A DNA stretch of 64,000 nucleotides from Minisyncoccota bacterium (lineage in GTDB: Bacteria; Patescibacteriota; Minisyncoccia; Phycocordibacterales; Phycocordibacteraceae). This document shows positions 1 to 64,000 of the stretch, one piece after another; the stretch's first letter is position 1, and each line of letters opens with the position of its first letter. The DNA lies in assembly GCA_035627595.1 (NCBI GenBank), contig DASPLK010000002.1, forward strand, positions 224,481-288,480. Direction: 5' to 3'. The notes under the pieces were generated by a model. The model had not been told where the DNA came from. It did no database searches and saw only the letters and a program-made list of their open reading frames with translations. Position numbers and translations under genes: made by a program.

Positions 1-1047
1 ATTCATACCAAGACCCTTCTTGGCGCTCTTGAGGTACACGCGCAAAGCCTCCGGACGAAGCCGCCTCCCTTCACAGGCCGGGCACGGTTCATCAGAGAAG
101 AGAGATTTTGTGCCAAGTCCGTTACAGACCGGGCAGGCGCCATAGGGGCTATTGAAAGAGAAAAGACGCGGCTCTACTTCGGGGAATGACATGCCGCAGT
201 CTGGACAGATGAACTTCGCAGACATGGTCTCCACGACGCCATCGGCATGACCTATCTTTACCAGACCATCCGCTTCCTTAAGCGCGAGCTCCAGGGCTTC
301 AGAAAGACGCTCACGAGCAGCATCAGGACTTCGTTCAAACTCAGATACGAAAATGGAATCAACGACAGCATCGATGTCATGACGCTTGTTGCGATCAAGT
401 ACGACCTTCTCTCGGAGCGAATGTGGTGTCCCGTCGATAACTACTTTCTCGTATCCTTTGCCGAGGAGATCGTAAAGCATTTGGTAATACTCACCTTTGC
501 GGCCGACCACGACCGGAGCGTAGATGGTGACCGCCGTACGATCTACCGCTACTCCCATGACCTCGGTGCTCTTTGCCTCTGTACGTGCTTGTATGCGGCC
601 CATGATGAGGCGGATCATTTCATCCTTGGACAGCTTCTCAATCGGGACATCATGGTTAACGCAGTACGGCTGTCCCGCGCGGGCATAGAGGACGCGCAAA
701 TAGTCATATATTTCGGTGACGGTCGCCACTGTTGAACGTGGATTGTTAGAACGTGACTTCTGGTCGATAGAGATCGCTGGCGAGAGACCAGTAATCTCAT
801 CTACGTCCGGCTTCTGCATTTGATTAAGGAACTGGCGCGCATATGCGGAAAGCGACTCCACATATCGGCGCTGGCCTTCTGCAAAGATAGTGTCAAACGC
901 GAGCGAGGACTTGCCGGAGCCAGAGAGACCTGTAAGTACGGTCATTACTCCTCTGGGAATATCCACAGAGAGGTTCTTCAGATTATGAGTACGCGCACCC
1001 TTAACCGATATCCAATCGGCCCCCTGGTGCTGTTCATGCTTTTTTGC
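1..1047 (-). CDS. uvrA: Excinuclease ABC subunit A (UvrA), N-terminal part, truncated at window edge
   Basis: Minus-strand translation from ATG at 1045-1047 reads [77 protein letters not shown]...CPDCGM...CPVCNGLG. This is the UvrA Walker A, signature and zinc-finger pattern. The frame stays open to position 1. It is absent from the ORF track because it runs off the edge. Confidence 0.85.
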
Positions 1048-1153
1048 TTTCGCCATGTATGTAAATTCCCTGCCCGTGGTGGGGCAGGTACGTATTCAAT
1101 TATACCACAAAGCCTACGAAGTGCCTTCCGTAGGAATGATGAAGTATAAGCGG

Positions 1154-1552
1154 TTAGGCTGTTGCAGGAGTCTGCGGTGAAGCGATCATCGCCTCGATGC
1201 GCTTAACGATCTCTTCGATCTCAACCTCTGCCTTCACTAGGTAGTCGGTTGCGCCCATGGAGCGAGCCTTCTCCATATCAGACTCTTGTCCAAGATTCGA
1301 CACAATAATGACCGGTACATCCTTGTGTGCGTCAGTGCGTGCGCGTATAGCCTGCAACACCTCAAAACCACCCATCGTTGGAAGCATAAGATCCAGAAGG
1401 ACCAGGGACGGCTTGTATTGCTCAAAGAGCGCAAGTGCCTCATTACCATCTGATGCGTAGAGGGTCTGGTACTTGCCAGCAAAGGTGTGCCCGAGAAGGT
1501 TCTTAAGGATAGGATCGTCCTCGACCACCAGGATAAACTTCGTGTCTGTCAT
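1154..1552 (-). CDS. Response regulator, receiver domain only (CheY-like)
   Basis: ILVVEDDPILKNLL...LVLLDLMLPTMGGFEVLQAIR...PVIIVSNLGQESDMEKARSMGATDYLVK. Phospho-acceptor Asp context present, no output domain. Directly downstream of the histidine kinase (10-nt gap). Confidence 0.8.
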   Translation of the reverse strand: MTDTKFILVVEDDPILKNLLGHTFAGKYQTLYASDGNEALALFEQYKPSLVLLDLMLPTMGGFEVLQAIRARTDAHKDVPVIIVSNLGQESDMEKARSMGATDYLVKAEVEIEEIVKRIEAMIASPQTPATA

Positions 1553-1571
1553 GCTGGTAGCTTAGCACCTT

Positions 1572-2666
1572 CTAGCGCGGCAAGGGAAGGCTGAGGGTAA
1601 AGGTCGTGCCCGGACCATTCTCGTTGGATGCAAAATTGAGATCGCCGCCGTGGTCCATCGCGATAGTGCGGGAGATATAGAGCCCGAGGCCATTTCCCTG
1701 GTTCTGCTTGGTAATGGCGTTCCCTGCCCTGTAGAAGCGCTCGAAAATGTTCGAACGGTCCTTATCCTCAATACCTATGCCTGTGTCATGGACGCGCACA
1801 CGAACATGCTTCTCGCTCGCGTCAGCCATGATACGTACCGTGCCGCCTGCGGGGGTATAGCGAATGGCGTTCTCTAGGAGGTTGTTCAATATCCACTTAA
1901 TGCGGTTTCGGTCAGCGCGTATCTCAGGAAGCGGCGCTTCACTTCGTGCGTAGTATAGAGAGACCTGACTCTGACCTGCGTGTGGTGCAAAATCGTTTGC
2001 AACTTCAGCAATCAGCTCGTCTATACGAAAGACTGAATACTCGTACTTATGCTTTCCGGACTCGATTGAAGTTATATCGAGAAGTGTGCCGACCGTATCG
2101 ACCAAGTCTTTGCCCTTCTCCTTGGCACTCGTGACTAGCGCCATCTGACTCTCTGTCAGCGGCTCCTTTTCCAAAGCTTCGAGGGCCCAGCGGATACCCG
2201 TGAGCGGAGTGCGTAGCTGATGAGCGGCGGTAGAGATGAAATCCGACTTCACGCGTGATATCTCCACGTCATGACGGTGCACCTGATCAACTTTTTCGAC
2301 CAGGTCCGTATACACACTCGCCAGCTCGCGTATCTCGCGCGGTGTACCTTCGACGTTAGGAAGCGTGCCCTTCTCGCCGTCTCGGGAGAACTGAAGCATA
2401 GCTTTGATGATCTCCTTCAGGGGGCGAACGATAAGATTACTCATGAGGAAGAACACGAGCAGCATGAGAATCGTGGTGAAGATGATGAGCGCCACCATGC
2501 CGTAGAGAACGAGAATCTGAAGGGCAGTATCAGCCTGAGGCCAGAGGTCTGGCGGAAACAGTTCGAACAACCGCTCCTTTAAGAAGGCGACAAGTCCATA
2601 AATAAATCCCACCGCGAGCGCGAGTGTAGCGAAGAAAATGAGTGCCAGGAGGCCTCGTATACCCAT
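1572..2666 (-). CDS. Sensor histidine kinase (HisKA + HATPase_c), N-terminal TM segments
   Basis: H-box FISTAAHQLRTPLTGIRWALEAL. N, G1 and G2 boxes NLLENAIRYT...HDTGIGIEDKDRSNIFERFYRA...GNGLGLYISRTIAMDHGG. Two hydrophobic helices at the N-terminus. Confidence 0.85.
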   Translation of the reverse strand: MGIRGLLALIFFATLALAVGFIYGLVAFLKERLFELFPPDLWPQADTALQILVLYGMVALIIFTTILMLLVFFLMSNLIVRPLKEIIKAMLQFSRDGEKGTLPNVEGTPREIRELASVYTDLVEKVDQVHRHDVEISRVKSDFISTAAHQLRTPLTGIRWALEALEKEPLTESQMALVTSAKEKGKDLVDTVGTLLDITSIESGKHKYEYSVFRIDELIAEVANDFAPHAGQSQVSLYYARSEAPLPEIRADRNRIKWILNNLLENAIRYTPAGGTVRIMADASEKHVRVRVHDTGIGIEDKDRSNIFERFYRAGNAITKQNQGNGLGLYISRTIAMDHGGDLNFASNENGPGTTFTLSLPLPR

Positions 2667-2689
2667 ACCGCTATACTAGCACCTGTTTC

Positions 2690-4765
2690 CTAGCGACCAC
2701 GACGTTTTTTCACGCTTCCGGAACGCATAGATTTTTTGCCAGGCGTCTCCCTTCCTTCTAGCGTATAGATTTCGTCTCTAATAAGCGCAGCGGTCTCAAA
2801 ATCTAGAGCCTCCACGGCTTCGGCCATCTGCCGACGCTTATCGGCAAGGAATGTTTTCGGATCCTCAGCGAATAGCTTCTCATCGAGCTCCAAGAGCGAA
2901 TCGACCGTCTTCTGATGATCGCTCCTGAGACTCTCTGCGATATCCCGAATCTCCTTCTTGATAGTGACTGGTGTAATGCCGTGCTTTTTGTTGTAGGTAA
3001 GCTGTATATCACGGCGCCGGTTCGTCTCGGAGATGGCACGCTCCAATGAGCCAGTCATCACGTCTGCATAAAGTATGACGCGGCCAAGTATGTTTCGCGC
3101 AGCACGACCTATCGTCTGGATGAGCGACGTTTCCGAGCGAAGGAATCCTTCCTTATCGGCGTCGAGAATTCCGACCAACTCAACTTCTGGGAGATCAAGA
3201 CCCTCCCTCAATAGATTCACGCCGACCAGAATATCGAACGTACCCTTTCTAAACTCTGTAAGGATAGTTATGCGGTCAATCGTCTTCACGTCGCTATGAA
3301 GGTACTCAGCTGAGATGCCTTTCTCCTTAAGGAAATTCGAAAGATCCTCTGCCATCTGCTTTGTGAGTGTAGTCGCCAACACGCGTCCTCCATTTTTGAT
3401 GACCGCATCAGCCTCGGCGATAAAATCAGCGACTTGTCCCTTGTAATCGCCAGTCTCCGTTACGGGACGGATGATAAGTTCTGGATCGATGAGTCCGGTC
3501 GGGCGGATGATCTGCTCCACCATCTGGCCTATAGGAGGCACGCTCTTCTCCTTTTCGTAGGCACCCGGTGTAGCTGATGTATAGATGACCTGGCCAACTC
3601 GCTCCTCAAATTCATCAAATTTCAGAGGGCGGTTATCGAACGCTGACGGTAGGCGAAATCCATGCTCAACGAGCACCTGCTTTCTGGAGCGATCGCCCGC
3701 GTACATGCCGCCGATCTGAGATACGGTCACATGGGACTCATCGATGACCGTGAGAAATTCAGGCGATCCGTCCTTTGCATGCGGGAAATAGGATAAGAGC
3801 GTATGAGGCGGTTCCCCTGGAGATCGCCCATCGAAGTGTCGCGAATAGTTCTCGATGCCTGTCGTGTATCCAAGCTCACGTATGAGTGATAAGTCGTGAA
3901 GCGTGCGTCGCTTCAATCGCTCATGTTCAAGCTCCTTCCCCTCTCGCTTTAACTGCGCGAGCCGCTCATCGAGTTCTGCCTTTATATCCTCAAGTGCGCG
4001 GTTACGCTCTTGCTCACTTGTCACGAAGTGCTTTGCGGGGAACACGAATATGGAGTCCGGTGATCCGGTCTTAGCGCGCGTTATTGGATCGAGACACTCA
4101 ACCGCAATGACCTTCTCCTCATCAAATATAACGCGGTATATCGCACGCTCATTAACCGGCATAAGCTCTAGAGAGTTGCCTACGCCCCTAAACTGGCCTG
4201 GTGAGAGATCTGCCGTGGTGCGCTCGAAGTAGATGCCGATAAGCTTGCGAATAAGCGAAGCGCGATTCTCTACCTCTCCAACTTTCAACTTCACATGTCG
4301 CTTCTCATACTCAGCAGGTGACCCAAGACCATAGATCGCTGAGACAGAGGCGACAATAATAACGTCCTTGCGGGTTAGGAGCGCCTGAGTCGCGGCGTGT
4401 CGCAGACGGTCGATTTCTGCGTTGATCTGTGCCTCCTTCTCAATATAGGTATCGGAATGCGCAATGTATGCCTCTGGCTGATAGTAGTCATAGTAAGAGA
4501 CAAAGTAGTGCACCTCGTTTTCTGGAAAAAACTCTCGGTACTCCTGTGCCAACTGTGCAGCGAGCGTCTTATTATGCGCCAAGACCAGGGTCGGCTTATC
4601 AATATTCGCTATTACATTTGCGGCCGTGTAGGTCTTACCAGAGCCTGTGACGCCCACGAGGGTTTGATGTCGAAGACCGTCTTTAATGCCCTTTGTGAGG
4701 GATTCTATTGCCTTGGGCTGATCGCCTGCAGGCGGGAAGGGTATGTGGAGCTTGAAGTTAGCCAT
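2690..4765 (-). CDS. uvrB: Excinuclease ABC subunit B (UvrB)
   Basis: LVGVTGSGKTYTAANVIANIDKPTLVLAHNKTLAAQLAQEYREFFPENEVHYFVSYYDYYQPEAY. Helicase motifs, the beta-hairpin region and a C-terminal UvrB/UvrC interaction motif (DFETAALIRDEI). Length 691 aa. Confidence 0.95.
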   Translation of the reverse strand: MANFKLHIPFPPAGDQPKAIESLTKGIKDGLRHQTLVGVTGSGKTYTAANVIANIDKPTLVLAHNKTLAAQLAQEYREFFPENEVHYFVSYYDYYQPEAYIAHSDTYIEKEAQINAEIDRLRHAATQALLTRKDVIIVASVSAIYGLGSPAEYEKRHVKLKVGEVENRASLIRKLIGIYFERTTADLSPGQFRGVGNSLELMPVNERAIYRVIFDEEKVIAVECLDPITRAKTGSPDSIFVFPAKHFVTSEQERNRALEDIKAELDERLAQLKREGKELEHERLKRRTLHDLSLIRELGYTTGIENYSRHFDGRSPGEPPHTLLSYFPHAKDGSPEFLTVIDESHVTVSQIGGMYAGDRSRKQVLVEHGFRLPSAFDNRPLKFDEFEERVGQVIYTSATPGAYEKEKSVPPIGQMVEQIIRPTGLIDPELIIRPVTETGDYKGQVADFIAEADAVIKNGGRVLATTLTKQMAEDLSNFLKEKGISAEYLHSDVKTIDRITILTEFRKGTFDILVGVNLLREGLDLPEVELVGILDADKEGFLRSETSLIQTIGRAARNILGRVILYADVMTGSLERAISETNRRRDIQLTYNKKHGITPVTIKKEIRDIAESLRSDHQKTVDSLLELDEKLFAEDPKTFLADKRRQMAEAVEALDFETAALIRDEIYTLEGRETPGKKSMRSGSVKKRRGR

Positions 4766-4847
4766 TTCCTATTGAGTGTACCTGCGCACCATGAATTGTG
4801 GAAGAAGCGGGCGCGTGGTATTTACTACGCAGGCCAAGGAGGTACGC

Positions 4848-5240
4848 ATGCGCCGACATCACGACTATGATGCTGCGATCATGCAGTATCCGAACCTATA
4901 TGCTCTTTTGCGTAAAGTACGAGAGCTCTACATCACCCATGGGGAGATAGTAATAGCAGCGAAGGCACCTGTTCTCATGGGCCTCGACGGCGTGCCTGCT
5001 GGAGGTTCCGGGCAGCATGTAAAGCTCTGCAGTCCTACCCTGCTCGATGACGACGAGCACACCCTCGGTCAGGAACTGCAGTGCATTGCTTGGATGGGTC
5101 ACTGCGGTGAACTATCACGCGAGGAGCTCAAGTCTCTCGACAAGGACAGTGAGCAGGTTTTACGCTCCATAACAAAGCTTTCTCGACAGTTCGATAGTAT
5201 GTATGCGCGTAGACTAAGAAGACGCGGGCTACTCAACTAA
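4848..5240 (+). CDS. Hypothetical protein (130 aa), no recognisable domain
   Basis: Strong SD AGGAGGT 7 nt before ATG at 4848. The track ORF 4776..5240 is trimmed to this start. Followed by a perfect 10-bp hairpin. Sits in a 500-bp gap between uvrB and tgt. Confidence 0.45.
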   Translation: MRRHHDYDAAIMQYPNLYALLRKVRELYITHGEIVIAAKAPVLMGLDGVPAGGSGQHVKLCSPTLLDDDEHTLGQELQCIAWMGHCGELSREELKSLDKDSEQVLRSITKLSRQFDSMYARRLRRRGLLN

Positions 5241-5241
5241 C

Positions 5242-5265
5242 GGGCCGGATCTATAGATCCGGCCC
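5242..5265. terminator. Perfect hairpin gggccggatc-tata-gatccggccc between convergent genes (no clear U-tract)
   Basis: 10-bp GC-rich stem with 4-nt loop, seen directly. Lies between the 3' ends of the 4848..5240 gene (+) and tgt (-). Confidence 0.45.
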
Positions 5266-5272
5266 GCAATGG

Positions 5273-6484
5273 TTACCTATAATATCGAGCCTCAAATTCC
5301 CTCCTATACATATCGAAGTTGTCCTTCTCGATAGCAGCACGTGCACCATCAACCAGTGCGATGACGAACCCGAGATTATGCATTGACGCAATGGTTTGCC
5401 CGAGCATTTCGCCTGAGCGTAGGAGATGGGAGACATACGCTTTCGTAAATGGCTCGGTGCCAGGCACACTAACCTCATCTAGCGTCGAGAAATCCGTCTT
5501 GTATCTCTCGTTTTTTAAATTAATCGCGCCATCTAGCGTATAGATAGTGCCATGCCTGCCGAGCCTAGTGGCTGCAACACAATCAAAAAGATCTATGCCG
5601 TTTGCGATACCGGTAAGAATATCGCCCGGCTCGCCTATACCGAGAAAGTGTCTAGGCTTCTCTTCAGGGAGATGCGTAATTGCTGCTTGAAGCGCACCGT
5701 GCATATCCTCTTTGCTGAAGGAACCGCCAATACCAAACCCATCAAATCCCATGGAAGCGATCTCTTTTGCGCTCTCCATTCTAAGGTCCTCATACCTGCC
5801 GCCTTGTACGATGCCGAAGATGGCCTGGCGCTTTGATGCTTCCAAGTTCTGCCTATGCGCTTTAAGCGAACGAAGCGCCCAGCGGTGTGTTCGCTCCATT
5901 GCTTCGCGTTGATACTCGTAAGTCTCCGTGGGTGCAGTGCACTCATCAAACGCAAAGAACATATCTGCACCCAAGGCGTGCTGTATCTCGATGGAGCGCT
6001 CAGGCGTGAAGCGATGTAGTGAGCCATCGAGATGAGATGTAAAGGTGACGCCCTCGTCGTCGATAACAGCAAGCTGTCCGTGCTGGCTTCGTAGTTCGTC
6101 GTCATACACCGCAACCCCGCTTTCGCGCGGTGCCTCATCACCCTTTGCTATCTTTGTAATGGTCCGACCGAATGCAGCACCGAGCGAGAACACTTGAAAC
6201 CCTCCCGAGTCGGTCATAGTCGGCCCATCCCATCCCATAAACTTCCCAAGACCGCCGCCGCGCTTAACAATTTCTTCTCCCGGCTGCAGGTAGAGGTGGT
6301 ACGTATTAGCAAGCACGACCTGCGCTCCAAGCTTTGGCAAAAGCTCAGGCAGCACACCCTTTATATTCGCCTTAGTACCAACAGGTACAAATGCCGGCGT
6401 CTTGATGACTCCGTGCGGTGTTACAAGAGTACCTGTGCGGGCTCTGCCTTCACGAGCGCCTATGCTAAAAGAGAACGTTTCCAT
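5273..6484 (-). CDS. tgt: Queuine tRNA-ribosyltransferase (tRNA-guanine transglycosylase)
   Basis: METFSFSIGAREGRARTGTLVTPHGVIKTPAFVPVGTKANIKGV...FAFDECTAP...zinc-site region LRSGEMLGQTIASMHNLGF. Start taken at METFSF. The track ORF begins further upstream at an alternative TTG. Confidence 0.9.
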   Translation of the reverse strand: METFSFSIGAREGRARTGTLVTPHGVIKTPAFVPVGTKANIKGVLPELLPKLGAQVVLANTYHLYLQPGEEIVKRGGGLGKFMGWDGPTMTDSGGFQVFSLGAAFGRTITKIAKGDEAPRESGVAVYDDELRSQHGQLAVIDDEGVTFTSHLDGSLHRFTPERSIEIQHALGADMFFAFDECTAPTETYEYQREAMERTHRWALRSLKAHRQNLEASKRQAIFGIVQGGRYEDLRMESAKEIASMGFDGFGIGGSFSKEDMHGALQAAITHLPEEKPRHFLGIGEPGDILTGIANGIDLFDCVAATRLGRHGTIYTLDGAINLKNERYKTDFSTLDEVSVPGTEPFTKAYVSHLLRSGEMLGQTIASMHNLGFVIALVDGARAAIEKDNFDMYRREFEARYYR

Positions 6485-6543
6485 ACTAGATACCGTAGCG
6501 GGTAGCATTAGAAAACACAAGTTTTAAGCCGTCCAAAGGCCTC

Positions 6544-6571
6544 TTGACATACTAGCAATATCCTATATAGT
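6544..6571 (+). promoter_or_regulatory. Sigma70-like promoter TTGACA-16nt-TATAGT upstream of the high-GC lipoprotein gene
   Basis: ttgaca (6544-6549), spacer 16, tatagt (6566-6571). RBS AGGGAG 8 nt before ATG at 6646. The same hexamers recur at 38370-38399. Confidence 0.35.
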
Positions 6572-6645
6572 CCTTGCAGGAGTTCTTCTCGTTGTGAGCA
6601 AAGATCTCCGAATACCGTCAACGGCAATAGAGGGAGAGCCTCGCC

Positions 6646-7188
6646 ATGCTACATCTGAACCGTAAGGGGGGCGTGGTCCTCGCGGCCCTCGCCGCTCTGT
6701 CCACTTCGGCCTGTCTGTCGACTCCGGGATACGACTCTGCGCCGATGGCGGTCCACGCCATCGTCCACAACCCGGACGTCAACGGCGGCCGTCCGTCGCC
6801 CGAAGCAATCGATGCGATCAACCGCTACGCGGCCAGCTGCTACCAGCAACTCGAGTCCCAGGTCCGCGGCCAGTTCGAGTCGGGCCTCCGGTCCGCCGCC
6901 GACTATGGCGTCGCGGGTGCGATCGGCGGCGGCCTCGGCCTCGCCGGCGGCTCCACCGGCTTCGAAGGTGTCGATCCTGCCAGCTACGGCCAGTACGGCG
7001 CCATCGCCGGTGCCGCACAGGGCGCCGCGAGCGGATTCGTCAACGGCCAGGTGACCGGGAGCTACTCGTTCGCCGCCGCCCGTGGCGAGTGCGTGAACGA
7101 CTTCTGGAGCGACGAAAAGGATTCGCGTCCCGAGTATCGGGGCACGCATCCGGTCACGCTGCTGAACGGCCGCTCCGGATCGAACTGA
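6646..7188 (+). CDS. Glycine-zipper (SlyB/Pcp/17-kDa-antigen-like) putative lipoprotein, encoded in a high-GC, GC3-rich foreign-looking cassette
   Basis: Signal peptide plus LSTSAC lipobox-like cysteine. Gly-zipper YGVAGAIGGGLGLAGGSTG...GAIAGAAQGAASG. Codons almost all end in G/C (about 68% GC versus about 54% in flanking tgt and FKBP genes). Confidence 0.6.
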   Translation: MLHLNRKGGVVLAALAALSTSACLSTPGYDSAPMAVHAIVHNPDVNGGRPSPEAIDAINRYAASCYQQLESQVRGQFESGLRSAADYGVAGAIGGGLGLAGGSTGFEGVDPASYGQYGAIAGAAQGAASGFVNGQVTGSYSFAAARGECVNDFWSDEKDSRPEYRGTHPVTLLNGRSGSN

Positions 7189-7230
7189 TCTTCGGCACAA
7201 CACAACCAGGCGTTTCGTAATAGAAACGCA

Positions 7231-7272
7231 GTCGCCGGGCCCTTCTTGGGACCCGGCGACTACTTTTATACC
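7231..7272 (+). terminator. Rho-independent terminator (gtcgccgggccc-ttctt-gggacccggcgac + T-rich tail)
   Basis: 12-bp stem with one bulge, followed by tacttttatacc. Immediately 3' of the lipoprotein CDS. Confidence 0.55.
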
Positions 7273-7278
7273 CTATGA

Positions 7279-7788
7279 CTAGTTAACCGTGAGGAGCTCG
7301 ACGTCGAAGATGAGTGTCGCGTTCGGCGGGATGGGACCTACACCCTGCGCTCCGTAACCCATAGCTGGGGGAATGATGAGGCGGCGCTTGCCACCCTCTT
7401 TCATACCGACAAGGCCCTGATCCCAGCCTGCGATAACAGATCCCTGGCCAAGTACGAACGTAAACGGCTCATTGCCGCGATTGGCAGTCGTATCAAACAC
7501 AGAGCCGTCCGGAAGCATGCCGGTGTAGCGAACAGATACGGTGGTACCAGCCTGCGCCTCGGCACCTGTACCTACTACCTCATCGGTAACAGTTAGCTCG
7601 TTGGGAAGCTCTGCCGGGATCGGCGCGCTCTGGTTTTCGGATTCGGACATGGTATTTGGAAGAAGAATATCCTGATTAGTCTGATTGATGGTTGGTGCGA
7701 ACATGCCCGGCCCGAATACGAGGAGCCCGAAGGCCACAAGTACCGCAAGCGCGACGGCTATCCCAGTTGCTGTTACGTTCATAGTCAA
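7279..7788 (-). CDS. FKBP-type peptidyl-prolyl cis-trans isomerase with N-terminal membrane anchor
   Basis: FTFVLGQGSVIAGWDQGLVGMKEGGKRRLIIPPAMGYGAQGVGPIPPNATLIFDVELLTV is the canonical FKBP C-terminal domain. N-terminal hydrophobic helix. Confidence 0.85.
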   Translation of the reverse strand: MTMNVTATGIAVALAVLVAFGLLVFGPGMFAPTINQTNQDILLPNTMSESENQSAPIPAELPNELTVTDEVVGTGAEAQAGTTVSVRYTGMLPDGSVFDTTANRGNEPFTFVLGQGSVIAGWDQGLVGMKEGGKRRLIIPPAMGYGAQGVGPIPPNATLIFDVELLTVN

Positions 7789-7791
7789 TCG

Positions 7792-8094
7792 TTAATTTCT
7801 GGTTAGCGTAAGTATATCATTGGTCAATTCCTGCACAGCCTCCATTACTGCACTGTCCGCATCAGGCACTTTAAGCTCAATGAAGCCCTGCACTTCCTCT
7901 TCCGAGGCATCACGATCCATAAGTACGCCAAACTCCTCGCGCGTCGCTTCATCCATACGCTCCAAGAGGCGTACGAATGTGCTCTTAAAGATAAGCTCGT
8001 GCAGGCTCAACAGAAGCTCTTGCTGCTCTTCCTCCTCAAGTGCTGTGAAGTTCAGCGCATCGAGAATGTTGTCTGGAATGGTCACTTGGTTCAT
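7792..8094 (-). CDS. Small acidic hypothetical protein (100 aa)
   Basis: ORF of native composition, tightly packed (4-nt gaps) between the giant membrane protein and the FKBP gene. EEEEQQELLL acidic/coiled segment. No known domain recognised. Confidence 0.5.
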   Translation of the reverse strand: MNQVTIPDNILDALNFTALEEEEQQELLLSLHELIFKSTFVRLLERMDEATREEFGVLMDRDASEEEVQGFIELKVPDADSAVMEAVQELTNDILTLTRN

Positions 8095-8097
8095 AGA

Positions 8098-10914
8098 CTA
8101 GGGACTAGGAGTAAAGGGGACGGCGCGGACTAAATCATTCGGATGAGGAATCGAAAGGCCCTGCGCTAGGAAGTAGTCCCCGTTGAGTAGACCGCTGTAT
8201 GGGGTCACTCTTCCTTCAGCATCTGCCACGATCGCTCCTATATTTGGCTGCTGAATGCCAAATACAGACTCTACCGTTGCGTCATACAGAACGCGCACGC
8301 CTGGATGCTCGAGCGCATACGCTTGAGCAAATTCATAACGCTCATTAGTGGTACCGCCATACGCTACGACATCGCCGCGCGAATCAATAAAGATAGCCGG
8401 TTGTCGAGGATCGATATCGACGCCATTAATATTCGTATACGGCTGCGTATAGTCGATAGGACCTTCTGCTGCTGGTGGTTGCGGTAGTGGCTGCTCTTGC
8501 TGGACGGGTCTTGGTGCTTCTGGCTGAGTTTCTGCTGCACTTGGCTCTGCTTGTGGTGCGAGAGGTTCAGGCGAAACTGGTTCCTGCGGAATATCGATCG
8601 GACCTGCTTCGAGTGCTGGGTCTGGAAGGACCTCTGGCTGTACTGGTACTTCCGGTGACGGCTCTGCGGCCGTGACCGAAGGAGCCTCAGTCGGCTGCTG
8701 CTGGATCTCAATAGGCGCGGCTTCTGGAAGTGGTGCAGGAGGAACTTCTGGCTGCACTGGTACTTCCGGTGACGGCTCTGCGGCCGTGACCGAAGGAACC
8801 TCAGTTGGCTGCTGCTGGATCTCAATAGGCGCGGCTTCCGCACTAGTTACTGCAGATGGCACTTCACTTGGAGCGCTCGCCTCCATCGGGAAGCTGTGAC
8901 TTGATGCCAGTGTTCCATCGCTTTCTACAAGCACTGAGCTTAACCCGGAGTTCGGCCGTTCTAGCACGATCTGATTCTCTGCGTTAAGCGTTATGGTGTC
9001 CCCTGGCTGCATAATTACACTTCGTCCATCCTCAAGCTGCAGACCGAGTCGTAGTGTCGCGTTATCCTCTCCTGCAAGCAGTGATGCGCCATCCTCTGTC
9101 CTAAGTAGCTCCAGGAAATTCTTAACAGCGATAGGCTGCTCTTGTCCGGCAAATGCTTCCTCGAGCTGCAAACCAAAATGGCCGACCAGTCGATCTGCGT
9201 TATTTATGTTGCCGGATACTGCGAGGGAGCGAGCTTCTGAAGGAATAGATTCCGCGGATGCTTCGGCCGCACCAGACGTCGCTTCTCCTGCGCCAAGAGA
9301 TGTAGTAGGTGTTTCTGGTTGCTGCGGAACGGTAGCTGTACCTTCCGGAGTTCTATCTGTGCCTGCAACACCGTCAGATGTCCTTGGCTCACCTGCTGGA
9401 CCTGATTCTGCCGCTCGTATTGCGTCGCCCGTCTGCTGCATTTCCGTAAGTGCAACCGCCGTACTGACACCCACACCGAGACCTACAAGCACCTTAAGGA
9501 TTGCCGTCTTTCGCTCGAGCGTCTCATCCATTCCGCGCTCGCGGAGCTGCAGACGCTTGCGCTCGATAGCCTGCAGGACCTCAAGCGTCAATTCCTTATT
9601 CTTGGACATGCGCCGTATCTCCTCTTGTAGCGACTTCTCATCCACGACAGCATCTTTCTGTGCCCTTTCACCGCGCAGCTTCTTATAGAGGAATCCCGCC
9701 GTCTCTGCCGCGGCAAGACCTGCCACAGTAGAGCCAAGCGATCGAAATACGCTAAGTGTGCCGAATCCAGCTGCAGCGACTATACCTGCGGTACCAAACG
9801 AACCGATGAAGGCCGCTCCGCCGGACATCAGAATAGCGCTACTTATCACGCGCGCTGCCTTGCCATACTTCTGACCAAACCTTTCGATAAAGAAATTATC
9901 AAGGCGCTCATTCGCTCTATTCATCCACTGGATGCCCTTCTCTAGGGCGTCCGGCGCCTTCTCTCCAAGTGCCTCGGCGCGCATTGAAATATCGCGATCG
10001 GTGCTTGGCGCAATGATGTCCTTATACAGATGCAGTCCTTCGTACTTGCTGAGCGCGCGCTCTATCCATTCAGGGCTCTTGCCCAGCGCTTCCCAGCGCT
10101 CTCGTGCTGCGCTCTCAAGCGCTGCCTTTGCCTCAAGACGCTTCTGGTCGCGCTCCATGCGTGTGTCGTTTATCTCCATTGAAGCTGCTCCAAGAGGACG
10201 TAGCCTCTTTATGACACGTCCAACAATATTATTGTTCGTATAGAATCGCTTGTACGCGTCTGCATACTTCTGATCTGCCTCAAGCAGTGCTGCATACTGT
10301 TCCTTTGCAGCAACACGCGACTCCAGCGCAAGTGACTCCTTGAACTCCTGGTAGTTTTGCGGACCCTCCTTCGTTGGGTCGACAATATGATTCTCAATTG
10401 CAAATTTCCCTACCGTGGATGCCAGTTCGCTCTTCCATAAACGCTTCATTTCTGCAGGCTTTAGCATCTGTTCTGCGAGCGCCTTCTTCAACGTGTCTGT
10501 ATCTGCCTTCTCTACAACGGCACTTGCGTATGCAAACCGGCCGTCATCTATGGATGCGGTCCCTGCTGTGTTCACGTGCGCTGACTCAACCGGCACGCCA
10601 TCGCCAAGCCCTCCCGTGCGTGCTGCGGCTTCAGGGGCCGGCTCCATTGGAGGCTCCTCTCCGTCAAGCACGAGAGGACGGTAGTTGGACTCATCTTTGC
10701 GACTATTCTTAAGTGCCTCGCCCAGACGGCCTACAACTGCCTTTACATCCTTCTTTAGGTCAGGGCCTACACCAGACATCGCCTCGATAGGAGATCTTCC
10801 ATCAGCGCCCCATGTGGCGGGATCGGCTTCGCTCCTTTGCGTAGGAGTCGCCTGCTTTTTGTCGTCGTCCTGTGGCGGTACGGTGACGGGATCCGGAGGT
10901 ATCTTCTCGGACAT
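8098..10914 (-). CDS. Large (938 aa) membrane-anchored protein with coiled-coil region, Pro/Glu-rich tandem repeats and a C-terminal globular domain; T4SS-associated by position
   Basis: Hydrophobic hairpin AILMSGGAAFIGSFGTAGIVAAAGFGTLSVF...AGLAAAETAGFLY. Long coiled-coil. Two 38-aa repeats EAAPIEIQQQPTEVPSVTAAEPSPEVPVQPEVPPAPLP. Immediately downstream of the VirB4-like ATPase gene. Confidence 0.6.
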   Translation of the reverse strand: MSEKIPPDPVTVPPQDDDKKQATPTQRSEADPATWGADGRSPIEAMSGVGPDLKKDVKAVVGRLGEALKNSRKDESNYRPLVLDGEEPPMEPAPEAAARTGGLGDGVPVESAHVNTAGTASIDDGRFAYASAVVEKADTDTLKKALAEQMLKPAEMKRLWKSELASTVGKFAIENHIVDPTKEGPQNYQEFKESLALESRVAAKEQYAALLEADQKYADAYKRFYTNNNIVGRVIKRLRPLGAASMEINDTRMERDQKRLEAKAALESAARERWEALGKSPEWIERALSKYEGLHLYKDIIAPSTDRDISMRAEALGEKAPDALEKGIQWMNRANERLDNFFIERFGQKYGKAARVISSAILMSGGAAFIGSFGTAGIVAAAGFGTLSVFRSLGSTVAGLAAAETAGFLYKKLRGERAQKDAVVDEKSLQEEIRRMSKNKELTLEVLQAIERKRLQLRERGMDETLERKTAILKVLVGLGVGVSTAVALTEMQQTGDAIRAAESGPAGEPRTSDGVAGTDRTPEGTATVPQQPETPTTSLGAGEATSGAAEASAESIPSEARSLAVSGNINNADRLVGHFGLQLEEAFAGQEQPIAVKNFLELLRTEDGASLLAGEDNATLRLGLQLEDGRSVIMQPGDTITLNAENQIVLERPNSGLSSVLVESDGTLASSHSFPMEASAPSEVPSAVTSAEAAPIEIQQQPTEVPSVTAAEPSPEVPVQPEVPPAPLPEAAPIEIQQQPTEAPSVTAAEPSPEVPVQPEVLPDPALEAGPIDIPQEPVSPEPLAPQAEPSAAETQPEAPRPVQQEQPLPQPPAAEGPIDYTQPYTNINGVDIDPRQPAIFIDSRGDVVAYGGTTNERYEFAQAYALEHPGVRVLYDATVESVFGIQQPNIGAIVADAEGRVTPYSGLLNGDYFLAQGLSIPHPNDLVRAVPFTPSP
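8600..8850. repeat. In-frame tandem repeat, 114-bp period, 2 copies about 90% identical (inside the 938-aa gene)
   Basis: ctggtacttccggtgacggctctgcggccgtgaccgaagga[g/a]cctcagt[c/t]ggctgctgctggatctcaataggcgcggcttc occurs at about 8641 and about 8755. The antisense track ORFs here are repeat artefacts. Confidence 0.7.
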
Positions 10915-11002
10915 ACTGCGCTGGTATAGATATTTGCTAATAGAACGTACTAAAACTTTAGCATGTAGTCAGCACTTACCGCCTTGTCCACTGGGAACAA
11001 GA

Positions 11003-13759
11003 CTAGGAGAGGTACCGCTGCCGAATGGTTCCTTCGACCGTCGCGCGATCCCTGCCGTATGTCAGGTACGACAATTCGCGTAGATCATCTACCTGCTCCA
11101 TATTTCCCTTGTCGAGCTGAATGGTCTTTATGTTAAACGGCTTTTGTGGCACGCCGTTCGCAAGTATGCGTACATACGCATTCCGATTCTCAATATTCAC
11201 AAAATCAAGAGGCTGGAAGGTCGGCGCAAACTGCTTAGCAAAGTACTCCCCATCTTCCTCCCCTACGCGGAATACTGCCATGTTGCCGACGTTGCCGAAC
11301 ACCGCGTCACGAATTTTCTCGTCGACCTGTGCCAGGAACTGGTGTGCAAGGGTAAGTGAGAGCTTGTACTTGCGGGCTTCGGACAAGATGCCCGGAATTG
11401 AGTCCGTGGTGATGTTCTGGAACTCATCGATATAGAGATAGAACGGCGGGAACTGCGTGCCCGGGGAGTCCGCTCTTGATAGCGCAGCCATGAACAACTT
11501 TCCAACCAAGATAAGACCAAGCAGGTTAGCGTTACGCTCACCCAAGCGTCCCTTAGATAGGTTTACGAGAAGGATCTTCTTATTATCGATGACCTCGCGG
11601 AAGTTGAACGAAGAGACCTGCTGTCCGATAATCGGGCGCATAAAGTCATTTGCCGTAAACTCATCGAATTTGTTCGTGATGTACGGCACGATGTTCTGAA
11701 GCGATGCTTCACCCTCGGCCTTGGTAGCGATCTCCATCCAGAATTGGTTCACGACCGGATTGGAGCTTCGTGCAAGCTTGTAATTCCTATACTCGGCGTT
11801 ACTCAGCACACGGCTAATGTCCATAAGCGTAGAGCCCGAGGCGGGGTCCTCCATGACGAGCGTGGTTGCATTTCTGAAGTACTGGATGAAGGCAGGGCCC
11901 ATTGATTCAGGAACATCGCCATACAGCGTCTGAAAGATTGCAAGCATCTCATTGACGATGAATGTCTTTTGCTCGGGCCGCTGCGGATCGTATTCGAGCA
12001 TATTGAGGCCGAATGGCCTGTCGAGGTAGGCCGGATCGAAGTAAATGACGTCTTCATAGCGCTCTGGCGGCACGCTTGCCAGAACTTCAATGATGTCATT
12101 GCCGTGCGGATCGATGAAGCACACGCCATTGCCCGCCTTGATGTCCTGTTCGATGAGAGTTCGAAGGAATCCGGTCTTTCCTGTTCCCGTTTGACCAATA
12201 ACGTAGAGGTGGCGGAGGCGATCCTCCCCGTCGATTTTCACTTCGCTTGTTTGTCCGCGGAAGGTATTGGTGCCGATCAGAATGCCCTGCTTAGGCAGAT
12301 CGACAGGCGCCGCTGCCTGCGTAAAGCGGGCTTGCTTTAGATGCGGAGACGACTGGATGCCCTTAGGTGGGAAGTGGAATATTGTCGTGAGCTCGCGTAG
12401 CGATAGCGGCATCGTGTGGTTGCGGGAAAAAAGACGGAACGAAAAATCGCGGAAGAAGCCGCGCGCCCTTGCCGCTTCATACCGCTTCCAGACCATCTGA
12501 TTGCCGTGCGCACTCTCAAACTGATTGAATGAGGATTCAAGCTCGTGAAGTATTGCATGCGCACGACTAGGATCAGGAGATGATGTTGCAAGACGTATTG
12601 TGGTTGCAACGATCGGGGTTGCTGTCTTCTTCTCAACAAGCAGTATCTCGTCTTTGTTCTCCTCGTTGCGCTTTCGTCGCTCGCGTTCCTCATCTTTCCT
12701 CTGCGCAGAACTACCAAAAAAGGTACTGGCAACCTGTCGAGCAGCTTCACCCGCAAATCCTTCTGGCATGGAAAGCGCGCGCGAGCGATGCTCGCCGCTT
12801 CGAAGCGCATCAAGTACTTTCCGATAGTGCTTCACGTACCGGTCCCTCTGTGGCTGGATGATTATCTGGAGTGCAGCGCCTTCGCCTTCTTCCTGTATTT
12901 TTGCAAATGCGTTTAGTATCGAATTGATCGGATCGTAGTCGAAATCGGTATAGTCCTTTAGAGAAAGCATCGGGTAGTGATGCAGCTCTGCAGCTGAACC
13001 GATTGTCGTACCGCCATCAGCGAAAATGTTGTAATCGTTTGGCTGGCGGGTCAGGTGGGCGTCCGGGAATATGGCAAGAAGCTGCTTTTCGAACAAATCG
13101 CGACGGCCATTGGGGACTGCGGCGAAGAATAGGAGGTGCGGCCTATCAGCAGGCACTGCAAGCTCGAGTGAGAAATACGGTGGCTCTCCAGCGTATGCGT
13201 CCTCTACGGCAAGCATACCTGCGTAAAACTGCTCCATTGAGGAGATCAGTTCCCTTAGCGGCTTTTTAGACCCTCCCTTATCCTCATCACTGAAATCGGG
13301 AAGCGCGATCTCATAGAGCGTCATGTGAAGCGCCTTCCAAGCTGGCTGGTCCTCGCCAAATCCAGGAACCTCCATACGCTGCAATACGTACTGAACAAGG
13401 AATCTATGGAAGTCGTCCTCTAGGTGTGGGCTATTGAGCTTTTCAAGTACCAGGAGCGCGTTCTTGATTCCCTTTTCCTCCATGATGTTCCGGAGCTCTA
13501 GCATGGTCTCGTCGTCGTCGTCCGGATCAAGTTCAAGCGCTAGCGCGTGTGCTTCTTGGGGCTTGAGTGCATAGCCGGGCGCGAGCACCTCGTGCGGCTG
13601 CTCTTTGTGATGAATGATGCGCTCATGCACCACATGCGCACGAGGCACCTCCTGCGTATGAGACGCGAGCTCCCGCTCCTTCGCCTCTACTTGCGCGCGC
13701 AGATGCTCGAGCTCTTCTTCCGGTGTACGGAATTGTTCAACGTATCCTTCAGCCGTCAT
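11003..13759 (-). CDS. Type IV secretion system ATPase, VirB4/TraC/TrbE-family-like (AAA_10/DUF87-type P-loop)
   Basis: Walker A YVIGQTGTGKTGFL, Walker B FYLYIDEF, then ARKYKLSLTLAHQFLAQ (the RK...Q motif typical of conjugative ATPases). Long N-terminal domain of about 480 aa before the P-loop. Start taken at MTAEGYV (AGGT 3 nt upstream) rather than the track start. Confidence 0.7.
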   Translation of the reverse strand: MTAEGYVEQFRTPEEELEHLRAQVEAKERELASHTQEVPRAHVVHERIIHHKEQPHEVLAPGYALKPQEAHALALELDPDDDDETMLELRNIMEEKGIKNALLVLEKLNSPHLEDDFHRFLVQYVLQRMEVPGFGEDQPAWKALHMTLYEIALPDFSDEDKGGSKKPLRELISSMEQFYAGMLAVEDAYAGEPPYFSLELAVPADRPHLLFFAAVPNGRRDLFEKQLLAIFPDAHLTRQPNDYNIFADGGTTIGSAAELHHYPMLSLKDYTDFDYDPINSILNAFAKIQEEGEGAALQIIIQPQRDRYVKHYRKVLDALRSGEHRSRALSMPEGFAGEAARQVASTFFGSSAQRKDEERERRKRNEENKDEILLVEKKTATPIVATTIRLATSSPDPSRAHAILHELESSFNQFESAHGNQMVWKRYEAARARGFFRDFSFRLFSRNHTMPLSLRELTTIFHFPPKGIQSSPHLKQARFTQAAAPVDLPKQGILIGTNTFRGQTSEVKIDGEDRLRHLYVIGQTGTGKTGFLRTLIEQDIKAGNGVCFIDPHGNDIIEVLASVPPERYEDVIYFDPAYLDRPFGLNMLEYDPQRPEQKTFIVNEMLAIFQTLYGDVPESMGPAFIQYFRNATTLVMEDPASGSTLMDISRVLSNAEYRNYKLARSSNPVVNQFWMEIATKAEGEASLQNIVPYITNKFDEFTANDFMRPIIGQQVSSFNFREVIDNKKILLVNLSKGRLGERNANLLGLILVGKLFMAALSRADSPGTQFPPFYLYIDEFQNITTDSIPGILSEARKYKLSLTLAHQFLAQVDEKIRDAVFGNVGNMAVFRVGEEDGEYFAKQFAPTFQPLDFVNIENRNAYVRILANGVPQKPFNIKTIQLDKGNMEQVDDLRELSYLTYGRDRATVEGTIRQRYLS

Positions 13760-13868
13760 TACCTGCAGTATACGATACGTGAAAGATGTAATGCGAAGTA
13801 TCCAGGCATATAGACAGTGTTTGCATCGCATGTAAGGATGCCGCTACGACACCAAATGGAGGAAGTCA

Positions 13869-14140
13869 TGTCCTTTCTTGCATCCCGCGCTATGTGCGTT
13901 GCCTTTGCGCTGCTGGGCGCCCTGTTATGGGTCTTCGGTGCCCTGCGCTTCCTGTGCTGGTTTATGTTCAGGCAGTGGCACATCCCGAAGGACAAACTCG
14001 CAGCGACACTTGAGCTCGACAGCACGATACTCGCGGTTTTGCCTTGGCAACTCCGCAACTGGTACTCAGGACGGCAGTTTTCCCGTCGCAGACAGACGGA
14101 GCGTCGTGAGTTCATGGACACCACGGCGTATATGCCGTGA
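13869..14140 (+). CDS. Small membrane protein (90 aa), hypothetical
   Basis: RBS GGAGGA before ATG 13869. Two hydrophobic helices (AFALLGALLWVFGALRFLCWFMF). CTG-rich codon usage and about 60% GC. Strong hairpin terminator follows. Confidence 0.45.
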
Positions 14141-14146
14141 CAGCAC

Positions 14147-14174
14147 AAGGGCGGCACCACATGGTGCCGCCCTT
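14147..14174. terminator. Hairpin aagggcggcacc-acat-ggtgccgccctt between convergent genes
   Basis: 12-bp perfect stem seen directly. No clear U-tract on either strand. Confidence 0.45.
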
Positions 14175-14196
14175 GAAACATGTATGTCTGTTGCGT

Positions 14197-14532
14197 CTAC
14201 CGCCTCCTTAACCCAGCCCCAAAGAGAGCGCTGATAAGTGCGAGAAGTATCGCAAAGATGAGCGCCCACCAGAAATTGTCTACAGAGAACCCAGGGACCA
14301 CCATCGCTGCCAGCATGATGAGAAGCGCGTTCACGACAAGCGAGAACAGTCCGAGCGTCACAATGTTGAGCGGAAGGGTAAGTAGGTTAATGATCGGCTT
14401 GATGAACATGTTGATAAGTGCGAGCACGACTGCCAAGAGAAGCGCACCGATCGGGTTGACGTCGACGCCCGGCAAGAGCATTGCCGCAAGCCCAATAGCT
14501 AGCGCCGTGATAAGCCACTGGATGATGGTCAT
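14197..14532 (-). CDS. DUF360 / phage-holin-4_2 (YvlD-like) family 4-TM membrane protein
   Basis: Four hydrophobic helices. MTIIQWLITALAIGLAAMLLPGV...NPIGALLLAVVLALINMFIKPI matches the YvlD/DUF360 pattern. Confidence 0.6.
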   Translation of the reverse strand: MTIIQWLITALAIGLAAMLLPGVDVNPIGALLLAVVLALINMFIKPIINLLTLPLNIVTLGLFSLVVNALLIMLAAMVVPGFSVDNFWWALIFAILLALISALFGAGLRRR

Positions 14533-14599
14533 AGTCAGAGTGTTCAGAATTTATTCGTAACGATACCCGCAAGTATACGGGGCGGTCCTGTAGTTTTGA

Positions 14600-15259
14600 T
14601 TAACGAGCGAACCGAAACGAATCGACAATCGTATCAAGGCGCTCGAATTCTGCAGCAAGGGCTTCATCAGAGATATCGGCCGAGGTGGGATTCTCACGGT
14701 ATGAAGAACCGGTCCGGACTGCTTCTATGGCCCAGCATGCCTCTTCGTGTACAACTCGATAGCTCTCTGCTGCCACGTACTGCATCATTGCTGCGTCACC
14801 ATATATAAACGCGGCCCAAGGTTCGCCTCCGATACTACGATCTTCTACCTTCATTTCCCCATTTCGCGCTTCTGCGCAGGATCGCAGGTCTTCCGGCTCC
14901 TCGCTCTTTCCAATCCGCAGCAGCACCGTGTAATCGCGTGGATAACTCGTCTCATTCTCAAGACGATACGTCGTAATAGACAATAGCGACGTGCCTTGTG
15001 TGGTCGCGCTAACGCTCCAGGCATTGGGGAGTCTCTGCGTATCAAATGTCTCGGACACCTCGGCGCCTTCCGGGTATGCGAGCAAGAATCCCTGCTCTCC
15101 GCTTGTGTATATTGCGAGACCTTCGGAGAGCTCGATGGCTGGACTTTGCGCCGCTTCAGGCACGACGTTTGCTTGATTCCTAAATCCAAACCACCACGCA
15201 ATCCCTGCCATGGCGATTACACCAAGACCGATAACTGCATAGGGCGCGCTCTGTCTCAT
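14600..15259 (-). CDS. Hypothetical membrane-anchored/secreted protein
   Basis: N-terminal TM anchor (VIGLGVIAMAGIAWWFGF). No recognised domain. Confidence 0.5.
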   Translation of the reverse strand: MRQSAPYAVIGLGVIAMAGIAWWFGFRNQANVVPEAAQSPAIELSEGLAIYTSGEQGFLLAYPEGAEVSETFDTQRLPNAWSVSATTQGTSLLSITTYRLENETSYPRDYTVLLRIGKSEEPEDLRSCAEARNGEMKVEDRSIGGEPWAAFIYGDAAMMQYVAAESYRVVHEEACWAIEAVRTGSSYRENPTSADISDEALAAEFERLDTIVDSFRFAR

Positions 15260-15273
15260 ATAAAAAGTATACG

Positions 15274-15972
15274 CTATCGAGCCTCACCGTACGCAATGAC
15301 GAACGTTGCACTACCACGTGCTTCATCACCCCACAAAAGAAGCACGGCGCCGTCTGGAATGTACTCAAGCATGCCCGGCACCATGGTTATTTCTCTCTGG
15401 TCATCGTCTGTACGCACGGTAAAGCGTACGCGCGGTATACCTTCTCGATAGCATCCAAGCAACACTTCGCACGCGCCTCCGCTATACACTTCATGTACAT
15501 ACGCTTGCACCTCATTTGCGGCAAATTCCTGCCCGACTTCTACAGTGCCAATCGCAAAGTCACCATCGTAGTCTGGGACAATTTCTAGAGACTCAACCAA
15601 GATGCGTTGTGCATCTAGAACTCCTGAGACTCGTACGTGCGAGCCTATCGGAACAGGTAGCGTGTTTTCTCCTGATGGGTATACGCATGGAAGATCGCCC
15701 GCCGAAGGGGCGCACCCGCGCTCCTCCGTAAAGCGGAGCTCCTTTCTCACAAAGCGGTGCCCCTGGGTCTCGTACAAGAGGTAGTAAATTGGCGTGGTGT
15801 TCGATTGATAGCGCACCACAATACCCTCGCCCATAAAGCGCTCTCGCCCAGGCTCAACTATGTCGGGCAACTCGTCCGCACGGACCTTATCGGCCTGTGT
15901 GAATGGATCTTTCTGCATCCAGGTAACAACGCCTGAGACAAGAAATATAAACACCAGTAGCTTCTTCCACAT
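15274..15972 (-). CDS. Hypothetical membrane-anchored/secreted protein
   Basis: N-terminal signal/anchor (LLVFIFLVSGVVTWM). No recognised domain. 14-nt gap to the downstream gene. Confidence 0.5.
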   Translation of the reverse strand: MWKKLLVFIFLVSGVVTWMQKDPFTQADKVRADELPDIVEPGRERFMGEGIVVRYQSNTTPIYYLLYETQGHRFVRKELRFTEERGCAPSAGDLPCVYPSGENTLPVPIGSHVRVSGVLDAQRILVESLEIVPDYDGDFAIGTVEVGQEFAANEVQAYVHEVYSGGACEVLLGCYREGIPRVRFTVRTDDDQREITMVPGMLEYIPDGAVLLLWGDEARGSATFVIAYGEAR

Positions 15973-16007
15973 TCTCTATCTATATATGAAGCGAGGTGAA
16001 TGCACGC

Positions 16008-17663
16008 TTAAGCGTAGGTGAGCCGCAGGATGCGCAAGTCGTCGTACGAGTATTTTTTCTTCAGACCCGCATGTGCAGGAGCGAGTTTCTCTGCCCCAAC
16101 CTTCGAGAAAGTCTCGTGCACAATATCCTCGTGCTTCTTGAGGCGCTCTGGTATGAGCGCTGCTATGTCTCCTCTAGAAAGCGTTCCTTCTGCCTTTAGT
16201 TTCTCCACATGGTCACAGATAGTGCCAACGGTAAGCACACGTAGCTTGGCGATCTCGGGTATGTTGTGTCCTGCGCGCACCAGCTCAAGCGTCTCCTCCT
16301 GTGTCGAGATTTTCTTTTTAGGAGCGCCGATTGGCTCGACGCTGCCGCCTGCTGCTTGTATGAAATTGCGCTCCATAGCCTCTCGTTCGCCGTTGTCCTC
16401 AAGGATGGTGAATGCTCCGCGGGCAGCCTCCGAAAGCTCTCGGAATGACTTATCCATCCTCCCTACATCCGGATGTACAGAAAAAGCATGCTCGGACCAT
16501 CCAAGAAGATGAAGTCCCGAAAGGGACCGTACGCGTGATAGCGCGACGTATCCCTGCCCATGCTCAAACACGCGCGACAAATCCATTGCCGCCTGGTCCA
16601 TGCTCATACCCTGGCTCTTATGCACCGTAATAGCCCACGCAAGACGCAACGGCACCTGCGTTACCTTTGCGCGCACCTTGCCATCTTCTTCAACCGCCCA
16701 ATCAGCCGGGGCGATTGTAAGAGAGCGACCATCAGCGGTCTCGATGATAGGGTTGCCGGTCGCATGCTCAAATCCCTCCACCTTCCCGAGCGTGCCGTTT
16801 GCATACCCCGCCGCCTGATTATTCTTCGTACACATGACGAGCGCGCCAGGCCTGAGCATGAGACGCTCTGGTGAAAGACAGCCTCGCTTCAAAGATTCGA
16901 TTAGGGTTGGGGCGCCGCTCGACTCCATCTCGTACACCTTGGACGCTCCTTTCAGCTTCTGTAGCTGCTCCTCGTTGATACGGTCTACATCCTCGTTATG
17001 TGTATATAGGCGCGGCACTTCGTCCTCGAGGTCCGATCCCTCTGTCTCGCGCGCGGTTATCTCCGATACATGCGTATGGTCCCACGTGCCCTCGCGGATG
17101 GCGGTAAGGACGTCGAGGAATGTATCGTCCTCCTGACGGTGTTGTTCGAGGAGATAACATACGAGCGGATTGAGTGCGCGCCATGCATCCGACTCAAACG
17201 CAAAAGATATAGAGGCGCCTCTGCGCCCGATGGGCGGGAGCTGGAAGAAATCACCGACAAGTACCACTTGCAGACCACCAAATGCGAGCTCGCTACCGCG
17301 CACTTCCCGACAAACGCGATCGACCATAGAAAGCACATCGCCTGAGAGCATGGAAATCTCGTCGATGATAAGCACGCGTGCCTTCTGTATGCGCTTCACC
17401 GTATGCTCCTTGCTCTGGATGCGATCGAGAAGCTCTGGAGTGAGTCGGTCGCTTATCCCGATGCCGCTCCACGAATGAATTGTAAGACCGTGGATATGGG
17501 TCGCCGCGATACCGGTCGATGCCGTTATGGAGGGCTCGATGCCATGCTCCCTTAACCACGTAACATATGCATTTACCGTATGTGTCTTTCCCGCACCGGG
17601 ACTACCGGTTAGAAATACGTTCGCACCGGTTTTAAGGATCTGCAAAGCCTCACCCTGGGTCAT
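16008..17663 (-). CDS. PIF1/RecD-family (AAA_30) ATP-dependent DNA helicase
   Basis: Walker A VFLTGSPGAGKTH. Walker B VLIIDEISML. UvrD_C-like region LAWAITVHKSQGMSMD. C-terminal HTH-like tail. Confidence 0.75.
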   Translation of the reverse strand: MTQGEALQILKTGANVFLTGSPGAGKTHTVNAYVTWLREHGIEPSITASTGIAATHIHGLTIHSWSGIGISDRLTPELLDRIQSKEHTVKRIQKARVLIIDEISMLSGDVLSMVDRVCREVRGSELAFGGLQVVLVGDFFQLPPIGRRGASISFAFESDAWRALNPLVCYLLEQHRQEDDTFLDVLTAIREGTWDHTHVSEITARETEGSDLEDEVPRLYTHNEDVDRINEEQLQKLKGASKVYEMESSGAPTLIESLKRGCLSPERLMLRPGALVMCTKNNQAAGYANGTLGKVEGFEHATGNPIIETADGRSLTIAPADWAVEEDGKVRAKVTQVPLRLAWAITVHKSQGMSMDQAAMDLSRVFEHGQGYVALSRVRSLSGLHLLGWSEHAFSVHPDVGRMDKSFRELSEAARGAFTILEDNGEREAMERNFIQAAGGSVEPIGAPKKKISTQEETLELVRAGHNIPEIAKLRVLTVGTICDHVEKLKAEGTLSRGDIAALIPERLKKHEDIVHETFSKVGAEKLAPAHAGLKKKYSYDDLRILRLTYA

Positions 17664-17702
17664 AGATACCCTAGTGTATCAGGGCTGCTCAATGGGCGCT
17701 TC

Positions 17703-19016
17703 TTACAACCCAAGAACGGAACGGACGGTGTTTACCGTATTACGAATCGTATCTGATCCAGAGGAAGAGCTTGTTGAAGAGCTATCGCTGTCGTTTTGGG
17801 AATCCTCATCATCCTGGGAATCCTGTGAAGCATCATCACCGCGAGAATTATCCGATGAACTCTTATCGTTTTTCTTATCCCTATCGCTTTCCTCATCATT
17901 TGCGTCCTCTGCATCTGTACTGGTAGCAGTGTCTCCATCATCGGACTCTGGAATCTTAAGCAGCATCACTGCAGCATCAGCGGGACCGGTAGCTGCTGCA
18001 GACGCCTCCTCTGTAGCGGGCACAGATGCGGAAGAAGACTCGATCGCCCGAGTCGGAATCGGCTGGGGGGCAAGCGCAAGGATGCCCCGGTTACGAGCGA
18101 GTATTGAAGCTTCATGCGTGAAGCGCGCGGCGGCCTGAGTTGCGACGTATGCAATACCACCCTCTCCACGCGCGCTCGATGCACGCGCGCTCTCAAGCGC
18201 TACACGTGCAGCATTGATGCGAGCATCTATACTTCCTCCTGCCGCGCCTTCGACCTTAGTCGTGCGAGCAACCTCTTCCGTCACACGCTCTGCAACCTCT
18301 ATCTGCCTATCTCCGTACGCTAGCGCCCTGCGAGACACCTCGGTTTCTGTCTCCTGACGCTCAGCCGCAACCGTATCGCGCTTCTCTGCGATGCGCGCAA
18401 GTAGCTTTGCCGCTTCAGGTCGCTCTGCATCTGAGGCAATGTATGAAAATAGATCCACATGCGCGGAAAGGCGTGCTTCAAGATCCGAATGCACGGCAAG
18501 CGCGACCGCAACATCACCCTTGGCGCGCACTTCCCCAGCAGCACCACTTGAGCGCTCAGCGTGACGTGCGAACCGCTCTTCAAGGTCTATGCGCGTAACC
18601 TCATCAAGCCTGTCTGTCGTGGCAAGCGTCGCAGCTTCAGTAAGGCGTCTCTCAGCGAGTATCGCGTTCCAGGTAGCGCGTGCCTTCGCGTCATACAAAA
18701 GCGCGCTCTCCAACGGTTCTACAACCTGCGTCTTTACTGCGTAAAGCTTATCGCCAGGGAGGGCGCCATTTGATGCATATGCAACGCCGCCCATGGATAC
18801 AGCAATAAGAAGCGCCGCAAAGCCGCCCTGAAGGAGGCGGAGCGAGAGCGGCTCAAATAGGGAAAGGCGAGAACGCGTCGGGAGGGTATTCGATATCGCA
18901 TGTAAATCGGCGTAGGCGGCGAGGCGCTCGCGAACGACGTCGCGCACGCGCGGCTGCATCTGTATACGCCGCATATAGTCGGAAAGTATTCGAACGAAAT
19001 CCTTGAATGTGTTCAT
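17703..19016 (-). CDS. Putative anti-sigma factor (DUF5667-like), membrane protein with Asp/Ser-rich acidic C-terminal tail
   Basis: Overlaps the ECF sigma stop by 4 nt. Single TM (GGFAALLIAVSMGGVAYA). Low-complexity tail DDGDTATSTDAEDANDEESDRDKKNDKSSSDN. Confidence 0.5.
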   Translation of the reverse strand: MNTFKDFVRILSDYMRRIQMQPRVRDVVRERLAAYADLHAISNTLPTRSRLSLFEPLSLRLLQGGFAALLIAVSMGGVAYASNGALPGDKLYAVKTQVVEPLESALLYDAKARATWNAILAERRLTEAATLATTDRLDEVTRIDLEERFARHAERSSGAAGEVRAKGDVAVALAVHSDLEARLSAHVDLFSYIASDAERPEAAKLLARIAEKRDTVAAERQETETEVSRRALAYGDRQIEVAERVTEEVARTTKVEGAAGGSIDARINAARVALESARASSARGEGGIAYVATQAAARFTHEASILARNRGILALAPQPIPTRAIESSSASVPATEEASAAATGPADAAVMLLKIPESDDGDTATSTDAEDANDEESDRDKKNDKSSSDNSRGDDASQDSQDDEDSQNDSDSSSTSSSSGSDTIRNTVNTVRSVLGL

Positions 19017-19516
19017 ACTGCGTGTATAAGCCCTTGCACCTTCTTTATAGCGCGATTGATGCGCACTGATACTGCGTTTGCTGATTCGCCGGACATCGCC
19101 GCAATCTCCTTAGGCGTGAACCCGTCGACAAACCGGAGGATAAGCGCCTCTCGAGAATCCTCGTCGAGCTGATCGATGACGCGAAGCACTTCATTCATCT
19201 CAGCGCTTCGCTCTATCTTCTTGTGATCATCATTTCCGAAGTCGATACCCTGTTCGGTTAGAACATCTAGCGAGCTCTCCTTCTTCTTACGGTACCAGTC
19301 GATGATTAGGTTACGGGCGAGTGTATAGAGGTAGGCGCGCTCGTTCTTCATCTTCTCCCCTTCACGGATGGTCTGCCAGTACCTCATGAAGACCTCCTGG
19401 GTTAGATCCTGCGCCAGTTCCCGATTCGTAACCTTCACGGAGCAGAAACGGTATATGTCATTAGCATACGTATCATACGTACGCAGGAAGTCCGCCTTCA
19501 GTTCCGTCTGGTCCAT
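19013..19516 (-). CDS. ECF-type sigma-70 family RNA polymerase sigma factor
   Basis: Region 2 DIYRFCSVKVTNRELAQDLTQEVFMRYW. Region 4 HTH EALILRFVDGFTPKEIAAMSGESANAVSVRINRAIKK. Start trimmed to MDQTELK (167 aa). Confidence 0.8.
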   Translation of the reverse strand: MDQTELKADFLRTYDTYANDIYRFCSVKVTNRELAQDLTQEVFMRYWQTIREGEKMKNERAYLYTLARNLIIDWYRKKKESSLDVLTEQGIDFGNDDHKKIERSAEMNEVLRVIDQLDEDSREALILRFVDGFTPKEIAAMSGESANAVSVRINRAIKKVQGLIHAV

Positions 19517-19684
19517 AGTTATGACGAGTGCACCCCTACCGCTCTTACCAGCGAAAACCGGCGCATGTTCAACTATAGCAAACGCTGTGAGCGATGGGTC
19601 AGGAAGGGTGCCGCCCGAAGAGCTCGTGTTTTGACGAGCTCTTGTATGCACCTCCGGCGTATGTGCGTCGGCGCGCTGCATTGG

Positions 19685-20431
19685 CTAGTTCGGCACTACG
19701 TCCACAGCAGCTGAAGTATCTCCTGTCACAGCTGAATTGATGCCGGTCTCATCAGACTGAAGCTCAGCGGAGTTGGTGGTGTCTGCAGAGACATCTACTG
19801 ATCCGGCAAGTGCAGATGCGATCTCGGCAAGTACCAGTGCCTGGGTTCGCGTATTCATGGAACCCGCTGATTCTCCGAGTGCAGTGCGTACGCGGGACTC
19901 GATGGAAGTTGCCGTATCGGCTGAAAGGCCTGATGCGAGGAAGCTGTACCAAGGACGAGAAATCTCTACCCTGCCATCACCAGAGACTACGACACGGGAC
20001 GTAACCTGGTGCGGGATAAAGCCGAAGAGCTTGGCGTCCTCTTTGAAGCGGAAGGAGAGTCGGTCAGACGCAACATCGACTCCCTCGAATGAATCGTTCG
20101 TTCGAAGCGTCGTCGCTGCAAATACCTCGAGATCGCTCTCCGTGTTTACGCTATCGGCACTCATCGGCGTACCCGAGGAGTTCGTTACGGATGCATCGGT
20201 ACGAGTAAGAGTGAATCCCGTGGCAGTGTTTGTTGCCGCATCGGTTTCAGTGTCGTCTGTGCTTACCTCCGCATCCGCTTCGACCTCCGCGTCAGCATCG
20301 ACTGATGTCGTGTCGCCTGTGTTTGCATCAACTCCGCCGCCTACAGATATGTCGATGTTTTGTGCGTAAGCAGGCAACGCGCCAAGCGCAAGCGTGAGCA
20401 GGAGGGCGCTAATAGTTTTAACTGCAGTCAT
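19685..20431 (-). CDS. Secreted hypothetical protein (Asp/Thr/Ser-rich), first gene of the sigma/anti-sigma operon
   Basis: Signal peptide MTAVKTISALLLTLALGALPAYAQN. Low-complexity acidic region. Confidence 0.5.
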   Translation of the reverse strand: MTAVKTISALLLTLALGALPAYAQNIDISVGGGVDANTGDTTSVDADAEVEADAEVSTDDTETDAATNTATGFTLTRTDASVTNSSGTPMSADSVNTESDLEVFAATTLRTNDSFEGVDVASDRLSFRFKEDAKLFGFIPHQVTSRVVVSGDGRVEISRPWYSFLASGLSADTATSIESRVRTALGESAGSMNTRTQALVLAEIASALAGSVDVSADTTNSAELQSDETGINSAVTGDTSAAVDVVPN

Positions 20432-20756
20432 AGGAAGGTCTGTTAGGGAAAGGCTTCTAGGTAAGTGCGCACGAAGCGCCCCGCATACGCGGAGCACTCC
20501 GGTACTGCCTATTAGGCAGCGTTTGCGATAGCAAAGGCGCCGAGGATACTGGCGATGACCAGTGCCGGTACCGCTATCATCAGATCGTGTTTGAGGCTAT
20601 CAAGCATAGTAGTGATGATTACTCGTTGCTAAATCGCACCGACCACTGCTGTCATATATGACGTGTTCACATGTGCTTCGTTACCGCGTGTAGGTCTCGC
20701 ACGTACACGTAGTAAGCACTAATGTGGATGATGATTTCGTGAGGTAGGATAAAGGA

Positions 20757-21026
20757 ATGGAACATCTTTCGGAACTTGAACTCAGACATCGGCTCAGCGA
20801 GGCCGAGGCGCTTGTCGAAAAAGGTGCGCGCTATGCGCACTACAAACACCCAGAGCAGTCGTACTCTGTCATTGGCTTTGCGATCCGTGAGGACTCCCAG
20901 GACGTCTGTGTTATCTACGAAGCCGAGTATGGCGAAACGATTCCGTTCATACGGACGCTTGCAAGTTTTGTGGAGAGCGTTGAGGTAGACGGAGTAAGCG
21001 TTCCTCGCTTCTCGCGCCTCCCCTAG
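20757..21026 (+). CDS. DUF1653 domain protein
   Basis: RYAHYKHPEQSYSVIGFAIREDSQDVCVIYEAEYGETIPFIRTLASFVESVEVDGVSVPRF matches the DUF1653 pattern (YxHYK...YxV...VxY...RP...F...V). RBS AGGATAAAGGA. Confidence 0.65.
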   Translation: MEHLSELELRHRLSEAEALVEKGARYAHYKHPEQSYSVIGFAIREDSQDVCVIYEAEYGETIPFIRTLASFVESVEVDGVSVPRFSRLP

Positions 21027-22474
21027 TCAAGTACGTACGCTATATCGGCCTCAGCACCTTCAAGTCGCGCGATAAGCTCATCATGCTCGCGTGCAGTGAG
21101 TACACGCACACTCTTTCCATTTCTCGAGTCTAAAAGATACCGCGCAAGTATCTTGTAGGTATCATAGTCGAATGCTTGGCTTGGCTCTACCAGCGGACTG
21201 TAGTCTTCGCCATCATATCGGTAGCATCCAGCAAGTATCCAATTGTCTATAAGGAAGACTGTGCCGGCACTTTCCGATTCTGCCTCGGTTATTAGGACAG
21301 GGCCTCGGTACGGCCAGGTACGCAGCTTGCGCGCCTTAAACGCCTCCTCTATGCGTGCGTTATGCACTTGGGCTGATGCTTTCCCAAGACATGCGCCGTC
21401 GCACTGTCCGAGCTGGCGCGCGAAGCATGCTGTCTTGGCTTCTTCAATGCCAAGAAGTTTGTGGCAGATGCCATACTCCTTCGCAAGAACGCGAAGCTTG
21501 GCCTTGCCCTGTGTCGTCGTGCGAAATACAGCAAGGACATCCTCGCCCGGGCTCTCCGCATCCGCACGTTCAAGCGCCACGTGCGCATATCCGTCCTCAA
21601 GCCTTTTCCTTGCGATAACAAGTGTCTTTCGCTTCCTCAGCGCTCGGTTATACAAAGGCTGCTGCTTCTTAATGAGCGATGCTTCCAAAATGAGGGCGGA
21701 GAGTTCTCCCGAGGTACGCACAGCGCTTACAGACCGCGCATCATCCGTGATCCTCTTCCCTTGCATGTCGGTGCGCGCAAAATGAGAGCGGGCGCGGCTT
21801 CTCACATGTTTAGACTTCCCTACATACAGAAGCTCCTCATCTGGACCATAAAAGAGATACACGCCTGCGGAATCAGGAAGCGTAGAAAGTGTTTCCTTAG
21901 CCGGAAAACGGGTTGCGCGCCCCGTACGCACGCGATGTACCGCATCAGCAAGCCGGGCTTCAGGCGTATGCATGGCAGCATCCTGCATGAAGTCCCATAC
22001 CGCCTCAGCGTCTGGGAGCGCGCGGTGCCTTATCGGGGCGGTAAGTCCATGTCGTGCAATGACCGCATCAAGACTGTGCCCTCGCGCGTCTGGATACAGT
22101 GCTCGAGATAGCGCGACCGTGCACAAGCGCTCAGGCGCAAATGGCATGTCCAAGCGCTTGAACTCGTGCTGCATGAAGTTGAAATCGAACGCGGCGTTAT
22201 GCGCGACGAAGACTGCATCTTTAAGGAGCTCCTCGACTTGGAGCGCGACGTCCTCGAATTGCGGTGCTCGGGCGACATCCTCCTCGCGTATGGTTGTAAA
22301 GCTCTGTATAGAAGGTGGGATACGCGTACCGGGATTAAGGAGTGTAGAGAATCTCTCCACGACTCTACCGTGCTCGACGCGGATGATACCTATGTCCATG
22401 ACACGGGAATACGGCGGACGCATTCCGGTTGTCTCAGTGTCGATGATGGAAAAAACTTCTGGGTACGCCTTCAT
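21023..22474 (-). CDS. DnaQ-like 3'-5' exonuclease fused to GIY-YIG (UvrC/Cho-like) nuclease domain
   Basis: Exo I FSIIDTETTGM. Exo II/III region VFVAHNAAFDFNFM...H. GIY-YIG GVYLFYGPDEELLYVGKSKHVRSRARSHF. 20 nt downstream of the Y-family polymerase gene. Confidence 0.75.
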   Translation of the reverse strand: MKAYPEVFSIIDTETTGMRPPYSRVMDIGIIRVEHGRVVERFSTLLNPGTRIPPSIQSFTTIREEDVARAPQFEDVALQVEELLKDAVFVAHNAAFDFNFMQHEFKRLDMPFAPERLCTVALSRALYPDARGHSLDAVIARHGLTAPIRHRALPDAEAVWDFMQDAAMHTPEARLADAVHRVRTGRATRFPAKETLSTLPDSAGVYLFYGPDEELLYVGKSKHVRSRARSHFARTDMQGKRITDDARSVSAVRTSGELSALILEASLIKKQQPLYNRALRKRKTLVIARKRLEDGYAHVALERADAESPGEDVLAVFRTTTQGKAKLRVLAKEYGICHKLLGIEEAKTACFARQLGQCDGACLGKASAQVHNARIEEAFKARKLRTWPYRGPVLITEAESESAGTVFLIDNWILAGCYRYDGEDYSPLVEPSQAFDYDTYKILARYLLDSRNGKSVRVLTAREHDELIARLEGAEADIAYVLD

Positions 22475-22494
22475 ACAAGAACAAGGGACGCGAA

Positions 22495-23781
22495 TTATCG
22501 CACTTTTCCCAAAAACGGGATATCGATCGTCTTCTTGCGTGCCTCTATCGGCATGCGCGCGTGGCGGGTGCCGCGGCTCTTGAGGGAATCTTCTCGCGCT
22601 TGCACGGCAGTGAGGCTTGAGGCGAGAAACACCGTATGCCGTCCGTAGCGACGGTTCAGTCGGTCGATGGCCTCAAGCTTCTTTTCAGACTTGGTATTCG
22701 CCGCTTCTTGCGTACCGAAGAGATCGCGAGTCATTCCTTCCTCTATGACAAGAGAGCGGAGCGTGATGCCACTTGCCCGATAGAGCACCATTGGGTCGTA
22801 TACCTCATCAAATTCAGCGGCGATAAGCCGCAGCAGTTCCGCCGGATCATCGAGCGCGACCGGAAGCGTAAGCTGGCGGCCGTAGTACGTAAACTCCTGA
22901 GTCTTGAGGTAAAACGAAAGTGCCTTGGCTCGCACATGATGCCTCCTGGCTTTTACACAGGCAGCTTCCACGTTCTTCGAGAGCTCCGCATATATGACCT
23001 CCCGTTCGCGGGTTGGTCGGAACGTGTGCGTCTTCATAATAGAGCCGATACGATGGTTTGAAGTATTCGAGAGCGGCTTCACGAAGTGTCCGTTCAGTTC
23101 TGCCCAGATCTCCCGAAGTGGCTTCTCAAAGCGATTCTCGGAAAGCCATGCGTCGGTTTGCTGCGCATACTCAAGGGCGCCCGTTATCCCGAGGCGCTCA
23201 AGCCGAAGACTCGATGTGCCTCCAAGTCCCCATATACTGCCGGCACGCAGCGTCCCGAGGTAGTCCGCTATCTGTTCTCTTGGAATTGCGGTGAGCCCGG
23301 CAGGCTTTCTATACTTCGAAGCAACTTTTGCCAAAGTTTTATTGGGAGCAAGTCCGACTCCGAATGTGACGCCGAGCTCTTCTTCAAGCCGTGCCTTGAT
23401 GAGAAGTGCGATGCGCTCGTACGACATGCCGAAGCGGGCATCGAGTCCCGTTATCTCCGCAAAGCATTCGTCGATACTGTATTCCTCGACGATAGGTGTG
23501 AATGAGCGGACGATGGAATACATTCTGCGTGCATAGATAGAGTACGCCGTGTAGTTGCCCGGCACGATGACGGCTTCCGGACAGGTGAGCTTGATTTCTC
23601 TCATGTTCATGCCGCGCGAGACGCCTCGAGCCTTGGCCTCGTATGAGATAGAAGTCGCTGCTCCACGTTCTGCACCGGTTACCACCGGCTTCCCTTTAAG
23701 CGTATGGTTAAGAACCTGCTCTATGGACGCGAAGAACGCATCGCCGTCGAAGTGGAGTATGGCGCGTGGATATGGGTTCAT
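22495..23781 (-). CDS. Y-family DNA polymerase (UmuC/DinB-like, catalytic residues intact)
   Basis: ILHFDGDAFFASIE (Asp pair) and YSIDECFAEITG (Asp-Glu). KGKPVVTGAERGAATSISYEAKARGVSRGM. 428 aa. Start overlaps the lexA stop (ATGA). Confidence 0.85.
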   Translation of the reverse strand: MNPYPRAILHFDGDAFFASIEQVLNHTLKGKPVVTGAERGAATSISYEAKARGVSRGMNMREIKLTCPEAVIVPGNYTAYSIYARRMYSIVRSFTPIVEEYSIDECFAEITGLDARFGMSYERIALLIKARLEEELGVTFGVGLAPNKTLAKVASKYRKPAGLTAIPREQIADYLGTLRAGSIWGLGGTSSLRLERLGITGALEYAQQTDAWLSENRFEKPLREIWAELNGHFVKPLSNTSNHRIGSIMKTHTFRPTREREVIYAELSKNVEAACVKARRHHVRAKALSFYLKTQEFTYYGRQLTLPVALDDPAELLRLIAAEFDEVYDPMVLYRASGITLRSLVIEEGMTRDLFGTQEAANTKSEKKLEAIDRLNRRYGRHTVFLASSLTAVQAREDSLKSRGTRHARMPIEARKKTIDIPFLGKVR

Positions 23782-24344
23782 ACATACTTGCGAAAAGTTG
23801 CGGTCACGACCCCAATAATCTCTCCTTCCTTTGGGTAGATGTCCGGGTACTTCTCATTCGCTGCCTCAAGATAATAGGTGGCACCTCTTTTCCTTAAGTA
23901 CTTGAGCGTATATCCATCCTCGGTCAGAGCGACCACGATCTGACCTGGCTTGTGATCGTGAGTTCGCTCGAAGACGACCATGTCGCCATTGTGTATGCCG
24001 GCGTCCTCCATGGAATCACCCTCTACCTCGAGCAGGTAGCTCGCTTCGGGGCGCCGTATAAGGTATTCACCTATCGAAATGGTATCTGCGAGCTCTTCTT
24101 CTGCGGGGGCCGCGAAGCCTGCGCGAATGTGTCCGACGAGTGGTAGCTCGTGGAGGGCGGCGGCAGGCACGAGTCGACCGGTCCGATCCTTATCAGCTAC
24201 ACCCGCGGCAATTAGCTTTTGGACCACGTAGTGCGCAGAGCTTCTCGAAGAGAGCCCGCAGAGCTCCATGACCTCAGTGATAGAGGGCATGCGCTTATTC
24301 GCGCGGTAGAACTTCAGGATGCTGCTCTTGTACGCCTCGTTCAT
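23778..24344 (-). CDS. lexA: LexA-type repressor (HTH + S24 peptidase)
   Basis: N-terminal wHTH. C-terminal S24 domain LEVEGDSMEDAGIHNGDMVVFERT...GQIVVAL...TLKYLRK (Ser/Lys dyad context). Perfect GAAC-N4-GTTC box 17 nt upstream. Confidence 0.8.
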   Translation of the reverse strand: MNEAYKSSILKFYRANKRMPSITEVMELCGLSSRSSAHYVVQKLIAAGVADKDRTGRLVPAAALHELPLVGHIRAGFAAPAEEELADTISIGEYLIRRPEASYLLEVEGDSMEDAGIHNGDMVVFERTHDHKPGQIVVALTEDGYTLKYLRKRGATYYLEAANEKYPDIYPKEGEIIGVVTATFRKYV

Positions 24345-24360
24345 CAGGTATAAGTATATT

Positions 24361-24374
24361 CGAACAATTGTTCG
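24361..24374. promoter_or_regulatory. LexA operator (Gram-positive/Cheo-type SOS box) CGAACAATTGTTCG
   Basis: Perfect palindrome GAAC-AATT-GTTC, seen directly. Lies in the divergent intergenic region between lexA (ATG at 24342-24344) and the GFA-family gene (ATG 24428). Confidence 0.6.
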
Positions 24375-24427
24375 ATGGTCAACAGTGTCTTCCCCAGGTC
24401 CCGCATCGCCTGCTACTATACGTATCC

Positions 24428-24778
24428 ATGACGACCTATACCGGCGGATGCCATTGCGGGAAAGTGCGCTACGAAGTTGATGCGGAAATCTCCTCCGTTA
24501 TCAGCTGTAACTGTTCGCACTGCAGCATGAAGGGACTGCTGCTCACCTTCGTTCCTATCGACTCGTTCCGCCTCCTTTCAGGCGAGGATAGCCTCACAGA
24601 GTACCGTTTCAACAAGAAGGTTATTGAGCATGTTTTCTGCAAGGAGTGTGGTGTACAGCCCTTCGCATACGGCGTAGACAAGGACGGTAACCGTATGGCG
24701 ACCATAAACATCCGCTGTCTCGATGGCGTTAATATCGAAGAGATTCCGGCGACCGTTTTCGATGGGCGTTCCTACTGA
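24428..24778 (+). CDS. GFA/CENP-V family protein (glutathione-dependent formaldehyde-activating enzyme-like, Zn-binding Cys motifs)
   Basis: GGCHCGKVRYEV...CNCSHCSMKG...HVFCKECG is the GFA Cys pattern. Start at ATG 24428. The track ORF starts at an upstream TTG. Confidence 0.75.
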   Translation: MTTYTGGCHCGKVRYEVDAEISSVISCNCSHCSMKGLLLTFVPIDSFRLLSGEDSLTEYRFNKKVIEHVFCKECGVQPFAYGVDKDGNRMATINIRCLDGVNIEEIPATVFDGRSY

Positions 24779-24820
24779 CATTCATCCCCTCTTTATCCGT
24801 CTACCTCTAAGTACCTACCT

Positions 24821-25189
24821 ATGACCCAAGCAAACAAGACCCGAATCATCGTCATCGCGCTCGTCATCGCCGTACTGGCGGTGTTCGCTTACGCTATTTA
24901 TTACAATTCAACCAAGGAAGTAGCGGCGCCAAGCCCGCACGAGGAGATCAATCAGCGGGCAGACGCAATTGAAAACTATGTTCGTGCGCGCCTTGCAGAG
25001 CTTTCACCGGTTGCGCCTACCATGGGCGGCACGTTCTACGTTACCCGCATTCGTCTTCTGGACGGTGAAGGTACCGTCAACTACGAGGATGGCCACATGG
25101 CATACGTCGCTGACTTCACGTACACCATCACTGAGGACAATCGTAACGTAGAGGTAACTTCGTTCACGCTACGCGAAGACGCTCGGTAG
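24821..25189 (+). CDS. Hypothetical membrane-anchored protein (122 aa)
   Basis: N-terminal TM (IIVIALVIAVLAVFAYAIYY). No recognised domain. Confidence 0.45.
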   Translation: MTQANKTRIIVIALVIAVLAVFAYAIYYNSTKEVAAPSPHEEINQRADAIENYVRARLAELSPVAPTMGGTFYVTRIRLLDGEGTVNYEDGHMAYVADFTYTITEDNRNVEVTSFTLREDAR

Positions 25190-25223
25190 CGTATACTTAG
25201 CCGCAATGGATAGCGGCTTTCCC

Positions 25224-25916
25224 ATGCGCATAAACAAGTACCTGTCTCAAAAGGGCTACGCAACTAGGCGTGGTGCGGATGAGCTTGTTCAAAAGGGCCA
25301 GGTATTCATAAACGGCCGCAAGGCAGTACTTGGCGACAAGGTGGAGGAGTCTGATGAGGTTACCGTAAAGACACGCGGGAAGAAGCATTATCGGTACTAC
25401 GCGTTTAATAAGCCCAAGGGCATCGTCACGCACTCCGCTCAGGGAGACGACCAGGATATTGAGGACGCTATAAAGCGCACACCCGAACTCAGAGGTGTGT
25501 ACCCCATTGGTCGCCTTGATAAGGAGTCCTACGGGCTAGTTATTCTTACCGATGATGGGCGCGTTACCGATCGCCTACTTAATCCAGAGCACTCACACGA
25601 GAAGGAGTACACCGTGAAGGTTTCAAACCGTTTGCGTTCTAACTTCAAGGAGCGCATGGAAGCGGGCGTCGATATCGAGGGCTACATGACCAAGCCCGCC
25701 AGAGTCCGTATCAATGGCGAAACATCATTCACGATCACCCTTACCGAGGGAAAGAAGCACCAGATCCGCCGCATGGTAGCGGCCATGTTCAACGAGGTGC
25801 GCGAACTAAAGCGTACGCGCGTTATGAACATACGGCTTGGCAAGCTCCCATCCGGGAGCTATCGCGCCATAGAAGGCGAAGAGCTTGCTGAGTTCCTTAG
25901 CTCGATCGGGTTGTAA
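25224..25916 (+). CDS. Pseudouridine synthase, RsuA/RluB family (S4 domain + catalytic domain)
   Basis: S4: MRINKYLSQKGYATRRGADELVQKGQVFINGR. Catalytic YPIGRLDKESYGLVILTDDGRVTDRL (Asp in RLDKES). Start at the second ATG. Confidence 0.8.
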   Translation: MRINKYLSQKGYATRRGADELVQKGQVFINGRKAVLGDKVEESDEVTVKTRGKKHYRYYAFNKPKGIVTHSAQGDDQDIEDAIKRTPELRGVYPIGRLDKESYGLVILTDDGRVTDRLLNPEHSHEKEYTVKVSNRLRSNFKERMEAGVDIEGYMTKPARVRINGETSFTITLTEGKKHQIRRMVAAMFNEVRELKRTRVMNIRLGKLPSGSYRAIEGEELAEFLSSIGL

Positions 25917-26154
25917 TCAAGGCAAGCTTCTCCTTTCGCGAGAGCCGCTTCAGCGCCATTTCCCGTATGAGCGCAGAGCTCTGGGACGGATGGAGCTCCA
26001 TATACTGCAGCGTCACGGGACGCCTGCTTTTGGTATAGCGAGCCCCTTTGGGTGATTCGTTATGTTCCTTGATTCGGCGCTCTACATCTGCGGTGGCGCC
26101 AATGTAGAGAGTCTGGTCCGCGCACTGAGCGATGTACACGTACCACTGACCCAT
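25897..26154 (-). CDS. Small GIY-YIG nuclease superfamily protein (UPF0213-like)
   Basis: WYVYIAQCADQTLYIGATADVERRIKEHN is the GIY-YIG core. 85 aa. Confidence 0.65.
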   Translation of the reverse strand: MGQWYVYIAQCADQTLYIGATADVERRIKEHNESPKGARYTKSRRPVTLQYMELHPSQSSALIREMALKRLSRKEKLALITTRSS

Positions 26155-26155
26155 G

Positions 26156-27637
26156 CTACTTCGCGAGGTCGAGAACCTCATCGATCCTTACTTCCTGGAC
26201 GAACTCCGGTACGTGTGAGACTAGCACCATTGCGCCCTCGTACTGATCGAGCGCCTTTGCGATCACCGGTAGGTGCCTGAAGTTGATGTGGTTGGTTGGC
26301 TCATCGAGGATAAGGAGGCCAGGACGGAGCAGTACGAGCTTCGCAAACGCGACCAGGCCTTTCTGCCCCTCAGAGAGCATGCCAATTTTCTTGTTTATCG
26401 TATCTGCCGTAATGAGAAATCCTGCGGCAGTTGCGCGCATCTGCTCCTCGTTCGGCTTCTCCATCGCCGCCAGCAATTCCTCGCGCGCAGTCTTATCAAA
26501 GTCAAGCGTCGAGAAGTCTTGGCGATAGTAGCCGACCTTAACACCCTTTTGTATAGCGGCTCCCTGGGCCGTGCCGCTTGCGATTGACTCGAGCAAGGTC
26601 GTCTTGCCGATGCCGTTTGGACCCTTCAGCTGAAGGTGCGAGTGGCGCTTTAGGACAATGTTCGCCTTTTTCTCCTTAGGCACGTGTTTCTTGGGATCCA
26701 TCACCGAAAGTGAGGTAATGGTGAGTATCTCGCCAATGATGTCTTCCTGCGCTGGGATAGTGAACGGACGAATGGTCTTATCCTCTTTACGGACATCAAC
26801 CTTCTCTTCTTCCATCTCTTCGATCTCTGTACGCATCTTCTTTGCCACAAGACGCATTTTGCCGCCCTTTTGCGCGAAGAAGTTAGCCTTGTCCTTGTTG
26901 TCCTGAATCTTCTTAGCCAGCTGCGCATTCTTACGATTCTCGCGCTCGATACGGGCAGTTATTTCTTTGAGAAGGTCGTAGTAGTTGCCGACGTACTGCT
27001 CTACCTGCCGGGTATGCACATCAAGATACAAAACGCCGTCGGTGAAGGAATTAAGGAACTCAGCATCATGCGAAATGACGAGACAGGTCTTTTGATAGTC
27101 TTTGAGAAACGCGGTCAGGTGCTCGATGCCTGCGTGATCCAGGTTGTTGGTTGGCTCGTCTAGAAGAAGAAGGTCCGGATCCTGTATGAGCGCCGAAGCC
27201 AAGAGGAGACGCGCCTGCTGGCCGCCGGAGAATGCGCCCACGAGTTTATCGTGCGAAGCATGCAGATTCACCACATCAAGGATGGCATCTATCTTCGGAT
27301 CAATATCGTACACGGTCTCCTTGAAGCGACTCTGGAAGAAGTCACGCACCGTCATGGTGCGCTCCTCAGGACGCACCACCTGGTGCGAGAGAGCGATGGA
27401 GGTGCGGGGCGAAAATACAATCTTGCCATCCTCAGGCTTGAGCGCATCAGTGATGAGCTTAAATATGGTGGTCTTGCCCGCACCGTTCTGTCCCATGACC
27501 GTCACTTTTGAGCCACGCTTAACAGAGAAGTTCACCCCGTCCAGGATGGGGTGATTATGACCGTACCCAAAGGATACGTCCTCGAATCGCACGACCGCCT
27601 CGCGGGGCGCGCTGTTTGTAGGTTTCTGACTAGCCAC
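26156..27637 (-). CDS. ABC-F family ATPase (two ABC domains, no TMD)
   Basis: Two Walker A motifs (GQNGAGKTT, GPNGIGKTT). Two signature motifs (FSGGQQARL, LSEGQKGLV). Inter-domain linker with charged coiled region. Confidence 0.85.
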   Translation of the reverse strand: MASQKPTNSAPREAVVRFEDVSFGYGHNHPILDGVNFSVKRGSKVTVMGQNGAGKTTIFKLITDALKPEDGKIVFSPRTSIALSHQVVRPEERTMTVRDFFQSRFKETVYDIDPKIDAILDVVNLHASHDKLVGAFSGGQQARLLLASALIQDPDLLLLDEPTNNLDHAGIEHLTAFLKDYQKTCLVISHDAEFLNSFTDGVLYLDVHTRQVEQYVGNYYDLLKEITARIERENRKNAQLAKKIQDNKDKANFFAQKGGKMRLVAKKMRTEIEEMEEEKVDVRKEDKTIRPFTIPAQEDIIGEILTITSLSVMDPKKHVPKEKKANIVLKRHSHLQLKGPNGIGKTTLLESIASGTAQGAAIQKGVKVGYYRQDFSTLDFDKTAREELLAAMEKPNEEQMRATAAGFLITADTINKKIGMLSEGQKGLVAFAKLVLLRPGLLILDEPTNHINFRHLPVIAKALDQYEGAMVLVSHVPEFVQEVRIDEVLDLAK

Positions 27638-27721
27638 GTTACTAGTACCCTACCTCAGCTTTGCCGTTCTCCCAAGCCCGTTCATTGCCGACTCACTCCT
27701 TCTCCCCCATACTTTTCGTAT

Positions 27722-28282
27722 ATGAGAACCTCAACCATCGTGCTCGCCATCCTGGCGCTCTTGGGCATAATCGTAGCGGTATACGCATACACCAAGGACG
27801 ATCCGGAATCGGTCGTTGCAGAACCGACATCATTTGCGGAGTGTGCAGTTCTATATCCAGTCATGGAAAGTTACCCGCGCCAGTGCAACACACCGTCGGG
27901 TCTCCACTTTACTGAGGAGGTGCCCGCACCAGTCGTGCCCGTACCTTCGGAGGCCGCTATTGAGGGCCTTATCGAAGTTGACCGCCCCGTCATCGACCAA
28001 GCAGTCGCGTCGCCGCTCAATATAAGCGGCAGGGCGCGCGGCTATTGGTTCTTCGAGGCAACGTTCCCGATAGAGCTGCAGGACGCTGCAGGCAATGTAA
28101 TTGCGGAGCACTACGCAGAGGCAGAAGGCGAATGGATGACGGAGGAGTTCGTACCGTACACCGCTTCCCTCACCTATCCTGCGCAGCCTGCTGGCTCTGA
28201 AGGTTCCCTGGTACTCAGGCGTTCGAATGCCTCAGGAGACCCGGAACGTGATCAGGAACTGGTCATCCCCGTTAGTTTCTAA
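27722..28282 (+). CDS. Secreted protein with Gmad2-like immunoglobulin-like domain
   Basis: Signal/anchor MRTSTIVLAILALLGIIVAVYAY. GYWFFEATFPIELQDAAGNVIAEHYAEAEGEWMTEEFVPY resembles the Gmad2 Ig-like domain. Track N-terminal extension rejected. Confidence 0.5.
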   Translation: MRTSTIVLAILALLGIIVAVYAYTKDDPESVVAEPTSFAECAVLYPVMESYPRQCNTPSGLHFTEEVPAPVVPVPSEAAIEGLIEVDRPVIDQAVASPLNISGRARGYWFFEATFPIELQDAAGNVIAEHYAEAEGEWMTEEFVPYTASLTYPAQPAGSEGSLVLRRSNASGDPERDQELVIPVSF

Positions 28283-28857
28283 CGATCCACGAGCAGTGGG
28301 TACGGGTTAACAGGACCCTCCTGGGTGTACATACCGAAATGGAGATGCGGCGGCGTACCCGTCGCATTTCCCGTATTGCCCACATATCCAATGACCGTAT
28401 CAGGGGTGAGCGAAGTGCCGAATGCTATGCCGTCAGCGACGCGATTGAGATGCGCGTAGTAGTAGCGGATGCCGCCAGGACCTATCGTAAACACGATGGT
28501 ACCGCCGAGACGGTTCTCGCCCGCACGAAGCACGTAACCGCGCGTAGCAGCGTATACCGGCGTACCACGGGGTGCGAATATATCAGTCCCTTCGTGATAG
28601 CGCCCTTCGCTTCGCGCCTCGCCCCAGGTGTCTGCGACCTCACGCAGTCGTATCCCAGAAACGGGTAGCGGGAGCTCCGTTGTTGGTGGCTCTGCAGTTA
28701 GTCGCGCGACCCGGTACGGAAGTGCAAGGGTATCAAAATAGTCTGCCAGCTGGATGACTATATCTGCCTGGTGTTCATTCCAGGCGCGGAACGTATAGCC
28801 AAAGGAAATAAATATTAAGAGGCAGAGGAAAAGCGCGAACATGCTCCGGCGCGTCAT
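28279..28857 (-). CDS. Peptidase M23 family (LytM-type) metalloendopeptidase
   Basis: HEGTDIFAPRGTPVYAATRGYV...GNTGNATGTPPHLHFGMY (HxxxD ... HxH zinc ligands). N-terminal TM anchor. Confidence 0.8.
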   Translation of the reverse strand: MTRRSMFALFLCLLIFISFGYTFRAWNEHQADIVIQLADYFDTLALPYRVARLTAEPPTTELPLPVSGIRLREVADTWGEARSEGRYHEGTDIFAPRGTPVYAATRGYVLRAGENRLGGTIVFTIGPGGIRYYYAHLNRVADGIAFGTSLTPDTVIGYVGNTGNATGTPPHLHFGMYTQEGPVNPYPLLVDR

Positions 28858-28896
28858 ACCTGAAGCGTACTAGATGCGTCAGAAGCGCGGATGAAG

Positions 28897-29382
28897 CTAG
28901 TTTGAGACCTGGAAGTACTTGGTCGTACCGTTTGGTCCTACGGTCGATGCCTCAAACACACCAGTTCCCGCGTTAACCGTCGGTACAGTTAAATTCGTAA
29001 GGATGACCGGCTCGTCTGAGTATTCGAGGTTCGCATAAAGCGCACAATGTCCGCCGGCGGTAACGAGGTAGCGATAAAGCGTGTTAGACGCAGTGCCATT
29101 TGGGTCCAGCGGGATGGTAGAGAGGTACTCAGCATACTGCGCGTTCTGCGCTATGAGCTCTGGTACGATTTCGGAAATATCGTAGTCGCCCGGGCCTGCG
29201 TTTGGAAGATAGCAATTGCCCGTTAAGATGCGACCAAATTGCGATATCTCCATCATACGTTCAGAGTCGCGTGCCTTCGTGCGTGCCTGCGTTGTCGCAA
29301 CAAGCGCTATGGAAGTAAGTATTCCAATAATAGCGATGACGATAAGGAGTTCGAGCAGGGAGAAGCCGCGTCTAGTGTTCAT
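28897..29382 (-). CDS. Type IV pilin / pseudopilin (prepilin N-terminal cleavage-methylation domain)
   Basis: MNTRRGFSLLELLIVIAIIGILTSIALVATTQ shows the class III signal G-F-S-L-L-E with Glu+5. Confidence 0.75.
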   Translation of the reverse strand: MNTRRGFSLLELLIVIAIIGILTSIALVATTQARTKARDSERMMEISQFGRILTGNCYLPNAGPGDYDISEIVPELIAQNAQYAEYLSTIPLDPNGTASNTLYRYLVTAGGHCALYANLEYSDEPVILTNLTVPTVNAGTGVFEASTVGPNGTTKYFQVSN

Positions 29383-29402
29383 GGATACCCGTATGCTAGC
29401 AC

Positions 29403-29531
29403 CTAGTTAAAGACGCTTCGAAAGATATCAAGGTTCCCTTCAACTACGAATTGATATGCCCTCCTGAGATCAAAGCCAAATAGCGCAAAGAAGATGAGTA
29501 TAAGCACTGCGAGTATGAGTACTGTCTGCAT
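29403..29531 (-). CDS. Small membrane protein (42 aa), not in ORF track
   Basis: Minus-strand ORF MQTVLILAVLILIFFALFGFDLRRAYQFVVEGNLDIFRSVFN with SD AGGTGA 8 nt upstream. A 50-aa version from an upstream ATG lacks an SD. Sits between the DsbB-like and pilin genes. Confidence 0.3.
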   Translation of the reverse strand: MQTVLILAVLILIFFALFGFDLRRAYQFVVEGNLDIFRSVFN

Positions 29532-29556
29532 GCCGCTGTCACCTCGCTTTGCCATG

Positions 29557-30078
29557 CTATTTGCGCATAAGTAGCATGAGCGCTGCTGCTAGGACGAACG
29601 CTGCAGCCGCCATCAGTGGAAATGTTACAAACCCGAACTCGAATATGATGCGTTGCGCGCAATCTGCAGCACCGGGAGCAGCAGGACACGGCAACTCTCC
29701 GACAGCACCCATCTGAAGCAGATGCTGATACAGGGCGATTACTGCACCGGGGATAGAAAGCCCGAGAATATACTTTCCGACGCCACGGTCCTTTGTGATA
29801 AGCGCGATACCGAGAATGATCGGCATTGGGTATAGGAGCGCGCGCTGCAACCAGCAGAGCCCGCAGGGCGCGATGCCCCACAAGTCCGAATAAACGAGCG
29901 ACATGAGGGATGCGCCGAGCGTAAGTACAAACGCGAGCGGAAGCACGTACGCGCGCACACCATCAAGGAGCGCTTGCCTTTTAAGGGCGACGAGCGCGAA
30001 TATGACCGCAGCCGCGATAAGCGAGAGCACGGTCCCGAATGCAAGGAAATCGGTCACATGTGCCGCGGTCTCGGTCAT
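29557..30078 (-). CDS. DsbB/BdbC-family disulfide bond formation protein
   Basis: Four TM helices with two Cys pairs (PCGLCW in loop 1, CPAAPGAADC in loop 2). Confidence 0.7.
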   Translation of the reverse strand: MTETAAHVTDFLAFGTVLSLIAAAVIFALVALKRQALLDGVRAYVLPLAFVLTLGASLMSLVYSDLWGIAPCGLCWLQRALLYPMPIILGIALITKDRGVGKYILGLSIPGAVIALYQHLLQMGAVGELPCPAAPGAADCAQRIIFEFGFVTFPLMAAAAFVLAAALMLLMRK

Positions 30079-30081
30079 ACG

Positions 30082-30456
30082 CTATGCAGGAAGCTCACAG
30101 GAGGTCTTCTGAGAAAGCGCCTCGAGGCTCTGTGTACCGTCGAGCCGTGTACCGTCCGGAAAGACCCAGGTCGGGTACCCGGTGATGCCTGCATCGGTAC
30201 AGACCTGAAGCTGGCCCTGGCCGCTCGGCTGCGAACATTCGACGTACGGAAGAAGCTTTTCAGACTTGCCGAACATCGCCTTCTGCTGCTGGCAGTGCGG
30301 GCACCAGAACGCGCCATAGAAGAGTGCGCCGCTATCCTTGAGGCAGGTGGCGAACGAGTCGTGCTTGCCTGGCTGGGTCATGTACCACGCCCAGTAGCCC
30401 ATGGGAACGCCTATAAGCAGGAGGAGCACGATGAGAATCGGAAGTCGCTTTTTCAT
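30082..30456 (-). CDS. Thioredoxin-fold thiol-disulfide oxidoreductase (CPHC), membrane-anchored
   Basis: N-terminal anchor then FWCPHCQQQK active site. 4-nt gap upstream of the DsbB-like gene. Confidence 0.65.
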   Translation of the reverse strand: MKKRLPILIVLLLLIGVPMGYWAWYMTQPGKHDSFATCLKDSGALFYGAFWCPHCQQQKAMFGKSEKLLPYVECSQPSGQGQLQVCTDAGITGYPTWVFPDGTRLDGTQSLEALSQKTSCELPA

Positions 30457-30477
30457 GATCTCAAGTATAGCAAACGG

Positions 30478-31031
30478 CTATGCCAGAAGTATCTTGATAG
30501 CGAGACCGATGAGAACAAATGCGCCAATGGTCTGCACACGGCTCCCAAGTACGAGCGTGCCTTTATTCCCGAGGTACATGCCGAGCAATCCAGCAGCAAA
30601 CGTAACGCCGCCGATAAGCGTTACCGCGAGCGGCATGTTAACCGTCACAAAATTAAAGGTGAATCCGATGACGAGCGCGTCAACGCTGGTCGCTAGTGCA
30701 AGGATGAAAAGCGTGCCTGGATGCATGATACGCTCCACATCCCCTTCGCCTTTAGAGAAAGAGTCCTTGAGCATCTTGAGGCCGACGAATAAAAGAAGCA
30801 CGAAGCCGATTATGTGTCCGTACGCTGAAAGATATTCGCGGAATCCATACCCGAGCAAAAGTCCCACTACCGGCATCATTGCGTGGAAAAACGCAAACAC
30901 CCCTGAGACGAAGAGTGCATTTTTAAGGGTCGGCTTGTGTGCCGCGCTTGCAGCAAGGCACACGACTGCTACGTCGACAGCAAGACTGAGCGCGATGGAA
31001 AGGAGTTCGAGGAAGCCCATTCGACCTAGCA
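30478..31031 (-). CDS. mntP: Putative manganese efflux pump MntP (DUF204)
   Basis: Six hydrophobic helices. LELLSIALSLAVDVAVVCLAASAAHK and ALATSVDALVIGFTF are duplicated DUF204 halves. Start trimmed, because the track N-terminus overlaps the terminator hairpin at 31071-31096. Confidence 0.55.
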
Positions 31032-31070
31032 TAGCGATGAAGGTATATGGAGGCAAGCGCATATGAAGAA

Positions 31071-31096
31071 GCCCCGTCCGATCTCCCGGACGGGGC
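31071..31096 (-). terminator. Hairpin gccccgtccg-atctcc-cggacggggc downstream of the high-GC LuxR-like gene
   Basis: 10-bp perfect stem. On the minus strand it is followed by TTCTTCAT. Confidence 0.4.
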
Positions 31097-31112
31097 TCAA
31101 GTCTCAACGGTC

Positions 31113-32546
31113 CTAGGACCGCTTAACGAACAGCACTGCGCTCACGCAGGCGAAGACCGGTTCGAAGGAGACGACGTGGTCGACTCGCTCGATCCGGTAC
31201 CCTTCCGCATATGCGGCCGCCTGGTCCTCCGCAAAGGACGCAGAGCTGCTCCAGAGAACGCGTACGCTCCGTATGTCCTGCGGATTCCGCAGAGCAGAGC
31301 CGGAAGGCCCGGTCGTGGATATTTGGACAGGAGGAGCGGGAAGCTCTTCCGATCCCGGCTCCTCGATCGGCGGTGGCACAGGCGCGGCCGGTTCAGGCTC
31401 GAGTTGCGGCATTGCCGATTCCAGAACCGTCGCTTCCGCTGGAGTTGCCGGCTCGAGGGCCAGCGTCTCCTGCACCACCTCGTCGTTCGCCGCAGTCAGC
31501 ACCTCCGCATTCTGGCCAGCTCTGAAGATCTGCCAGGCACGGATGAGGAATTTGCGCTCCTCGGTGCCACGAATACGAGCGCTCGCAGAGTTGCCGGCAG
31601 GGACCTCGAACTGCTCGCGCAGCCGCTTGATCATCTGCGACATATTCGCTTCAGTGGTGTCGAGCGCATGGGCTGCCTGGGCATACTCACCGTACTTTGC
31701 GAGCGCATCGAGGAACTCGATGGCCCGCTTGGTCACCTTGTCCGCCGAGACGAACGCGGCGATACGCTTGGCAAGCGCCGCAAGCTCTGGCTCTGCTTCC
31801 GTCGGAGACGGTGCAGCAACCAGAACCAGTGGTTGCGGGGTCGTGTTGTCCACGACTTCCGCCGCCACCTGGTCGCCCGAAGCATGCGCTTCGATGATAA
31901 GCGCGCGAACGCGTTCATCATCGAACGGGATACGGATGCCGAGCGACTTGCAGAGCTTCTGCAGGTGACTCTCGACAGTCGATCGATCCGCGCCGCCGTC
32001 TTTTGCATGGAGTAGTTCGACCATGTGTTCGACGGTATGGCCCGCAACGACCCAGCTCAGGAACTGCCGCTTCCACTCCGTGAGATCAGGAAAGCGAGCG
32101 GCCACATCCTGAGGAGTCGGCAGCGGGCTATCACTGACCATGGAGACCACTGGAGCTGGAGCTGGAGCTTGGGGCTCCGAAGCGGGCTCCGGCGCGCCAA
32201 GACACGGTGAAGTAAGTGCCTTGATGAGAAACTGTTCCGTCTCTGGTTCCGGACGCCACCCTTCCCGCTCATAGATGCGATCGATGACGGCTGCCGCCTG
32301 ACGCTTCTGCAGCGACGAAAGACTGAGATTGATGCCGAGCCGTTTGTAGAGCGTATTGAGGCGCTCTTCAAGATGCGCTCGGTTAACCCTCGCCATGATA
32401 CAAAGCTTGGCGTCGTCATCCGAGATGCACGAGAGGAGGTCCGAGTCGCTGCCGCTCAGTTTGGCGACACGTGTACGGATACTCTTCAGGTTCAGGCTCG
32501 GGGGAAATCGCCCGCCCGCCGGGCTCGTCGGTTGCAGTGCATGCAT
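31113..32546 (-). CDS. High-GC, Pro/Ala-rich protein with two to three LuxR/GerE-type HTH-like modules (putative transcriptional regulator), foreign-looking
   Basis: LTEWKRQFLSWVVAGHTVEHMVELLH...STVESHLQKLCKSLGI is LuxR-type HTH-like. Weaker copies at residues about 20-75 and about 260-320. About 63% GC versus about 53% for adjacent mntP and ROK genes. Confidence 0.5.
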   Translation of the reverse strand: MHALQPTSPAGGRFPPSLNLKSIRTRVAKLSGSDSDLLSCISDDDAKLCIMARVNRAHLEERLNTLYKRLGINLSLSSLQKRQAAAVIDRIYEREGWRPEPETEQFLIKALTSPCLGAPEPASEPQAPAPAPVVSMVSDSPLPTPQDVAARFPDLTEWKRQFLSWVVAGHTVEHMVELLHAKDGGADRSTVESHLQKLCKSLGIRIPFDDERVRALIIEAHASGDQVAAEVVDNTTPQPLVLVAAPSPTEAEPELAALAKRIAAFVSADKVTKRAIEFLDALAKYGEYAQAAHALDTTEANMSQMIKRLREQFEVPAGNSASARIRGTEERKFLIRAWQIFRAGQNAEVLTAANDEVVQETLALEPATPAEATVLESAMPQLEPEPAAPVPPPIEEPGSEELPAPPVQISTTGPSGSALRNPQDIRSVRVLWSSSASFAEDQAAAYAEGYRIERVDHVVSFEPVFACVSAVLFVKRS

Positions 32547-32637
32547 TACAGTGCCCTTTCGCGTTTGGGTTTCGGTTGTATGGGACTATCCCATTTTGGA
32601 TTATGCTTAGTTTCTTAAGAAATACAAGAATGCACTT

Positions 32638-33420
32638 TTACGACGCCAATGAGAGAGCGCCTATGAGCCCTGCTGCATCCCCAAGCGTCGCCGGCACTAG
32701 TTCAGGCATCGACTGGCCATCTGCAATACGCGTGAGCTCTATTGCGATTCGATGAATAGAGAAACCCGGCTCCTTTAAAATCATCGCGCCTCCTAGAACA
32801 ACAATATCTGGAGACCATGTGCGCACGAGGTTATAGATACCCACCGCAAGTGCACTGGTTCGATCGTTATATACCGAGAGTGGAATGTCTTTTGGCGACA
32901 GACATGTCTCACGTGCAAGCGCTGCGCCGCTTACCAAGTCCTCAAGCGTACGCCCTGTTGCAAAATCTATGATCTGTTTGCCCGGCTCAAGTCCGTGCGC
33001 AGACGGCTGCAGCGCACCATCCACAACAAGGGTGCCGCCTGCACCGGTTCCGACCGTAAGGTACGCGACGATCTGATGGTTCTTCCCTGCGCCCTCGAGC
33101 GCTTCGCCAAGCCCCTCCACATCTGCATCGTTCATAAGTATCGCTGGAGCCTTGAACGCATCTGCAGCCATACTCTGGAAATTGGACTTCTCCCATCCTG
33201 GGAGGTTCGGGGCGCCTGTTATGGCGCCGTTATCGACGGCGCCGGCGACACCACCAGAGACCATGTCTATGCTCTGACCACCCACGAATTCGCGCATAAA
33301 TGTTATTGCATCCTCAGGACTCTTAGGTGTTGGTACCTTGCGCACCTCGCCCATCACACCCTCCTCGTTGATGGAGAGTCGCATATTTGTTCCGCCGATA
33401 TCAAAAAGGAGAACGTTCAT
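32638..33420 (-). CDS. ROK-family sugar kinase (glucokinase-like)
   Basis: N-terminal LLFDIGGTNMRL phosphate-1 motif, ...VGTGAGGTLVVDG. 260 aa. Confidence 0.7.
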   Translation of the reverse strand: MNVLLFDIGGTNMRLSINEEGVMGEVRKVPTPKSPEDAITFMREFVGGQSIDMVSGGVAGAVDNGAITGAPNLPGWEKSNFQSMAADAFKAPAILMNDADVEGLGEALEGAGKNHQIVAYLTVGTGAGGTLVVDGALQPSAHGLEPGKQIIDFATGRTLEDLVSGAALARETCLSPKDIPLSVYNDRTSALAVGIYNLVRTWSPDIVVLGGAMILKEPGFSIHRIAIELTRIADGQSMPELVPATLGDAAGLIGALSLAS

Positions 33421-34331
33421 AGGCGCTTCTTGAATTCTGCGATAAGCGGGGTCGCATCCGCCTCCACACCATACGATCCCGCCAGCGTATGCGATGCTTC
33501 GCGAAATAGCTGCCAGATGTATAGTATGCCCTCAATCCGACCTTCAGGGATCTGTAGTGCGTGCGTTTCCAGTCCACGCTCGTCCATGAGCTCCCTAAAC
33601 AGCTTCATGCGCCGCCGTATCCCCTGATGGTCTCCTCGATCCTCAAATAGCACTGGGACAAGGTCCTTAGCTAGATCGGTCGGACCCTTTGGATCGATAC
33701 CCTGGAACTCGTTATGGTTCAGCTCGGGAAATACATTTGCAAATGCGGGGACCTTTGCTGTCTCATTTAAAAGTATCTTCGCAATATACGTGTGCGCTTC
33801 GTTACGTGTCGAGGCGTATAGGAGAGGAATGCGATCCTGAAGCGCGTTCGCAAGGTGCAATACTGAGCGCTCGTCTACAATGATCTGCGTATCAAGGGCA
33901 CGAAGCACCTCCTCTTCTTTCAATAGCGCGGCGAGTGCTTTTGTGAGAAATCCAAACGCATCACGCGGCTCTAGTCCGGTCTTTGGCACCATAATCCTCG
34001 GCGTCTTCAAGAACTCTGCCTTGGAAAGAAGCGTCCCGCCGGTCGTGATAACAACTGTTTGATGTCCGCGGTTATGCGCAGCATCCAAAAATGAGATTGT
34101 TTCTTCGGTTTCTCCTGAATAGGAGATCGCGACATAGAGCGCGTCCTTGGGCGCGTGGTCGGGAAGATCGTAGTCGCGATGCACCGTGAGTGGCGTGTGA
34201 GTACACGATTGAAGCGCGAGCGCCGGGAGCGCAGAACCACCCATACCGCCCACAATCACCGAAGCAAAGTCGCTCACTTCCCCTTCTAGCTTCGGCTGAA
34301 AGCCTCGTTGCATTATCAGGATGTCGTTCAT
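33417..34331 (-). CDS. SIS-domain sugar-phosphate isomerase (bifunctional phosphoglucose/phosphomannose isomerase-like)
   Basis: SVIVGGMGGSALPALAL...VAISYSGETEETIS is the SIS phosphosugar-binding fold. Size and layout match the archaeal-type PGI/PMI family. Confidence 0.6.
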   Translation of the reverse strand: MNDILIMQRGFQPKLEGEVSDFASVIVGGMGGSALPALALQSCTHTPLTVHRDYDLPDHAPKDALYVAISYSGETEETISFLDAAHNRGHQTVVITTGGTLLSKAEFLKTPRIMVPKTGLEPRDAFGFLTKALAALLKEEEVLRALDTQIIVDERSVLHLANALQDRIPLLYASTRNEAHTYIAKILLNETAKVPAFANVFPELNHNEFQGIDPKGPTDLAKDLVPVLFEDRGDHQGIRRRMKLFRELMDERGLETHALQIPEGRIEGILYIWQLFREASHTLAGSYGVEADATPLIAEFKKRL

Positions 34332-35515
34332 GGCTCCATATCAAGCACGAGCGTACCCCAGGTGAATCGAGGGGCGCCGTAGGCCTCTCCAGTCTCCGGA
34401 TTGAAGTACTCCCGAAATCCGCAGCGCTCTATGTTCTCGCGACTTACCGTAGCAATCCACGATGCCTCTTTATCGTATCCATATGCTTTCAAGCCGTGAT
34501 AGATGAACCAGTGTGGCGCAAACCATATAGGTCCTCTCCAGAAGCCGTTAGGGCGATATGAAGGCTCCTTCTTTGAGACCGTGCGTATGCCAAAGGGCGA
34601 ATAGAACGTATCAGGATTATAGAAGTGCTCTTTGATGAGACGATCAGCTTCCTCTTTGGTGTATAGGTTAGCAAACAGCGGGGCGAAATGCGCCCAGGTA
34701 TGCACGTGGAGTAGATCATGCTCGGGACCGGTACCTGACCAGAAGATACCGTCGAACAAAAGGTGTTCGCGCATTGCGTCTCTGATGAGGCCCGCGTGGA
34801 GGGTCGCATAGCGCTCTGCCTCTTCCTCTCCGAGTAATGAAGCGATGTGCGCGAGCACCTCGAGGTTCTTGATGAGAATCGCGTTGAACGGTACGTCCTT
34901 TACCCAAAAATGGTTACGGGTACAAACATCCACCTCAAAATTGCAAGTACGGTTAGCAGCCATCAGCTTCTGTCGCTCGTACATATGCCCGAAGAACGAG
35001 ATGTCGGGATTCAAGCGCATTGGGTCATCAAAACGTGGAGAGTTGTCCTCGCCTGACTCGTCCGGGTTAATGATGCTCGCCAGGTGGTGGTCGTTCGGGT
35101 CGCGTGCCTCAACGACATAACGGTAGAAATTGAAGATCTTTGGAAAAAGCTCCTTCAGGAATCCTATGTCGTTGGTGTGTTTGTATATCTCCCATGCCGC
35201 GTACGCAACGAGTGGAGGCTGTGTGATGGAACTTGTGCCCTTCTTGCCCCAGCCGATGTTGTACGGACGAAAGATGCGCGGGCTCCAGAAGATCATATGC
35301 GGAATCATTCCATCCTCGAACTGGCGGGATAGCAATGAGCGCAGCTCTGCGATCGCAGCCTCAGGCTCCAGTTTTGCGAGCACGATGATGTGGAAGCAGG
35401 AATCCCAAAGCCATTGGTACGGATACGTGGTCGGAGACGGCACCGTATATTGATGCCCGGTAGCTAGGCGCCTATTTGCCCGCAGGAGGTCCTTGGATGC
35501 CTCGCGGAAGTCCAT
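34328..35515 (-). CDS. Glycoside hydrolase, (alpha/alpha)6-barrel GH63-like (mannosyl/glucosyl-glycerate hydrolase-like)
   Basis: YPYQWLWDSCFHIIVL is typical of the GH63/MGH family. Acidic catalytic candidates are present. Confidence 0.55.
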   Translation of the reverse strand: MDFREASKDLLRANRRLATGHQYTVPSPTTYPYQWLWDSCFHIIVLAKLEPEAAIAELRSLLSRQFEDGMIPHMIFWSPRIFRPYNIGWGKKGTSSITQPPLVAYAAWEIYKHTNDIGFLKELFPKIFNFYRYVVEARDPNDHHLASIINPDESGEDNSPRFDDPMRLNPDISFFGHMYERQKLMAANRTCNFEVDVCTRNHFWVKDVPFNAILIKNLEVLAHIASLLGEEEAERYATLHAGLIRDAMREHLLFDGIFWSGTGPEHDLLHVHTWAHFAPLFANLYTKEEADRLIKEHFYNPDTFYSPFGIRTVSKKEPSYRPNGFWRGPIWFAPHWFIYHGLKAYGYDKEASWIATVSRENIERCGFREYFNPETGEAYGAPRFTWGTLVLDMEP

Positions 35516-35569
35516 GTACGTATCCTAGCAGTGCAGGAACAGATACGCGTTGCGCTATCCACGGATGAA

Positions 35570-36838
35570 CTAGTTGTCTGACTGCTTGAACGCATTTGCG
35601 ACCGCACCCCGGAACATCTCTTCCGTATAGTCACGTCCCTTCTTCCAAAGCTGCGTAAGAGAAGGCGTGCGACCTGGCTTATACAGCTCTGCGTATGAGT
35701 TAGGCTGTCCGAGGACAATGTCGCGGAAAACCATTGCTGTTATGGCGCTATAGGTCATACCGGTACCGGAGAATGCGGTCGCAAGAAGCTGCTTGGGCTC
35801 GTATTCACCGATGAATGCCAAGCCATCAATCGGCTCAAGGATGTACCCGCTCCAACGGCGCACGATTGGATACTGTTTGCCAAATATCTCCTCTACGTAC
35901 TCTTCAAGCGCCGCGTAGCTCTCCTCTTCCATCTTCCTGGACTTCAGTTCAGCTCTATGATCCTCGCCGCCGATAACAATGCGGTCCTTGCCCCCAAGTG
36001 CCTTCCCTGGATCTACGCGGAAGTAGTGGTAAGGATTATCCATATCCTCGTAGATGCCTTCAGGATACTTGCCCTTGGGCACCGCAAGCTCAAGAATGTA
36101 CGTAATGTACATCCCCTTCTGGAGGAATACTTCCTTCGGATTGTTGAACGGCTGGTACGTGGTGACCGCAGTCCATTCAGCGGTGACGGTGTGGCGCCCC
36201 GCAGACACGCGAAGCGGACCGTCACCCTCTATCTCATCCACTCCTGTCTGTTCATAGAGCCCAACGCCCATGCGACCAAGCGCTTCTAGGAGTCCTGCAG
36301 CGAACTTAACTGAGTGGAACTTCGCTTGGTTACGTACGGCCATTATGGAGCGCGCATAGATGCCGATGTCCTCCTTGTGCATCTTTACAGAGAAACCGAG
36401 CCGCTTCATTTCCTTAAACTCTTCATCTAGATCACGCTCCTCGCTCCTGTCGTTTGCGTATGCATAGTTGATGCAGCGCGTAAATTCGCAGTCGATCTTC
36501 TCTTCCTTTGCTATGCGCTCTATTAGATTGATTGCGTCACCATGCGAGTTCCATATTTGCTTCGCGCCATCATCACCGAACATGGGGACCTGGTCGACCA
36601 CGTCCGTATCAATGGATTGCGTAAGGAAGCCCGTCGTAAAGCCGCTTCCCTTCTGGAAGAACCGATCTTTCTCAAGCACCACGACCGACTTACCCGCCTT
36701 CGCAAGCTCATATGCACTCAAAAGGCCAGCAAGGCCACCGCCAATAACCGTCACATCGCAGGTGACGTCACTGGTAAGCTTCGGGTATTTAGGCAGGTCC
36801 TGGGTCGCGAGCCAGGTAGAGATTTCTTTTGTAGCCAT
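35570..36838 (-). CDS. FAD-dependent oxidoreductase (DAO family)
   Basis: Rossmann dinucleotide motif DVTVIGGGLAGLLSAYELAKAGKSVVVLEKD. Confidence 0.7.
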   Translation of the reverse strand: MATKEISTWLATQDLPKYPKLTSDVTCDVTVIGGGLAGLLSAYELAKAGKSVVVLEKDRFFQKGSGFTTGFLTQSIDTDVVDQVPMFGDDGAKQIWNSHGDAINLIERIAKEEKIDCEFTRCINYAYANDRSEERDLDEEFKEMKRLGFSVKMHKEDIGIYARSIMAVRNQAKFHSVKFAAGLLEALGRMGVGLYEQTGVDEIEGDGPLRVSAGRHTVTAEWTAVTTYQPFNNPKEVFLQKGMYITYILELAVPKGKYPEGIYEDMDNPYHYFRVDPGKALGGKDRIVIGGEDHRAELKSRKMEEESYAALEEYVEEIFGKQYPIVRRWSGYILEPIDGLAFIGEYEPKQLLATAFSGTGMTYSAITAMVFRDIVLGQPNSYAELYKPGRTPSLTQLWKKGRDYTEEMFRGAVANAFKQSDN

Positions 36839-36883
36839 GCGCTCGAGTGTACGGAGCGCTAGGTGAACAGGATATGAGGAGCC

Positions 36884-37297
36884 TTATGCTGCGGCCTCAG
36901 CGTAGCGTGTGAAGCTATCAAGAATAGCCTGCCATCCCTCCCTTTGAAGTTCGACAGGGTTCTCACTTTCAGGAGCGAACGATACGGTCATGTGCGTGTT
37001 TTCGCCTTCGGACCGAAACAGCACCTCGACCGATCGCCCGTCGTCCATTGTGTATGCGATGCGCTCGTGTTCTACCACCGCGTTATAGTTACCGGCGAAA
37101 TCAAAGCCGAAGCTACCATCCTTTGCTTCCATGCGACTAAGGAATCTTCCACCCTCACGCAGGTCGTTTTCGGCATAGGGTGTGTGCCAATCAGGAGATG
37201 CGGTATTCCAAACCGTTATGGCTTCAGGGCTCGTATAGTCGCTCCAGACCCTTTCAACTGGCGCGTGTACGAGCGTAGTTACAACTATCGGCTCCAT
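36884..37297 (-). CDS. SRPBCC / AHSA1 (activator of Hsp90 ATPase homolog-like) domain protein
   Basis: VTTLVHAPVERVWSDYTSPEAITVWNTASPDWHTP...GGRFLSRMEAKDGSFGFDFAGNYNAVVEHERIAY. Confidence 0.65.
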   Translation of the reverse strand: MEPIVVTTLVHAPVERVWSDYTSPEAITVWNTASPDWHTPYAENDLREGGRFLSRMEAKDGSFGFDFAGNYNAVVEHERIAYTMDDGRSVEVLFRSEGENTHMTVSFAPESENPVELQREGWQAILDSFTRYAEAAA

Positions 37298-37299
37298 AG

Positions 37300-37638
37300 C
37301 TATCCAATATCCTTATTGACCTGCATTACCTCTATCCAGCCACCTGGGATGCCGAAGTGTGGATGGTCTTTGAATATGTTTGCCGCAGCTTCAAGCGACT
37401 CAGCTTCAACGAAGGAATACATCATGATGTCGTTGCGGGCGTCCTCGATGCCGTCTGCGGTGATGCGCTTAGGCTTGCCGACCCCTGCGCTCTCAATAAG
37501 CGCATCCTTGTGTTCTGCCATCCAGGCATTCCACTCTGACTGCATCTGTACCTCCCCTGCCTTTCGCTCCTCCTCAGGCATTTTCATCCACTCATCAAGG
37601 CCCGTATGGGGCATCTGGTATGTGACAAAGAATTTCAT
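37300..37638 (-). CDS. Hypothetical protein (112 aa)
   Basis: ORF tightly linked (3-nt gap) to the AHSA1-like gene. No confident domain. Confidence 0.45.
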   Translation of the reverse strand: MKFFVTYQMPHTGLDEWMKMPEEERKAGEVQMQSEWNAWMAEHKDALIESAGVGKPKRITADGIEDARNDIMMYSFVEAESLEAAANIFKDHPHFGIPGGWIEVMQVNKDIG

Positions 37639-37953
37639 ATACGTTCACTATACTCCATCTATACGACAGTATTATTTGACTCTCGTAGTCTCCTTGATAC
37701 CCTTAATCACAGTTAGGCGGGAGACAGGTAGCCAGACCAGCCCAGTGGAACTCATGGCCCCACTGAGGCCGAGAACGGATATCTGACCCCGACCATGGGG
37801 ACAGTCTCTTAGGAGAACCAGATGGCGCTGGTATTCCGCTTCTTCTCGGCTCTTTCAGGAGGGTGAGTCTCTCCACCCTTCTCCGATCTCAGGCGCACCT
37901 TTGGGTGCGCCTTTCCTTATTTTGCTCTAGCGCTGTTAGTGTAAAATGCGCGC
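37639..37953. other. 315-nt non-coding stretch with several stable stem-loops; candidate structured RNA or long 5' leader of unassigned class
   Basis: ggagggtgagtctctccaccctt and gcgcacctttgggtgcgc hairpins. ggccccactgaggcc. No ORF. No match by eye to tRNA, tmRNA, RNase P or SRP consensus. Confidence 0.2.
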
Positions 37954-38277
37954 ATGTCCAACGCACCGATCCTGGGCGGCACCGCGCACAGACTGCCTAC
38001 GGACATGCATGATGCGCTCATCTCAGACAAGAAGGCGCGAGCGGCATGGGAGACCCTTACTCCACTCTCCCGTAACGAATGGATCTGCTGGACCATCTCT
38101 GTAAAGAAGGAAGAGACGCGAAAGGAGCACGTGAAGAGATTGACGACCGAACTAAAGGAAGGAAAACGCCGACCATGCTGCTGGATAGGATGCATACACA
38201 GGAAAGATAAGCCCGTAAGCCCATCAGTGCAGGGCATACTTAATAGAAGGACTAGAGAGGAAGGTCGCGCGCTATAA
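37954..38277 (+). CDS. YdeI/OmpD-associated family-like small protein
   Basis: AWETLTPLSRNEWICWTISVKKEETRKEHVKRLTTELKEGKR resembles the YdeI-type C-terminal region. Hairpin plus T-tract terminator follows (38285-38330). Confidence 0.5.
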   Translation: MSNAPILGGTAHRLPTDMHDALISDKKARAAWETLTPLSRNEWICWTISVKKEETRKEHVKRLTTELKEGKRRPCCWIGCIHRKDKPVSPSVQGILNRRTREEGRAL

Positions 38278-38369
38278 CGCACACGGCCCACTGGCGGAAG
38301 ATCCACTTTGGTGGGTCTTCTGTTTTATTAGCTGGGTGTCTGGGACGATGTTGGAACTTGTTTATGTCA

Positions 38370-38399
38370 TTGACAAAACTATTCAATATGTTATATAGT
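38370..38399 (+). promoter_or_regulatory. Sigma70-like promoter TTGACA-18nt-TATAGT upstream of the high-GC small gene
   Basis: ttgaca 38370-38375, tatagt 38394-38399. RBS AAGGAA before ATG 38437. Confidence 0.4.
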
Positions 38400-38436
38400 G
38401 ACGGTCCAGTAACAACTGAACTGAAGGAATGAGACA

Positions 38437-38757
38437 ATGACCTTTGTACCCATGGCCCTCGGAGTTGTCCGAGAAGCCCATGACGACCGTCCTCGCAAGG
38501 TGTTCAGGCTCAAGCGGAACAAGCGGAACATGACCAACGACGAGATCCGAAAGGCGCTCGGTGTCGGCGACCACAGCGCTCCGCTTCTCATTTCGGAGAA
38601 CGCCTTCTACACCGAGGTCGACAGCCCTACGCCCGAAGGCTGCCAGTTCTTCGGATGGCGCATGGGCCCGGACACATTCAATGTTGTCGCGACCGAGTCG
38701 CACGCCGGGCTCGTCGCCAAAGCGGAAGCGATCGGTAACTTCGTTCGCTACTACTGA
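38437..38757 (+). CDS. Hypothetical protein (106 aa), high-GC GC3-rich, foreign-looking, adjacent to tRNA-Gln
   Basis: Clean ORF with promoter and RBS. Codons strongly G/C-ending (about 62% GC). No recognised domain. Hairpin ggctccgt...acggagcc after the stop. Confidence 0.5.
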   Translation: MTFVPMALGVVREAHDDRPRKVFRLKRNKRNMTNDEIRKALGVGDHSAPLLISENAFYTEVDSPTPEGCQFFGWRMGPDTFNVVATESHAGLVAKAEAIGNFVRYY

Positions 38758-38812
38758 GAGCTCTTCAAGGCTCCGTGAGAGGCTTCGGCTTCCTACGGAG
38801 CCTTTCATGTTG

Positions 38813-38886
38813 TGGCTGGGAGACTAGGGATCGAACCTAGATTCACGGCTTCAAAGGCCGCTGTCCTACCATTAGACGATCTCCCA
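38813..38886 (-). tRNA. tRNA-Gln (anticodon UUG)
   Basis: Minus-strand TGGGAGATCGTCTAATGGTAGGACAGCGGCCTTTGAAGCCGTGAATCTAGGTTCGATCCCTAGTCTCCCAGCCA. Cloverleaf with anticodon loop CUUUGAA. CCA encoded. Confidence 0.85.
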
Positions 38887-38930
38887 ATGAGAACATAACA
38901 ATCCTGCCCGAGAACGGGCGTGAGGGCAAG

Positions 38931-39830
38931 CTACTCTAGCTCACACGCAACGTTAAGCGCCGCGATATCCTCTGCATGAAGCTCGAGATCCCCGCCTGAG
39001 TTGTACGGATACATCAGGGACTGTGGGCTGTCCGTATGGAGGATGCCAAGCGCATGCCCGAACTCGTGCGCCATAACGCGGACAAGTTGCTCCCTGGTGC
39101 GAAACTCATAGACGGTGATGCGCGCGCCGTTCGCATCCTCTATGTACTGGCCCTGGTCGAACTCTTCTCCCGCTACTTCATTATAGACGTCCACTTTCCT
39201 ATTTACCTTCTCCGCAAGCATATTAAGTTCCTGCACCTCCATGTTTATGTCCGCAATCATGCGATTCAGTCTTACTGCTTCGGCATTGATTTCCTGCTGC
39301 TTGCGCTCAAGACTTCTACGCGTATTCTCAAGCTTCTCATACTCGCCAGGCGGCGCGCCGCCTTGCCGGTTCCATGAGGCGACCTCCGCATCATATGCAC
39401 TCTTCGCGCGCTCGAATGAGGCAAGCGCCGCGTCATGCGCTTCAACACGCGATTCATGAGATGCTATAAGCAAGTCAACTTCGTCACGCTTCTTCTCGTA
39501 TGCGGCTTGATCGCTATTAATGGCTGAGCCAAGCTGCGCCGTTGCTTGGCGCTCGTCGTATGCAAGACTTACGGGAACATCACCATCTTCGCTATAGGCA
39601 ATGATCGTCTTCCCCGCAGCTGTATTCCAAACTAAAGCAGCTTCCCTGAGCACGGCCCGAAGCTCCGTCTCGGACACTCCGAAGCGCTCATCTACTGAGC
39701 CAATACGGTAGGTAAGAGGTGTGGAGCATGCAGGTGTTAGCGACGCACTTTCTAATATGTACGCACCACCTGCGACAAAGGCTCCCACAACAATCGCCCC
39801 GGCTATGAGTTTGGTCGCCGGTCCCTGCAT
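38931..39830 (-). CDS. Matrixin-like zinc metalloprotease with central coiled-coil, membrane-anchored
   Basis: HEFGHALGILH zincin motif plus Met-turn region SLMYPY. N-terminal anchor. Long coiled-coil insert. Confidence 0.65.
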   Translation of the reverse strand: MQGPATKLIAGAIVVGAFVAGGAYILESASLTPACSTPLTYRIGSVDERFGVSETELRAVLREAALVWNTAAGKTIIAYSEDGDVPVSLAYDERQATAQLGSAINSDQAAYEKKRDEVDLLIASHESRVEAHDAALASFERAKSAYDAEVASWNRQGGAPPGEYEKLENTRRSLERKQQEINAEAVRLNRMIADINMEVQELNMLAEKVNRKVDVYNEVAGEEFDQGQYIEDANGARITVYEFRTREQLVRVMAHEFGHALGILHTDSPQSLMYPYNSGGDLELHAEDIAALNVACELE

Positions 39831-39832
39831 GG

Positions 39833-40855
39833 TTATTCTGAAAGCCCGTGTATGGCAAGCTCAAGCGGAAGCGCAGGCACAGGACTATAGCGGAGCATGC
39901 TCGCAGCATCGAGAAGCGCGATAAGTGTCTTATGCGTCAGCTTAGAGCCTTCTGCTTTGGCGACAGCTTCGACATCCGCATACGATTCTCCAAGCTCCTT
40001 CTGAATATCCGCACGCAGCTCCGGCGCATGGCGCACAAGAAGCACATTGCGCGCGTACTCCGTCACGAGCGTAAGGAAAAGACCCATGTCAACGCTCTGC
40101 TTCTCTGCTGTGTGCACCGTGACAAGGGCAGCACCCTTATCACCCTCTGAAAGCGCCCGTACGAGCGCTTCAACGAGCGCGCCTTTAGGCGCTCCTGTAG
40201 CCTTCTCCGCGTTCTCTCGCGATACATTTTTGTCCGAAGAAGCTGAGAGCACGCGTTCGAGTATGGAAAGTGCGTCGCGGTACGAACCTTCCGCAAGAAG
40301 CGCAATAAGATCGGCCGCAGACGGGTCAACCGTATAGCCCTCCTTCTTAGACACATCTAGCACAAGCTTGGCGAGACCCTCGCGCGCGGGCTTCTTAAAT
40401 TCAAACACCTGACAGCGCGAGAGTACCGTTTCCGGTACTTTGGTAGCCTCGGTCGTAGCAAGCACGAATACGATGTAGGGCGGCGGCTCCTCTAGCGTCT
40501 TCAGTAGCGCATTCCAAGCGCTCTTTGAGAGCATGTGTGCCTCATCGAGGATGTAGAACTTATATGGCGATTCAAACGGCAGCGTATGCACGTTCTCGTT
40601 GAGCGAACGTATGTTATCGACGCCCGTATTGGATGCTGCGTCTATCTCGTAGAGATCCTTATCAGACACTTTTAGCTCATTTGCAAAGATACGCGCGATG
40701 GAGGTCTTTCCGAGTCCGCGCGAGCCAGCAAAGAGGTATGCATGCCCCACCTTCCCAGACGCGATTGCCTCCTGGAGTGCGTTTGTAACTTGCTCCTGCC
40801 CGCGCACTTCTGCAAAGGTGGCTGGGCGGTATGCCCTATACAAGGACTGACTCAT
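39833..40855 (-). CDS. dnaX: DNA polymerase III subunit gamma/tau (short form, ATPase + lid domains)
   Basis: YRAYRPATFAEVRGQEQVTNALQEAIASGKVGHAYLFAGSRGLGKTSIARIFANEL. Walker B ILDEAHML. Sensor SRCQVFEF. Confidence 0.8.
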   Translation of the reverse strand: MSQSLYRAYRPATFAEVRGQEQVTNALQEAIASGKVGHAYLFAGSRGLGKTSIARIFANELKVSDKDLYEIDAASNTGVDNIRSLNENVHTLPFESPYKFYILDEAHMLSKSAWNALLKTLEEPPPYIVFVLATTEATKVPETVLSRCQVFEFKKPAREGLAKLVLDVSKKEGYTVDPSAADLIALLAEGSYRDALSILERVLSASSDKNVSRENAEKATGAPKGALVEALVRALSEGDKGAALVTVHTAEKQSVDMGLFLTLVTEYARNVLLVRHAPELRADIQKELGESYADVEAVAKAEGSKLTHKTLIALLDAASMLRYSPVPALPLELAIHGLSE

Positions 40856-40933
40856 GGGACGAGTGTACCACGCTCCATTTTGCGTATAAAAGAGACGTCT
40901 CCGCTTGCGCGGAGACGCTTTCTTGCCTGGAAT

Positions 40934-41302
40934 CTAGAGTCGTGCCAGCACGTACTCACGGAAAGCAGCTGAATTGTGCTGCTTTCTCAGGAACTCGCCG
41001 CCGAGCGCTTTCACCTCTCGCTCGGTCATGAACGTAAGGTCGTGTGAGTGGACGAAAATCTTCGGCGCACCCTGCTGGAACCGGCTGGCCATCTGAATGA
41101 GCTCGACGCTCACGTTACGTAGCGAATGCAACGTGTTGTCCAGGATGATCAGATCATACTCGGCCTTTCTCAGGGCAACTACGCTGTCGCGGTAATCGGT
41201 AGCGATCGTAAGGTCGATTGGCAGACCCTCAAGCGCCTTCTCGGCAAATGCACGCCACTGATCCTCGTCTTCGACGAGCAGAACCTGCTTGTTTCTAGAC
41301 AT
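40934..41302 (-). CDS. Response regulator receiver-domain protein (stand-alone)
   Basis: VLLVEDEDQWRAF...YDLIILDNTL...KIFVHS. Start at MSRNKQ. Confidence 0.7.
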   Translation of the reverse strand: MSRNKQVLLVEDEDQWRAFAEKALEGLPIDLTIATDYRDSVVALRKAEYDLIILDNTLHSLRNVSVELIQMASRFQQGAPKIFVHSHDLTFMTEREVKALGGEFLRKQHNSAAFREYVLARL

Positions 41303-41355
41303 GATGCTGTCTCCCTTCTTGAGACACAACATCATTATCGGTTTCCAATGTCAAC

Positions 41356-42342
41356 TTATAGATTCTGCAGCGCCACCTGTATATGACTTTGGAGCTCTTC
41401 TACATCCTTCGCGTCCATAAGTTTCGTACGGAGTTCTGCTGCATTGTCGTATCCGGTAACGAACGCCTTCACATGCTTCTTCAAAAGATGGAACGACTTG
41501 GCGGGACGCATTTTTGAAAACTCTTCGCTCAGTAGGAGCAGCGCCTCGAGCTTCTCCTTTGAAGAAGCTTCGTGCCCGGTGAATACCCAAGGGTTTCCGA
41601 ATATCGCACGTCCGAGCATGATGCCATCTGCGCCGCTTGCTGCGACCTTGTTACGCGCATCTTCAATGCTTGCCACGTCTCCGTTCCCAAGTATCCGTGT
41701 CCCAGGCGATACCTCATCGCGCAGCGCAACTACCTTAGGCATGAGTTCCCAATGCGCCGGTACCTTAGACATCTCCTTGCGGGTCCTCAAGTGTACGGTG
41801 AGCGCATCAGGCCTAGTCATGAGTACCGTGCGTATCCATGTATCAATCTCCTCATGGTTGTATCCGATACGAGTCTTAACCGACACGCCCATGTCTGACC
41901 TGCCTGCGTCAGCGATACCCTGACGTGCCGCTTCGACGATATCAGGCACGAGTTCCGGTTGCTTGATCATGCCGGCGCCACATCCCTGACGCTCGATCGC
42001 TTTATCAGGGCACCCCATATTGATATCTACGCCATCAAAGCCAAGCTCTCCGGCGAGCTTCGCGGCGTATCGGATCATCTCAGGCTTAGAGGAGAATATC
42101 TGTGCGACGATTGGGTGCTCACTCGTATCAAATATGAGATCGCGCATGAGCGGGTTCTCTGCATCAAGCATCTTCTTCATCTCGCGGGTGTGGTACAGCC
42201 CGTCTGCGGAGACAAACTCCGTCCACATAACATCTGCACGCCCAAATTTAGCGATCACCTTTCTATATGCAGGATCGGTGACGTCCGCCATGGGCGCGAG
42301 AACGAAAAAAGGCCTTTGAAGGTCTTTCCAAAAGGATTCCAT
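41356..42342 (-). CDS. dus: tRNA-dihydrouridine synthase
   Basis: FVLAPMADVTDPAYRKV...GVDINMGCP...catalytic Cys region. Confidence 0.9.
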   Translation of the reverse strand: MESFWKDLQRPFFVLAPMADVTDPAYRKVIAKFGRADVMWTEFVSADGLYHTREMKKMLDAENPLMRDLIFDTSEHPIVAQIFSSKPEMIRYAAKLAGELGFDGVDINMGCPDKAIERQGCGAGMIKQPELVPDIVEAARQGIADAGRSDMGVSVKTRIGYNHEEIDTWIRTVLMTRPDALTVHLRTRKEMSKVPAHWELMPKVVALRDEVSPGTRILGNGDVASIEDARNKVAASGADGIMLGRAIFGNPWVFTGHEASSKEKLEALLLLSEEFSKMRPAKSFHLLKKHVKAFVTGYDNAAELRTKLMDAKDVEELQSHIQVALQNL

Positions 42343-42374
42343 GGGGCTACCTTAGCGCAAAGACGCTGCTTTTC

Positions 42375-43328
42375 CTACAGTGCAGCTGCCTCTCCTATCC
42401 TCTTTACGTACACTTTCCCTTTGAATCTAAGGTCAACATATTCGAGCTCACCGCTGCCAATATTCAGGGTTGGAAATGCGGAAGCCGCAAGGTCTGCTGC
42501 TGCCTTTTCGCGTCCGAGGATGTAGGTAATGCGTGTTCCCTCAGGGGTGTAGAGATCCGCTTCGTCTTCGCGTATCTCTACCGAAACGATGCCGACATTA
42601 AGGGACTTCATCGCCTTAACAAATCGAAGTGCATCCGGTAGCCTGCCAGCTCCAACCACATGCGCGCGTATCGGCGTCTCGCCTTCAGCGCCCTCAAGTG
42701 GCGCATAGATACGAAGTACGCTCATGTCGACGTCCTCAACAATGGGCTCTACTGGAGCAGCCTTCGCTTCAGGAGCAGTTGCCGCTTCCATCTGCATGGC
42801 AATAACTGGCTCCTGGTACCCCTCCTCAAGCGCAAACACGAAACCTTCTGCGTCTGCCTGGTAGCACGGAGATGCGGTACCTGCGGTAGCGCCGCACCAG
42901 ATGAACGCTGACGTGCGCGGAACGTTCGTGAGGGAGATAGAGGTGAAGCCAGTGCGCTTTATCGCGACTGCCGTCACCGCAGGATATGTATCGAGTACCT
43001 TCCGGCGCATCGCGCCTTCAGGAAATATAAAAATAGAATTCTTAGGGAGCACATAGAAATACGTTCCCTCAAGTGCCGCCTCCGCAATAGCGCGCGTCTC
43101 CTCTGCATTTGGACCTGCTGTGGCAATGCTATTGATACGCACGAACGGTTGCCACATCAGGTATACGAGCGCAGCAAAAAGCACTGCCGCAAGTACGCCG
43201 AGCACGATAAACAATACACGACGCTGCTTCTTCCTGCGCTCCTTCAAGCTCTCACGTCGCGTACGTACAGGCGCCTCAGGAGCGCTCCGCGGCTCACGCC
43301 GGACGTCCCAGGACCTCTTTGCCGACAT
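42375..43328 (-). CDS. Putative cell-division protein FtsQ/DivIB-like (bitopic, Arg-rich cytoplasmic tail)
   Basis: Arg/Lys-rich N-terminus, single TM (VLFIVLGVLAAVLFAALVYLMW), extracytoplasmic domain. Assignment rests on topology and context only. Confidence 0.4.
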   Translation of the reverse strand: MSAKRSWDVRREPRSAPEAPVRTRRESLKERRKKQRRVLFIVLGVLAAVLFAALVYLMWQPFVRINSIATAGPNAEETRAIAEAALEGTYFYVLPKNSIFIFPEGAMRRKVLDTYPAVTAVAIKRTGFTSISLTNVPRTSAFIWCGATAGTASPCYQADAEGFVFALEEGYQEPVIAMQMEAATAPEAKAAPVEPIVEDVDMSVLRIYAPLEGAEGETPIRAHVVGAGRLPDALRFVKAMKSLNVGIVSVEIREDEADLYTPEGTRITYILGREKAAADLAASAFPTLNIGSGELEYVDLRFKGKVYVKRIGEAAAL

Positions 43329-44607
43329 ACGGAACGAGTGCTTTCGGGACGCGGATGGTGCCGTCCTCCTGCTGGTAATTCTCAATGATAGCGATGAGTG
43401 TGCGACCTATCGCAAACGCAGTAGCGTCATTCATGTGCACATGCGAGAGTTCGCCTTCCGTCCCCCTGACCCTCGTATTTAACCTGCGTGCCTGATATCC
43501 GCCCATGTAGTCGGAGGTCTGCGTCTCGCGATACGTATCTTGCCCAGGCATCCAAGTTTCAATGTCGTACTGGCGCTGATCTGGCTTTCCCATATCGCCG
43601 GTGCATATAGCCATCACGCGGTACGGAAGCCCAAGAGATTGCATGAGGTGTTCCTGTATCGCCACAAAGAAATCCTGCTCGCGGTAACCATTTTCCGGCA
43701 ACGAAAAACTTTCAAGCTCGAGCTTGTCGAACTGATGCTGGCGAAGTATGCCGCGCGTATCTTTTCCGTACGTACCCGCCTCCCTACGAAAGGCGGTCGA
43801 GTATCCTGCGTAGCGAATAGGCAACTGCGACTCCTCGATAATCTCGTTCATATGCAGGGGCCCGAGCGTGTGCTCGGCACTGCCGACAAATACAAGTTCG
43901 TCCTTCTCAAAGTAGTACCGCTCATCTATGGGATGGAGCCGTGCCATGCGACCCATCACATCCGCCCGCATCATCACCGGAGGGATGACTGGCGTAAACG
44001 GCTTAGGGTCGATGTCGAGATTCGCTGCCCGCGCTATCTCTGCAAGCCTCTCTCGGGAAGTGAGAATGGAAAAGGCGAATTGAATAAGCGCGAACTGGAC
44101 GAGTACCAGGTCGCCTTTGATATAGCTAAAGCGCGCGCCGGATATTTCGGCTGCCTTTTCTGTATCGATAATATCGAGGGCCTTTCCTATCTCCCAGTGT
44201 GGCTTAGGGACAAACGAGAACGTTGGCTTCTCTCCCCATTCACGCGCGACCACATTGCCTGATTCATCGGGACCAACAGGAGTATCCGGTGATGGAATGT
44301 TAGGCACCGACAGAATAAGCTTGGTCCATTCCTCAGTTAGCGTATTGAACGTGCCTTCAAGTTCGGTAAAGCCGTCCTTAACATGCCGCATGCGCTCGAT
44401 GAGCGACGTACGCTCATCGCCCTGGGCCCGCTGGATTACGGCTGACATGCGATTTTGCTCTGCCTTCTTCTCGTCCATCTGCTGACGAATGGTCTTGCGC
44501 TCCACGTCAACAGCGAGCAGTCGATCTATGTCGACCTCGACGCCCTTCTTTCTAGCTGCGTCTTTTACGATGTCCGTATTCTCCCGGATGAAGTTGATGT
44601 CGAGCAT
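43294..44607 (-). CDS. serS: Seryl-tRNA synthetase
   Basis: N-terminal coiled-coil MLDINFIRENTDIV.... Class II motifs FRREAGTYGKDTRGILRQHQFDKLE and GDMGKPDQRQYDIETWMPG. Confidence 0.95.
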   Translation of the reverse strand: MLDINFIRENTDIVKDAARKKGVEVDIDRLLAVDVERKTIRQQMDEKKAEQNRMSAVIQRAQGDERTSLIERMRHVKDGFTELEGTFNTLTEEWTKLILSVPNIPSPDTPVGPDESGNVVAREWGEKPTFSFVPKPHWEIGKALDIIDTEKAAEISGARFSYIKGDLVLVQFALIQFAFSILTSRERLAEIARAANLDIDPKPFTPVIPPVMMRADVMGRMARLHPIDERYYFEKDELVFVGSAEHTLGPLHMNEIIEESQLPIRYAGYSTAFRREAGTYGKDTRGILRQHQFDKLELESFSLPENGYREQDFFVAIQEHLMQSLGLPYRVMAICTGDMGKPDQRQYDIETWMPGQDTYRETQTSDYMGGYQARRLNTRVRGTEGELSHVHMNDATAFAIGRTLIAIIENYQQEDGTIRVPKALVPYVGKEVLGRPA

Positions 44608-44620
44608 AGGACTATAATAG

Positions 44621-45493
44621 ATGAAGCATAGTATGGAGACGGGCCTTCTACAACTCACCCCCGCGGACTACCCTGAGCAGCTCAGGGAGATACCGCAACC
44701 ACCAACACAGTTATACCTGCGCGGCAGCATGCCCAACGCCAATACCCGATATCTCGCGGTTGTAGGTTCGCGAGCGCTTTCTCCATACGGAAAGGAGGCA
44801 TGCACCGCACTTATTAAAGGCCTCAAGGGCCACCCAATCTCAATCGTCTCGGGTCTTGCGCTTGGCGCGGACGCAGCTGCGCATGAAGCGGCGCTTGATG
44901 CTGATCTCCATACCATTGCAGTACTTGGCTCGGGCATCTCAGACCACGCGATTTCTCCGCGCACGAATCTCGCGCTTGCTAAGCGCATCTTAGACGCAAG
45001 CGGTGCACTCGTTGGCGAGAACAGCCCGGACCATGTGCCCTTCCCGTCTGATTTCCCAAAGCGCAATCGTATTGTCGCGGGCCTTGCACATGCCGTACTC
45101 ATCATAGAAGCGGGAGAGCGCTCCGGTACCCTTATCACGGCGAGACTTGCCGGCGAGTACAACCGAGATCTTATGTGCATACCGCACAGGACCACTGACC
45201 CAGGTGGATACGGCGCGAACCTTTTCATACGCCTGGGAGCAGCACTTGTTACCGAGTCCAACCACATCCTCGAAGTCCTTGGACTTAATGGCACTCCTAA
45301 AGTGCGTGATGAGCTCCTTACGGATATGCAGGCGTCACTTCTCACTCTTATTGATACACCAAAGCCTAAAGACGAACTTATCAAGGCATCCGGGTTTGCT
45401 CCCTCTGATGCTCTTACCGCACTTATTTCACTTGAGATGAAGGGGCTCGCGGAAGAGAAATATGGGGTCTGGCAGAGACGCAGGGAGACGTAG
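44621..45493 (+). CDS. dprA: DNA processing protein DprA/Smf
   Basis: YLAVVGSRALSPYGKEACTALIKGLKGHPISIVSGLALGADAAAHEAALDA...TLITARLAGEYNRDLMCIP is the Rossmann-like DprA core. Immediately upstream of topA (conserved smf-topA pairing). Confidence 0.85.
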   Translation: MKHSMETGLLQLTPADYPEQLREIPQPPTQLYLRGSMPNANTRYLAVVGSRALSPYGKEACTALIKGLKGHPISIVSGLALGADAAAHEAALDADLHTIAVLGSGISDHAISPRTNLALAKRILDASGALVGENSPDHVPFPSDFPKRNRIVAGLAHAVLIIEAGERSGTLITARLAGEYNRDLMCIPHRTTDPGGYGANLFIRLGAALVTESNHILEVLGLNGTPKVRDELLTDMQASLLTLIDTPKPKDELIKASGFAPSDALTALISLEMKGLAEEKYGVWQRRRET

Positions 45494-45545
45494 CGTGAAC
45501 CCTTCTCCCATCCTTCATTCTTGACCGTCCTATATATAGTGCGGT

Positions 45546-47933
45546 ATGAGTAGCCTACACATGCCTAAACGACTCCTCATCGTCGAGTCGCCTGCAAAGG
45601 CGCGCACCATACAGCAGTACCTCGGCAAAGAGTACGAGGTGCTCGCTTCTGTGGGCCACGTCCGCGATCTCCCGAAATCCAATAAGGACGCCGTCGACAT
45701 AGAAGGCGGCTTTGTTCCTCGCTACGTTATCTCCTCCGGAAAGCATGACGTCATAGAGCGCATCAAGAAAGCCGCTGGCAAGGTCGATGAGGTGTACCTT
45801 GCGACTGACCCTGACCGCGAAGGTGAGGCTATCGCTTGGCATATTAAGGAAGCGGTGGGGCTCAAAAAGCCACAGCGCGTGGTCTTCCATGAGATTACGA
45901 AGTCCGCGGTCGAGGAGGCGCTTCAGCATCCGCGCGCCATTGATGAGAACCTACGTGAAGCGCAGGAGGCGCGCCGCGTTTTGGATCGCATCGTTGGGTA
46001 CGACCTCTCCGGCCTCATCTGGAAGAAGGTTCGCTACGGCCTTTCGGCCGGACGTGTACAGTCCCCTGCGCTACGTATCCTCGCTGAGCGCGAGCGCGAA
46101 ATTCAAGCGTTCGTACCTGTCACGTACTACGTGCTTGATGCGCTATTCAAAGCAAAGGGCGGACAGTTCCCCGCTTCTTGCGTAGAGGAGCCAACGAACC
46201 AGCAGGAGGCGACACGTATAGTTGAAGAGGGCCAAAAGGCATCCTGGACGATTGACTCTGTCACCGAGCGGAGCGAGGATCGCAACCCGAAGCCGCCGTT
46301 TACAACCTCTACCCTTCAGCAGGCTGCTTCCACACGCCTCGGATTCTCCCCATCGCGCACCATGCGTGCAGCGCAAAAGCTCTACGAGGCCGGACATATC
46401 ACCTACATGCGTACCGACTCTGTAAATCTAGCCAAGGACGCGATCGCGCGCCTGGCGTCTGTCGTTGAGAAGGAGCACGGTAAGGAGTACGTTGAGGTAC
46501 GCGCATACAAGACCAAGAGCAAGAACGCACAGGAAGCCCATGAGGCGGTACGCCCCACTGATCCAGGACGTAAGACCGCAGGTGCGACCGGCGATGAACA
46601 GCAGCTCTACGAGCTCATTCGTACGAGGACGCTTGCCAGCCAGATGGCATCCGCCAAAGTGCTCCGCACGAGCGTGAAAGTAAAGGCAAATGCGGACATA
46701 CCGCTTTTCTCCGCAAACGGTTCCCGCGTCATCTTCGCCGGATGGCTTAAGGAGGATACGCGTGCACGCGGAGAGGATACTGAGCTTCCAAAGCTGACCA
46801 ACGGCGAGACCGTATCTCTTATCTCCCTGGGTGACACCGAAAAGCAGACCGAACCGCCTAACCGCTACACGGAAGCAGGACTCGTGAAGGAGCTCGAGAA
46901 GCGCGGCATCGGACGCCCATCTACCTACGCCTCCATCATGAAAACCATTCAGGACCGCGGGTATGTGGAGAAGACCGGCCGCACACTGACCCCAACCGCG
47001 ACCGGCATGGTGGTATCAGGGTGGCTTGAGGAGCATTTTTCTGAATATATCTCAGATTCCTTTACCGCAGAGATGGAGGACGAACTCGATGAAATCGCAC
47101 GCGGTGAGCGCGGATACGAAGCAACGCTAAAGGACTTCTATGGCCCATTCCAGACCGCAGTGCACGCAAAGGATAATCTTCCTAAAGCAACCTCTTTAGG
47201 CAAGGCGCCAGAAGAATTCCCGTGTCCGTTGTGCGGCGCAACCATGGAATACAAGCTCGGCAGGGGCGGCGTATTCATGAGCTGTACTCGGTACCCCGAG
47301 TGTGAAGGCGCACGCCAGGAGGATGGCACCGAGCTCAAGAGTGATGAACCTTTGGGCATCCACCCGGAGGCTGGTGCCCCGATTTTCATAAAAACAGGAC
47401 GTTTCGGACCGTACGTTGAAATGGAGCTCGCACAAACAGAGGCTCCGGAGCCAGAACTGACGAAGTCAGGCAAGCCGAAGAAGGTGAAGAAGGTGAAGCC
47501 GAACGTTAAGCGCGCGAGCGTACCGCCCGGTACCGACCTTTCCTCTGTCACGCTCGCTGATGCGGTCAAGTATCTTTCGCTTCCACGAGTGGTTGGTAAC
47601 CATCCAGTTTCCGGCAAGCCGATTCTTGCGAACACGGGACGCTTCGGACCGTACGTCGCGCACGAGGGCGAGTTCCGCTCTATTAAGCAAGGTGATCCGT
47701 ATACGATCACGCTTGAGGAAGCGACGAAGCTTATCGATACGCCGAAGCAACCGCCTAAGGGCGTCGATATAGTCCGCGAGATCGGCAAACATCCAAAGAC
47801 TGGTAAGAACCTCACGCTCTACAAGTCCAAAGCCGGACACTTCCTTAAGAAGGGCCTCCGCCGCATATACCTACCTGAGAGCGTTGATCCTGAGGCGCTT
47901 ACGCCAGAGGAGGCTGCTGCATACCTAATGTAA
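45546..47933 (+). CDS. topA: DNA topoisomerase I
   Basis: TOPRIM LLIVESPAKARTIQQYLG. Catalytic Tyr region. C-terminal Zn ribbons CPLCGATMEY...CTRYPEC. Confidence 0.95.
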   Translation: MSSLHMPKRLLIVESPAKARTIQQYLGKEYEVLASVGHVRDLPKSNKDAVDIEGGFVPRYVISSGKHDVIERIKKAAGKVDEVYLATDPDREGEAIAWHIKEAVGLKKPQRVVFHEITKSAVEEALQHPRAIDENLREAQEARRVLDRIVGYDLSGLIWKKVRYGLSAGRVQSPALRILAEREREIQAFVPVTYYVLDALFKAKGGQFPASCVEEPTNQQEATRIVEEGQKASWTIDSVTERSEDRNPKPPFTTSTLQQAASTRLGFSPSRTMRAAQKLYEAGHITYMRTDSVNLAKDAIARLASVVEKEHGKEYVEVRAYKTKSKNAQEAHEAVRPTDPGRKTAGATGDEQQLYELIRTRTLASQMASAKVLRTSVKVKANADIPLFSANGSRVIFAGWLKEDTRARGEDTELPKLTNGETVSLISLGDTEKQTEPPNRYTEAGLVKELEKRGIGRPSTYASIMKTIQDRGYVEKTGRTLTPTATGMVVSGWLEEHFSEYISDSFTAEMEDELDEIARGERGYEATLKDFYGPFQTAVHAKDNLPKATSLGKAPEEFPCPLCGATMEYKLGRGGVFMSCTRYPECEGARQEDGTELKSDEPLGIHPEAGAPIFIKTGRFGPYVEMELAQTEAPEPELTKSGKPKKVKKVKPNVKRASVPPGTDLSSVTLADAVKYLSLPRVVGNHPVSGKPILANTGRFGPYVAHEGEFRSIKQGDPYTITLEEATKLIDTPKQPPKGVDIVREIGKHPKTGKNLTLYKSKAGHFLKKGLRRIYLPESVDPEALTPEEAAAYLM

Positions 47934-48198
47934 AGACCGCAGGTTTCCCCGCGGCCGTGTTACAAACTTGTACTGGTACGTTTATGCGACCATGAGCGTA
48001 GCTGGCATATTGGCCGAGCACACCTCAACTGGGGTTTGCCGCGGCAACACGCGCCAGGTCTGGCAGTCGCGTTGCGCAGCATCTTGTGCCTCTCTGGTCG
48101 GCTGACCAGAGCAGGGTCGCGGGGCCTTCTTCCCGCACAAAGAACAGACTCTCATATCAACTCCCCTTTGCGTTCACGTATTTCGCAAGTATGCTGGT
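47934..48198. other. 265-nt structured non-coding stretch between topA and the RelA/SpoT gene (candidate leader or small RNA, unassigned)
   Basis: Long-range ccgcggc/gccgcgg pairing. 8-bp hairpin ctctggtc-ggct-gaccagag. gcggg-gccttctt-cccgc. Only a spurious overlapping ORF. Confidence 0.15.
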
Positions 48199-49860
48199 TT
48201 GGTGACCACCGTCAAGGAGATTCTTGGGGCAATGCGCGATCCTTCGCCTGAGGACGAAGCTCTCGTGCGCAAAGCCTATGTGTTTGCTGAGAACGCCCAC
48301 AAGGACCACAAACGGTACTCCGGGGAGCCCTATTTCATACACCCTGCTGCAGTCGCCAAATATCTGGCTGAGACTGGCATGGACGCGCAGACGATTGCTG
48401 CAGGACTCTTGCATGACGCAGTAGAAGATACGCCTGTTACAGCCGAAGAGGTCGAGGAATCATTTGGTCCTGAGGTCCGCTTTCTCGTCGATGGCGTTAC
48501 AAAGCTCGGTCAGCACAAGTATAGAGGCGCAGAGCGCCACGCAGAGTCACTGAGGCGCCTTCTGGTAGCGACTTCAGCCGATGTACGCGTGCTTATCGTG
48601 AAGCTCGCCGACCGCTATCACAACATGACGACCCTGGAGCATGTGCCGCCCGAGAAGCAACGTCGCATTGCGCTTGAGACTCTTGAGATATACGCGCCCC
48701 TTGCAGATCGCCTCGGCATAGGACGGCTGAAGAAGGAATTCGAGGATTTGGCATTCCCTGCTATTGACCCTGATGCGTACGCGCACGCGGTTGAGGTTAG
48801 AAAGCTGAAGAGAAAAGAGAATGAGGAAGGACTCGCCAGGGTGCAGAAGGCCCTTCAGCATGCACTGGCGCGCCGCGGTATGCGCGATTTTAAGACGGAG
48901 ATCCGCGTAAAGGGTCTTTGGAGTCTCCATCAGAAGTTGAAGCGCAAGGGAGATGACATAACAAAAATTCACGACATCGCCGCACTGCGCGTCATCGTCA
49001 CTTCCATAGACGACTGTTATCAGGTTCTTGGCGTAGTCCATGCCAACTGGAAACCGCTTCCGGGCGAGTTCAAAGACTACATCGCTTTCCCAAAACCTAA
49101 CGGCTATCAGTCCTTGCATACCACTGTCCTTACGAGCGACGCGGGCGTAGTCGAGATACAGATACGCACCGAAGAAATGCACCAGCGAGCACAGTTCGGT
49201 ATTGCGTCTCATATGTCATATAAGCACCTCGGGAAGCAAATGGAACAGAGGCGTGCAGGCACGCAGAAGCGTGCGTTTGAAAAGGTCTCTATACACTGGA
49301 TTCGTGACCTCATTCCTGGTCTCCTCAACTTCTCTCGCAAACCAGCGCCAAAAGCCAGCAGCGCGCCTTCTACGAAAAAGAAGGCAGAGCAGCCGATGTG
49401 GCTCAATGAACTCGCAGATGCACATATTGCGAGCATAGAGTCAAAGGAATTTGTAGAAGGTCTAAAGGAGGATTTCTTTAGCCATCGCGTATTCGTTTTC
49501 ACTCCGAAAGGCGACGTTATCGACCTGCCCGTACAGTCAACGCCAATTGATTTTGCATACGCGATACACAGCGAGCTTGGCAATCATATGCACGGCGCTA
49601 AGGTAAACGGGAAACTTGTCACGTTCGATACGATGCTCCGGAACGGCGATATTGTGGAAATACTTGAGCGTCAGAACGCACACCCGACCGCAAAATGGCT
49701 CGACTACGCAAGAACCGGCATGGCGCGCCGGCATATCAGAAACGCGATCGAAGCTGAGAGTATAAAGCTAATGCCCCAGGCTGAAGCGAAGATCGCCCTT
49801 GCGGCAAGGAAACCCACGCCAAGAAAACGAAAGAAGACACCCAAGCCAAAGAAAGCATAA
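48199..49860 (+). CDS. rel: Bifunctional (p)ppGpp synthetase/hydrolase, RelA/SpoT family (short form, HD + synthetase + TGS)
   Basis: HD domain HPAAVAKYLAE...LLHDAVEDT. Synthetase region. TGS VFVFTPKGDVIDLPVQSTPIDFAYAIHSELG. GTG start. Confidence 0.9.
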   Translation: MVTTVKEILGAMRDPSPEDEALVRKAYVFAENAHKDHKRYSGEPYFIHPAAVAKYLAETGMDAQTIAAGLLHDAVEDTPVTAEEVEESFGPEVRFLVDGVTKLGQHKYRGAERHAESLRRLLVATSADVRVLIVKLADRYHNMTTLEHVPPEKQRRIALETLEIYAPLADRLGIGRLKKEFEDLAFPAIDPDAYAHAVEVRKLKRKENEEGLARVQKALQHALARRGMRDFKTEIRVKGLWSLHQKLKRKGDDITKIHDIAALRVIVTSIDDCYQVLGVVHANWKPLPGEFKDYIAFPKPNGYQSLHTTVLTSDAGVVEIQIRTEEMHQRAQFGIASHMSYKHLGKQMEQRRAGTQKRAFEKVSIHWIRDLIPGLLNFSRKPAPKASSAPSTKKKAEQPMWLNELADAHIASIESKEFVEGLKEDFFSHRVFVFTPKGDVIDLPVQSTPIDFAYAIHSELGNHMHGAKVNGKLVTFDTMLRNGDIVEILERQNAHPTAKWLDYARTGMARRHIRNAIEAESIKLMPQAEAKIALAARKPTPRKRKKTPKPKKA

Positions 49861-49895
49861 AGCCCGGATCTAGATGGTCCGGGCTTTCGCCTTTT
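49861..49895 (+). terminator. Rho-independent terminator after the RelA/SpoT gene
   Basis: agcccgga-tctagatgg-tccgggct hairpin followed by ttcgccttttagg. Confidence 0.6.
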
Positions 49896-50205
49896 AGGCA
49901 GATTGTTTGCAGGAGTTGAGGTATGTGGCGAGTGAGAACAAGAAGTCCTCATGCCGCTCACGCTTTAGGTGCGTAGGTTCGACAGGATTATTCCCGGTCG
50001 CGGCATAGTCCTCGATTCGGCGCTGGACCTTCCGCTGCTGGCTCTCGTTCGTAACCGAACAAGGGTTCACCAGCTCCAAAAGCTCCTCGCAGATCTGAAC
50101 CTGGATCGTAAGCAACTTCTTACGCGCGCGAGGTTCGTCCTTCTCCGCAGAGAATAAGTCTCGTAGCTCTTTGAGCCACGTCTGTGTATTTATGCTATGG
50201 CGCAT
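49894..50205 (-). CDS. Hypothetical protein (103 aa)
   Basis: Clean ORF downstream of parB. Charged, predicted helical. No recognised domain. Confidence 0.4.
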   Translation of the reverse strand: MRHSINTQTWLKELRDLFSAEKDEPRARKKLLTIQVQICEELLELVNPCSVTNESQQRKVQRRIEDYAATGNNPVEPTHLKRERHEDFLFSLATYLNSCKQSA

Positions 50206-50251
50206 GGTGCACCTCCTTCCGGGAGCACTATGCGCTACTAATTATGTGTGG

Positions 50252-51220
50252 TCAAACCGCGAAATCCTTTACAGAATATAGGTCCTCTTCGGGTTCGCTG
50301 TCACTAACAAGACTTGTATTGGGGTACACCGTCGGGATAGGCTCCTCTACCGCCTTTTCCTCAGAAAGCGTTGTCATGCCCTGTTGGGTCGCGATTGAAG
50401 CTGCAATGTGGGTCAAGTCCTCCGGAGAGAAGAACTCGATAAGGACACGTCCGCCGTTAGGGCGGTTCTCGATGATGACGCGCGTGCCCAGAGTTTCGGT
50501 GAGAGATTTCTCTAGCTCCATCATCTCAGGCGTCTTGTCCTTCTTCCTGATTTTGTCGGTCGCGATACGACGCGCAAGCTGCTCAACGACGCGCACGGAA
50601 GTCTTCTTCAAGACAATGTCCTTAAACAGCGTGTGCTGCTCTTCCGGCTTATCAGAAAGCATAAGGAGCGCGCGTGCGTGTCCCTCGGTGAGGTCTTTGT
50701 TGACGACAGACTGCTGTATTTCTTCAGGAAGCGCGAGAAGGCGAATAGAGTTAGAAACGTACTCACGCGAGCGTCCAACTTTGGCGCCAATCTCTCCATG
50801 CGAAAGTCCGAACTCACTCGCCAGCTGCGACAGAGAGCGTGCGCGATCGATGGCATTAAGATCCTCGCGCTGAAGGTTCTCCACGATCGCAAGCTCGAGC
50901 TTCATATGATCGGTCTGCTCTCCCTGACGGATGACTACCGGAACCTCCTTGAGGCCTGCGAGCTTGGAAGCGCGTAGGCGGCGTTCGCCGGCGATGAGCT
51001 CATAGGAGCTGGAGAGGCCGCCATCGGGACGCTCCTGGTCCTTACGCGTAACTACCAAAGGCTGCAACACGCCGTACTGGCGTATGGAATCAGCAAGCGC
51101 TTTCAACCGCTCTTCATCAAATTCCTTTCTAGGCTGGAAAGGGTTCGGATGGATCTTATCGACCTCAATCCAGAAAATAGAGTCGTACTTAGTCGGCTCT
51201 GCGAATTTCACCTCGTTCAT
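50252..51220 (-). CDS. parB: ParB/Spo0J-family partition protein (no adjacent parA)
   Basis: ParB N-terminal box GERRLRASKLAGLKEVPVVIR. HTH LSHGEIGAKVGRSREYVSNSIRLLALP. Confidence 0.85.
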   Translation of the reverse strand: MNEVKFAEPTKYDSIFWIEVDKIHPNPFQPRKEFDEERLKALADSIRQYGVLQPLVVTRKDQERPDGGLSSSYELIAGERRLRASKLAGLKEVPVVIRQGEQTDHMKLELAIVENLQREDLNAIDRARSLSQLASEFGLSHGEIGAKVGRSREYVSNSIRLLALPEEIQQSVVNKDLTEGHARALLMLSDKPEEQHTLFKDIVLKKTSVRVVEQLARRIATDKIRKKDKTPEMMELEKSLTETLGTRVIIENRPNGGRVLIEFFSPEDLTHIAASIATQQGMTTLSEEKAVEEPIPTVYPNTSLVSDSEPEEDLYSVKDFAV

Positions 51221-51287
51221 AAATCGTAGTGTACCACTTCCCCTGCCTTTGCAGGCAGCGTTTTGGTGGAGTAGGATGCGGATATAC

Positions 51288-51372
51288 GCCGGAGTGGTGG
51301 AATGGTATACACGGTGGATTCAAAACCCGCTGCCCTCGTGGCTTGAGAGTTCGAGTCTCTCCTCCGGCACCA
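51288..51372 (+). tRNA. tRNA-Leu (anticodon CAA), type II with long variable arm
   Basis: GCCGGAG...GGTGGATTCAAAACCCGC (anticodon loop UUCAAAA). T-arm GAGAGTTCGAGTCTCTC. CCA encoded. Confidence 0.85.
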
Positions 51373-51394
51373 ACTAGTGCTAGAATACGCGCAT

Positions 51395-52300
51395 ATGGCA
51401 CGTGCGTACGCTCTTGGCATCCTTTCATTTTTACTCCTGCTTCCGGGCACCACTTTCGCTGCGCCCGTGGATGATGTCGCCGCTGCGACCGTGAATGTGT
51501 ATTGCACGTACAAATCGGGCAGCAGAACCTATAGCACGACCGGAAGTGGATTCTTCATCGACTCCCGCGGCATCATCATGACAAATGCGCATGTTGCGGT
51601 GCCATTTCTCCTTACTGATAAGAAGGGCAAGACATTGAGCGACTGTGATATCCGCACCGGCTCCCCTGCTAAGGACCGCTATGAAGCGCGTGTACTCTAC
51701 ATCTCCCCTGAATGGCTTGAAGAGAATGTTGAGGAACTTAAGAAGGGCCGTCCTAGAGGCACGGGCGAGGGAGACTTCGCGCTTCTTCAGGTAACTGCTG
51801 CGGTAAAGGGCAGTCTGCCAACTTCATTCGCTTCAATACCGGTTGCACTTTCAGGAAACGTGCTCGAGGGTGATACGCTCATTGCCGCCGGCTACCCTGC
51901 CGAAAAGCTTAGCTTTAAGGAAGTACAGAAGAAGCTGAAGCTTGAGACCACCGCGCCAACGCTTACGAGCGTCCGCTACTACGTTCGCCCGTATGCGGAC
52001 CTCATCGTGCTCTCCCCAAGCAAGCTAAGCGCGAGCGGTGCCTCTGGAGGACCTATTGCAACTGCAGATGGGCGTGCGATCGCTATAACAACCGCAGTAG
52101 AGGAGAAGAAGAATCAGGATGAGCGCAGCTTACGCGCTATCACCCTCTCTTATGTAGACCGCGTACTATTGCTTGATGTGGGGAAGCCGCTTTCCCTCAT
52201 GCTACTTTCAGACCTTGAGCCGCTAGTAGCGCGCACCAGCGCCTCACTCTCAGAAGATCTCCTGACGAGCCTGCGAAAGGCGCTTTTGAAGCGAAGATAG
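51395..52300 (+). CDS. Trypsin-like (S1 family) serine protease, secreted
   Basis: Signal peptide. His in TNAHV. Ser in ASGASGGPI. 4-nt gap to miaA. Confidence 0.7.
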   Translation: MARAYALGILSFLLLLPGTTFAAPVDDVAAATVNVYCTYKSGSRTYSTTGSGFFIDSRGIIMTNAHVAVPFLLTDKKGKTLSDCDIRTGSPAKDRYEARVLYISPEWLEENVEELKKGRPRGTGEGDFALLQVTAAVKGSLPTSFASIPVALSGNVLEGDTLIAAGYPAEKLSFKEVQKKLKLETTAPTLTSVRYYVRPYADLIVLSPSKLSASGASGGPIATADGRAIAITTAVEEKKNQDERSLRAITLSYVDRVLLLDVGKPLSLMLLSDLEPLVARTSASLSEDLLTSLRKALLKRR

Positions 52301-53125
52301 ATGGAACCGATCCGTATCGTATGTATCGCTGGTCCCACCGCGTCAGGAAAGTCTGCGCGTGCAGTTGAACGTGCACTGCAGGATGCAGGCGAGATTATCT
52401 CAGTTGATAGCCGCCAGGTGTACCGTACGCTTGATATCGGCACGGAGAAGGTTACGCGTGATGAGATGCGGGGCGTGCCGCATCACCTGATAGATGTACG
52501 CGATCCGAGCGACACGTATAGCGCAGGTGACTTCGTTGAGGACGCGACAAAGTACATAGAGGATATACACGCACGCGGAAAGCTCCCCATCCTCGCGGGC
52601 GGCACGCACTTCTATTTCGACGCACTCTTACACGGACTTCCGCCTCAAACGCCGCCTGATCCGGCATTTCGTGAGGGACTTGAAGCCTACTCGAGTTCGG
52701 AGCTCTATGAGCGCATCCATGAGCTTGACCCTGCACGCGCAGCAATGCTTGATCCGATGAATCGCAGGCGCCTTATACGCGCGCTTGAGATCCTAAACGT
52801 ATATAAAAGCGTGCCGGAACGCATACCGAATGCCCGGTATGAAGTGGAGTGGATCCGCATTGAGCCCGAGCGCGTCGAACTGCGCGCACGTATTGATACA
52901 CGTCTGAAGAATGCCTTTGCGCGAGGCCTGATCGATGAAGTAGAGCGCGTACGCAAAGATGTAGGAGACGAGCGCTTAGAGGAACTCGGACTTGAATATC
53001 GCATCGTGGGCGAGTATCTCAGAGGTGAGCGCGAGGAAAGTACGCTTATGCCTGCCCTATCCGCCAAGCTCTGGCAGTACGCAAAACGCCAGATGATGTG
53101 GCTACGAAAGCTCGCTAGCGCTTAG
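52301..53125 (+). CDS. miaA: tRNA dimethylallyltransferase
   Basis: P-loop IAGPTASGKSARAVE. DSRQVYRTLDIGTEK substrate motif. Confidence 0.9.
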   Translation: MEPIRIVCIAGPTASGKSARAVERALQDAGEIISVDSRQVYRTLDIGTEKVTRDEMRGVPHHLIDVRDPSDTYSAGDFVEDATKYIEDIHARGKLPILAGGTHFYFDALLHGLPPQTPPDPAFREGLEAYSSSELYERIHELDPARAAMLDPMNRRRLIRALEILNVYKSVPERIPNARYEVEWIRIEPERVELRARIDTRLKNAFARGLIDEVERVRKDVGDERLEELGLEYRIVGEYLRGEREESTLMPALSAKLWQYAKRQMMWLRKLASA

Positions 53126-54113
53126 GGGGATTACACACGCCATTATTGGTCGTGATATCCCAGTGATCGGATTCGCGCACATATTCGTTGCCGCAGCGAT
53201 CGCGATAACGGGGATCGCTGCCACGACTTCCATCGCGCGTCATTCCCTGGATGTACGCATTGATGCCATCGTTAAGTCCTATATCAATCTTATAGCCATT
53301 GAAGTGACTTAATGGCCCTCCTTCATGACCTATCTCTGTCCCGCCCGTTACGGTCATGGAGCAGTTACACGCTTGCTTGATTGCAATAATTTGGTTGATC
53401 GAGTCCTCGCGTATGGTATCGAGCGACGTGCAAGTTCGATTGTTCTGGTTCGAACAGTTGCCAGAAGAAGAAATTGAGATTCCCGCTGCGCTAAGCCGTG
53501 CCGCTGCGTCCGCATGCGATAGTTCACCTGCGCCTATGACGCCCGGCTCCCCTACGAATCCGTCAGAGTTGCCGCCTGTCGACGGCTGCGCAACAACACC
53601 CGGAAGTGCGTCCGGCGGGTCTGCGATACGGAAGCACATGTTTTCATTGTCTCCAGCTAGGATTTGATGCCATGGACCAAAATTCGCATCGCCCTGCGGA
53701 TCGTAGAGTGTCTTCATTATGAAATCGACGATGAGCCATGCTGAGAGCACGACCAGTATCCCGATGACCACGTTCATAAGCCGCGTCTTTGCCGCTTCAC
53801 GCTGACCGGGACTGCCGGCAGAGGATACGAACATGAAGCCCGTGTACACGATGTAAATAATCGCGAGGATAAATGAGAGCGAAATCGCGAGGTTGATCAG
53901 GTTCTGCATGGTCTGCATCACGCATCCCCAATCCGGCGCACTCGGTATCGAAGCACCACTAGGCGCAAGCTGATCCTCGCATGTACAGTCCGGCTGGCCG
54001 TTTGTGCCGTCTGGAATAATCGGTCCGAAAAAGTTTGCTGCCGCAAAAGTCTGCGGCGTAAACGCAACAAAGAATGCAAGCGAGAGTGCGAGGGCTGTAA
54101 AAATGCGCTTCAT
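53115..54113 (-). CDS. VirB2/TrbC-like T4SS pilin N-terminal domain fused to a Cys-rich C-terminal domain (function unknown; putative cell-wall hydrolase)
   Basis: Signal peptide, Cys pair (CTCED...WGC), two hydrophobic helices (QNLINLAISLSFILAIIYIVYTGFMF...VIGILVVLSAWLIVDFIMK). C-terminal 180 aa with GNCSNQNNRTCTSL...CNCS...GHEGGPLSHF. Paralog of 55222..56214 in the N-terminal 150 aa. Confidence 0.6.
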   Translation of the reverse strand: MKRIFTALALSLAFFVAFTPQTFAAANFFGPIIPDGTNGQPDCTCEDQLAPSGASIPSAPDWGCVMQTMQNLINLAISLSFILAIIYIVYTGFMFVSSAGSPGQREAAKTRLMNVVIGILVVLSAWLIVDFIMKTLYDPQGDANFGPWHQILAGDNENMCFRIADPPDALPGVVAQPSTGGNSDGFVGEPGVIGAGELSHADAAARLSAAGISISSSGNCSNQNNRTCTSLDTIREDSINQIIAIKQACNCSMTVTGGTEIGHEGGPLSHFNGYKIDIGLNDGINAYIQGMTRDGSRGSDPRYRDRCGNEYVRESDHWDITTNNGVCNPPKR

Positions 54114-54632
54114 TTAAGGTAGCGGCACTGCGCCGGGACAGAACGAGAGTCCTAGTTCCTTCCCAGCAAACCGTGGTTCAATTGTATCAGCCGTTTGGAC
54201 CGCTATCTTAAGCGAACAGAGGATATCGTCTGCTAGCGGGATGAGCTCTCTGAGCTTCGTCTCAGCGGCAGTTCGTGATGCGCCAAGCGGAGACGCAAGG
54301 AGCCCAATGCTGATCGTACTATCGCTCCCGTATACGATTCCATACCTATGATCTAGCTCAACAAGATCATCGTTCTGTGTGAGATATACGTAGGTGATAC
54401 CCGTGTCCTCCACTTCTACCGACGGATGGCCATACGTAAAATCAGGCACCGTGATTATGCGGTTGGCTTTACTTGTGAGGACGACTGTTGCACCTGAATC
54501 ACGCGGCAATGATGGTATTGTCGGCGTAGTGGTCGCCGTATCTGTCGCGGTTATAGAAACGCGCCACCACCCAAAGCCGGCAAGGCTAACGAAAAGCGCG
54601 ACTATGATGCCAAGTACTACGGGCGTGCGCAT
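54114..54632 (-). CDS. Small membrane-anchored protein, paralog A (VirB8-like topology or immunity-like), conserved C-terminus LGLSFCPGAVPLP
   Basis: N-terminal TM (VVLGIIVALFVSLAGFGWW). Shares architecture and C-terminal motif with 54635..55204. Stop abuts the downstream pilin ATG (TAAATG). Confidence 0.5.
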   Translation of the reverse strand: MRTPVVLGIIVALFVSLAGFGWWRVSITATDTATTTPTIPSLPRDSGATVVLTSKANRIITVPDFTYGHPSVEVEDTGITYVYLTQNDDLVELDHRYGIVYGSDSTISIGLLASPLGASRTAAETKLRELIPLADDILCSLKIAVQTADTIEPRFAGKELGLSFCPGAVPLP

Positions 54633-54634
54633 AC

Positions 54635-55204
54635 CTACGGCAGCACAACGGCGCCCGGACAAAACGATAGGCCAAGATTTGTACCGGCAAATGAATCGTT
54701 CACGTAGCTATCGGTGCCCACGTATATATTAAGCGCGCAAAGTCCTGTCTGGTCGGTACCGAGCGTATTTAGTAGAAACTGCTCCGCACGATGGCGCGCG
54801 TCTGATAGAGGCTCTTCTAAGAGCGCTACGGTGAAGCTTCCGTAAGCTGTATTGAAGATGATGTTCGCGCCGGGGAGCTCGGCTGCTGCAGGACAGTCAT
54901 CTGTCATAAGGCAGTACTCAGGGGAGCCGGCCAGGTAGTACACGCCGGGATTCTGTACATCCTCAATGGTTGTCTCGCTCTTGAGGAAATCACGGATGAC
55001 TACCGAACCGCCGTCCGCAGTTGGAACTTCGACCAGAGGAACGTCCGTAGGCCGTATGTCGCTCGGATCCGCGTTAGGAAATGAAACGGGCGGATCCACC
55101 TCAGCCTGCTCCGGCGTTGTACGAAGTATGAAAAATGCAGCGACACCCACCGCGACAAGCAGCGCTCCAACCGAAAATATTCCTATCATCCAGAGATTTC
55201 GCAT
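54635..55204 (-). CDS. Small membrane-anchored protein, paralog B, conserved C-terminus LGLSFCPGAVVLP
   Basis: N-terminal TM (MIGIFSVGALLVAVGVAAFFIL). Stop is 2 nt before the start of paralog A. Confidence 0.5.
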   Translation of the reverse strand: MRNLWMIGIFSVGALLVAVGVAAFFILRTTPEQAEVDPPVSFPNADPSDIRPTDVPLVEVPTADGGSVVIRDFLKSETTIEDVQNPGVYYLAGSPEYCLMTDDCPAAAELPGANIIFNTAYGSFTVALLEEPLSDARHRAEQFLLNTLGTDQTGLCALNIYVGTDSYVNDSFAGTNLGLSFCPGAVVLP

Positions 55205-55221
55205 ACGAAAATGATAGCACC

Positions 55222-56214
55222 TTAGCCTCCGCCGCGGTTGATACACTGCCGCTGCTTCGCGCTATTTGGATCTGTTACCCAAGCACCAAAGCCCTGAGTA
55301 CGCAGGATGTATGCTGCGGCAGAAGCGCTACAGTTGAGGTTTGCGGCAGCACGCACACACCGATCTACGATTGCGCTTCCAGCAATTGGGTTGCCATTCC
55401 TAAAACCGTCATCGCAGTTCAAAGGCCCCGATACACCTGCTGCTTGATAACAAGCGGCATTCTCGTATGCACGGCTATTTCCATCTAGAAGCACCTGGAA
55501 CGGTCCGGCGGCACTTGAGCCGCGTCCCCAGCGATAGTTTAGGTTCCGCGCTCCACAAGTACTCTCGAAGCGTGCAATGCAGGCGAGCGTGTTGGCGTCG
55601 GCATTCGATATCGAGTAGCCGCCTGCTGCTGCTCCCGCTTTTACGAGGACCGGGTCGCATGCTCCGGTACCGGTACCGAGCGGGCCGTCATATCCGCCGC
55701 CAGTAAAGACATCAATGACGGAAGGCAGCGGCGTAGGCGGTCCTGACGCCTGGAAGCATCGCGGTGCGCCGCCTGGTGCGAGTATTTCGCTCCATGGACC
55801 AAAGCCGACCTCAGGTCCTGCGTCATAGAGCACTTTCATTACAAAATCGACCACGAGCCACGCGGACAGCACGACAAGCGTGCCAATAACTGCGTTCCCG
55901 ATCAACTTCCTTCCTGCTTCTCTGCTGTGCGCGTTTGTGCTCGAAAGCATGAACATGACGCCGGCGTATACGATCGTGAGGACAATAATGATGATGGAAA
56001 TAGCAACCGCAAAATTCATTAGATTCTGCACTGTTTGCATTACGCATCCCCAATCAGCTGCCGTCGTGATGCGATCGCCGGTCTTAAGCATCTCCTCGTC
56101 TTCGCAGTTACATTCAGGCGGGACGATGGGCCCGAAGAAGGTTGCCGCCTGAGCAGAGAGCGGTACGAAGGTAATAAGCGCAACAAAAATGAGCGGAAGG
56201 AGTGCCACACGCAT
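55222..56214 (-). CDS. VirB2/TrbC-like T4SS pilin N-terminal domain fused to a lytic transglycosylase (SLT/GH23-like, VirB1-like) domain
   Basis: N-terminal pilin-like domain as above. C-terminus LACIARFESTCGARNLNYRWG...AAGPFQVL...AYENAACY matches the SLT pattern (catalytic E-S ... G-x-x-Q ... A-Y). Confidence 0.65.
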   Translation of the reverse strand: MRVALLPLIFVALITFVPLSAQAATFFGPIVPPECNCEDEEMLKTGDRITTAADWGCVMQTVQNLMNFAVAISIIIIVLTIVYAGVMFMLSSTNAHSREAGRKLIGNAVIGTLVVLSAWLVVDFVMKVLYDAGPEVGFGPWSEILAPGGAPRCFQASGPPTPLPSVIDVFTGGGYDGPLGTGTGACDPVLVKAGAAAGGYSISNADANTLACIARFESTCGARNLNYRWGRGSSAAGPFQVLLDGNSRAYENAACYQAAGVSGPLNCDDGFRNGNPIAGSAIVDRCVRAAANLNCSASAAAYILRTQGFGAWVTDPNSAKQRQCINRGGG

Positions 56215-56292
56215 ATGTCTATTGTAGACCGTTCACGCCTAATAGGTATGCACCTTGCCCACAGCCCCAGCTTCCGCTACTGTAGTGACGAA

Positions 56293-56363
56293 GGGCCTAT
56301 AGTTTAATGGTAGAACGTCGGTCTCCAAAACCGTCGGTCGAGGTTCGATTCCTCGTGGGCCCG
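56293..56363 (+). tRNA. tRNA-Trp (anticodon CCA)
   Basis: GGGCCTATAGTTTAATGGTAGAACGTCGGTCTCCAAAACCGTCGGTCGAGGTTCGATTCCTCGTGGGCCCG. Anticodon loop CUCCAAA. No encoded CCA. Confidence 0.8.
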
Positions 56364-56366
56364 CCG

Positions 56367-56831
56367 TTATGTAAGTTCATCCGGTGAGATGATAGCTGTA
56401 AATCCGTCAGCTACGCTCGGAGGATACTCCTGTAGCAAGCGACGCATACGTTCGAGAGCATGTTCCGGAACGGTTCGCGCTCGAAGCACGTTGCGCTCCT
56501 TTGCAGTATCAAGCGGCACATTGAAATACACGCCAACGATCTCGGTTGCGCCATAGCTCTTCGCCTTATCCGCAAAATCTCTGCGGTCCACTGGCTTGTA
56601 CTGAGTTGCATCAAAGACGACGGTCTCTCCCCTTTCGAGCGCTTCTTTCAAACGAAGGAATGCGGTCTCCCACACGAGCCGCATATCCGATTGGATACGC
56701 ACATCTCCCGATATCTCTTGTCGAAGCTCATCAGGAGATATGTAGGCATAGCTGTGCTCTCGCGCGTATTGAAGAAGGGAGGTCGACTTCCCTGATCCTG
56801 GGATGCCAATGCCTGCTATTACCCTACTCAT
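56367..56831 (-). CDS. P-loop kinase/ATPase (AAA_33 / zeta-toxin-like / polynucleotide-kinase-like fold)
   Basis: Walker A VIAGIGIPGSGKST. Walker B-like VVFDAT. 154 aa. Confidence 0.55.
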   Translation of the reverse strand: MSRVIAGIGIPGSGKSTSLLQYAREHSYAYISPDELRQEISGDVRIQSDMRLVWETAFLRLKEALERGETVVFDATQYKPVDRRDFADKAKSYGATEIVGVYFNVPLDTAKERNVLRARTVPEHALERMRRLLQEYPPSVADGFTAIISPDELT

Positions 56832-56854
56832 AGTTACACTCTAGCAAACGCAAA

Positions 56855-56872
56855 AGCCGCCCGAGGGCGGCT
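56855..56872 (-). terminator. Rho-independent terminator downstream of rpmG
   Basis: agccgcc-cgag-ggcggct hairpin. Minus strand continues TTTTGCGTTTGC. Confidence 0.55.
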
Positions 56873-56877
56873 GTTTG

Positions 56878-57030
56878 CTACTTCTTTACCTCCTTGAAGG
56901 TCTCGTGCTTGCGGGTCTTGGGGTCGAACTTCTTAAGCTCGATCTTGCGCTCCACCTTCTTCTTGTTCTTGCGCGTGAAGATCACGTGCCCGGAGGTGCT
57001 CTTCAGCTTTATAAGATGGTCCTGGGACAT
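56878..57030 (-). CDS. rpmG: 50S ribosomal protein L33
   Basis: Minus-strand ORF MSQDHLIKLKSTSGHVIFTRKNKKKVERKIELKKFDPKTRKHETFKEVKK (50 aa) is the L33 family pattern. Not in the ORF track (under 60 aa). The overlapping + ORF 56875..57228 is rejected. Confidence 0.85.
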   Translation of the reverse strand: MSQDHLIKLKSTSGHVIFTRKNKKKVERKIELKKFDPKTRKHETFKEVKK

Positions 57031-57057
57031 AGGGAAAATCTACCAGAGCGCCTCGTC

Positions 57058-59733
57058 TTAGGCAACTACGGACGCCTTCCTCGCGCGTGTAGCAGCCTTC
57101 TTCTTGACCTCGAAGTGCGGTTCCCCGTTCTTCATGGAGACCGTGACGGTACCTCCTTCCATAATGCCCTGACCCACCATAAGCGAGGCGATAGGCGTCA
57201 GAATGGTGTCCTGAATAGCTCGCTTTAGGGGGCGAGCGCCGTACTGTGGGTTATACCCCTTCTCAGCAAGCCACTCCTTAACGGCCGGGTCGATTGCAAG
57301 CGAAATGCGCTTGCCTCCCAGACGCTCTACAACCTCCCTGACCTGCTTCTCGACAATCTTGCCCAACGCTTCCTTATTGAGGACGTCGAAGATGACGATG
57401 TCATCGAGGCGGTTCAGGAACTCTGGACGGAAGTGGTTCTTGAGGGTCTCCATGACCTTATCCTTAACCGCCGCATAGCGTTCGGTCTCCTCCTTATCAG
57501 AGTGTCCGAAACCAATATTGACCATGCGGTCCATGAACTCGGCTCCAATGTTAGAAGTCAGAATAATGATGGTGTTCTTAAAGTTCACCTTCCTACCCTT
57601 GCTGTCCGTCAGGTGCCCAGAATCAAGCACCTGGAGAAGTATATTGAAGACTTCCGGATGCGCTTTTTCGATCTCATCGAACAAGACGACCGCATATGGG
57701 CGATGACGGATGCGTTCGGTGATAGAACCGGACTCCTCATAACCGACATAACCTGGAGGAGCACCAATGAGCTTTGCAATCGAGTGCTTCTCCATGAACT
57801 CGGACATGTCGACTCTAACGAGCGCGTCTGTGTCGTTAAACATAAACTCCGCAAGCTTTCTCGAGAGCTCAGTCTTACCGACACCAGTAGGTCCGAGGAA
57901 CAGGAATGAACCTATAGGACGGTTTGGATCTGCAATACCTACACGGGAACGCTTTACTGAGTTGGAGATGATCTTTACGGCAGCGTCCTGGCCAATCACG
58001 GATGCGGTGAGCTCTTCCTCCATGCGCGCAAGCTTTGCCGCCTCTTCCTCAAGCATCTTTTGTACTGGGATGCCGGTCCAGCGGGAGACGACGCCAGCAA
58101 TTTCCGCCTCCGTTACCTCCTCGTGGAGAATGCGGCGGGACTTCTGTAGCGTCTTCAAACGCTTCGTCTTGGCTTCGAGATCCTTCTGGATAGCCGGCAT
58201 ACGGCCATACCGTATCTCTGCGGCGGTCCCGAGGTCTGCAGAGGCTTCAGCAGCATCCGCCTGGACACGCAGCGAGTCGAGTTCCTTCTTGGCAGCACGA
58301 ATGTCCTGCAAGACTTCCTTCTCGTTCTTCCACTTAAGCTCAAGCTCTGCGGTTTTCTCCCGTAGGTCTGCTATCTCGGTATCGATTGCCTTAATGCGGT
58401 CCTTCGTTTCCTTAGACGTGGCGATGTCCTCGTCCTTCTTCAGCGCCTGGCGCTCAATCTCGATACGGCGAATCTTGCGATCGGTCTCCTCCAATAGAGG
58501 CGGCTTATTCTCTAGTGCAATACGAAGGCCAGAGGCGGCCTCATCGATGAGGTCGATTGCCTTATCTGGGAGGTAGCGGTCGGTGATGTAGCGCGATGAG
58601 AGTTCTACAGCTGAAACGATTGCGCCGTCGGTAATACGGACACCGTGATAAAGCTCGTAGCGATCGCGTAACCCACGGAGAATCGCCACCGCGTCCTCAG
58701 TTGAAGGTTCAGCCACAAATATCGGCTGGAAGCGACGGGTAAGAGCGCCATCCTTTTCGATGTGCTGCTGGTACTCCTTGATGGTGGTCGCGCCAATCAT
58801 ACGGATCTCACCACGTGCAAGCGCGGGCTTCAGCATATTTGAGGCATCCATTGCGCCTTCTGCGGCGCCGGCGCCAACAAGCGTGTGAAGCTCATCGACA
58901 AAGAGGATGACCTTTCCTTCAGCCTTCTCGACTTCCTTCATAACAGCCTTCATGCGCTCCTCGAACTCGCCGCGATACTTGGTTCCGGCAATCATGAGGC
59001 CGAGGTCGAGCGAAAGAAGCTCCTTGTTCTTAAGCGACTCGGGTACGTCACCTGAGGCGATGCGCGCAGCAAGACCCTCAGCAATTGCCGTCTTGCCGAC
59101 ACCACCCTCGCCGATTAGGACCGGGTTGTTCTTTGTGCGGCGCGAGAGAATCTGTATGACGCGGTATATCTCCTGGTCACGGCCGATGACAGGATCAAGA
59201 TCGTTCTCGGCAGCGAGTTTCGTGAGGTTGCGGGTGTACTTAGCAAGTGCACGAAAGCGCTTTGGCTCTGCCACCTGCCCCTCCTTGGAAGTCTTAAGTT
59301 CCTTAAGGACTTGTTGAACGGTGTCCTCATCTATTCTGAAGCGAGAAATGATATCCGCTGCAGGTCCCGGATGCTCGAGAACCGCCACAAAGAGGTGCTC
59401 GGTGCCGACATAAGGGTCGTTCATACGGGCAGCAACCTTGCCGGCAGCCTCAAGGGCCTGTGCGAGGTCAGGAGTTAGATAAAGGCTATAGCTCGGGGAA
59501 AGCACGCTCGCTGTTTCGGGAGATTCAAGTATCTCAAGTAGCGTATCGGAAAGGAGCATCGTATCGACATCCATGCGGTCGAGCACAGAGAAGACGAGGC
59601 TTTCCTCCTGGTGTATGAGGGCGGTCAAAAGATGCAGGGGCGAAACGTGGTTCTGCCCGCGCTCTATAGCAAGCTCATGCGCCTTCCGTATGGCTTCTTT
59701 AGCCTTGGTGGTGAAGTTCTTGAATGGTGACAT
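57058..59733 (-). CDS. clpB: Chaperone ClpB (Hsp100, two AAA+ modules with middle coiled-coil)
   Basis: Clp_N repeats. NBD1 [15 protein letters not shown]. Middle domain. NBD2 [19 protein letters not shown]. 891 aa. Confidence 0.95.
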
Positions 59734-59785
59734 AGGGCAGAAATATGAAGCTAGTAATACTTATGTAGACGAACCAGACGCTACG

Positions 59786-60532
59786 TTATGTAGCCGGCGC
59801 GTCTAGCAAGGTGGAGATGAGTTCCGCACCCACATAGACGCCTGTGGTGCCGGTAGAGAGACCGACCACATCGCCTTCGAGGTTTACCGCAGCAGCACCT
59901 GCAGGGACAACCGGAAGCGTAGTGTAGATGCCTGAGGCGTCTACTTTCGAGATAATGCCGGTTGCAGCTGCGCGGTCAGCAGTTATTGCGATAACCGTCT
60001 GACCGGCACGCAGGTCGCTCGTAGCAAGACGAGCTGCGGATGCTACCTGTGGAAGCGCAGCGTCATCTGCGAATCCATATACGCCCACATCGTCACTGGT
60101 GCGGGACAGTGACGCCTGCGCCACCGAGCCGTCGGCGAACTGAATGACCGCTTCTTGCGGAAGCTCGGGGCGCATAGTGGTAGCGACGATGCGAGACTTC
60201 GCGAAGTACACACCGACCGCAACCGCTGGTGTCGACGTCGCGCCCGTGTGGATGGTGACCGTACGTGCTGCAGCACCCTGGATAGCGTTTGTTAGGCGCT
60301 CTTCCTGCGTGGGTGCTGCAGGCTGGCTCGGGATGGTCACTATCGGAATAGGGCCTTCAGCCGAGACAGTCTCGACGGTGCGCTCCACAATCTGATTGAT
60401 CGTGCGGGTAACCGTCGGCGGCGCCTGATCCAAAAGAGATACGGTAAGGACGCCGGTAGCAATAGATACCACAAAGTTCACGAGCACCATGAGAAGCAGA
60501 AGCTGCGATTTCGAGAGGTCCTCAATGTTCAT
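59786..60532 (-). CDS. Hypothetical membrane-anchored protein with degenerate trypsin-like fold (no obvious catalytic Ser)
   Basis: N-terminal TM. Ala/Thr-rich. Weak resemblance to HtrA-type beta-barrels. Confidence 0.4.
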   Translation of the reverse strand: MNIEDLSKSQLLLLMVLVNFVVSIATGVLTVSLLDQAPPTVTRTINQIVERTVETVSAEGPIPIVTIPSQPAAPTQEERLTNAIQGAAARTVTIHTGATSTPAVAVGVYFAKSRIVATTMRPELPQEAVIQFADGSVAQASLSRTSDDVGVYGFADDAALPQVASAARLATSDLRAGQTVIAITADRAAATGIISKVDASGIYTTLPVVPAGAAAVNLEGDVVGLSTGTTGVYVGAELISTLLDAPAT

Positions 60533-60564
60533 ATATATAAGTATACCGCCATCGGCATACGAGG

Positions 60565-61722
60565 CTAGCCTGTGTATGAATCGAGAAACGCGACCGTTTC
60601 GATAAGTGCTTTAGCAAAGCGCCGTATCTCCCCTTCGCGAGTGGACGGGCCAAAGGATACGCGCAGGGTTGAGGCGGCGCGGACAGCGTCCCCGGTCATA
60701 TACAATACGACCCGCGACCCTTCTGCGTCGGTCTCACAAGAGCTCCGGGTAGAGACCGCATAACCCCGCTCGTCCAGCAGTGCAACCAGATAATCTGTAT
60801 CGCGTCCCAGAAGCGATAGGTTCAGGATATGGGGCACCTGCGCCTTTCCTCCGTTTATGACTAATCCTTCAATTGAATCGATGTCTGCCAGTAGCCGAGC
60901 GCGCAGGGAAGTGGAGTGACGAGAAAAATCCCCATGTCCCTTCTGACACTCAGAAAGAGATGCTGCGAATGCTGCGATGAGCGCCGAGGGCTCAGTTCCT
61001 GATCGCAGTCCCCGTTCCTGCCCTCCTCCTTCAACAATTGGCTGCAATGGGATGTAGCGTGGTGCCACCAGAAGCCCCGCACCTCGTACCCCTCCCACCT
61101 TCTGAGCGTCGAGCGTGATGAGATCCGCTCCAAGTCGTGCGCGCGTTATCGATTCAATCATGGGCAGCTGGCTAGCGTCCGCATGTATAAGCACATCGCT
61201 TCTTCCCGCCTCGACCAGCGCGCGCCGGATGCCCCGCACGTCGTAGCGCGTACCTGTCTCCCCACAGACGACATCAATTGAGATTAAGTAGGTCTCCTGT
61301 CGAAGCTGGGCCGCAAGTCGCGCCAGGTCGACCGCCCCTTCTGTTATATGGAGCGGTTCGATTTGAACACCCTCCCTTCCAAGTCCTTCGATGGTGCGGA
61401 GGCTCGAGGAATGTGCGGTAGGGAGGTAGAGAATATGTAAGTCCGGAAGCGACCTTCCGCTTCCCTTCAACGCTCCCGCAAGTGCAAGCGCATTTGCCTC
61501 AGTCGCACCGCTCGTGAATATGACGTCGTCCGCCTTTACCTCCATAAGGCGTGCGATCCTCGTCCTGGCCTCCTCTACCACCTTCTTCGCCTCTCGCCCC
61601 TCCATATGTGGCGCTGACGGGTTGCCGAAATGCTTTGTACCCTTTAAGAATGCACGGAACGCCGCGGCTGTTGGGGGAGCCGCAGAAGCCCAGTCAAGAT
61701 AGGTGCGGGAACGCATACGCAT
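60565..61722 (-). CDS. Cysteine desulfurase (class V aminotransferase, NifS/IscS-like)
   Basis: FTSGATEANALALAG. HADASQ. PLP-Lys region TLDAQKVGGVRGAGLL. Active-site Cys near the C-terminus. Confidence 0.8.
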   Translation of the reverse strand: MRMRSRTYLDWASAAPPTAAAFRAFLKGTKHFGNPSAPHMEGREAKKVVEEARTRIARLMEVKADDVIFTSGATEANALALAGALKGSGRSLPDLHILYLPTAHSSSLRTIEGLGREGVQIEPLHITEGAVDLARLAAQLRQETYLISIDVVCGETGTRYDVRGIRRALVEAGRSDVLIHADASQLPMIESITRARLGADLITLDAQKVGGVRGAGLLVAPRYIPLQPIVEGGGQERGLRSGTEPSALIAAFAASLSECQKGHGDFSRHSTSLRARLLADIDSIEGLVINGGKAQVPHILNLSLLGRDTDYLVALLDERGYAVSTRSSCETDAEGSRVVLYMTGDAVRAASTLRVSFGPSTREGEIRRFAKALIETVAFLDSYTG

Positions 61723-61780
61723 GTGTCTAGCCTGCCACGTTGATTGCATTTGGCAAAGCGCTGTGGTGTACTCAATATAT

Positions 61781-63253
61781 ATGGCAACCGCGTCCCGAGC
61801 GCCAATAGTCGCTGTTATGGGTCATATCGACCACGGCAAGTCCTCCCTCCTCGATTACATCAGGAAGGCGAACGTTACCGCAGGCGAGGCAGGCGGCATC
61901 ACTCAGCACGTCTCTGCATATGAGGCGGTTCATGAGCATGAGGGTACTCCCCGCTCCATTACCTTCCTTGATACCCCCGGGCACGAGGCATTTCGTACCC
62001 TTCGCTCACGCGGTGCAGCTGCGGCCGATATCGCTATCCTTGTGGTAGCTGCAGACGAGGGCGTAAAGCCCCAGACCATGGAAGCGCATGCGGCCATACT
62101 CGAGAGCGGCATCCCCTACGTTGTCGCGTTCACGAAAATGGACAAGAACGGCGCAGACATGACGCGCGCGCAGAGCTCTGTGCTCGAACACGGCATCTAC
62201 CTTGAAGGGCTTGGTGGCGATGTGCCGTACGCACCAGTATCGTCTAAAAGCGGGGAGGGCGTTCCAGAACTACTGGACCTCGTCCTTTTGACCGCAGATC
62301 TCGCAGAACTTATCGCAGACACGTCCTTGCCTGCCACCGGCTTCGTACTCGAATCCTCACAGGATCCAAAGCGCGGCATTTCTGCGACTCTCATCATCAA
62401 GAACGGCACACTCATGACCGGATCTTTCGTCGTTGCAGGCGCTGCCATGACCCCGGTGCGCTTCATTGAGAACTTTACGGGTACACGTATCCCTACCGCG
62501 GGCCCTTCGCAGCCAGTACGCATCTCAGGCTGGGACCGTCTACCCGCTGCCGGTACGCCATTTGCGCTTGTCTCGACCAAGAAGGAGGCTGAGAAAATAA
62601 TGAGCGGGGTTGCAGCTGCTAAGCCAAAGGACGAGGAGTCGTTTGGAGACAAGGCCATATTCCCAATTATCGTTAAGGCGGACGTTACGGGCTCTATCGA
62701 AGCAATCAAGCACGAGCTCGCCAAGGTCGTCCATGATCGCGCAGCTATCCGCATCGTCGGCGAAGGAATTGGTGCGGTCTCCGAGAATGATGTGAAGCAG
62801 GCAGCAGCAGGCGGTGCAACCATTATTGCTTTCACGGTTGGCACCGAATCAGGCGCGCGCGATATCGCAGAGCGTATGAATGTTTCAATAGAGTCGTTCC
62901 AGATCATCTACGATCTCAATGACCGCCTTACCGCCCTTTTGACCGAGCGTGCTCCGAAGATCACTGTCGAGGAAGTCACGGGTGAGGCGAAGATCCTAAG
63001 GATATTTAGCACGACGGGTAACAAGCGCGTCCTTGGCGCAAATCTCCTTACCGGCTTTATCCGGCTTGGTGACTCTGTGCGACTCTCCCGCCGCGGCATC
63101 GAACTTGGATACGGCAAGGTCGTAAACCTGCAGCAGGCCCGCGCTGACGTAAAGGAAATCAAAACGGAAGGGGAGTTCGGCGCGCAAATCGAGACCAAGG
63201 TAGATATCGCACAGGGCGACACGGTTACGCCGTTCACGCTCGAGACAAAATAA
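61781..63253 (+). CDS. infB: Translation initiation factor IF-2 (short form lacking long N-terminal domains)
   Basis: G domain [18 protein letters not shown]...DTPGHEAF...AFTKMDK. C-terminal beta-barrels. Start at MATASR. Confidence 0.9.
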
Positions 63254-63597
63254 TGGGAAACATACACGATAAGAAGGTAGCCACGGTGCTCACGGAGCAA
63301 GCGGCAAAGTACATCGCACGCGAGGCGGGCCGCGAGACGCTCATCACCCCTACCCGGTCGGACGTATCTCGGGATGGCAAGAACGCAACCATCTATGTAT
63401 CCGTGTTTCCGGATGCGCAGAAGGATCATGCGCTGGCGTTCCTCAAGCGGCACAAGGACCTCTTCCGCGATTCACTAAAGAAGGGCACGCGCCTCTCCAG
63501 ACTTCCCTACATCACGTTCGAATTCGACTATGGTGAGCAGAATCGCCAGCACTTGGACGAGCTTTCAAAGCAGATTGAGGATGGCGCAGCAGACTAG
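63253..63597 (+). CDS. rbfA: Ribosome-binding factor A
   Basis: KH-like fold TITRVEVSRDLRHATVYVS-type pattern (ITPTRSDVSRDGKNATIYVSV). Overlaps the infB stop. Confidence 0.8.
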   Translation: MGNIHDKKVATVLTEQAAKYIAREAGRETLITPTRSDVSRDGKNATIYVSVFPDAQKDHALAFLKRHKDLFRDSLKKGTRLSRLPYITFEFDYGEQNRQHLDELSKQIEDGAAD

Positions 63598-63620
63598 CAT
63601 AGGCTAGTATCAGAAGCACT

Positions 63621-63693
63621 GGCCCAGTGGTGAAGTGGTAACACAGGAGTCTGCAAAACTCCCATTGCGCGGGTTCGATTCCCGCCTGGGCCT
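63621..63693 (+). tRNA. tRNA-Cys (anticodon GCA)
   Basis: GGCCCAGTGGTGAAGTGGTAACACAGGAGTCTGCAAAACTCC...GGGTTCGATTCCCGCCTGGGCCT. Anticodon loop CUGCAAA. Confidence 0.8.
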
Positions 63694-63719
63694 CTAAATT
63701 GTGCTATCGTCTCCGATAG

Positions 63720-63806
63720 GCCGGGGTGATGAAATTGGTAGACATAGGGGACTTAAAATCCCTAGACCTTTTGGTCGTGTGGGTTCGATTCCCACCCTCG
63801 GCACCA
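63720..63806 (+). tRNA. tRNA-Leu (anticodon UAA), type II
   Basis: GCCGGGGTGATGAAATTGGTAGACATAGGGGACTTAAAATCCCTAG + long variable arm + GTGGGTTCGATTCCCAC + CCTCGGCACCA. Confidence 0.85.
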
Positions 63807-64000
63807 TGAGTATCAGATCGTTCGTTCGCTCCATCCAACGGCGTCTTGATCCGTATGCTCCACTTATAGAGGTGGAGGTGAGCCGTTCAGCACTTATCCA
63901 TAACCTGCACGCATTTCAGAAGCAGCATCCAAAGCTCAGCTTCGCTCCAGTTCTGAAAAGTAATGCATACGGACATGGGCTCGCCCTAGTCGCACACATA
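63806..64000 (+). CDS. alr: Alanine racemase, N-terminal fragment (runs off window)
   Basis: MSIRSF...RSALIHNLHAFQKQHPKLSFAPVLKSNAYGHGLALVAH contains the PLP-Lys motif (V)LKSNAYGHG. ATG overlaps the terminal A of the tRNA-Leu CCA. Confidence 0.75.
   Translation, partial: MSIRSFVRSIQRRLDPYAPLIEVEVSRSALIHNLHAFQKQHPKLSFAPVLKSNAYGHGLALVAHI

Follow-up and report, generated by a model that had tools for sequence, protein, structure and literature searches.

An orphan coupling-protein homologue beside a variable surface-protein cassette on a Paceibacteria chromosome

The locus described here lies in a window of 64,000 nucleotides (the whole stretch of DNA that was analysed) and carries an ordinary orphan homologue of the type IV coupling proteins beside a variable surface-protein cassette. 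It is located on the chromosome of a Paceibacteria (Parcubacteria, CPR) bacterium, in agreement with the CPR origin proposed by an earlier, sequence-only reading, and it is not a type IV secretion system (T4SS) gene cluster. We give an even chance to the explanation that the ATPase is an orphan coupling-protein motor, probably serving a CPR T4SS encoded elsewhere, and that it shares its operon with a clade-specific surface cassette. By analogy with TrwB, the ATPase would assemble into a ring at the membrane's cytoplasmic face and would spend ATP on receiving or translocating its substrate, DNA or protein. The VirB4, VirB6 and VirB2-like pilin genes of the CPR secretion system that it would probably serve may be located at other sites of the genome. 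Genes 2 to 4 would be the clade-specific cassette riding in the ATPase operon. The product of gene 2 would combine a cytoplasmic N-terminal half, three membrane segments, a Pro/Glu-rich stalk and a hypervariable tip displayed outside, and could play a role in host or partner contact. Gene 4 would contribute a membrane-tethered extracytoplasmic FKBP foldase that possibly assists the folding of secreted, proline-rich proteins in general.

The genes and their immediate surroundings are the following:

14197-14532, minus strand: holin-like gene, encoding a 111-aa four-TM protein with a match to PF04020 Phage_holin_4_2 (Pfam 3e-30)
11003-13759, minus strand: ATPase gene, 918 aa (ORF and translation)
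10915-11002, minus strand: 88-nt spacer between the ATPase gene and the 938-aa gene
8098-10914, minus strand: gene of the 938-aa membrane protein (ORF and translation)
7792-8094, minus strand: gene of the acidic protein, 100 aa, pI 4.05 (ORF)
7279-7788, minus strand: FKBP gene, 169 aa (ORF; PF00254)
7228-7263, minus strand: terminator-like hairpin 3' of the FKBP gene, 15 pairs, 11 of them G-C

The genes of the ATPase, the 938-aa protein, the acidic protein and the FKBP are probably co-transcribed as one unit, as supported by their common strand, the 3-nt gaps between genes 2 and 3 and between genes 3 and 4, the hairpin after the FKBP gene and the downstream position of an FKBP gene in all 53 clade loci considered below. 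Within the operon a minus-strand terminator-like site is present only after the FKBP gene, and none occurs in the 88-nt spacer; in related loci the downstream ORF begins a few to about 16 nt past the end of the ATPase match. Four packed genes with 4-nt gaps had been proposed for positions 8098-13759. The four co-oriented ORFs are indeed there, but the gaps measure 88, 3 and 3 nt, and the proposed span holds just two of the four genes. The raw ATPase ORF extends to 13831, but translation probably begins at the ATG at 13759, given homologue lengths of 908-920 aa and a 95%-identical protein of 918 aa. The four ORFs stand far above chance; over 2,200 word-indexed homologues of the ATPase exist, and it matches 20,703 cluster representatives at E<=1e-3. 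As for the holin-like gene, it lies 437 nt upstream of the ATPase in the window and upstream of it in 56 of 80 loci, and is no more than a candidate member of the operon.

The ATPase itself can be divided as follows:

13382-13723, minus strand: N-terminal helical extension, residues 13-126 (helices in the AF2 model)
12380-13324, minus strand: alpha/beta N-domain, residues 146-460, corresponding to Pfam DUF8128 (model secondary structure)
11120-12292, minus strand: ATPase core, residues 490-880 (motif positions)
12173-12196, minus strand: Walker A (motif position)
11627-11971, minus strand: all-helical insert, residues 597-711 (AF2 model)
11420-11440, minus strand: Walker B (motif position)
11339-11377, minus strand: RK...Q motif (motif position)

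The motifs GQTGTGKT (residues 522-529), YLYIDEF (774-780) and ARKYKLSLTLAHQ (795-807) are present as had been quoted, and G522, G525, G527, K528, D778, E779, R796, K797 and Q807 of the core are invariant across 56-62 relatives; judged by these invariant motifs, the ATPase is a catalytically intact P-loop motor. Two residues of the N-domain, Q298 and K378, are likewise invariant among relatives. The AF2 model reaches a pLDDT of 86.6 and places the helical insert between core strands. Precomputed matches to PF26449 (DUF8128) exist on all 120 homologues listed, including the 95%-identical orthologue, and local Pfam scans returned no PF26449 match for the window ATPase. A profile of the N-domain only found nothing real in the PDB, VirB4 included, and hhalign gave a probability of 0.8% for the DUF8128 N-domain against one VirB4-like N-domain. 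There is no TM helix in the window ATPase or in any of 120 close homologues, and 83 of 121 distant representatives carry one or two at the N-terminus; the alignment of relatives of about 800 aa begins only at query residue ~142. The window ATPase thus belongs to a soluble subfamily, in which a helical extension of about 140 residues takes the place of the N-terminal membrane anchor of most distant relatives.

By sequence, the ATPase falls in the type IV coupling-protein branch (VirD4/TraD/TrwB) of the FtsK/HerA superfamily, and its best core matches in both sequence and structure are conjugative coupling proteins, ahead of HerA and FtsK. Two Pfam models score above their cutoffs on the window protein, DUF87 (3e-7) and TraG-D_C (3e-6; 27.6 bits against a 22-bit cutoff). 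TrwB_AAD_bind stays below its cutoff on the window ATPase alone (15.8 against 20.5 bits) and is found in all 56 relatives scanned (best 3e-13), together with TraG-D_C in 54 and T4SS-DNA_transf in 29 of them. The best NCBIfam match is TIGR03743 TraD, at 49 bits against a cutoff of 366, and the protein lies well under every NCBIfam curated cutoff. A family profile searched against the PDB retrieves TrwB (7.8e-7) and DotL (7.4e-6), and in Foldseek the ATPase model superposes on TrwB with a TMt of 0.65-0.70 at an rmsd of about 5 Å. Ranked by E-value, Foldseek places R388 TrwK/VirB4 chains first (E 4e-13, about 900 aligned columns), but this superposition is poor (TM 0.26-0.32, rmsd 16 Å). The VirB4 profile TIGR00929 reaches only 15 bits against a 643-bit cutoff and covers just the P-loop, and the Pfam N-domain CagE_TrbE_VirB is absent from the window ATPase and from the 25 families listed for the 56 relatives. 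Of the proposal of a conjugative ATPase of the VirB4 family, the first half, membership of the conjugation/T4SS ATPase superfamily, is supported and the second is not: the sequence profiles of Pfam, NCBIfam and the PDB agree on coupling proteins, and only the Foldseek ranking favours VirB4. A plain HerA or FtsK is not supported either: DUF87 matches, but HerA and FtsK score below the coupling proteins. HerA is marginal in the profile search of the PDB (E 0.064-0.6), its structural match (TMt 0.53) is under that of TrwB, FtsK_SpoIIIE appears among relatives with an E-value of 0.01 at best, and neither NurA or another HerA partner nor FtsK membrane or gamma domains were found in the ATPase or the adjoining genes.

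The family to which this ATPase belongs is already known, very large and mostly found in CPR bacteria. The window copy is a strongly conserved single-copy core gene: its protein is 95% identical to the closest orthologue where the DNA is about 80% identical, a conservation equal to that of UvrB, and no paralogue occurs in the 64-kb window. It is also an orphan, set among housekeeping genes and with DNA-repair genes (Pif1, UvrB, a Y-family polymerase and a LexA-like peptidase) common nearby. No VirB4, VirB3, VirB6, VirB8 or relaxase gene adjoins it or occurs among the scanned ORFs of the window, and the proposed T4SS-like module is not supported; the only T4SS-type genes in the window are two VirB2-like pilin genes about 40 kb from the ATPase. 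A survey of 3,035 CPR genomes found 5,713 VirD4-like homologues in 2,918 of them (96%) and VirB4 in 2,417 (80%), with merely 148 of the VirD4-like homologues near virB4 (Quinonero-Coronel et al. 2025, PMC12102498). As VirD4-like proteins occur in more genomes than VirB4, some may act without a T4SS, which speaks against the link to secretion favoured here. The same paper notes that the t4cp homologue of Ca. Southlakia epibionticum was dispensable for epibiotic growth and that other T4SS genes were essential, and its authors left possible the exaptation of orphan VirD4-like genes for other functions (PMC12102498). The DUF8128 N-domain and the distinction between soluble and anchored subfamilies are not described there, and a term search of that paper finds no mention of FKBP or peptidyl-prolyl isomerases. 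Outside CPR, a 913-aa soluble DUF87 protein of the B. subtilis plasmid CP120602.1, encoded upstream of TcpC, TcpD and TcpE genes, aligns to query residues 194-906 (BLASTP 1e-30), and phrog_5156 aligns to residues 194-914 (8e-75). Homologues of the same architecture also exist in large Bacillus phages, including gp156 of Bacillus phage G; together with phrog_5156 these fit poorly with a purely conjugative role.

The 938-aa membrane protein is very different in its evolution. Its recognizable parts are the following:

9442-9858, minus strand: membrane region (Kyte-Doolittle scan and composition)
8905-9234, minus strand: predicted middle extracellular domain, residues 561-670 (local jackhmmer; model pLDDT 55-84)
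8455-8904, minus strand: Pro/Glu-rich disordered stalk (composition, 38-aa repeat; pLDDT <50)
8633-8838: 114-bp tandem repeat (TRF: period 114, 1.8 copies, 96% matches)
8101-8454, minus strand: C-terminal alpha/beta tip domain of about 118 aa, residues 821-938 (model)

The membrane region consists of a Gly/Ala-rich hydrophobic hairpin at residues 353-400, a Lys/Arg-rich loop at 401-468 and a third TM segment at 469-491, so that the single hairpin initially described (at about 353-400) exists but is accompanied by a further hydrophobic segment. From this third segment, and with the topology derived from the positive-inside rule, the N-terminal half is predicted to be cytoplasmic and the C-terminal half to lie outside the cell. 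The region formerly called a coiled-coil is charged and helix-like by composition only. The hairpin, the Pro/Glu-rich repeats, which comprise the 114-bp tandem repeat, and a confidently folding C-terminal domain (pLDDT of about 90 in its core) were all recovered, as was the idea of a membrane-anchored, probably surface-exposed protein. Proline makes up 8.6% of the ectodomain overall and 10-14 of every 50 residues in the stalk. The protein has no sequence match in Pfam, NCBIfam, PHROG or the PDB, and the tip domain has no Foldseek match at E<0.2 in the PDB or BFVD; a tip-domain profile search yields seven proteins, none with a Pfam domain, and only three word-indexed homologues of the whole protein exist. 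A local jackhmmer search detects the middle domain in 35 loci, and there in no gene other than the one that follows the ATPase; the tip domain occurs in 43 loci, each time as the C-terminal end of the gene immediately 3' of the ATPase, with no other occurrence within +/-10 kb. The divergence is extreme, and mosaic in pattern: between two genomes with 95% identical ATPases, the 938-aa protein and its orthologue share 56% identity, and the tip shares 28% aa identity with its closest relative, the DNA being unalignable. It is a fast-evolving, hypervariable membrane-anchored protein, probably exposed at the surface. A diversity-generating retroelement target was considered for this gene and rejected, as both the template repeat (no second copy of 8098-8520 in the 64-kb window) and a reverse transcriptase (none among the scanned ORFs) are missing within the window.

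The two small downstream proteins had been correctly named as an acidic protein and an FKBP isomerase. The acidic protein appears DUF5663-like, with a match to PF18908 (E 2.3e-3, 18.9 bits) that is under the 23.7-bit cutoff and a recorded DUF5663 match (E<=1e-5) on its 86%-identical orthologue. The FKBP matches PF00254 at 1.1e-34 over model positions 3-94 of 94, and has two parts:

7705-7767, minus strand: N-terminal membrane anchor of the FKBP, hydrophobic residues 8-28
7291-7560, minus strand: FKBP catalytic domain

How firmly these genes are tied to the ATPase can be read from a clade sample of 53 related loci with an ATPase identity of 58% or more to the window copy. An FKBP gene lies downstream of the ATPase, within 5 kb, in all 53, and a gene with the C-terminal domain of the 938-aa protein in 34 of them. 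An acidic protein gene, placed between the big gene and the FKBP gene, is found in 30 loci. TGT, Pif1 and the holin-like gene likewise keep their positions, so that adjacency to the ATPase in part reflects general collinearity. The big and acidic genes are missing from 10-11 loci distributed over at least five ATPase clusters (lineages); there the ATPase remains 63-71% identical to that of the window and the FKBP neighbour is kept, the FKBP thus being retained with or without the big gene. At about 52% ATPase identity, all seven loci lack the big, acidic and FKBP genes and the other window neighbours and carry unrelated housekeeping genes instead, and the soluble architecture is kept. This repeated loss, and the absence at the distant loci, indicate that the ATPase is independent of genes 2 and 3. 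The sequence-only reading had named an FtsK/HerA class or unconserved neighbours as evidence against it; the ATPase groups with VirD4 rather than with plain FtsK/HerA, and the neighbours are conserved, but within one Paceibacteria clade and with repeated loss of the big gene.

The same observations bear on three other explanations. The four genes could form a dedicated module, which we consider unlikely, in which the helical cytoplasmic half of the 938-aa protein serves as the docking site of the ATPase, and the DUF5663 protein as adaptor or chaperone. The ATPase would then power the insertion, export or remodelling of the surface protein, or of a substrate through it, and the FKBP would fold the proline-rich ectodomain outside, the whole being a CPR-specific surface-display or uptake machine. 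This would account for the tight spacing on one strand with a single terminator, for a tip-domain protein seen only directly after the ATPase, and for a proline-rich ectodomain followed by a membrane-tethered PPIase; an ATPase that has exchanged its own anchor for a helical extension would also need a partner to reach the membrane. It is at odds with the retention of the ATPase and FKBP in at least five lineages that lost the big and acidic genes, with soluble ATPases of about 52% identity beside unrelated genes, and with the general collinearity of the region. A bolder form, which we find quite improbable, would have the anchorless motor bind the variable protein at its cytoplasmic half, with the help of DUF5663 as an adaptor, and export or take up DNA or protein at a host-contact site defined by the tip, the FKBP being the foldase outside. 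If true, it would represent a minimal translocation system, independent of any T4SS and dependent on contact, whose swappable tip would be a diversifying specificity determinant.

A small share of our confidence goes to an exapted housekeeping motor, a coupling-protein fold employed in T4SS-independent DNA translocation, segregation or repair in the manner of HerA or FtsK, with incidental operon partners. UvrB-like conservation, the near-ubiquity of the family in CPR genomes away from virB4, the dispensable Southlakia homologue (PMC12102498), the DUF87 and HerA matches, the repair-rich neighbourhood and the phage homologues are all consistent with it. Against it, conjugative coupling proteins supply every best core match, the gene adjoins neither a NurA-like nuclease nor any other HerA partner, the membrane anchor carried by most of the distant members points to work at the membrane, and a non-CPR homologue resides in a plasmid conjugation region. 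The module originally proposed, a T4SS-like assembly in which a VirB4-family ATPase forms the core and the 938-aa protein a channel or adhesin component, is very improbable. VirB4 proteins are soluble, with an N-domain and a C-terminal ATPase, and the window ATPase resembles them in size and in this layout as well as in the first Foldseek rank. Against this stand the poor TrwK superposition, the lack of VirB4 matches in Pfam, TIGR00929 and the N-domain searches, and the absence of VirB3, VirB6 or VirB8 genes nearby. The orphan coupling-protein motor beside a clade-specific cassette has its own difficulties in the non-essential Southlakia homologue, the missing canonical anchor, the low NCBIfam scores and the Foldseek ranking of TrwK.

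Compared with the coupling proteins TrwB of R388, VirD4, TraD, DotL/IcmO and Cag-beta, the window ATPase shares the P-loop core with Walker A and B and the C-terminal RK...Q motif, the TraG-D_C and TrwB_AAD_bind signatures, and the best PDB sequence matches and domain superposition. The all-helical insert in the core of the predicted model may correspond to the all-alpha domain that TrwB carries within its nucleotide-binding domain. The window ATPase differs in the lack of an N-terminal TM anchor, in an extra N-terminal part of about 480 residues (helical extension and DUF8128), in its distance from curated NCBIfam cutoffs, and in being a chromosomal core gene that lies beside neither relaxase nor T4SS genes and not on a mobile element. 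With VirB4 (TrwK of R388) it has in common a soluble two-domain organization, a similar length and the Foldseek E-value rank, and differs in global superposition, sequence signature and gene neighbours. The membrane-tethered FKBP recalls the anchored foldases of monoderms (PrsA-type lipoproteins and anchored FKBPs), whose N-terminal anchor likewise precedes a PPIase domain, a layout suggestive of a role in folding exported proteins, although PrsA is a parvulin and the window protein has the FKBP fold. In Streptococcus suis, virD4 deletion altered the secretion of the PPIase PrsA (PMC5133265), a loose functional precedent that concerns secretion levels and not an operon. The CP120602.1 protein, phrog_5156 and gp156 of phage G share a DUF8128-like N-domain, a coupling-protein-type ATPase and the lack of TM segments with the window ATPase, at an identity of 21-23% and on plasmid or phage; the CP120602.1 copy, unlike that of the window, is part of a conjugation gene cluster, and its C-terminal tail is acidic. 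Like the CPR orphan VirD4-like homologues (PMC12102498), the window gene is chromosomal, located away from virB4 and part of a family present in nearly all CPR genomes.

The four genes of the operon all lie on the minus strand, in the following order:

11003..13759, minus strand, gene 1, the 918-aa ATPase
8098..10914, minus strand, gene 2, the 938-aa membrane protein
7792..8094, minus strand, gene 3, the 100-aa acidic protein (pI 4.05)
7279..7788, minus strand, gene 4, the 169-aa FKBP isomerase

The gaps between them measure 88, 3 and 3 nt in operon order and not 4 nt throughout, as the sequence-only reading had it, and the span it gave for the four genes takes in the first two only. The raw ATPase ORF extends to 13831; the ATG at 13759 is the likely start, since homologues measure 908-920 aa and one of 918 aa shares 95% identity. 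No terminator-like site is seen between the four genes on the minus strand, and a GC-rich, terminator-like hairpin of 15 pairs (7263..7228) follows the FKBP stop codon. Just upstream of the ATPase, at 14197..14532 (minus strand), lies a 111-aa four-TM Phage_holin_4_2 protein (PF04020, 3e-30). The gap between this holin-like gene and the ATPase is 437 nt in the window and often about 70-120 nt in relatives, in which the gene could belong to the ATPase transcription unit.

The organism belongs to the Paceibacteria (Parcubacteria, CPR). The setting is one of chromosomal housekeeping genes: a Pfam scan of the window's ORFs identifies UvrB, TGT, a two-component system, Pif1 and an ECF sigma factor, as well as a Y-family polymerase, TopA, RelA/SpoT, ParB, ClpB and IF-2. 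UvrB (2690..4765) and Pif1 (16008..17663) lie on opposite sides of the operon. An SOS-type repair cluster (21023..24344, minus strand) comprises a LexA-like S24 peptidase (23778..24344), the Y-family polymerase (22495..23781) and an RNase_T plus GIY-YIG exonuclease (21023..22474), whose orthologue has UvrC_M and Cho_C matches. At 17703..19681 (minus strand) the ECF sigma factor (19013..19681) precedes a 437-aa protein (17703..19016) that matches DUF5667 weakly, and the two are likely a sigma/anti-sigma pair; the DUF5667-like protein is only 69% identical to its copy in the closest relative (locus L082). Further along, at 28279..29382 (minus strand), an M23 peptidase (28279..28857) adjoins a type IV pilin-like protein (28897..29382) that bears a methylation motif at its N-terminus.

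The AlphaFold2 model of the ATPase (pLDDT 86.6, pTM 0.71) divides into the following regions:

residues 13-126, helical N-terminal extension
residues 146-460, alpha/beta N-domain
residues 490-880, RecA-like core
residues 597-711, all-helical insert in the RecA-like core

The motifs noticed in the initial reading are indeed present, at residues 522-529, 774-780 and 795-807, and the N-domain corresponds to Pfam PF26449 (DUF8128), on which no literature was found.

By its sequence profiles, the ATPase is a relative of the coupling proteins and not a VirB4. It passes the Pfam cutoffs of DUF87/HerA (3e-7) and TraG-D_C (3e-6); its top NCBIfam matches are TraD coupling proteins, with every score far under the curated cutoffs, and the VirB4 model TIGR00929 reaches 15 bits against a 643-bit cutoff, over the P-loop only. 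When 56 relatives are scanned singly, TrwB_AAD_bind matches 56, DUF87 55, TraG-D_C 54 and T4SS-DNA_transf 29, and the 25 Pfam families listed for them do not include that of the VirB4 N-domain. A profile of 62 relatives finds TrwB (7.8e-7), DotL/IcmO (7.4e-6) and, marginally, HerA in the PDB, with no match to VirB4 or FtsK. In a Foldseek search of the PDB, TrwB is likewise the best match to the core by superposition (TMt 0.65-0.70, rmsd about 5 A), followed by Cag-beta (TMt 0.52-0.55) and HerA (TMt 0.51-0.53). By E-value the R388 TrwK/VirB4 chains come top (4e-13, about 900 aligned columns), with a superposition that reaches a TM of only 0.26-0.32 at an rmsd of 16 A. A profile of the N-domain alone has no real match in the PDB, and hhalign gives a probability of 0.8% for the N-domain against that of one plasmid VirB4-like gene (CP120602.1; the gene spans the record start and was rebuilt to 559 aa). 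The VirB4 assignment was rejected in view of the Pfam, NCBIfam, PDB-profile and hhalign results.

An exhaustive phmmer search with the ATPase returns 20,703 cluster representatives at E<=1e-3, 5,163 of them at E<=1e-30. For relatives of about 800 aa the alignment begins only at query residue ~142, and among 121 distant representatives (from the family proteins P0141-P0273) 67 have one N-terminal TM helix and 16 have two. No TM helix is found in the subfamily of about 910-930 aa, nor in any of 120 close homologues. Since most of the ~800-aa relatives carry TM helices and the longer members do not, the window ATPase belongs to a soluble subfamily, in which the helical extension takes the place of the anchor. 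In still longer family members (up to 2,006 aa) the additional part is a Pro/Ala-rich disordered tail without a recognisable domain; a Rosetta-stone fusion was sought among the members of 1.1-2.0 kaa and rejected, as their tails have no similarity to the 938-aa protein.

The 938-aa protein itself is laid out as follows:

residues 1-130, low-complexity N-terminus
residues 131-352, charged, helix-like region
residues 353-400, Gly/Ala-rich hydrophobic hairpin
residues 401-468, Lys/Arg-rich loop
residues 469-491, third hydrophobic segment
residues 561-670, middle domain
residues 671-820, Pro/Glu-rich stalk with a 38-aa repeat (114 bp, 1.8 copies, 96% matches)
residues 821-938, alpha/beta tip domain (core pLDDT about 90)

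By the positive-inside rule, the N-terminal half would be cytoplasmic and the C-terminal half would lie outside the cell. The protein, which stands in the public record with its exact sequence as a hypothetical protein of 'Candidatus Paceibacterota bacterium', encoded on a 360-kb contig, has no match in Pfam, NCBIfam, PHROG or PDB sequences. A Foldseek search of its ectodomain folds against the PDB and viral structures returns nothing at E<0.2, so a phage receptor-binding-like or lectin-like ectodomain finds no support. A wider profile search with the tip domain yields seven proteins, mostly short and on short contigs, none of them with a Pfam domain.

A comparison with L082 sets the 938-aa protein apart from the genes around it:

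Protein identity between L082 and the window
ATPase, 95%
UvrB, 94%
FKBP, 92%
Pif1, 88%
TGT, 87%
DUF5663-like acidic protein, 86%
938-aa protein, whole, 56%
938-aa protein, tip domain, 28%

At the DNA level, aligned identity is about 80% in the flanking genes, drops to 29-43% over 8075-8640, where gaps are numerous, and is restored directly past the stop codon. Other pairs of loci with 80-93% ATPase identity have big proteins that are mostly 25-47% identical, and the divergence is mosaic: one pair shares 77% identity in the tip and 43% over the remainder, another 26% in the tip and 47% over the remainder. The surface protein evolves far faster than its neighbours. The pattern fits diversifying selection or domain swapping, and the tip domain looks as if it had been shuffled between lineages; a diversity-generating retroelement was considered as the source of the variable tip and rejected, with no template repeat in the window. 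Between the FKBP and TGT genes, on the opposite strand (6646..7188, plus), a 180-aa protein rich in Gly and Ala bears a lipoprotein-like signal (…ALSTSAC…). Its identity to the protein in the corresponding position of the closest relative is only 29%, which makes it a further fast-evolving envelope protein of this locus.

Gene order was analysed locally in 80 loci from species-representative genomes, the related loci coming from Parcubacteria, Kaiserbacteria and Paceibacterota MAGs. Many public MAG records with this Paceibacteria-type locus are titled 'uncultured Candidatus Saccharibacteria' (L003, L007, L010, L015, L018 and others); their ATPases are 65-71% identical and the synteny is unchanged, and the titles are probably taxonomic mislabels. 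The counts below refer to the 53 loci with at least 58% ATPase identity and at least 4.5 kb of downstream sequence:

Genes downstream of the ATPase
FKBP within 5 kb, 53/53 loci
large protein sharing the tip domain, 34/53 loci
DUF5663-like acidic protein, 27/53 loci
FKBP immediately after the ATPase, without the big and acidic genes, 10/53 loci

With shorter loci included, the tip domain occurs in 43. In each of them it forms the C-terminal end of the first gene past the ATPase, and it is found at no other place within 10 kb on either side. The loci with FKBP directly after the ATPase are spread over at least five ATPase clusters, which means that the big and acidic genes were lost more than once; genes 2 and 3 are apparently not needed by the ATPase. 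In four loci (L021, L024, L025 and L058) no long ORF fills the space downstream of the ATPase, and tblastn still detects big-protein fragments in two of them, L021 and L058; pseudogenes, frameshifts or assembly errors could explain these cases. Across the 80 loci, TGT (55/80) and the upstream holin-like gene (56/80) are kept in position about as often as FKBP (61/80), which indicates that the adjacency is in large part general collinearity of the clade. In seven loci with an ATPase about 52% identical, the neighbours are unrelated housekeeping genes. No conserved partner was found beside the distant relative P0146, which is accompanied by triose-phosphate isomerase and unknown genes. The operon arrangement is genuine, yet confined to one Paceibacteria clade.

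In the FKBP, a complete FKBP_C domain comes after a hydrophobic segment at the N-terminus (residues 8-28), a layout that fits a membrane-tethered extracytoplasmic foldase. As its position is kept with or without the big gene, a general foldase role seems likelier than a dedicated one. The acidic protein is DUF5663-like (PF18908): the window copy falls under the Pfam cutoff and an orthologue has a recorded match; no literature was found on the family.

The ATPase is an intact coupling-protein-type motor, encoded by a core single-copy gene that stands apart from T4SS genes. No paralogue of it turns up either in the window or in the sequence that flanks the related loci, and the ORFs scanned with Pfam across the 64 kb include no VirB4, VirB3, VirB6, VirB8, VirB1 or relaxase. 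The only T4SS-type genes in the window lie about 40 kb from the ATPase:

53115..54113, minus strand, VirB2-like pilin, 332 aa, PF18895
55222..56214, minus strand, VirB2-like pilin, 330 aa, PF18895

These flank two small ORFs without a Pfam match (54114..54662 and 54635..55246), near ParB (50252..51220) and tRNA-Trp, and 53115..56214 is probably part of a CPR T4SS pilin cluster. The T4SS-like module built around a VirB4 that the initial reading proposed is very improbable, although the ATPase does resemble VirB4 in size and two-domain layout. Most likely, the ATPase would serve a CPR T4SS encoded elsewhere: it would form a ring at the membrane face, handle a DNA or protein substrate, and reach the membrane via a partner bound by its helical extension, while genes 2-4 would constitute a surface cassette on the same transcript.

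Two other explanations have to be weighed against service to a distant T4SS, and we consider both unlikely. The ATPase and the surface protein could form a dedicated machine, a reading for which the constant place of the tip-domain gene speaks and against which the loci without genes 2 and 3 stand. The ATPase could also be an exapted housekeeping DNA motor, a proposal of about the same low probability; the DNA-repair genes in its neighbourhood speak for it, and the closest matches of the ATPase core, which are coupling proteins, speak against it. Exaptation of CPR VirD4-like genes for other functions was left open in the published survey (PMC12102498), which counts 5,713 such homologues in 2,918 of 3,035 CPR genomes, only 148 of them near virB4, and VirB4 in 2,417 genomes. 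Since these counts amount to about two VirD4-like genes per genome, a genome may hold one soluble and one anchored type.

CPR bacteria depend on other cells, and genes related to the T4SS provide some of the few clues to the way in which they do so; nearly every CPR genome carries VirD4-like genes outside the T4SS cluster. Their orphan status is already published; we found no description of the split into soluble and anchored subfamilies, nor of an exclusive one-clade pairing with a hypervariable surface protein of unknown fold. These are modest additions. The locus contributes a large subfamily in which a helical extension replaces the membrane anchor, its probable co-transcription with a fast-evolving surface protein in one Paceibacteria clade, and the seemingly shuffled tip domain of that protein. 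If the two proteins act together, they offer a testable handle on host specificity; if not, the locus is one more orphan coupling-protein gene in a conserved housekeeping neighbourhood.

The ATPase family is itself already catalogued, as DUF8128 in Pfam and as 'TraM recognition domain-containing protein' or 'putative VirD4 component' in GenBank, and it extends beyond the CPR. The phage family phrog_5156 matches residues 194-914 (8e-75), with homologues in large Bacillus phages such as phage G (gp156, JN638751.1 90946-93063) and the SPO1-like and CP-51-like phages; phage and plasmid copies of this DUF8128 plus coupling-protein ATPase architecture are all uncharacterised. On the B. subtilis plasmid CP120602.1, a 913-aa soluble 'DUF87' protein (6439-9180) aligns to query residues 194-906 (BLASTP 1e-30) and lies upstream of the conjugation genes TcpC, TcpD and TcpE, so that the architecture of the window ATPase is found again, outside the CPR, in a plasmid conjugation region.

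Follow-up and report, generated by a model that had tools for sequence, protein, structure and literature searches.

HTH regulators of the LuxR/FixJ/NarL class (GerE, PF00196), GerE itself and the LuxR-type 'solos' carry one C-terminal copy of a four-helix domain, in which helices 2 and 3 form the HTH and the fourth helix packs behind it; in classical LuxR/FixJ/NarL proteins a Response_reg, Autoind_bind or other regulatory domain lies N-terminal to it. LysR-type regulators (LTTRs) have an N-terminal winged HTH (HTH_1, PF00126) and a LysR_substrate domain (PF03466) of about 200 aa. DNA binders with several tethered HTH units are represented by the eukaryotic Myb R1R2R3 proteins, the paired/Tc3 bipartite domains and the domain strings of sigma factors. 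Patescibacteria encode few regulators. We compared these systems with the product of a 477-aa ORF in the window, the whole stretch of 64,000 nucleotides analysed here. The ORF occupies 31113-32546 on the minus strand between a ROK gene (PF00480) upstream and an MntP gene (PF02659) downstream, all on the same strand, as a preliminary description had placed it. On balance, the gene is probably native to the genome, passed down vertically as part of a small protein family confined to Patescibacteria (Parcubacteria/Paceibacteria), and forms a single-gene unit whose three-HTH product would have a regulatory or architectural role. The features of the locus are as follows.

31061..31098, minus strand: intrinsic terminator, a 13-bp GC-rich hairpin with a U-rich tail; an equivalent hairpin follows every ortholog
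31113..32546, minus strand: 477-aa ORF encoding the multi-HTH protein; full-length orthologs are 38-43% identical
31116..31292, minus strand: C-terminal 59-aa beta-alpha-beta-beta domain; pLDDT 76-89 for most of it
31293..31508, minus strand (aa 347-418): linker 3, long, acidic and disordered; net charge -13, pLDDT <50
31509..31796, minus strand (aa 251-346): module 3, a basic HTH; Pfam HTH_1 and structure-profile matches
31797..31868, minus strand (aa 227-250): linker 2, disordered; pLDDT <50
31869..32126, minus strand (aa 141-226): module 2, the 'LuxR-type HTH' of the preliminary description; pLDDT 80-92, hhalign match to module 3
32127..32210, minus strand (aa 113-140): linker 1, Pro/Ala/Glu-rich and disordered; pLDDT <50, 68% P/A/E/S/T
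32211..32504, minus strand (aa 15-112): module 1, a six-helix divergent HTH-like domain; pLDDT about 90, hhalign match to module 2
32554..32559, minus strand: Shine-Dalgarno-like AAAGGG, 7 nt before the ATG; GAAAGGG(G/A) is kept in orthologs
32580..32594, no strand assigned: palindrome ATGGGATAGTCCCAT in the 5' leader; hairpin z of -2.1 in the window genome only
32598..32627, minus strand: predicted family-conserved promoter TTGTAT-N16-CATAAT+CC, with the -35 element at 32622-32627 and the -10 element at 32600-32605

The protein is laid out as three HTH modules with disordered Pro/Ala/Glu-rich linkers between them, followed by a conserved 59-aa end domain. An AlphaFold model built from a nine-sequence alignment gives pLDDT values of about 90 in the three modules and 76-89 over the greater part of the C-terminal domain, whereas the linkers stay below 50; the single-sequence model, with a mean pLDDT of 42, was unusable. 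Identity among orthologs is 41-59% in the domains and 20-29% in the linkers, which also vary in length (28 to 40 aa for linker 1 and 72 to 121 aa for linker 3). All three linkers consist of 58-68% P/A/E/S/T, and the pI of the whole protein is 5.2. Homology among the modules is evident at the profile level. The hhalign probability is 91% between modules 1 and 2 (E 1e-6), 86% between modules 2 and 3 (E 5e-6) and 49% between modules 1 and 3 (E 1.7e-4). Pairwise BLASTP among them returns no match, and the homology is visible by profile-profile comparison only. At the DNA level, modules 1 and 2 share a 31-nt repeat that links their LxxLxKxLGI motifs. The repeated HTH modules on Pro/Ala-rich linkers proposed earlier are thus confirmed by the hhalign homology, the linker composition and the low linker pLDDT. 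Neither the window nor loci L001-L009 showed a further copy of a module or of the C-terminal domain.

The three modules differ in how closely they resemble known HTH domains. Module 1 (mean ortholog identity 52%) gives weak, non-significant PDB matches, all of the NarL/FixJ type. Module 2 is acidic (pI 4.7-8), and its turn is 6-7 residues longer than in GerE-type domains; it has no Pfam match in any of six orthologs and matches FixJ alone in the PDB (E 0.43). Taken singly, neither module 1 nor module 2 significantly matches any known HTH in Pfam or the PDB. Module 3 has a pI of mostly 9-10.6 and is the only module that Pfam detects in the single sequence (HTH_1, 30.9 bits against a cut-off of 26.6). 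Among solved structures, its profile best matches RhlR (2e-5), GerE (1.5e-4), DesR and NarL, with RhlR, GerE and NarL spanning 2e-5 to 7.5e-4. Its relatives match GerE in 4 of 15 cases (best E 1.3e-5) and HTH_1 in 6 of 15, and it is also found by itself, in standalone proteins about 100 aa long. Judged by sequence, module 3 is most likely the DNA-binding unit. The profile search thus recovered an HTH as anticipated, but in a different place: module 2 had been quoted as the convincing copy, and module 3 alone scores in Pfam.

The modules and the LuxR-type domains have a common pattern, consisting of an L(T/S)-x-helix, a G-x-T-helix, a turn, a recognition helix ending in K-x-LGI and a fourth helix, and the GerE-type four-helix layout fits the helix order of all three modeled modules. 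Foldseek aligns VpsT, VraR and FixJ to the model with rmsd values of 2.2-3.8 A over 74-78 columns (probability 0.93-1.0); the E-values all exceed 0.1 because the query was the floppy full-length model, and the output does not state which module is aligned. Several differences separate the window protein from this class. First, it reaches no Pfam GerE score, whereas four of the 15 module 3 relatives do; for the module 3 profile (RhlR, GerE, DesR, NarL), the LuxR/GerE-like label given earlier is fair. Second, its HTH is repeated three times in tandem along disordered tethers, whereas LuxR-type proteins have a single copy at the C-terminus, and it lacks Response_reg, Autoind_bind or any other N-terminal regulatory domain. 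Third, it has longer loops in the turn of module 2 and ahead of helix 4 in module 3. Finally, it carries an extra conserved alpha/beta domain at the C-terminus. No other part of the protein is as well conserved: the domain has a mean identity of 59% and a fixed length in orthologs. It has no Pfam match and only a weak match in the PDB, and a word-indexed homolog search with its alignment returned nothing.

The likeness to LTTRs is confined to the HTH_1 match at aa 274-316, which covers profile positions 2-44 of 60 only, and to LysR DNA-binding domains among the Foldseek matches (5-6 A rmsd). Unlike in LTTRs, the HTH lies in the middle of the protein and is followed by a 72-aa disordered linker and the 59-aa domain; no LysR_substrate was found at E-values up to 10, either with the whole protein or with pieces of it. 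In a winged HTH, the recognition helix is followed by a beta-hairpin wing and then a linker helix; the AlphaFold model, built from only nine sequences, has no strands at aa 314-322 but does form a long helix at 323-354. In the sense of family membership, the protein does not count as a LysR-type regulator. The NCBI product name of the ORF, 'LysR family transcriptional regulator', is misleading because a 43-residue HTH match is its sole support and the protein lacks the effector domain that defines the class. Two distant members of the family are named NarL/FixJ and CsgD family by JGI.

With Myb R1R2R3, paired/Tc3 and sigma-factor strings, the protein shares several HTH units per chain with flexible joints, an arrangement that could read several DNA half-sites. 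The likeness is one of analogy; the linkers of the window protein are much longer (24-72 aa) and disordered, and one of its three units looks competent for DNA binding.

Relatives of the protein are few and taxonomically confined. An exhaustive phmmer search of 1.84 billion representative proteins found only 13; every named relative belongs to Patescibacteria/Parcubacteria, every contig examined comes from a small-genome Patescibacteria-type organism, and none of those named or examined is actinobacterial. The full-length orthologs are all about equidistant from the window protein, and none sampled exceeds 43% identity. A word-indexed search returned only the protein itself when the whole sequence was used and two proteins when the six-ortholog alignment was used; both searches were probably swamped by the low-complexity linkers. 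Locus scans with the ortholog alignment found nothing in genome contigs or viral contigs and, in metagenome contigs, only an already known JGI contig. PHROGs and PADLOC gave nothing meaningful, and a literature search found nothing relevant to this family.

The wider neighbourhood is shared, and the immediate one is not. Five genes near the ortholog in locus L005 recur at 21-38 kb of the window with 27-48% identity: those for a Cho-like nuclease, LexA, Gmad2, a 114-aa protein and the multi-HTH ortholog itself. The adjacent genes vary, with ROK and MntP in the window and PG_binding and MazG-like genes elsewhere, and a Sigma70_r4 protein adjoins one ortholog. Among GTDB genomes with a ROK gene, the closest shows only 47% identity; it retains the order GH-PGI-ROK, after which come unrelated genes, with neither MntP nor the multi-HTH gene. 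This synteny comparison is compatible both with an insertion and with none. Homologs of the same composition, which the preliminary description had named as grounds for refutation, are present in related genomes in substance, although not at the identical locus. No flanking repeats, tRNA, integrase, transposase or insertion scars were found at the locus, and the gene has no plasmid or phage match.

Upstream of the gene, the motif TTGNNT-N16-CATAMTCC lies ahead of each of the seven full-length orthologs and of two of the three standalone relatives with a single module; in the third it is one base off. The window has a single match, and no further match occurs elsewhere in 494 kb. From its sequence and conservation, the motif would act as a promoter. 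It was an unexpected result. The 5' leader was considered as an RNA element or operator and rejected, given no Rfam match, no consensus structure and a hairpin significant in the window genome only. Downstream, the core of the terminator is a perfect 10-bp GC stem, GCCCCGTCCG/CGGACGGGGC, at 31071-31096, which extends to 13 bp and is followed by UUCUUCAU. The stem match is unique in the window, where none is expected by chance, and the hairpin folds with -28.1 kcal/mol (z -3.3), in agreement with the earlier claim that the gene has its own terminator.

The GC content of the ORF is 0.619, compared with a mean of 0.546 +/- 0.028 for window ORFs, and only ORF 6649-7203 is higher. The preliminary description was right that the ORF is GC-rich; its value of 0.63 was slightly too high, and the neighbours, given as about 53%, have 0.532 (MntP) and 0.55 (ROK). 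From amino-acid composition alone, a GC content of 0.580 would be predicted for this gene, where the average is 0.547; of the excess of 7.3 points, approximately 3.3 derive from composition and approximately 4 from codon choice (z about 2.8). GC3 is 0.69, compared with 0.593 +/- 0.054 in the window. This value is the third highest among 62 ORFs and lies within the native range, as two native genes are higher. The expectation from amino acids is 0.583 against 0.689 observed (z about 2.8), and the codon-choice share of the GC excess is real. The GC3 statistics suggested earlier therefore uphold an excess over the amino-acid expectation, but not a raw GC3 outside the native range. In orthologs, GC content ranges from 0.54 to 0.65 and tracks each host, 1-5.5 points above the neighbouring genes, which makes high GC a family trait. 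The raised GC is a by-product of an Ala/Pro/Glu/Arg-rich composition and a moderately GC3-rich codon choice, and does not by itself indicate import. We regard the gene as native because ortholog GC follows the host, composition contributes to the excess, the neighbourhood is shared with L005, the promoter and terminator are conserved and mobility signatures are absent.

The codon-choice excess is bigger in the window gene than in orthologs, whose GC3 stays within about 1 SD of their neighbours. This difference is what a transfer or relocation within Patescibacteria would leave behind if the gene had come from a higher-GC relative into this genome or locus. Family members do exist in hosts with a GC content of 0.58-0.63 (L002 and L007), and the self-contained unit of promoter, gene and terminator is found in differing immediate contexts. 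However, the equidistance of the sampled orthologs, the equally strong divergence of the neighbouring genes, the raw GC3 inside the native range and the lack of insertion scars speak against such an event, and we consider it unlikely.

As for function, a resident gene of this kind would be transcribed singly, from a conserved promoter of its own to an intrinsic terminator, and would encode a cytoplasmic protein with three divergent, mutually homologous modules of the LuxR/GerE-to-LysR type on disordered Pro/Ala/Glu-rich tethers and a small alpha/beta end domain. Basic module 3 would bind DNA, modules 1 and 2 may contribute further DNA or protein contacts, and the C-terminal domain may serve self-association or partner binding. 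Together, these contacts would make the product a transcription regulator or an architectural DNA-binding protein, possibly acting on its own conserved promoter; a DNA-binding regulator is the probable identity. The family is a reasonable candidate for a lineage-specific regulator, having three tethered HTHs, a conserved C-terminal domain and a promoter kept across proteins that are 35-40% identical, and it does not overturn current understanding. A more specific proposal, which we hold only tentatively and think rather improbable, is that the tethered modules recognise two GCAT(T/A)C-like elements in the gene's own promoter, TTGCATTC...GCATACTCC, as a Patescibacteria-specific regulator with C-terminal oligomerisation or signal input, of which standalone module 3 would be the minimal form. 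If true, recognition of its own promoter would place a master or architectural DNA-binding protein under its own control, in organisms that have very few regulators.

The poor matches of modules 1 and 2 to known DNA-binding HTHs, the acidic character and extended turn of module 2 and the low pI of the whole protein would also suit an interaction scaffold or adaptor, in which degenerate modules persist as HTH-derived helical bundles on flexible tethers and no longer bind DNA. Module 3 argues against this reading, as it clears the cut-off for HTH_1, matches solved structures of DNA-binding domains and has a basic character in most members; its standalone versions resemble small DNA-binding proteins. 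A scaffold is accordingly a decidedly unlikely explanation.

Even less credible is a very divergent sigma-like or RNA-polymerase-associated factor, with linker-joined helical domains as in sigma2-sigma3-sigma4 and autoregulation of its own promoter as in ECF sigma factors. The family-specific motif ahead of every member, allowing for the one-base deviation, fits this idea, as does the Sigma70_r4 neighbour of one ortholog; Foldseek lists ECF and phage sigma factors at low probability (23-29 A rmsd), NCBIfam SigX4 matches weakly at aa 270-358 (E 0.06), and a BFVD fold search gives low-probability sigma and HTH matches only. On the other hand, Pfam finds no Sigma70_r2 or r4 at E-values up to 10, and the homology among the three modules has no counterpart between sigma2 and sigma4. 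The motif looks like the -35/-10 pair of a housekeeping promoter and not like an ECF pair, and standalone 100-aa members with the same promoter cannot be sigma factors.

Finally, the foreign regulator of the preliminary description, a cassette recently imported between mntP and the ROK kinase gene from an actinobacterial (high-GC Gram-positive) donor, draws on the raised GC and GC3, the gene's own promoter and terminator and neighbours unlike those of orthologs, but is effectively refuted by relatives that are all of Patescibacteria type where examined or named, a GC content that tracks the host and owes about half of its excess to amino-acid composition, the wider neighbourhood, promoter and terminator common to orthologs, and a locus free of repeats, tRNA, integrase and plasmid or phage matches. 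High GC at one locus of a small genome is not in itself a sign of imported DNA; here it is accounted for by disordered Ala/Pro/Glu-rich linkers together with codon choice.

The multi-HTH protein is encoded by the sole ORF within 31071-32640 and shares its strand with both neighbouring genes. The features of the locus are:

31113-32546, minus strand, multi-HTH ORF, 477 aa
32638-33420, minus strand, ROK-family kinase gene, upstream
30478-31020, minus strand, MntP gene, downstream
32598-32627, minus strand, TTGTAT-N16-CATAAT-CC, in the 91-nt spacer upstream of the ORF
Within the same 91-nt spacer, AAAGGG ribosome-binding site

In public databases the protein, annotated by NCBI as "LysR family transcriptional regulator", occurs in one genome only, on a 360-kb contig. 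Searched as a single sequence against Pfam, it gives one domain, the LysR-type HTH_1 at residues 274-316 (30.9 bits, cut-off 26.6); neither GerE, LysR_substrate nor any other Pfam domain was found in the whole protein or in its four pieces. Among 1.84 billion representative proteins, phmmer found 13 relatives. Five are full-length orthologs (500-550 aa, 38-43% identity), four are further multi-domain proteins (P0012, and P0007-P0009, which have the same C-terminal domain and other numbers of modules) and four are standalone copies of module 3 (about 100 aa). The AlphaFold model, built on a nine-sequence alignment, predicts a chain in which each of three helical modules is followed by a disordered linker, with a small beta-alpha-beta-beta end domain last. 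The model's pLDDT is about 90 at residues 20-110, 140-225 and 250-345 (modules 1, 2 and 3) and 76-89 for most of residues 420-477, and falls below 50 at residues 114-139, 227-250 and 349-418. These linkers consist of 58-68% P/A/E/S/T, and the third has a net charge of -13. Among the orthologs the linkers are 20-29% identical and variable in length, and mean identity is 52, 42 and 41% for modules 1, 2 and 3. The end domain is the best-conserved part, with 59% mean identity and a length fixed at 59 aa. This domain (31116-31292, residues 419-477) has no Pfam match; its profile aligns over a short stretch with residues 226-257 of maize cytokinin dehydrogenase 4 (E 0.003, aligned motif LLRxPxxxRxxRxLWSNxxxFxxDQ), probably by chance.

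To define the kind of HTH, we compared the modules with each other and with known structures. BLASTP found no similarity between modules; profile-profile alignment placed them in register, with probabilities of 91% (E 1e-6) for modules 1 and 2, 86% (E 5e-6) for modules 2 and 3, and 49% (E 1.7e-4) for modules 1 and 3. At the DNA level, modules 1 and 2 share a 31-nt repeat (74% identity) over their LxxLxKxLGI stretches. Against solved structures, the module 3 profile matches LuxR-type domains best (RhlR 2.1e-5, GerE 1.5e-4, then DesR and NarL), with a LysR DNA-binding domain at 0.009; in Pfam, 6 of 15 module 3 sequences match HTH_1 and 4 match GerE. A Foldseek search with the full model retrieved LuxR-type domains over 74-78 columns at 2.2-3.8 Å and LysR DNA-binding domains over 85-90 columns at 5-6 Å. 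Every E-value exceeds 0.1, a consequence of using a flexible multi-domain chain as query. Modules 1 and 2 alone give no significant HTH match, and their non-significant matches are all of NarL/FixJ type. We conclude that the protein holds three divergent HTH units of a LuxR/GerE-to-LysR type. The repeated HTH-like modules of the preliminary description are thus real by profile comparison, but the copy it called convincing is the least demonstrable. The likeness to LuxR/GerE-type and LysR-type proteins concerns the DNA-binding unit. The protein does not belong to the LTTR family, whose effector domain was looked for and is absent. On the GerE family the evidence points both ways: the protein itself has no Pfam GerE match, but some module 3 relatives do. 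The combination of three tethered homologous HTH modules with the C-terminal domain has no match in the Pfam, NCBIfam, PHROGs and PADLOC libraries.

The preliminary description also took the gene for a foreign insertion, and its composition does stand out. Its GC is 0.619 against a mean of 0.546 ± 0.028 for 62 window ORFs (MntP 0.532, ROK about 0.55), exceeded only by ORF 6649-7203, and its GC3 of 0.69 (versus 0.593 ± 0.054) ranks third of the 62. From its own amino acids and the codon usage of 40 trusted window genes, the expected GC is 0.580 against an average of 0.547; therefore the Ala/Pro/Glu/Arg-rich composition supplies roughly half of the excess and GC3-rich codon choice the remainder (GC3 0.689 where 0.583 is expected, z about 2.8). 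The linkers have the top total GC, yet their GC3 is ordinary, and the GC3 excess resides in the folded domains. Ortholog GC tracks host GC (0.54 to 0.65), lying 1-5.5 points above the neighbours, and ortholog GC3 is within about 1 SD of neighbouring genes. All contigs with relatives appear to come from small-genome Patescibacteria, including a 674-kb JGI contig; named relatives belong to the "Patescibacteria group" and "Parcubacteria group", and among the distant members JGI labels one NarL/FixJ and one CsgD family. The phmmer search found no actinobacterial relative, no plasmid or phage match was found, and flanking repeats, tRNA and integrase are absent around the gene. The observation of the preliminary description is confirmed and its interpretation holds in part: the HTH repeats are borne out, a foreign origin is not supported.

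Immediate neighbours differ between genomes, with orthologs lying near a PG_binding_1 protein and usually ahead of a MazG-like gene. In locus L005, the ortholog, a Cho-like nuclease (RNase_T + GIY-YIG), a LexA-like S24 peptidase, Gmad2 and a 114-aa protein have counterparts at 21-38 kb of the window with 27-48% identity, the same range as the multi-HTH protein itself. The nuclease, LexA-like and Gmad2 genes (window 21023-28282, L005 3017-5809) differ in order and orientation, so this neighbourhood is conserved but rearranged. Regarding mntP and ROK, GH-PGI-ROK is kept in the GTDB genome with the closest ROK gene (47% identity), but the genes that follow are unrelated and include neither MntP nor the multi-HTH gene, an arrangement that speaks neither for nor against an insertion. 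In one lineage (L003 4721-6760, L004 743-2782), a 679-aa Sigma70_r4 protein that matches no module profile lies directly upstream of the ortholog. The standalone module 3 genes (L038 882-1193, L039 5001-5327, L042 929-1243), which encode basic proteins of about 100 aa, lie in a conserved setting between a DUF1295 membrane protein and an ABC-F-type double ABC ATPase on Parcubacteria-type contigs. Close to the distant member P0009 (L041 1-3276) lie genes for Type ISP/MmeI-like restriction-modification and for an HNH endonuclease.

When the upstream regions of the seven distinct full-length orthologs are aligned, TTG..TT and CATA.TCC are invariant and lie 16 nt apart, and a GAAAGGG ribosome-binding site is also present. 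The derived pattern, TTGNNT-N16-CATAMTCC, has exactly one match in the 64-kb window (32598-32627, minus strand, at the multi-HTH gene); every ortholog locus likewise holds exactly one, in each case immediately before the gene. Its sites in the relatives' loci are:

L002 8659-8688
L003 6772-6801
L005 9917-9946
L007 387-416
L008 740-769
L037 7907-7936
L038 835-864
L042 876-905

The standalone genes, left out of the derivation, are also preceded by it, exactly in L038 and L042 and with one mismatch in L039. It has no further match on either strand of 494 kb of fetched DNA and does not precede the genes of the two most divergent members (L040 and L041). Since this putative promoter is kept across proteins only 35-40% identical, a constrained regulatory input is suggested; autoregulation is the obvious hypothesis. 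Of the points left over, this conserved motif is the most intriguing. The short palindrome in the 5' leader shows neither structural conservation nor an Rfam match.

At the 3' end, a perfect 10-bp stem (GCCCCGTCCG/CGGACGGGGC, 31071-31096) lies 15 bases past the stop codon and is the single match in the window, where 0 are expected by chance. Pairing continues to 13 bp (-28.1 kcal/mol, z -3.3), and UUCUUCAU comes next; this bears out the terminator hairpin of the preliminary description. All seven full-length orthologs end in a GC-rich hairpin and T-run. The 10-nt GCCCCGTCCG is identical in the window and L008 (about 2432-2457), and the stems of L037 (GCCCCGCCGG) and L005 (GCCCCCGACC) are akin in sequence; thus the 3' ends appear to be homologous too.

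The analysis establishes that module 3 is an HTH, that the modules are homologous, that the linkers are disordered, how far the family extends taxonomically, and that its promoter and terminator are conserved; for function, we infer each step. The protein probably acts in the cytoplasm as a DNA-binding regulator or an architectural protein. Module 3, which is basic in most members (pI 9-10.6), is the likeliest of the three to bind DNA and would make the contact; modules 1 and 2, the second acidic to neutral, may lengthen its reach or bring in partners. The disordered tethers, which are acidic, would serve as spacers, with linker 3 perhaps also masking the basic module. Finally, the conserved end domain could act in dimerisation or signal reception.

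A second GC-rich spot of the window (6646-7203, GC 0.685) has long ORFs on both strands. Its plus-strand ORF encodes a Gly/Ala-rich protein of 180 aa with an N-terminal signal-peptide or lipobox-like LAALAALSTSAC, and the spot is presumably what had been described as the first high-GC cassette.

Follow-up and report, generated by a model that had tools for sequence, protein, structure and literature searches.

Which enzymes take the place of VirB1 in Patescibacteria was left open by a survey of 3,035 genomes, in which most of those encoding VirB2-like pilins had no detectable VirB1 (Quinonero-Coronel et al. 2025, PMC12102498). The locus described here raises a related question: why would pilin-like modules carry C-terminal domains resembling wall hydrolases, and what are the small membrane proteins encoded between them? 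We analysed it within a 64-kb stretch of DNA (hereafter, the window); the four genes of the locus and their parts lie on its minus strand.

Organisation of the locus

As listed in a first-pass annotation of this DNA, four co-oriented genes were found: g1 (55222..56214, 330 aa), g2 (54635..55204, 189 aa), g3 (54114..54632, 172 aa) and g4 (53115..54113, 332 aa). They are closely spaced, and spacers of 17, 2 and 0 nt fit transcription as one operon. The g1 product combines a signal peptide, a VirB2-like pilin module, a Gly-rich linker and a lysozyme-like domain (a probable lytic transglycosylase), and that of g4 a signal peptide, a VirB2-like pilin module, a low-confidence linker and a predicted LAS-type zinc peptidase domain; g2 and g3 encode bitopic small proteins (paralogs A and B). 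The start of g2 was placed at the family-conserved 'MR', whereas the mechanical ORF start is a GTG at 55246. In NCBI, g1 is 100% identical to HYE23285.1 and g4 is HYE23282.1 (both annotated 'pilin'), and g3 is HYE23283.1 ('hypothetical protein'), all from a Candidatus Paceibacterota MAG.

The order ClpB, L33, cassette, MiaA, ParB, RelA/SpoT, TopA forms a housekeeping neighbourhood conserved in at least five genomes, with miaA convergent and directly after g4. No recognisable T4SS core gene adjoins the cassette, and its flanks contain no phage genes. The sole T4SS-like gene within the window, about 40 kb away, encodes a 942-aa P-loop protein whose matches to TraD/VirD4 models fall far below threshold.

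Pilin modules with different C-terminal domains

Both N-domains had been proposed to be VirB2-like pilins, and both scored above the 26.6-bit gathering score of the Pfam family PF18895 (T4SS_pilin), g1 with 33.8 bits (aa 61-125, 55840..56034) and g4 with 45.4 bits (aa 67-132, 53718..53915). In g1, a predicted signal peptide (aa 1-23, 56146..56214; hydrophobic N-terminus and an AXA cleavage site read from the sequence, with SAQA followed by AT) precedes the pilin module (aa 24-165, 55720..56145), which has hydrophobic helices at approximately aa 60-95 and 103-132 and Cys at 35/37/57/153. The g4 module (aa 26-172, 53598..54038) has modelled helices at aa 62-97 and 102-137 and Cys at 43/45/64/160; the AF2 model of full-length g4 contains a signal helix and a 35-residue helical hairpin with a pLDDT of about 90. 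Aligned over 182 aa, the N-domains of g1 and g4 are 47% identical (E 5e-53), whereas pairwise comparison found no similarity between their C-terminal halves. A Cys before helix 1 and another after helix 2 are also present in the short stand-alone CPR pilins that adjoin one family member (L011), while the window holds no PF18895-like ORF besides g1 and g4. We know of no experimental demonstration to date that PF18895 proteins form pili.

The lysozyme-like domain of g1 (aa 186-330, 55225..55659) contains eight Cys and the ES...GPFQV motif previously noted as resembling lytic transglycosylases. The motif is real: E-S and G-x-F-Q are invariant in the family, and Glu217 of the E-S motif (codon 55564..55566) is the predicted catalytic residue. 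With the catalytic Glu in register, the family profile matches human (C-type) lysozyme at E 2e-5, hhalign relates the domain to SLT_3-type domains with 95% probability, and PF18896 is matched by 6 of its 28 relatives, while g1's own sequence falls below every Pfam lysozyme or SLT model. Assignment as a lysozyme-like glycosidase is well supported. Since the catalytic Glu is kept while an invariant Ala (Ala235) stands where C-type lysozyme has its second catalytic Asp, the predicted activity is probably that of a lytic transglycosylase.

The C-domain of g4 (aa 196-332, 53118..53528), first described as unrelated and Cys-rich, indeed had no sequence match in Pfam (including any M15 model) or PDB, and structure analysis revealed a LAS-type (Hedgehog/DD-peptidase) fold. 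Its invariant residues are His263, His270-x6-Asp277 and His317-Trp-Asp319, of which H270-x6-D277 and H317 are invariant across 87 family sequences. A peptidoglycan-type LAS zinc peptidase is a well-supported prediction. Compared with known LAS metallopeptidases (VanX, VanY, LdcB, MepA, the S. albus DD-carboxypeptidase, T5/Ply500 L-Ala-D-Glu endolysins and the Hedgehog N-domain), the g4 domain (g4C) ends in H-W-D where these have H-x-H or E-x-x-H, possesses the additional invariant His263 and is Cys-rich. Judging by these differences and the absence of M15 or PDB sequence matches, g4C is a separate, undescribed LAS family missing from Pfam. Elsewhere, g4C is fused to PG_binding_1 in one Herpetosiphon protein, and g4C-type domains occur in two IMG/VR viral contigs; a 928-aa tape-measure-like IMG/VR phage protein carries such a domain together with a lysozyme-like GMFQ motif.

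A conserved family of small membrane proteins

Aligned over 122 aa, the g2 and g3 products are 34% identical (E 1e-14); they are paralogs with a common C-terminus, LGLSFCPGAV(V/P)LP, as suggested at first pass. In g2 (54635..55204), an N-terminal TM helix precedes an extracytoplasmic domain, and the C-terminal motif is NLGLSFCPGAVVLP; g3 (54114..54632) has its TM helix at approximately aa 5-26 and two invariant cysteines, Cys139 and Cys165, and its C-terminal motif reads ELGLSFCPGAVPLP. Both belong to a large, unannotated family of about 2,200 clusters, with one TM helix, two invariant Cys and a terminal LGLSFCPGAVxLP; g2 scores 1e-48 with our local HMM of the family. This motif is near-invariant over about 140 divergent representatives. 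The family has no relative among the viral contig collection, and the earlier description of these proteins as VirB8-like finds no counterpart in sequence similarity to VirB8/PrgL, any NTF2 family or PDB entries.

Conservation of the cassette and exchange of its heads

Homolog searches showed that the cassette is widespread, and 16 CPR loci have the arrangement pilin–lysozyme-like, one or two small proteins, pilin–peptidase. Besides g4C, their peptidase heads include VanY, a CHAP-like family and two further LAS-like families. Whichever peptidase type comes after, the small proteins are drawn from a single conserved family; their genes always lie downstream of the glycosidase-fusion gene and upstream of the variable peptidase gene, and most loci have one small protein per two enzymes.

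Swapping of C-terminal domains on a conserved N-module, recognised initially between g1 and g4, extends to other loci and close relatives. In one such relative (L021), DNA homology to the window spans g1, g2, g3 and the g4 pilin module, ends at ~53656 and picks up again precisely where g4 stops; the C-domain of g4, and nothing else, has been cleanly replaced. Another protein (P0008) has a different C-domain behind an N-domain with 83% identity. In another locus (L001), the flanking ClpB, ParB and RelA are 92-93% identical to those in the window, while the cassette proteins reach only 34-60% identity and neither C-domain can be aligned. Since MiaA (64%) and the trypsin-like gene beside the cassette (46%) are also unusually divergent in this comparison, some of what looks like fast evolution may reflect a single recombination tract, not selection on the cassette.

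Alternative explanations

One account would treat the fusions as housekeeping autolysins for growth or division ('space-maker' or cell-separation enzymes), with the pilin hairpin recycled as a membrane anchor that has no pilus or T4SS link and the small proteins acting as regulators. CPR genomes are small, and wall hydrolases are still needed; the cassette is also widespread and lies outside a T4SS cluster, in a core-gene neighbourhood syntenic over several Paceibacteria genomes. We nevertheless consider this account unlikely, given that both C-domains have been replaced between genomes with 92-94% identity in the flanking proteins and that the peptidase family varies so widely, which would be unusual for enzymes matched to the stable wall chemistry of their own cell. 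Moreover, g4C recurs in two settings where walls are attacked from outside, a PG-binding protein of a predatory bacterium and phage tail-type proteins, and the lysozyme-like and DD-peptidase-fold proteins of Southlakia epibionticum are T4SS-linked and essential.

The first-pass annotation also raised a polymorphic toxin/immunity organisation, in which the pilin module would deliver wall-degrading antibacterial toxins against competitors or hosts, with the small proteins as cognate immunity proteins. Enzyme heads swapped on a conserved N-module at a sharp recombination breakpoint, the many heads found on near-identical N-modules (as in P0008) and the adjacency of small and enzyme genes all speak for it. 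However, the constancy of the small family across peptidase types, the near-invariance of its motif (unlike fast-evolving immunity proteins), its position upstream, not downstream, of the variable gene, the usual presence of one small protein for two enzymes, convergent miaA in place of an immunity gene after g4, and the lack of orphan toxin-tip or immunity arrays make this organisation improbable. A phage-derived lysis cassette of membrane-tethered endolysins with a holin-like two-helix domain is more doubtful by far: two TM helices joined to muralytic domains are loosely reminiscent of holins and endolysins, and g4C does occur in viral contigs, but the N-module matches pilins, not holins, and carries a predicted cleavable signal peptide, the small family has no viral relatives, and the chromosomal synteny is conserved across genomes with no phage genes alongside.

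Proposed function

On balance, and with modest confidence, we favour reading the operon as a pilin-targeted, split equivalent of VirB1/PrgK-type wall hydrolases in Paceibacterota (CPR). It was the better fitting of the two readings first offered, because the C-domain of g4 is, like that of g1, a predicted peptidoglycan hydrolase; the hydrolase set proposed there is supported, its VirB8-like partners are not, and the cassette lies outside a T4SS gene cluster. The cassette would display a two-enzyme peptidoglycan-cutting set outside the cytoplasmic membrane, with a flexible Gly/Pro-rich linker joining each enzyme head to the C-terminal end of a two-helix, VirB2-like module exported by Sec. This module would insert the enzymes into the membrane and route them where pilin goes (the pilus, or the site at which the T4SS/pilus is assembled), so as to open the producer's own wall and/or that of an attached cell. 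The small proteins, single-pass with a putatively disulfide-locked extracytoplasmic domain, may be partners of the glycosidase fusion (regulator, inhibitor or chaperone), since their genes always follow its gene, and the peptidase head is an exchangeable module. Domain identities, features compatible with this topology, conservation of the cassette and exchange of its heads are shown by the data above; enzymatic activity, the part played by the small proteins and the T4SS connection are inferred, the last from the S. epibionticum locus (below) and the VirB1 survey (above). The cassette may represent the "missing" wall-breaching part of the essential type IV secretion system of ultrasmall CPR bacteria.

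Comparison with known systems

PrgK (pCF10), TraG (pIP501), TcpG and CwlT are membrane-anchored VirB1-type peptidoglycan hydrolases that open the wall for Gram-positive conjugative T4SSs (as summarised in PMC12102498). Like them, the cassette combines lysozyme/SLT-like glycosidase and peptidase activities (predicted for the cassette), tethered to the cytoplasmic membrane with catalytic domains outside. It differs in splitting the two activities over two proteins, in using a VirB2-like pilin module where they have a plain TM helix, in its LAS-type peptidase (versus CHAP or NlpC/P60), in its intercalated, dedicated small membrane protein and in its location outside a T4SS cluster.

The only genetically studied CPR T4SS, that of S. 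epibionticum ML1 (Wang et al. 2023, PMC10633639), likewise brings together a lysozyme-like domain, a Hedgehog/DD-peptidase-fold domain and PF18895 pilins in a CPR bacterium. There, SEML1_0006 (two lysozyme-like domains and a Cys protease) and SEML1_0007 (a C-terminal Hedgehog/DD-peptidase domain), both beside VirB4, and the PF18895 pilin array SEML1_0014-0019 were scored essential for epibiotic growth (PMC10633639 supplement). Its enzymes are large, separate proteins and its pilins short (~130 aa) and stand-alone, whereas those of the cassette are fused and away from any VirB4; by its published description, the locus has no reported small-protein homolog. Similar to the VirB2-like pilin arrays of Patescibacteria (PMC12102498), the window has two PF18895 genes separated by non-pilin genes; that study treats VirB2-like hits as pilins, and a search of its text found no mention of C-terminal hydrolase domains or an intervening small-protein family.

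The 928-aa IMG/VR protein, from a viral contig as opposed to a characterised phage, differs from the cassette in being a single polypeptide on a phage tail scaffold. Like the cassette, and in the manner of virion-associated wall-breaching lysins of phages (tape-measure or tail proteins with muralytic domains), it pairs a glycosidase with a peptidase on a filament-forming scaffold.

Gene layout and domain composition of the cassette

The interval 53115..56214 is filled by four minus-strand ORFs, an arrangement already described in the first-pass annotation and confirmed here: g1 (56214..55222, 330 aa), g2 (start at ATG 55204, 189 aa), g3 (54632..54114, 172 aa), and g4 (54113..53115, 332 aa), separated in that order by spacers of 17, 2, and 0 nt. 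The mechanical ORF of g2 begins at GTG 55246, and a gene caller picked Met 55189 on an identical contig; we set the start at ATG 55204 because 26 of 26 family members begin with 'MR...'. A tRNA-Trp gene lies upstream of the cassette on the opposite strand, and miaA (plus strand, 52301..53125) is convergent with g4, the 3' ends of the two genes sharing 11 nt (53115..53125). A promoter scan returned no sigma-70-like site, and terminator-like matches were within chance expectation. Proteins identical to g1, g3, and g4 are deposited from a 360-kb contig of a Candidatus Paceibacterota MAG as HYE23285.1 ('pilin'), HYE23283.1 ('hypothetical'), and HYE23282.1 ('pilin'), respectively. Our analyses lend good support to a cassette of two extracytoplasmic peptidoglycan-type hydrolases, each carried on a pilin module, that share a conserved small partner and include a modular peptidase head.

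The shared pilin module

The first ~180 residues of g1 and g4 are 47% identical (E 5e-53), while the remainders of the two proteins are unrelated. Both shared modules match PF18895 (T4SS_pilin; g1 33.8 bits, g4 45.4 bits) above its curated gathering score of 26.6, bearing out the earlier proposal of VirB2-like pilin domains at the N-termini. Matches to PF04956 (TrbC/VirB2; gathering score 27.9) were sub-threshold (g4 21.1 bits, E 3.6e-4; g1 11.2 bits), g4 fell just under the threshold of a mycoplasma ICE pilin-like NCBIfam model, and a Foldseek comparison with the Aeropyrum conjugative pilin 8dfu was not significant (E 2.8).

The layout is that of PF18895: after the signal peptide come two hydrophobic helices, with a short charged loop between them. 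In the AF2 model of g4, helices span residues 2-18 (signal), 62-97, and 102-137, the hairpin has a pLDDT of about 90, a Cys-containing extracytoplasmic segment separates signal helix and hairpin, and the linker at 173-187 is disordered (pLDDT below 50); hydropathy segments agree with this model. The interhelix loop, SSAGSPGQREAAK, includes Arg and Lys. Two cysteines, Cys43 before helix 1 and Cys160 after helix 2, are nearly invariant in the g4 family, and their positions put the start and the finish of the hairpin on one face of the membrane, the oxidising one, from which we infer that the C-terminal domain is extracellular. Short stand-alone pilins at a related locus (L011) share the Cys pattern of the fusions; with the module features above, this makes each fusion resemble a normal CPR pilin extended at its C-terminus. 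Stand-alone subunits measure ~100-180 aa and are encoded with VirB3/VirB4/VirB6, whereas g1 and g4 reach 330 and 332 aa, carry enzymatic C-terminal domains, and have none of VirB3/4/6 within 10 kb of the cassette. Longer pilin fusions (481-535 aa), in which a fibronectin type III domain separates the pilin module from the enzyme-like C-terminal domain, occur among g4 relatives outside the window (P0076 and P0102).

The lysozyme-like domain of g1

Taken singly, the g1 sequence gave only weak matches to lysozymes (E 0.6) and none to lysozyme/SLT Pfam models. A profile of 28 relatives of its C-terminal domain (g1C) matched human and other C-type lysozymes in the PDB at E 2e-5, in an alignment to human lysozyme that spans the catalytic Glu35 and the GIFQ segment, and hhalign paired the domain with the SLT_3-type domains of other pilin fusions (probability 95%, E 2e-8). 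Individually, 6 of the 28 relatives matched PF18896 (SLT_3; best E 8.8e-6) and 7 of 28 weakly matched PF00062. In the family alignment (A3), eight cysteines are invariant, and positions E40-S41, G60, F62, and Q63 are invariant or nearly so, E40-S41 corresponding to Glu217-Ser218 of g1. The lytic-transglycosylase motifs first read by eye (ES...GPFQV) are borne out both by the conserved E-S and G-x-F-Q residues and by the profile matches to lysozymes and SLT_3.

The second catalytic Asp of the hen/human-type mechanism is absent: position A58 of the alignment (Ala235 of g1), the counterpart of Asp53 in human lysozyme, is Ala in every sequence. This substitution suggests catalysis by one carboxylate, as in lytic transglycosylases or goose-type enzymes, and, judged by its residues, g1C is most likely a single-carboxylate enzyme, with a lytic transglycosylase the likeliest kind.

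The putative peptidase domain of g4

Neither the C-terminal domain of g4 (g4C) nor its 36 relatives matched any Pfam model, M15-type families such as PF02557 (VanY) included, and searches of g4C against the PDB (single sequence and profile) and PHROGs found nothing. Residue conservation is nonetheless pronounced. His263, His270, Gly273, Asp277, and His317 are invariant in the family, Lys275 and Trp318-Asp319 are nearly so, and the potential zinc ligands H270-x6-D277 and H317 are kept in all 87 sequences, in keeping with the H-x(3-6)-D plus distal His of LAS enzymes. Structure analysis also places g4C in the Hedgehog/DD-peptidase fold. The H-x6-D...H arrangement resembles that of LAS zinc peptidases, to which we assign the domain. 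In hhalign comparisons with VanY-type domains and two other LAS-like heads, the H-x6-D of g4C falls in register (with SxHxxGxAxD in the VanY-type domains), at probabilities of just 0.6-8%, for which reason we do not take the register as evidence by itself.

Domains of this family also occur beyond pilins. In the predatory bacterium Herpetosiphon llansteffanensis, g4C follows two PG_binding_1 repeats (WP_205701354.1; L022 5001..5906; P0116, P0408), and transposase genes adjoin the gene. Two IMG/VR viral proteins carry g4C-type domains as well, one of 302 aa (L025 3841..4749) and one a tape-measure-like protein of 928 aa (L026 2769..5555) that also has a lysozyme-like 'GYGMFQW' segment with a GMFQ motif. 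These contexts agree with a predicted wall-degrading role for g4C.

A widespread family of small membrane proteins

The two central genes encode paralogs (34% identity across 122 residues), each with one N-terminal TM helix by hydropathy. A word-indexed search retrieved 27 relatives, and an exhaustive profile search retrieved 2,227 cluster representatives at E ≤ 1e-3 (1,563 at ≤ 1e-10), nearly all of them 170-200 aa. Pro115, Arg120, Cys139, Gly161, Ser163, and Cys165 are invariant over 139 divergent members, and the (N)LGLSFCPGAVxLP C-terminus, originally noticed as an ending shared by g2 and g3, proved almost universal among them.

The suggestion that these proteins are VirB8-like partners found no sequence match: none of 26 family members hit the VirB8/PrgL Pfam models, and profiles of 26 or 139 sequences found no PDB relative of the globular part. 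The only recurrent Pfam matches, to DUF3352 and DUF2749, were discarded since they span the N-terminal TM segment only, which leaves the globular part with no Pfam relative, and a lipoprotein identity for g2 and g3 has no sequence support, the proteins having a TM helix instead of a lipobox.

Several unusual family members deserve mention. At L011 (54..2183), four PF18895-like stand-alone pilins of 128-174 aa come after a small-protein gene that is truncated where the contig stops, an arrangement that links the family to ordinary pilin arrays besides hydrolase fusions. An orphan homolog in a MAG labelled Eremiobacterota (L009 5908..6390) has no pilin gene nearby, a signal-peptide-like N-terminus in place of the usual TM start, and an adjoining IS4/DDE-type transposase-like ORF; it may represent horizontal transfer out of CPR. 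Rare forms include P0294 (1084 aa, no Pfam domains), with the small-family domain at its C-terminus, and P0275 and P0313 (about 310 aa), in which that domain is tandemly duplicated within one polypeptide.

Conserved order and exchange of peptidase heads

Comparison loci were taken by exact-protein look-up and a scan of one genome per species, and local HMMs built from our alignments were run on them. Sixteen distinct loci show the order pilin–lysozyme-like fusion (SLT_3-type or g1C-type), one or two small proteins, and pilin–peptidase fusion, with a small gene immediately after the glycosidase fusion in every complete case. Variants were L017/18, with the peptidase gene first; L023, without a peptidase gene; and L011, with a small protein and then the four short pilins. 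The peptidase head differs among the 16 loci, answering to the expected variability of the C-terminal domain on a kept N-terminal one. The window and L005 carry g4C, and VanY heads (PF02557, from precomputed Pfam hits) occur at L006, L015, L016, and L019. LAS-like heads recognised by motifs only fall into family B (L001, L014, L017/18, and L020/21) and family C (L010), L013 has another H..D..HxH-type head, and L012 and L024 have CHAP-like heads identified by a sub-threshold hit.

The surrounding gene order is shared by several genomes and runs IF-2, class-V aminotransferase, ClpB, L33, cassette, MiaA, trypsin-like protease, ParB, RelA/SpoT, TopA, and DprA, with the protease gene missing in some; the neighbours in the window are ClpB, an AAA_33 kinase, MiaA, the trypsin-like protease, and ParB. 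Against L020/L021, ParB is 94% identical, MiaA 80%, the trypsin-like protease 79%, g2 63%, and g3 71%; g1 reaches 89% over the partial ORF of L021, C-terminal domain included, and g4 81% over the pilin module only, its C-terminal domain being replaced. DNA homology between the window and L021 ends at about 53656 and restarts at 53115, indicating that the linker and C-terminal domain of g4 have been cleanly exchanged for a family-B head. Such swaps between near-identical genomes suggest that the head adapts to a target that varies, which may be the wall of the host cell.

Against L001, the pilin modules of g1 and g4 are 53% and 57% identical with unalignable C-terminal domains, g2 is 34% identical, and g3 60%. 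The genes flanking the cassette (51377..53125 and 56367..56831) are far more divergent from L001 (AAA_33 kinase 66%, MiaA 64%, trypsin-like protease 46%) than are ClpB (93%), ParB (93%), and RelA (92%), suggesting a recombination tract that extends beyond the cassette.

Two further neighbourhoods were recorded. L023 (942..7543) has a reduced cassette of a pilin–SLT_3 fusion and a small protein; the place next to it that ClpB/L33 take in other genomes is held by genes for a serine recombinase and a primase-polymerase-like protein, and the whole may be an integrated element. In another Paceibacteria genome (L019 5329..8061), a 910-aa PG_binding_1 and fn3 protein is encoded just upstream of the cassette.

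Possible roles of the cassette

The first-pass interpretation as a whole is partly supported. One of its components is a polymorphic toxin/immunity system. A conserved N-terminal module with swapped C-terminal domains is what such a system would present, and that part stands. The immunity part does not: the gene directly after g4 is the convergent miaA, not an immunity gene that co-varies with the head, and the small proteins belong to one family whatever the peptidase type and precede the variable gene. Derivation from a phage lysis cassette is unlikely and was rejected, since the chromosomal synteny is conserved, the cassette has no phage neighbours, and the viral contig collection yielded no member of the small-protein family.

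We infer that the cassette serves as the VirB1/PrgK equivalent of a T4SS or pilus and may act on the wall of the host. The chief counter-evidence is its position among housekeeping genes, with no T4SS core gene beside it, and a housekeeping autolysin is a serious alternative. About 40 kb from the cassette, a minus-strand gene pair (11003..13831 and 8098..10914) encodes a 942-aa P-loop protein, listed first, and an adjoining 938-aa ORF. The former matches Pfam DUF87/HerA and TraG-D_C, with NCBIfam TraD/VirD4-type coupling-protein models far under threshold; the latter has no family match, and neither has a PDB sequence match. The two may be a divergent T4SS ATPase and its partner.

An extension of the T4SS- or pilus-associated role, which we regard as improbable, is that the fusions are minor pilins co-assembling into the VirB2-like CPR pilus as an 'enzymatic drill' through the host wall. 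The filament as a whole, or else its tip or base, would carry a glycosidase together with a peptidase head that can be exchanged, and the choice of head (g4C, VanY, other LAS, or CHAP) would track host peptidoglycan chemistry. The small protein would act as the glycosidase's own inhibitor or chaperone and, through its disulfide-locked C-terminal LGLSFCPGAV loop, would hold that enzyme inactive until assembly.

Significance and relation to known systems

The window and at least 15 similar loci show that many proteins annotated as no more than 'pilin' are fusions of a pilin with a predicted hydrolase, set in a fixed glycosidase / small partner / peptidase order. Three of the families involved are absent from Pfam: the lysozyme-like domain of g1, the LAS peptidase domain (which a predatory bacterium and phage tail-type proteins also have), and the small membrane proteins, whose family comprises about 2,200 sequence clusters. 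The cassette is a concrete, testable candidate for a missing wall-breaching function. It should interest specialists on CPR and T4SS, since with it the question of the 'missing VirB1' can be put to the test.

Tn-seq in S. epibionticum showed that the epibiotic life of CPR/Patescibacteria depends on a T4SS and VirB2-like pilins, and the supplementary tables list an essential pilin array as well as an essential lysozyme-like protein and an essential Hedgehog/DD-peptidase-domain protein beside VirB4 (PMC10633639). In Paceibacterales co-cultures, T4SS-pilin-domain proteins were also found among the strongly expressed proteins of unknown function. In a survey of 3,035 genomes, most Patescibacteria genomes with VirB2-like pilins lacked a VirB1-type hydrolase, which was read to mean that the pilus may need no VirB1 or that other glycosidases substitute (PMC12102498); a text search of PMC12102498 found no mention of hydrolase fusions. 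VirB1/PrgK-type hydrolases are encoded inside the T4SS gene cluster, whereas the window cassette is located outside one. Its ingredients are known, and, set against this literature, the window therefore presents an undescribed architecture of known parts.
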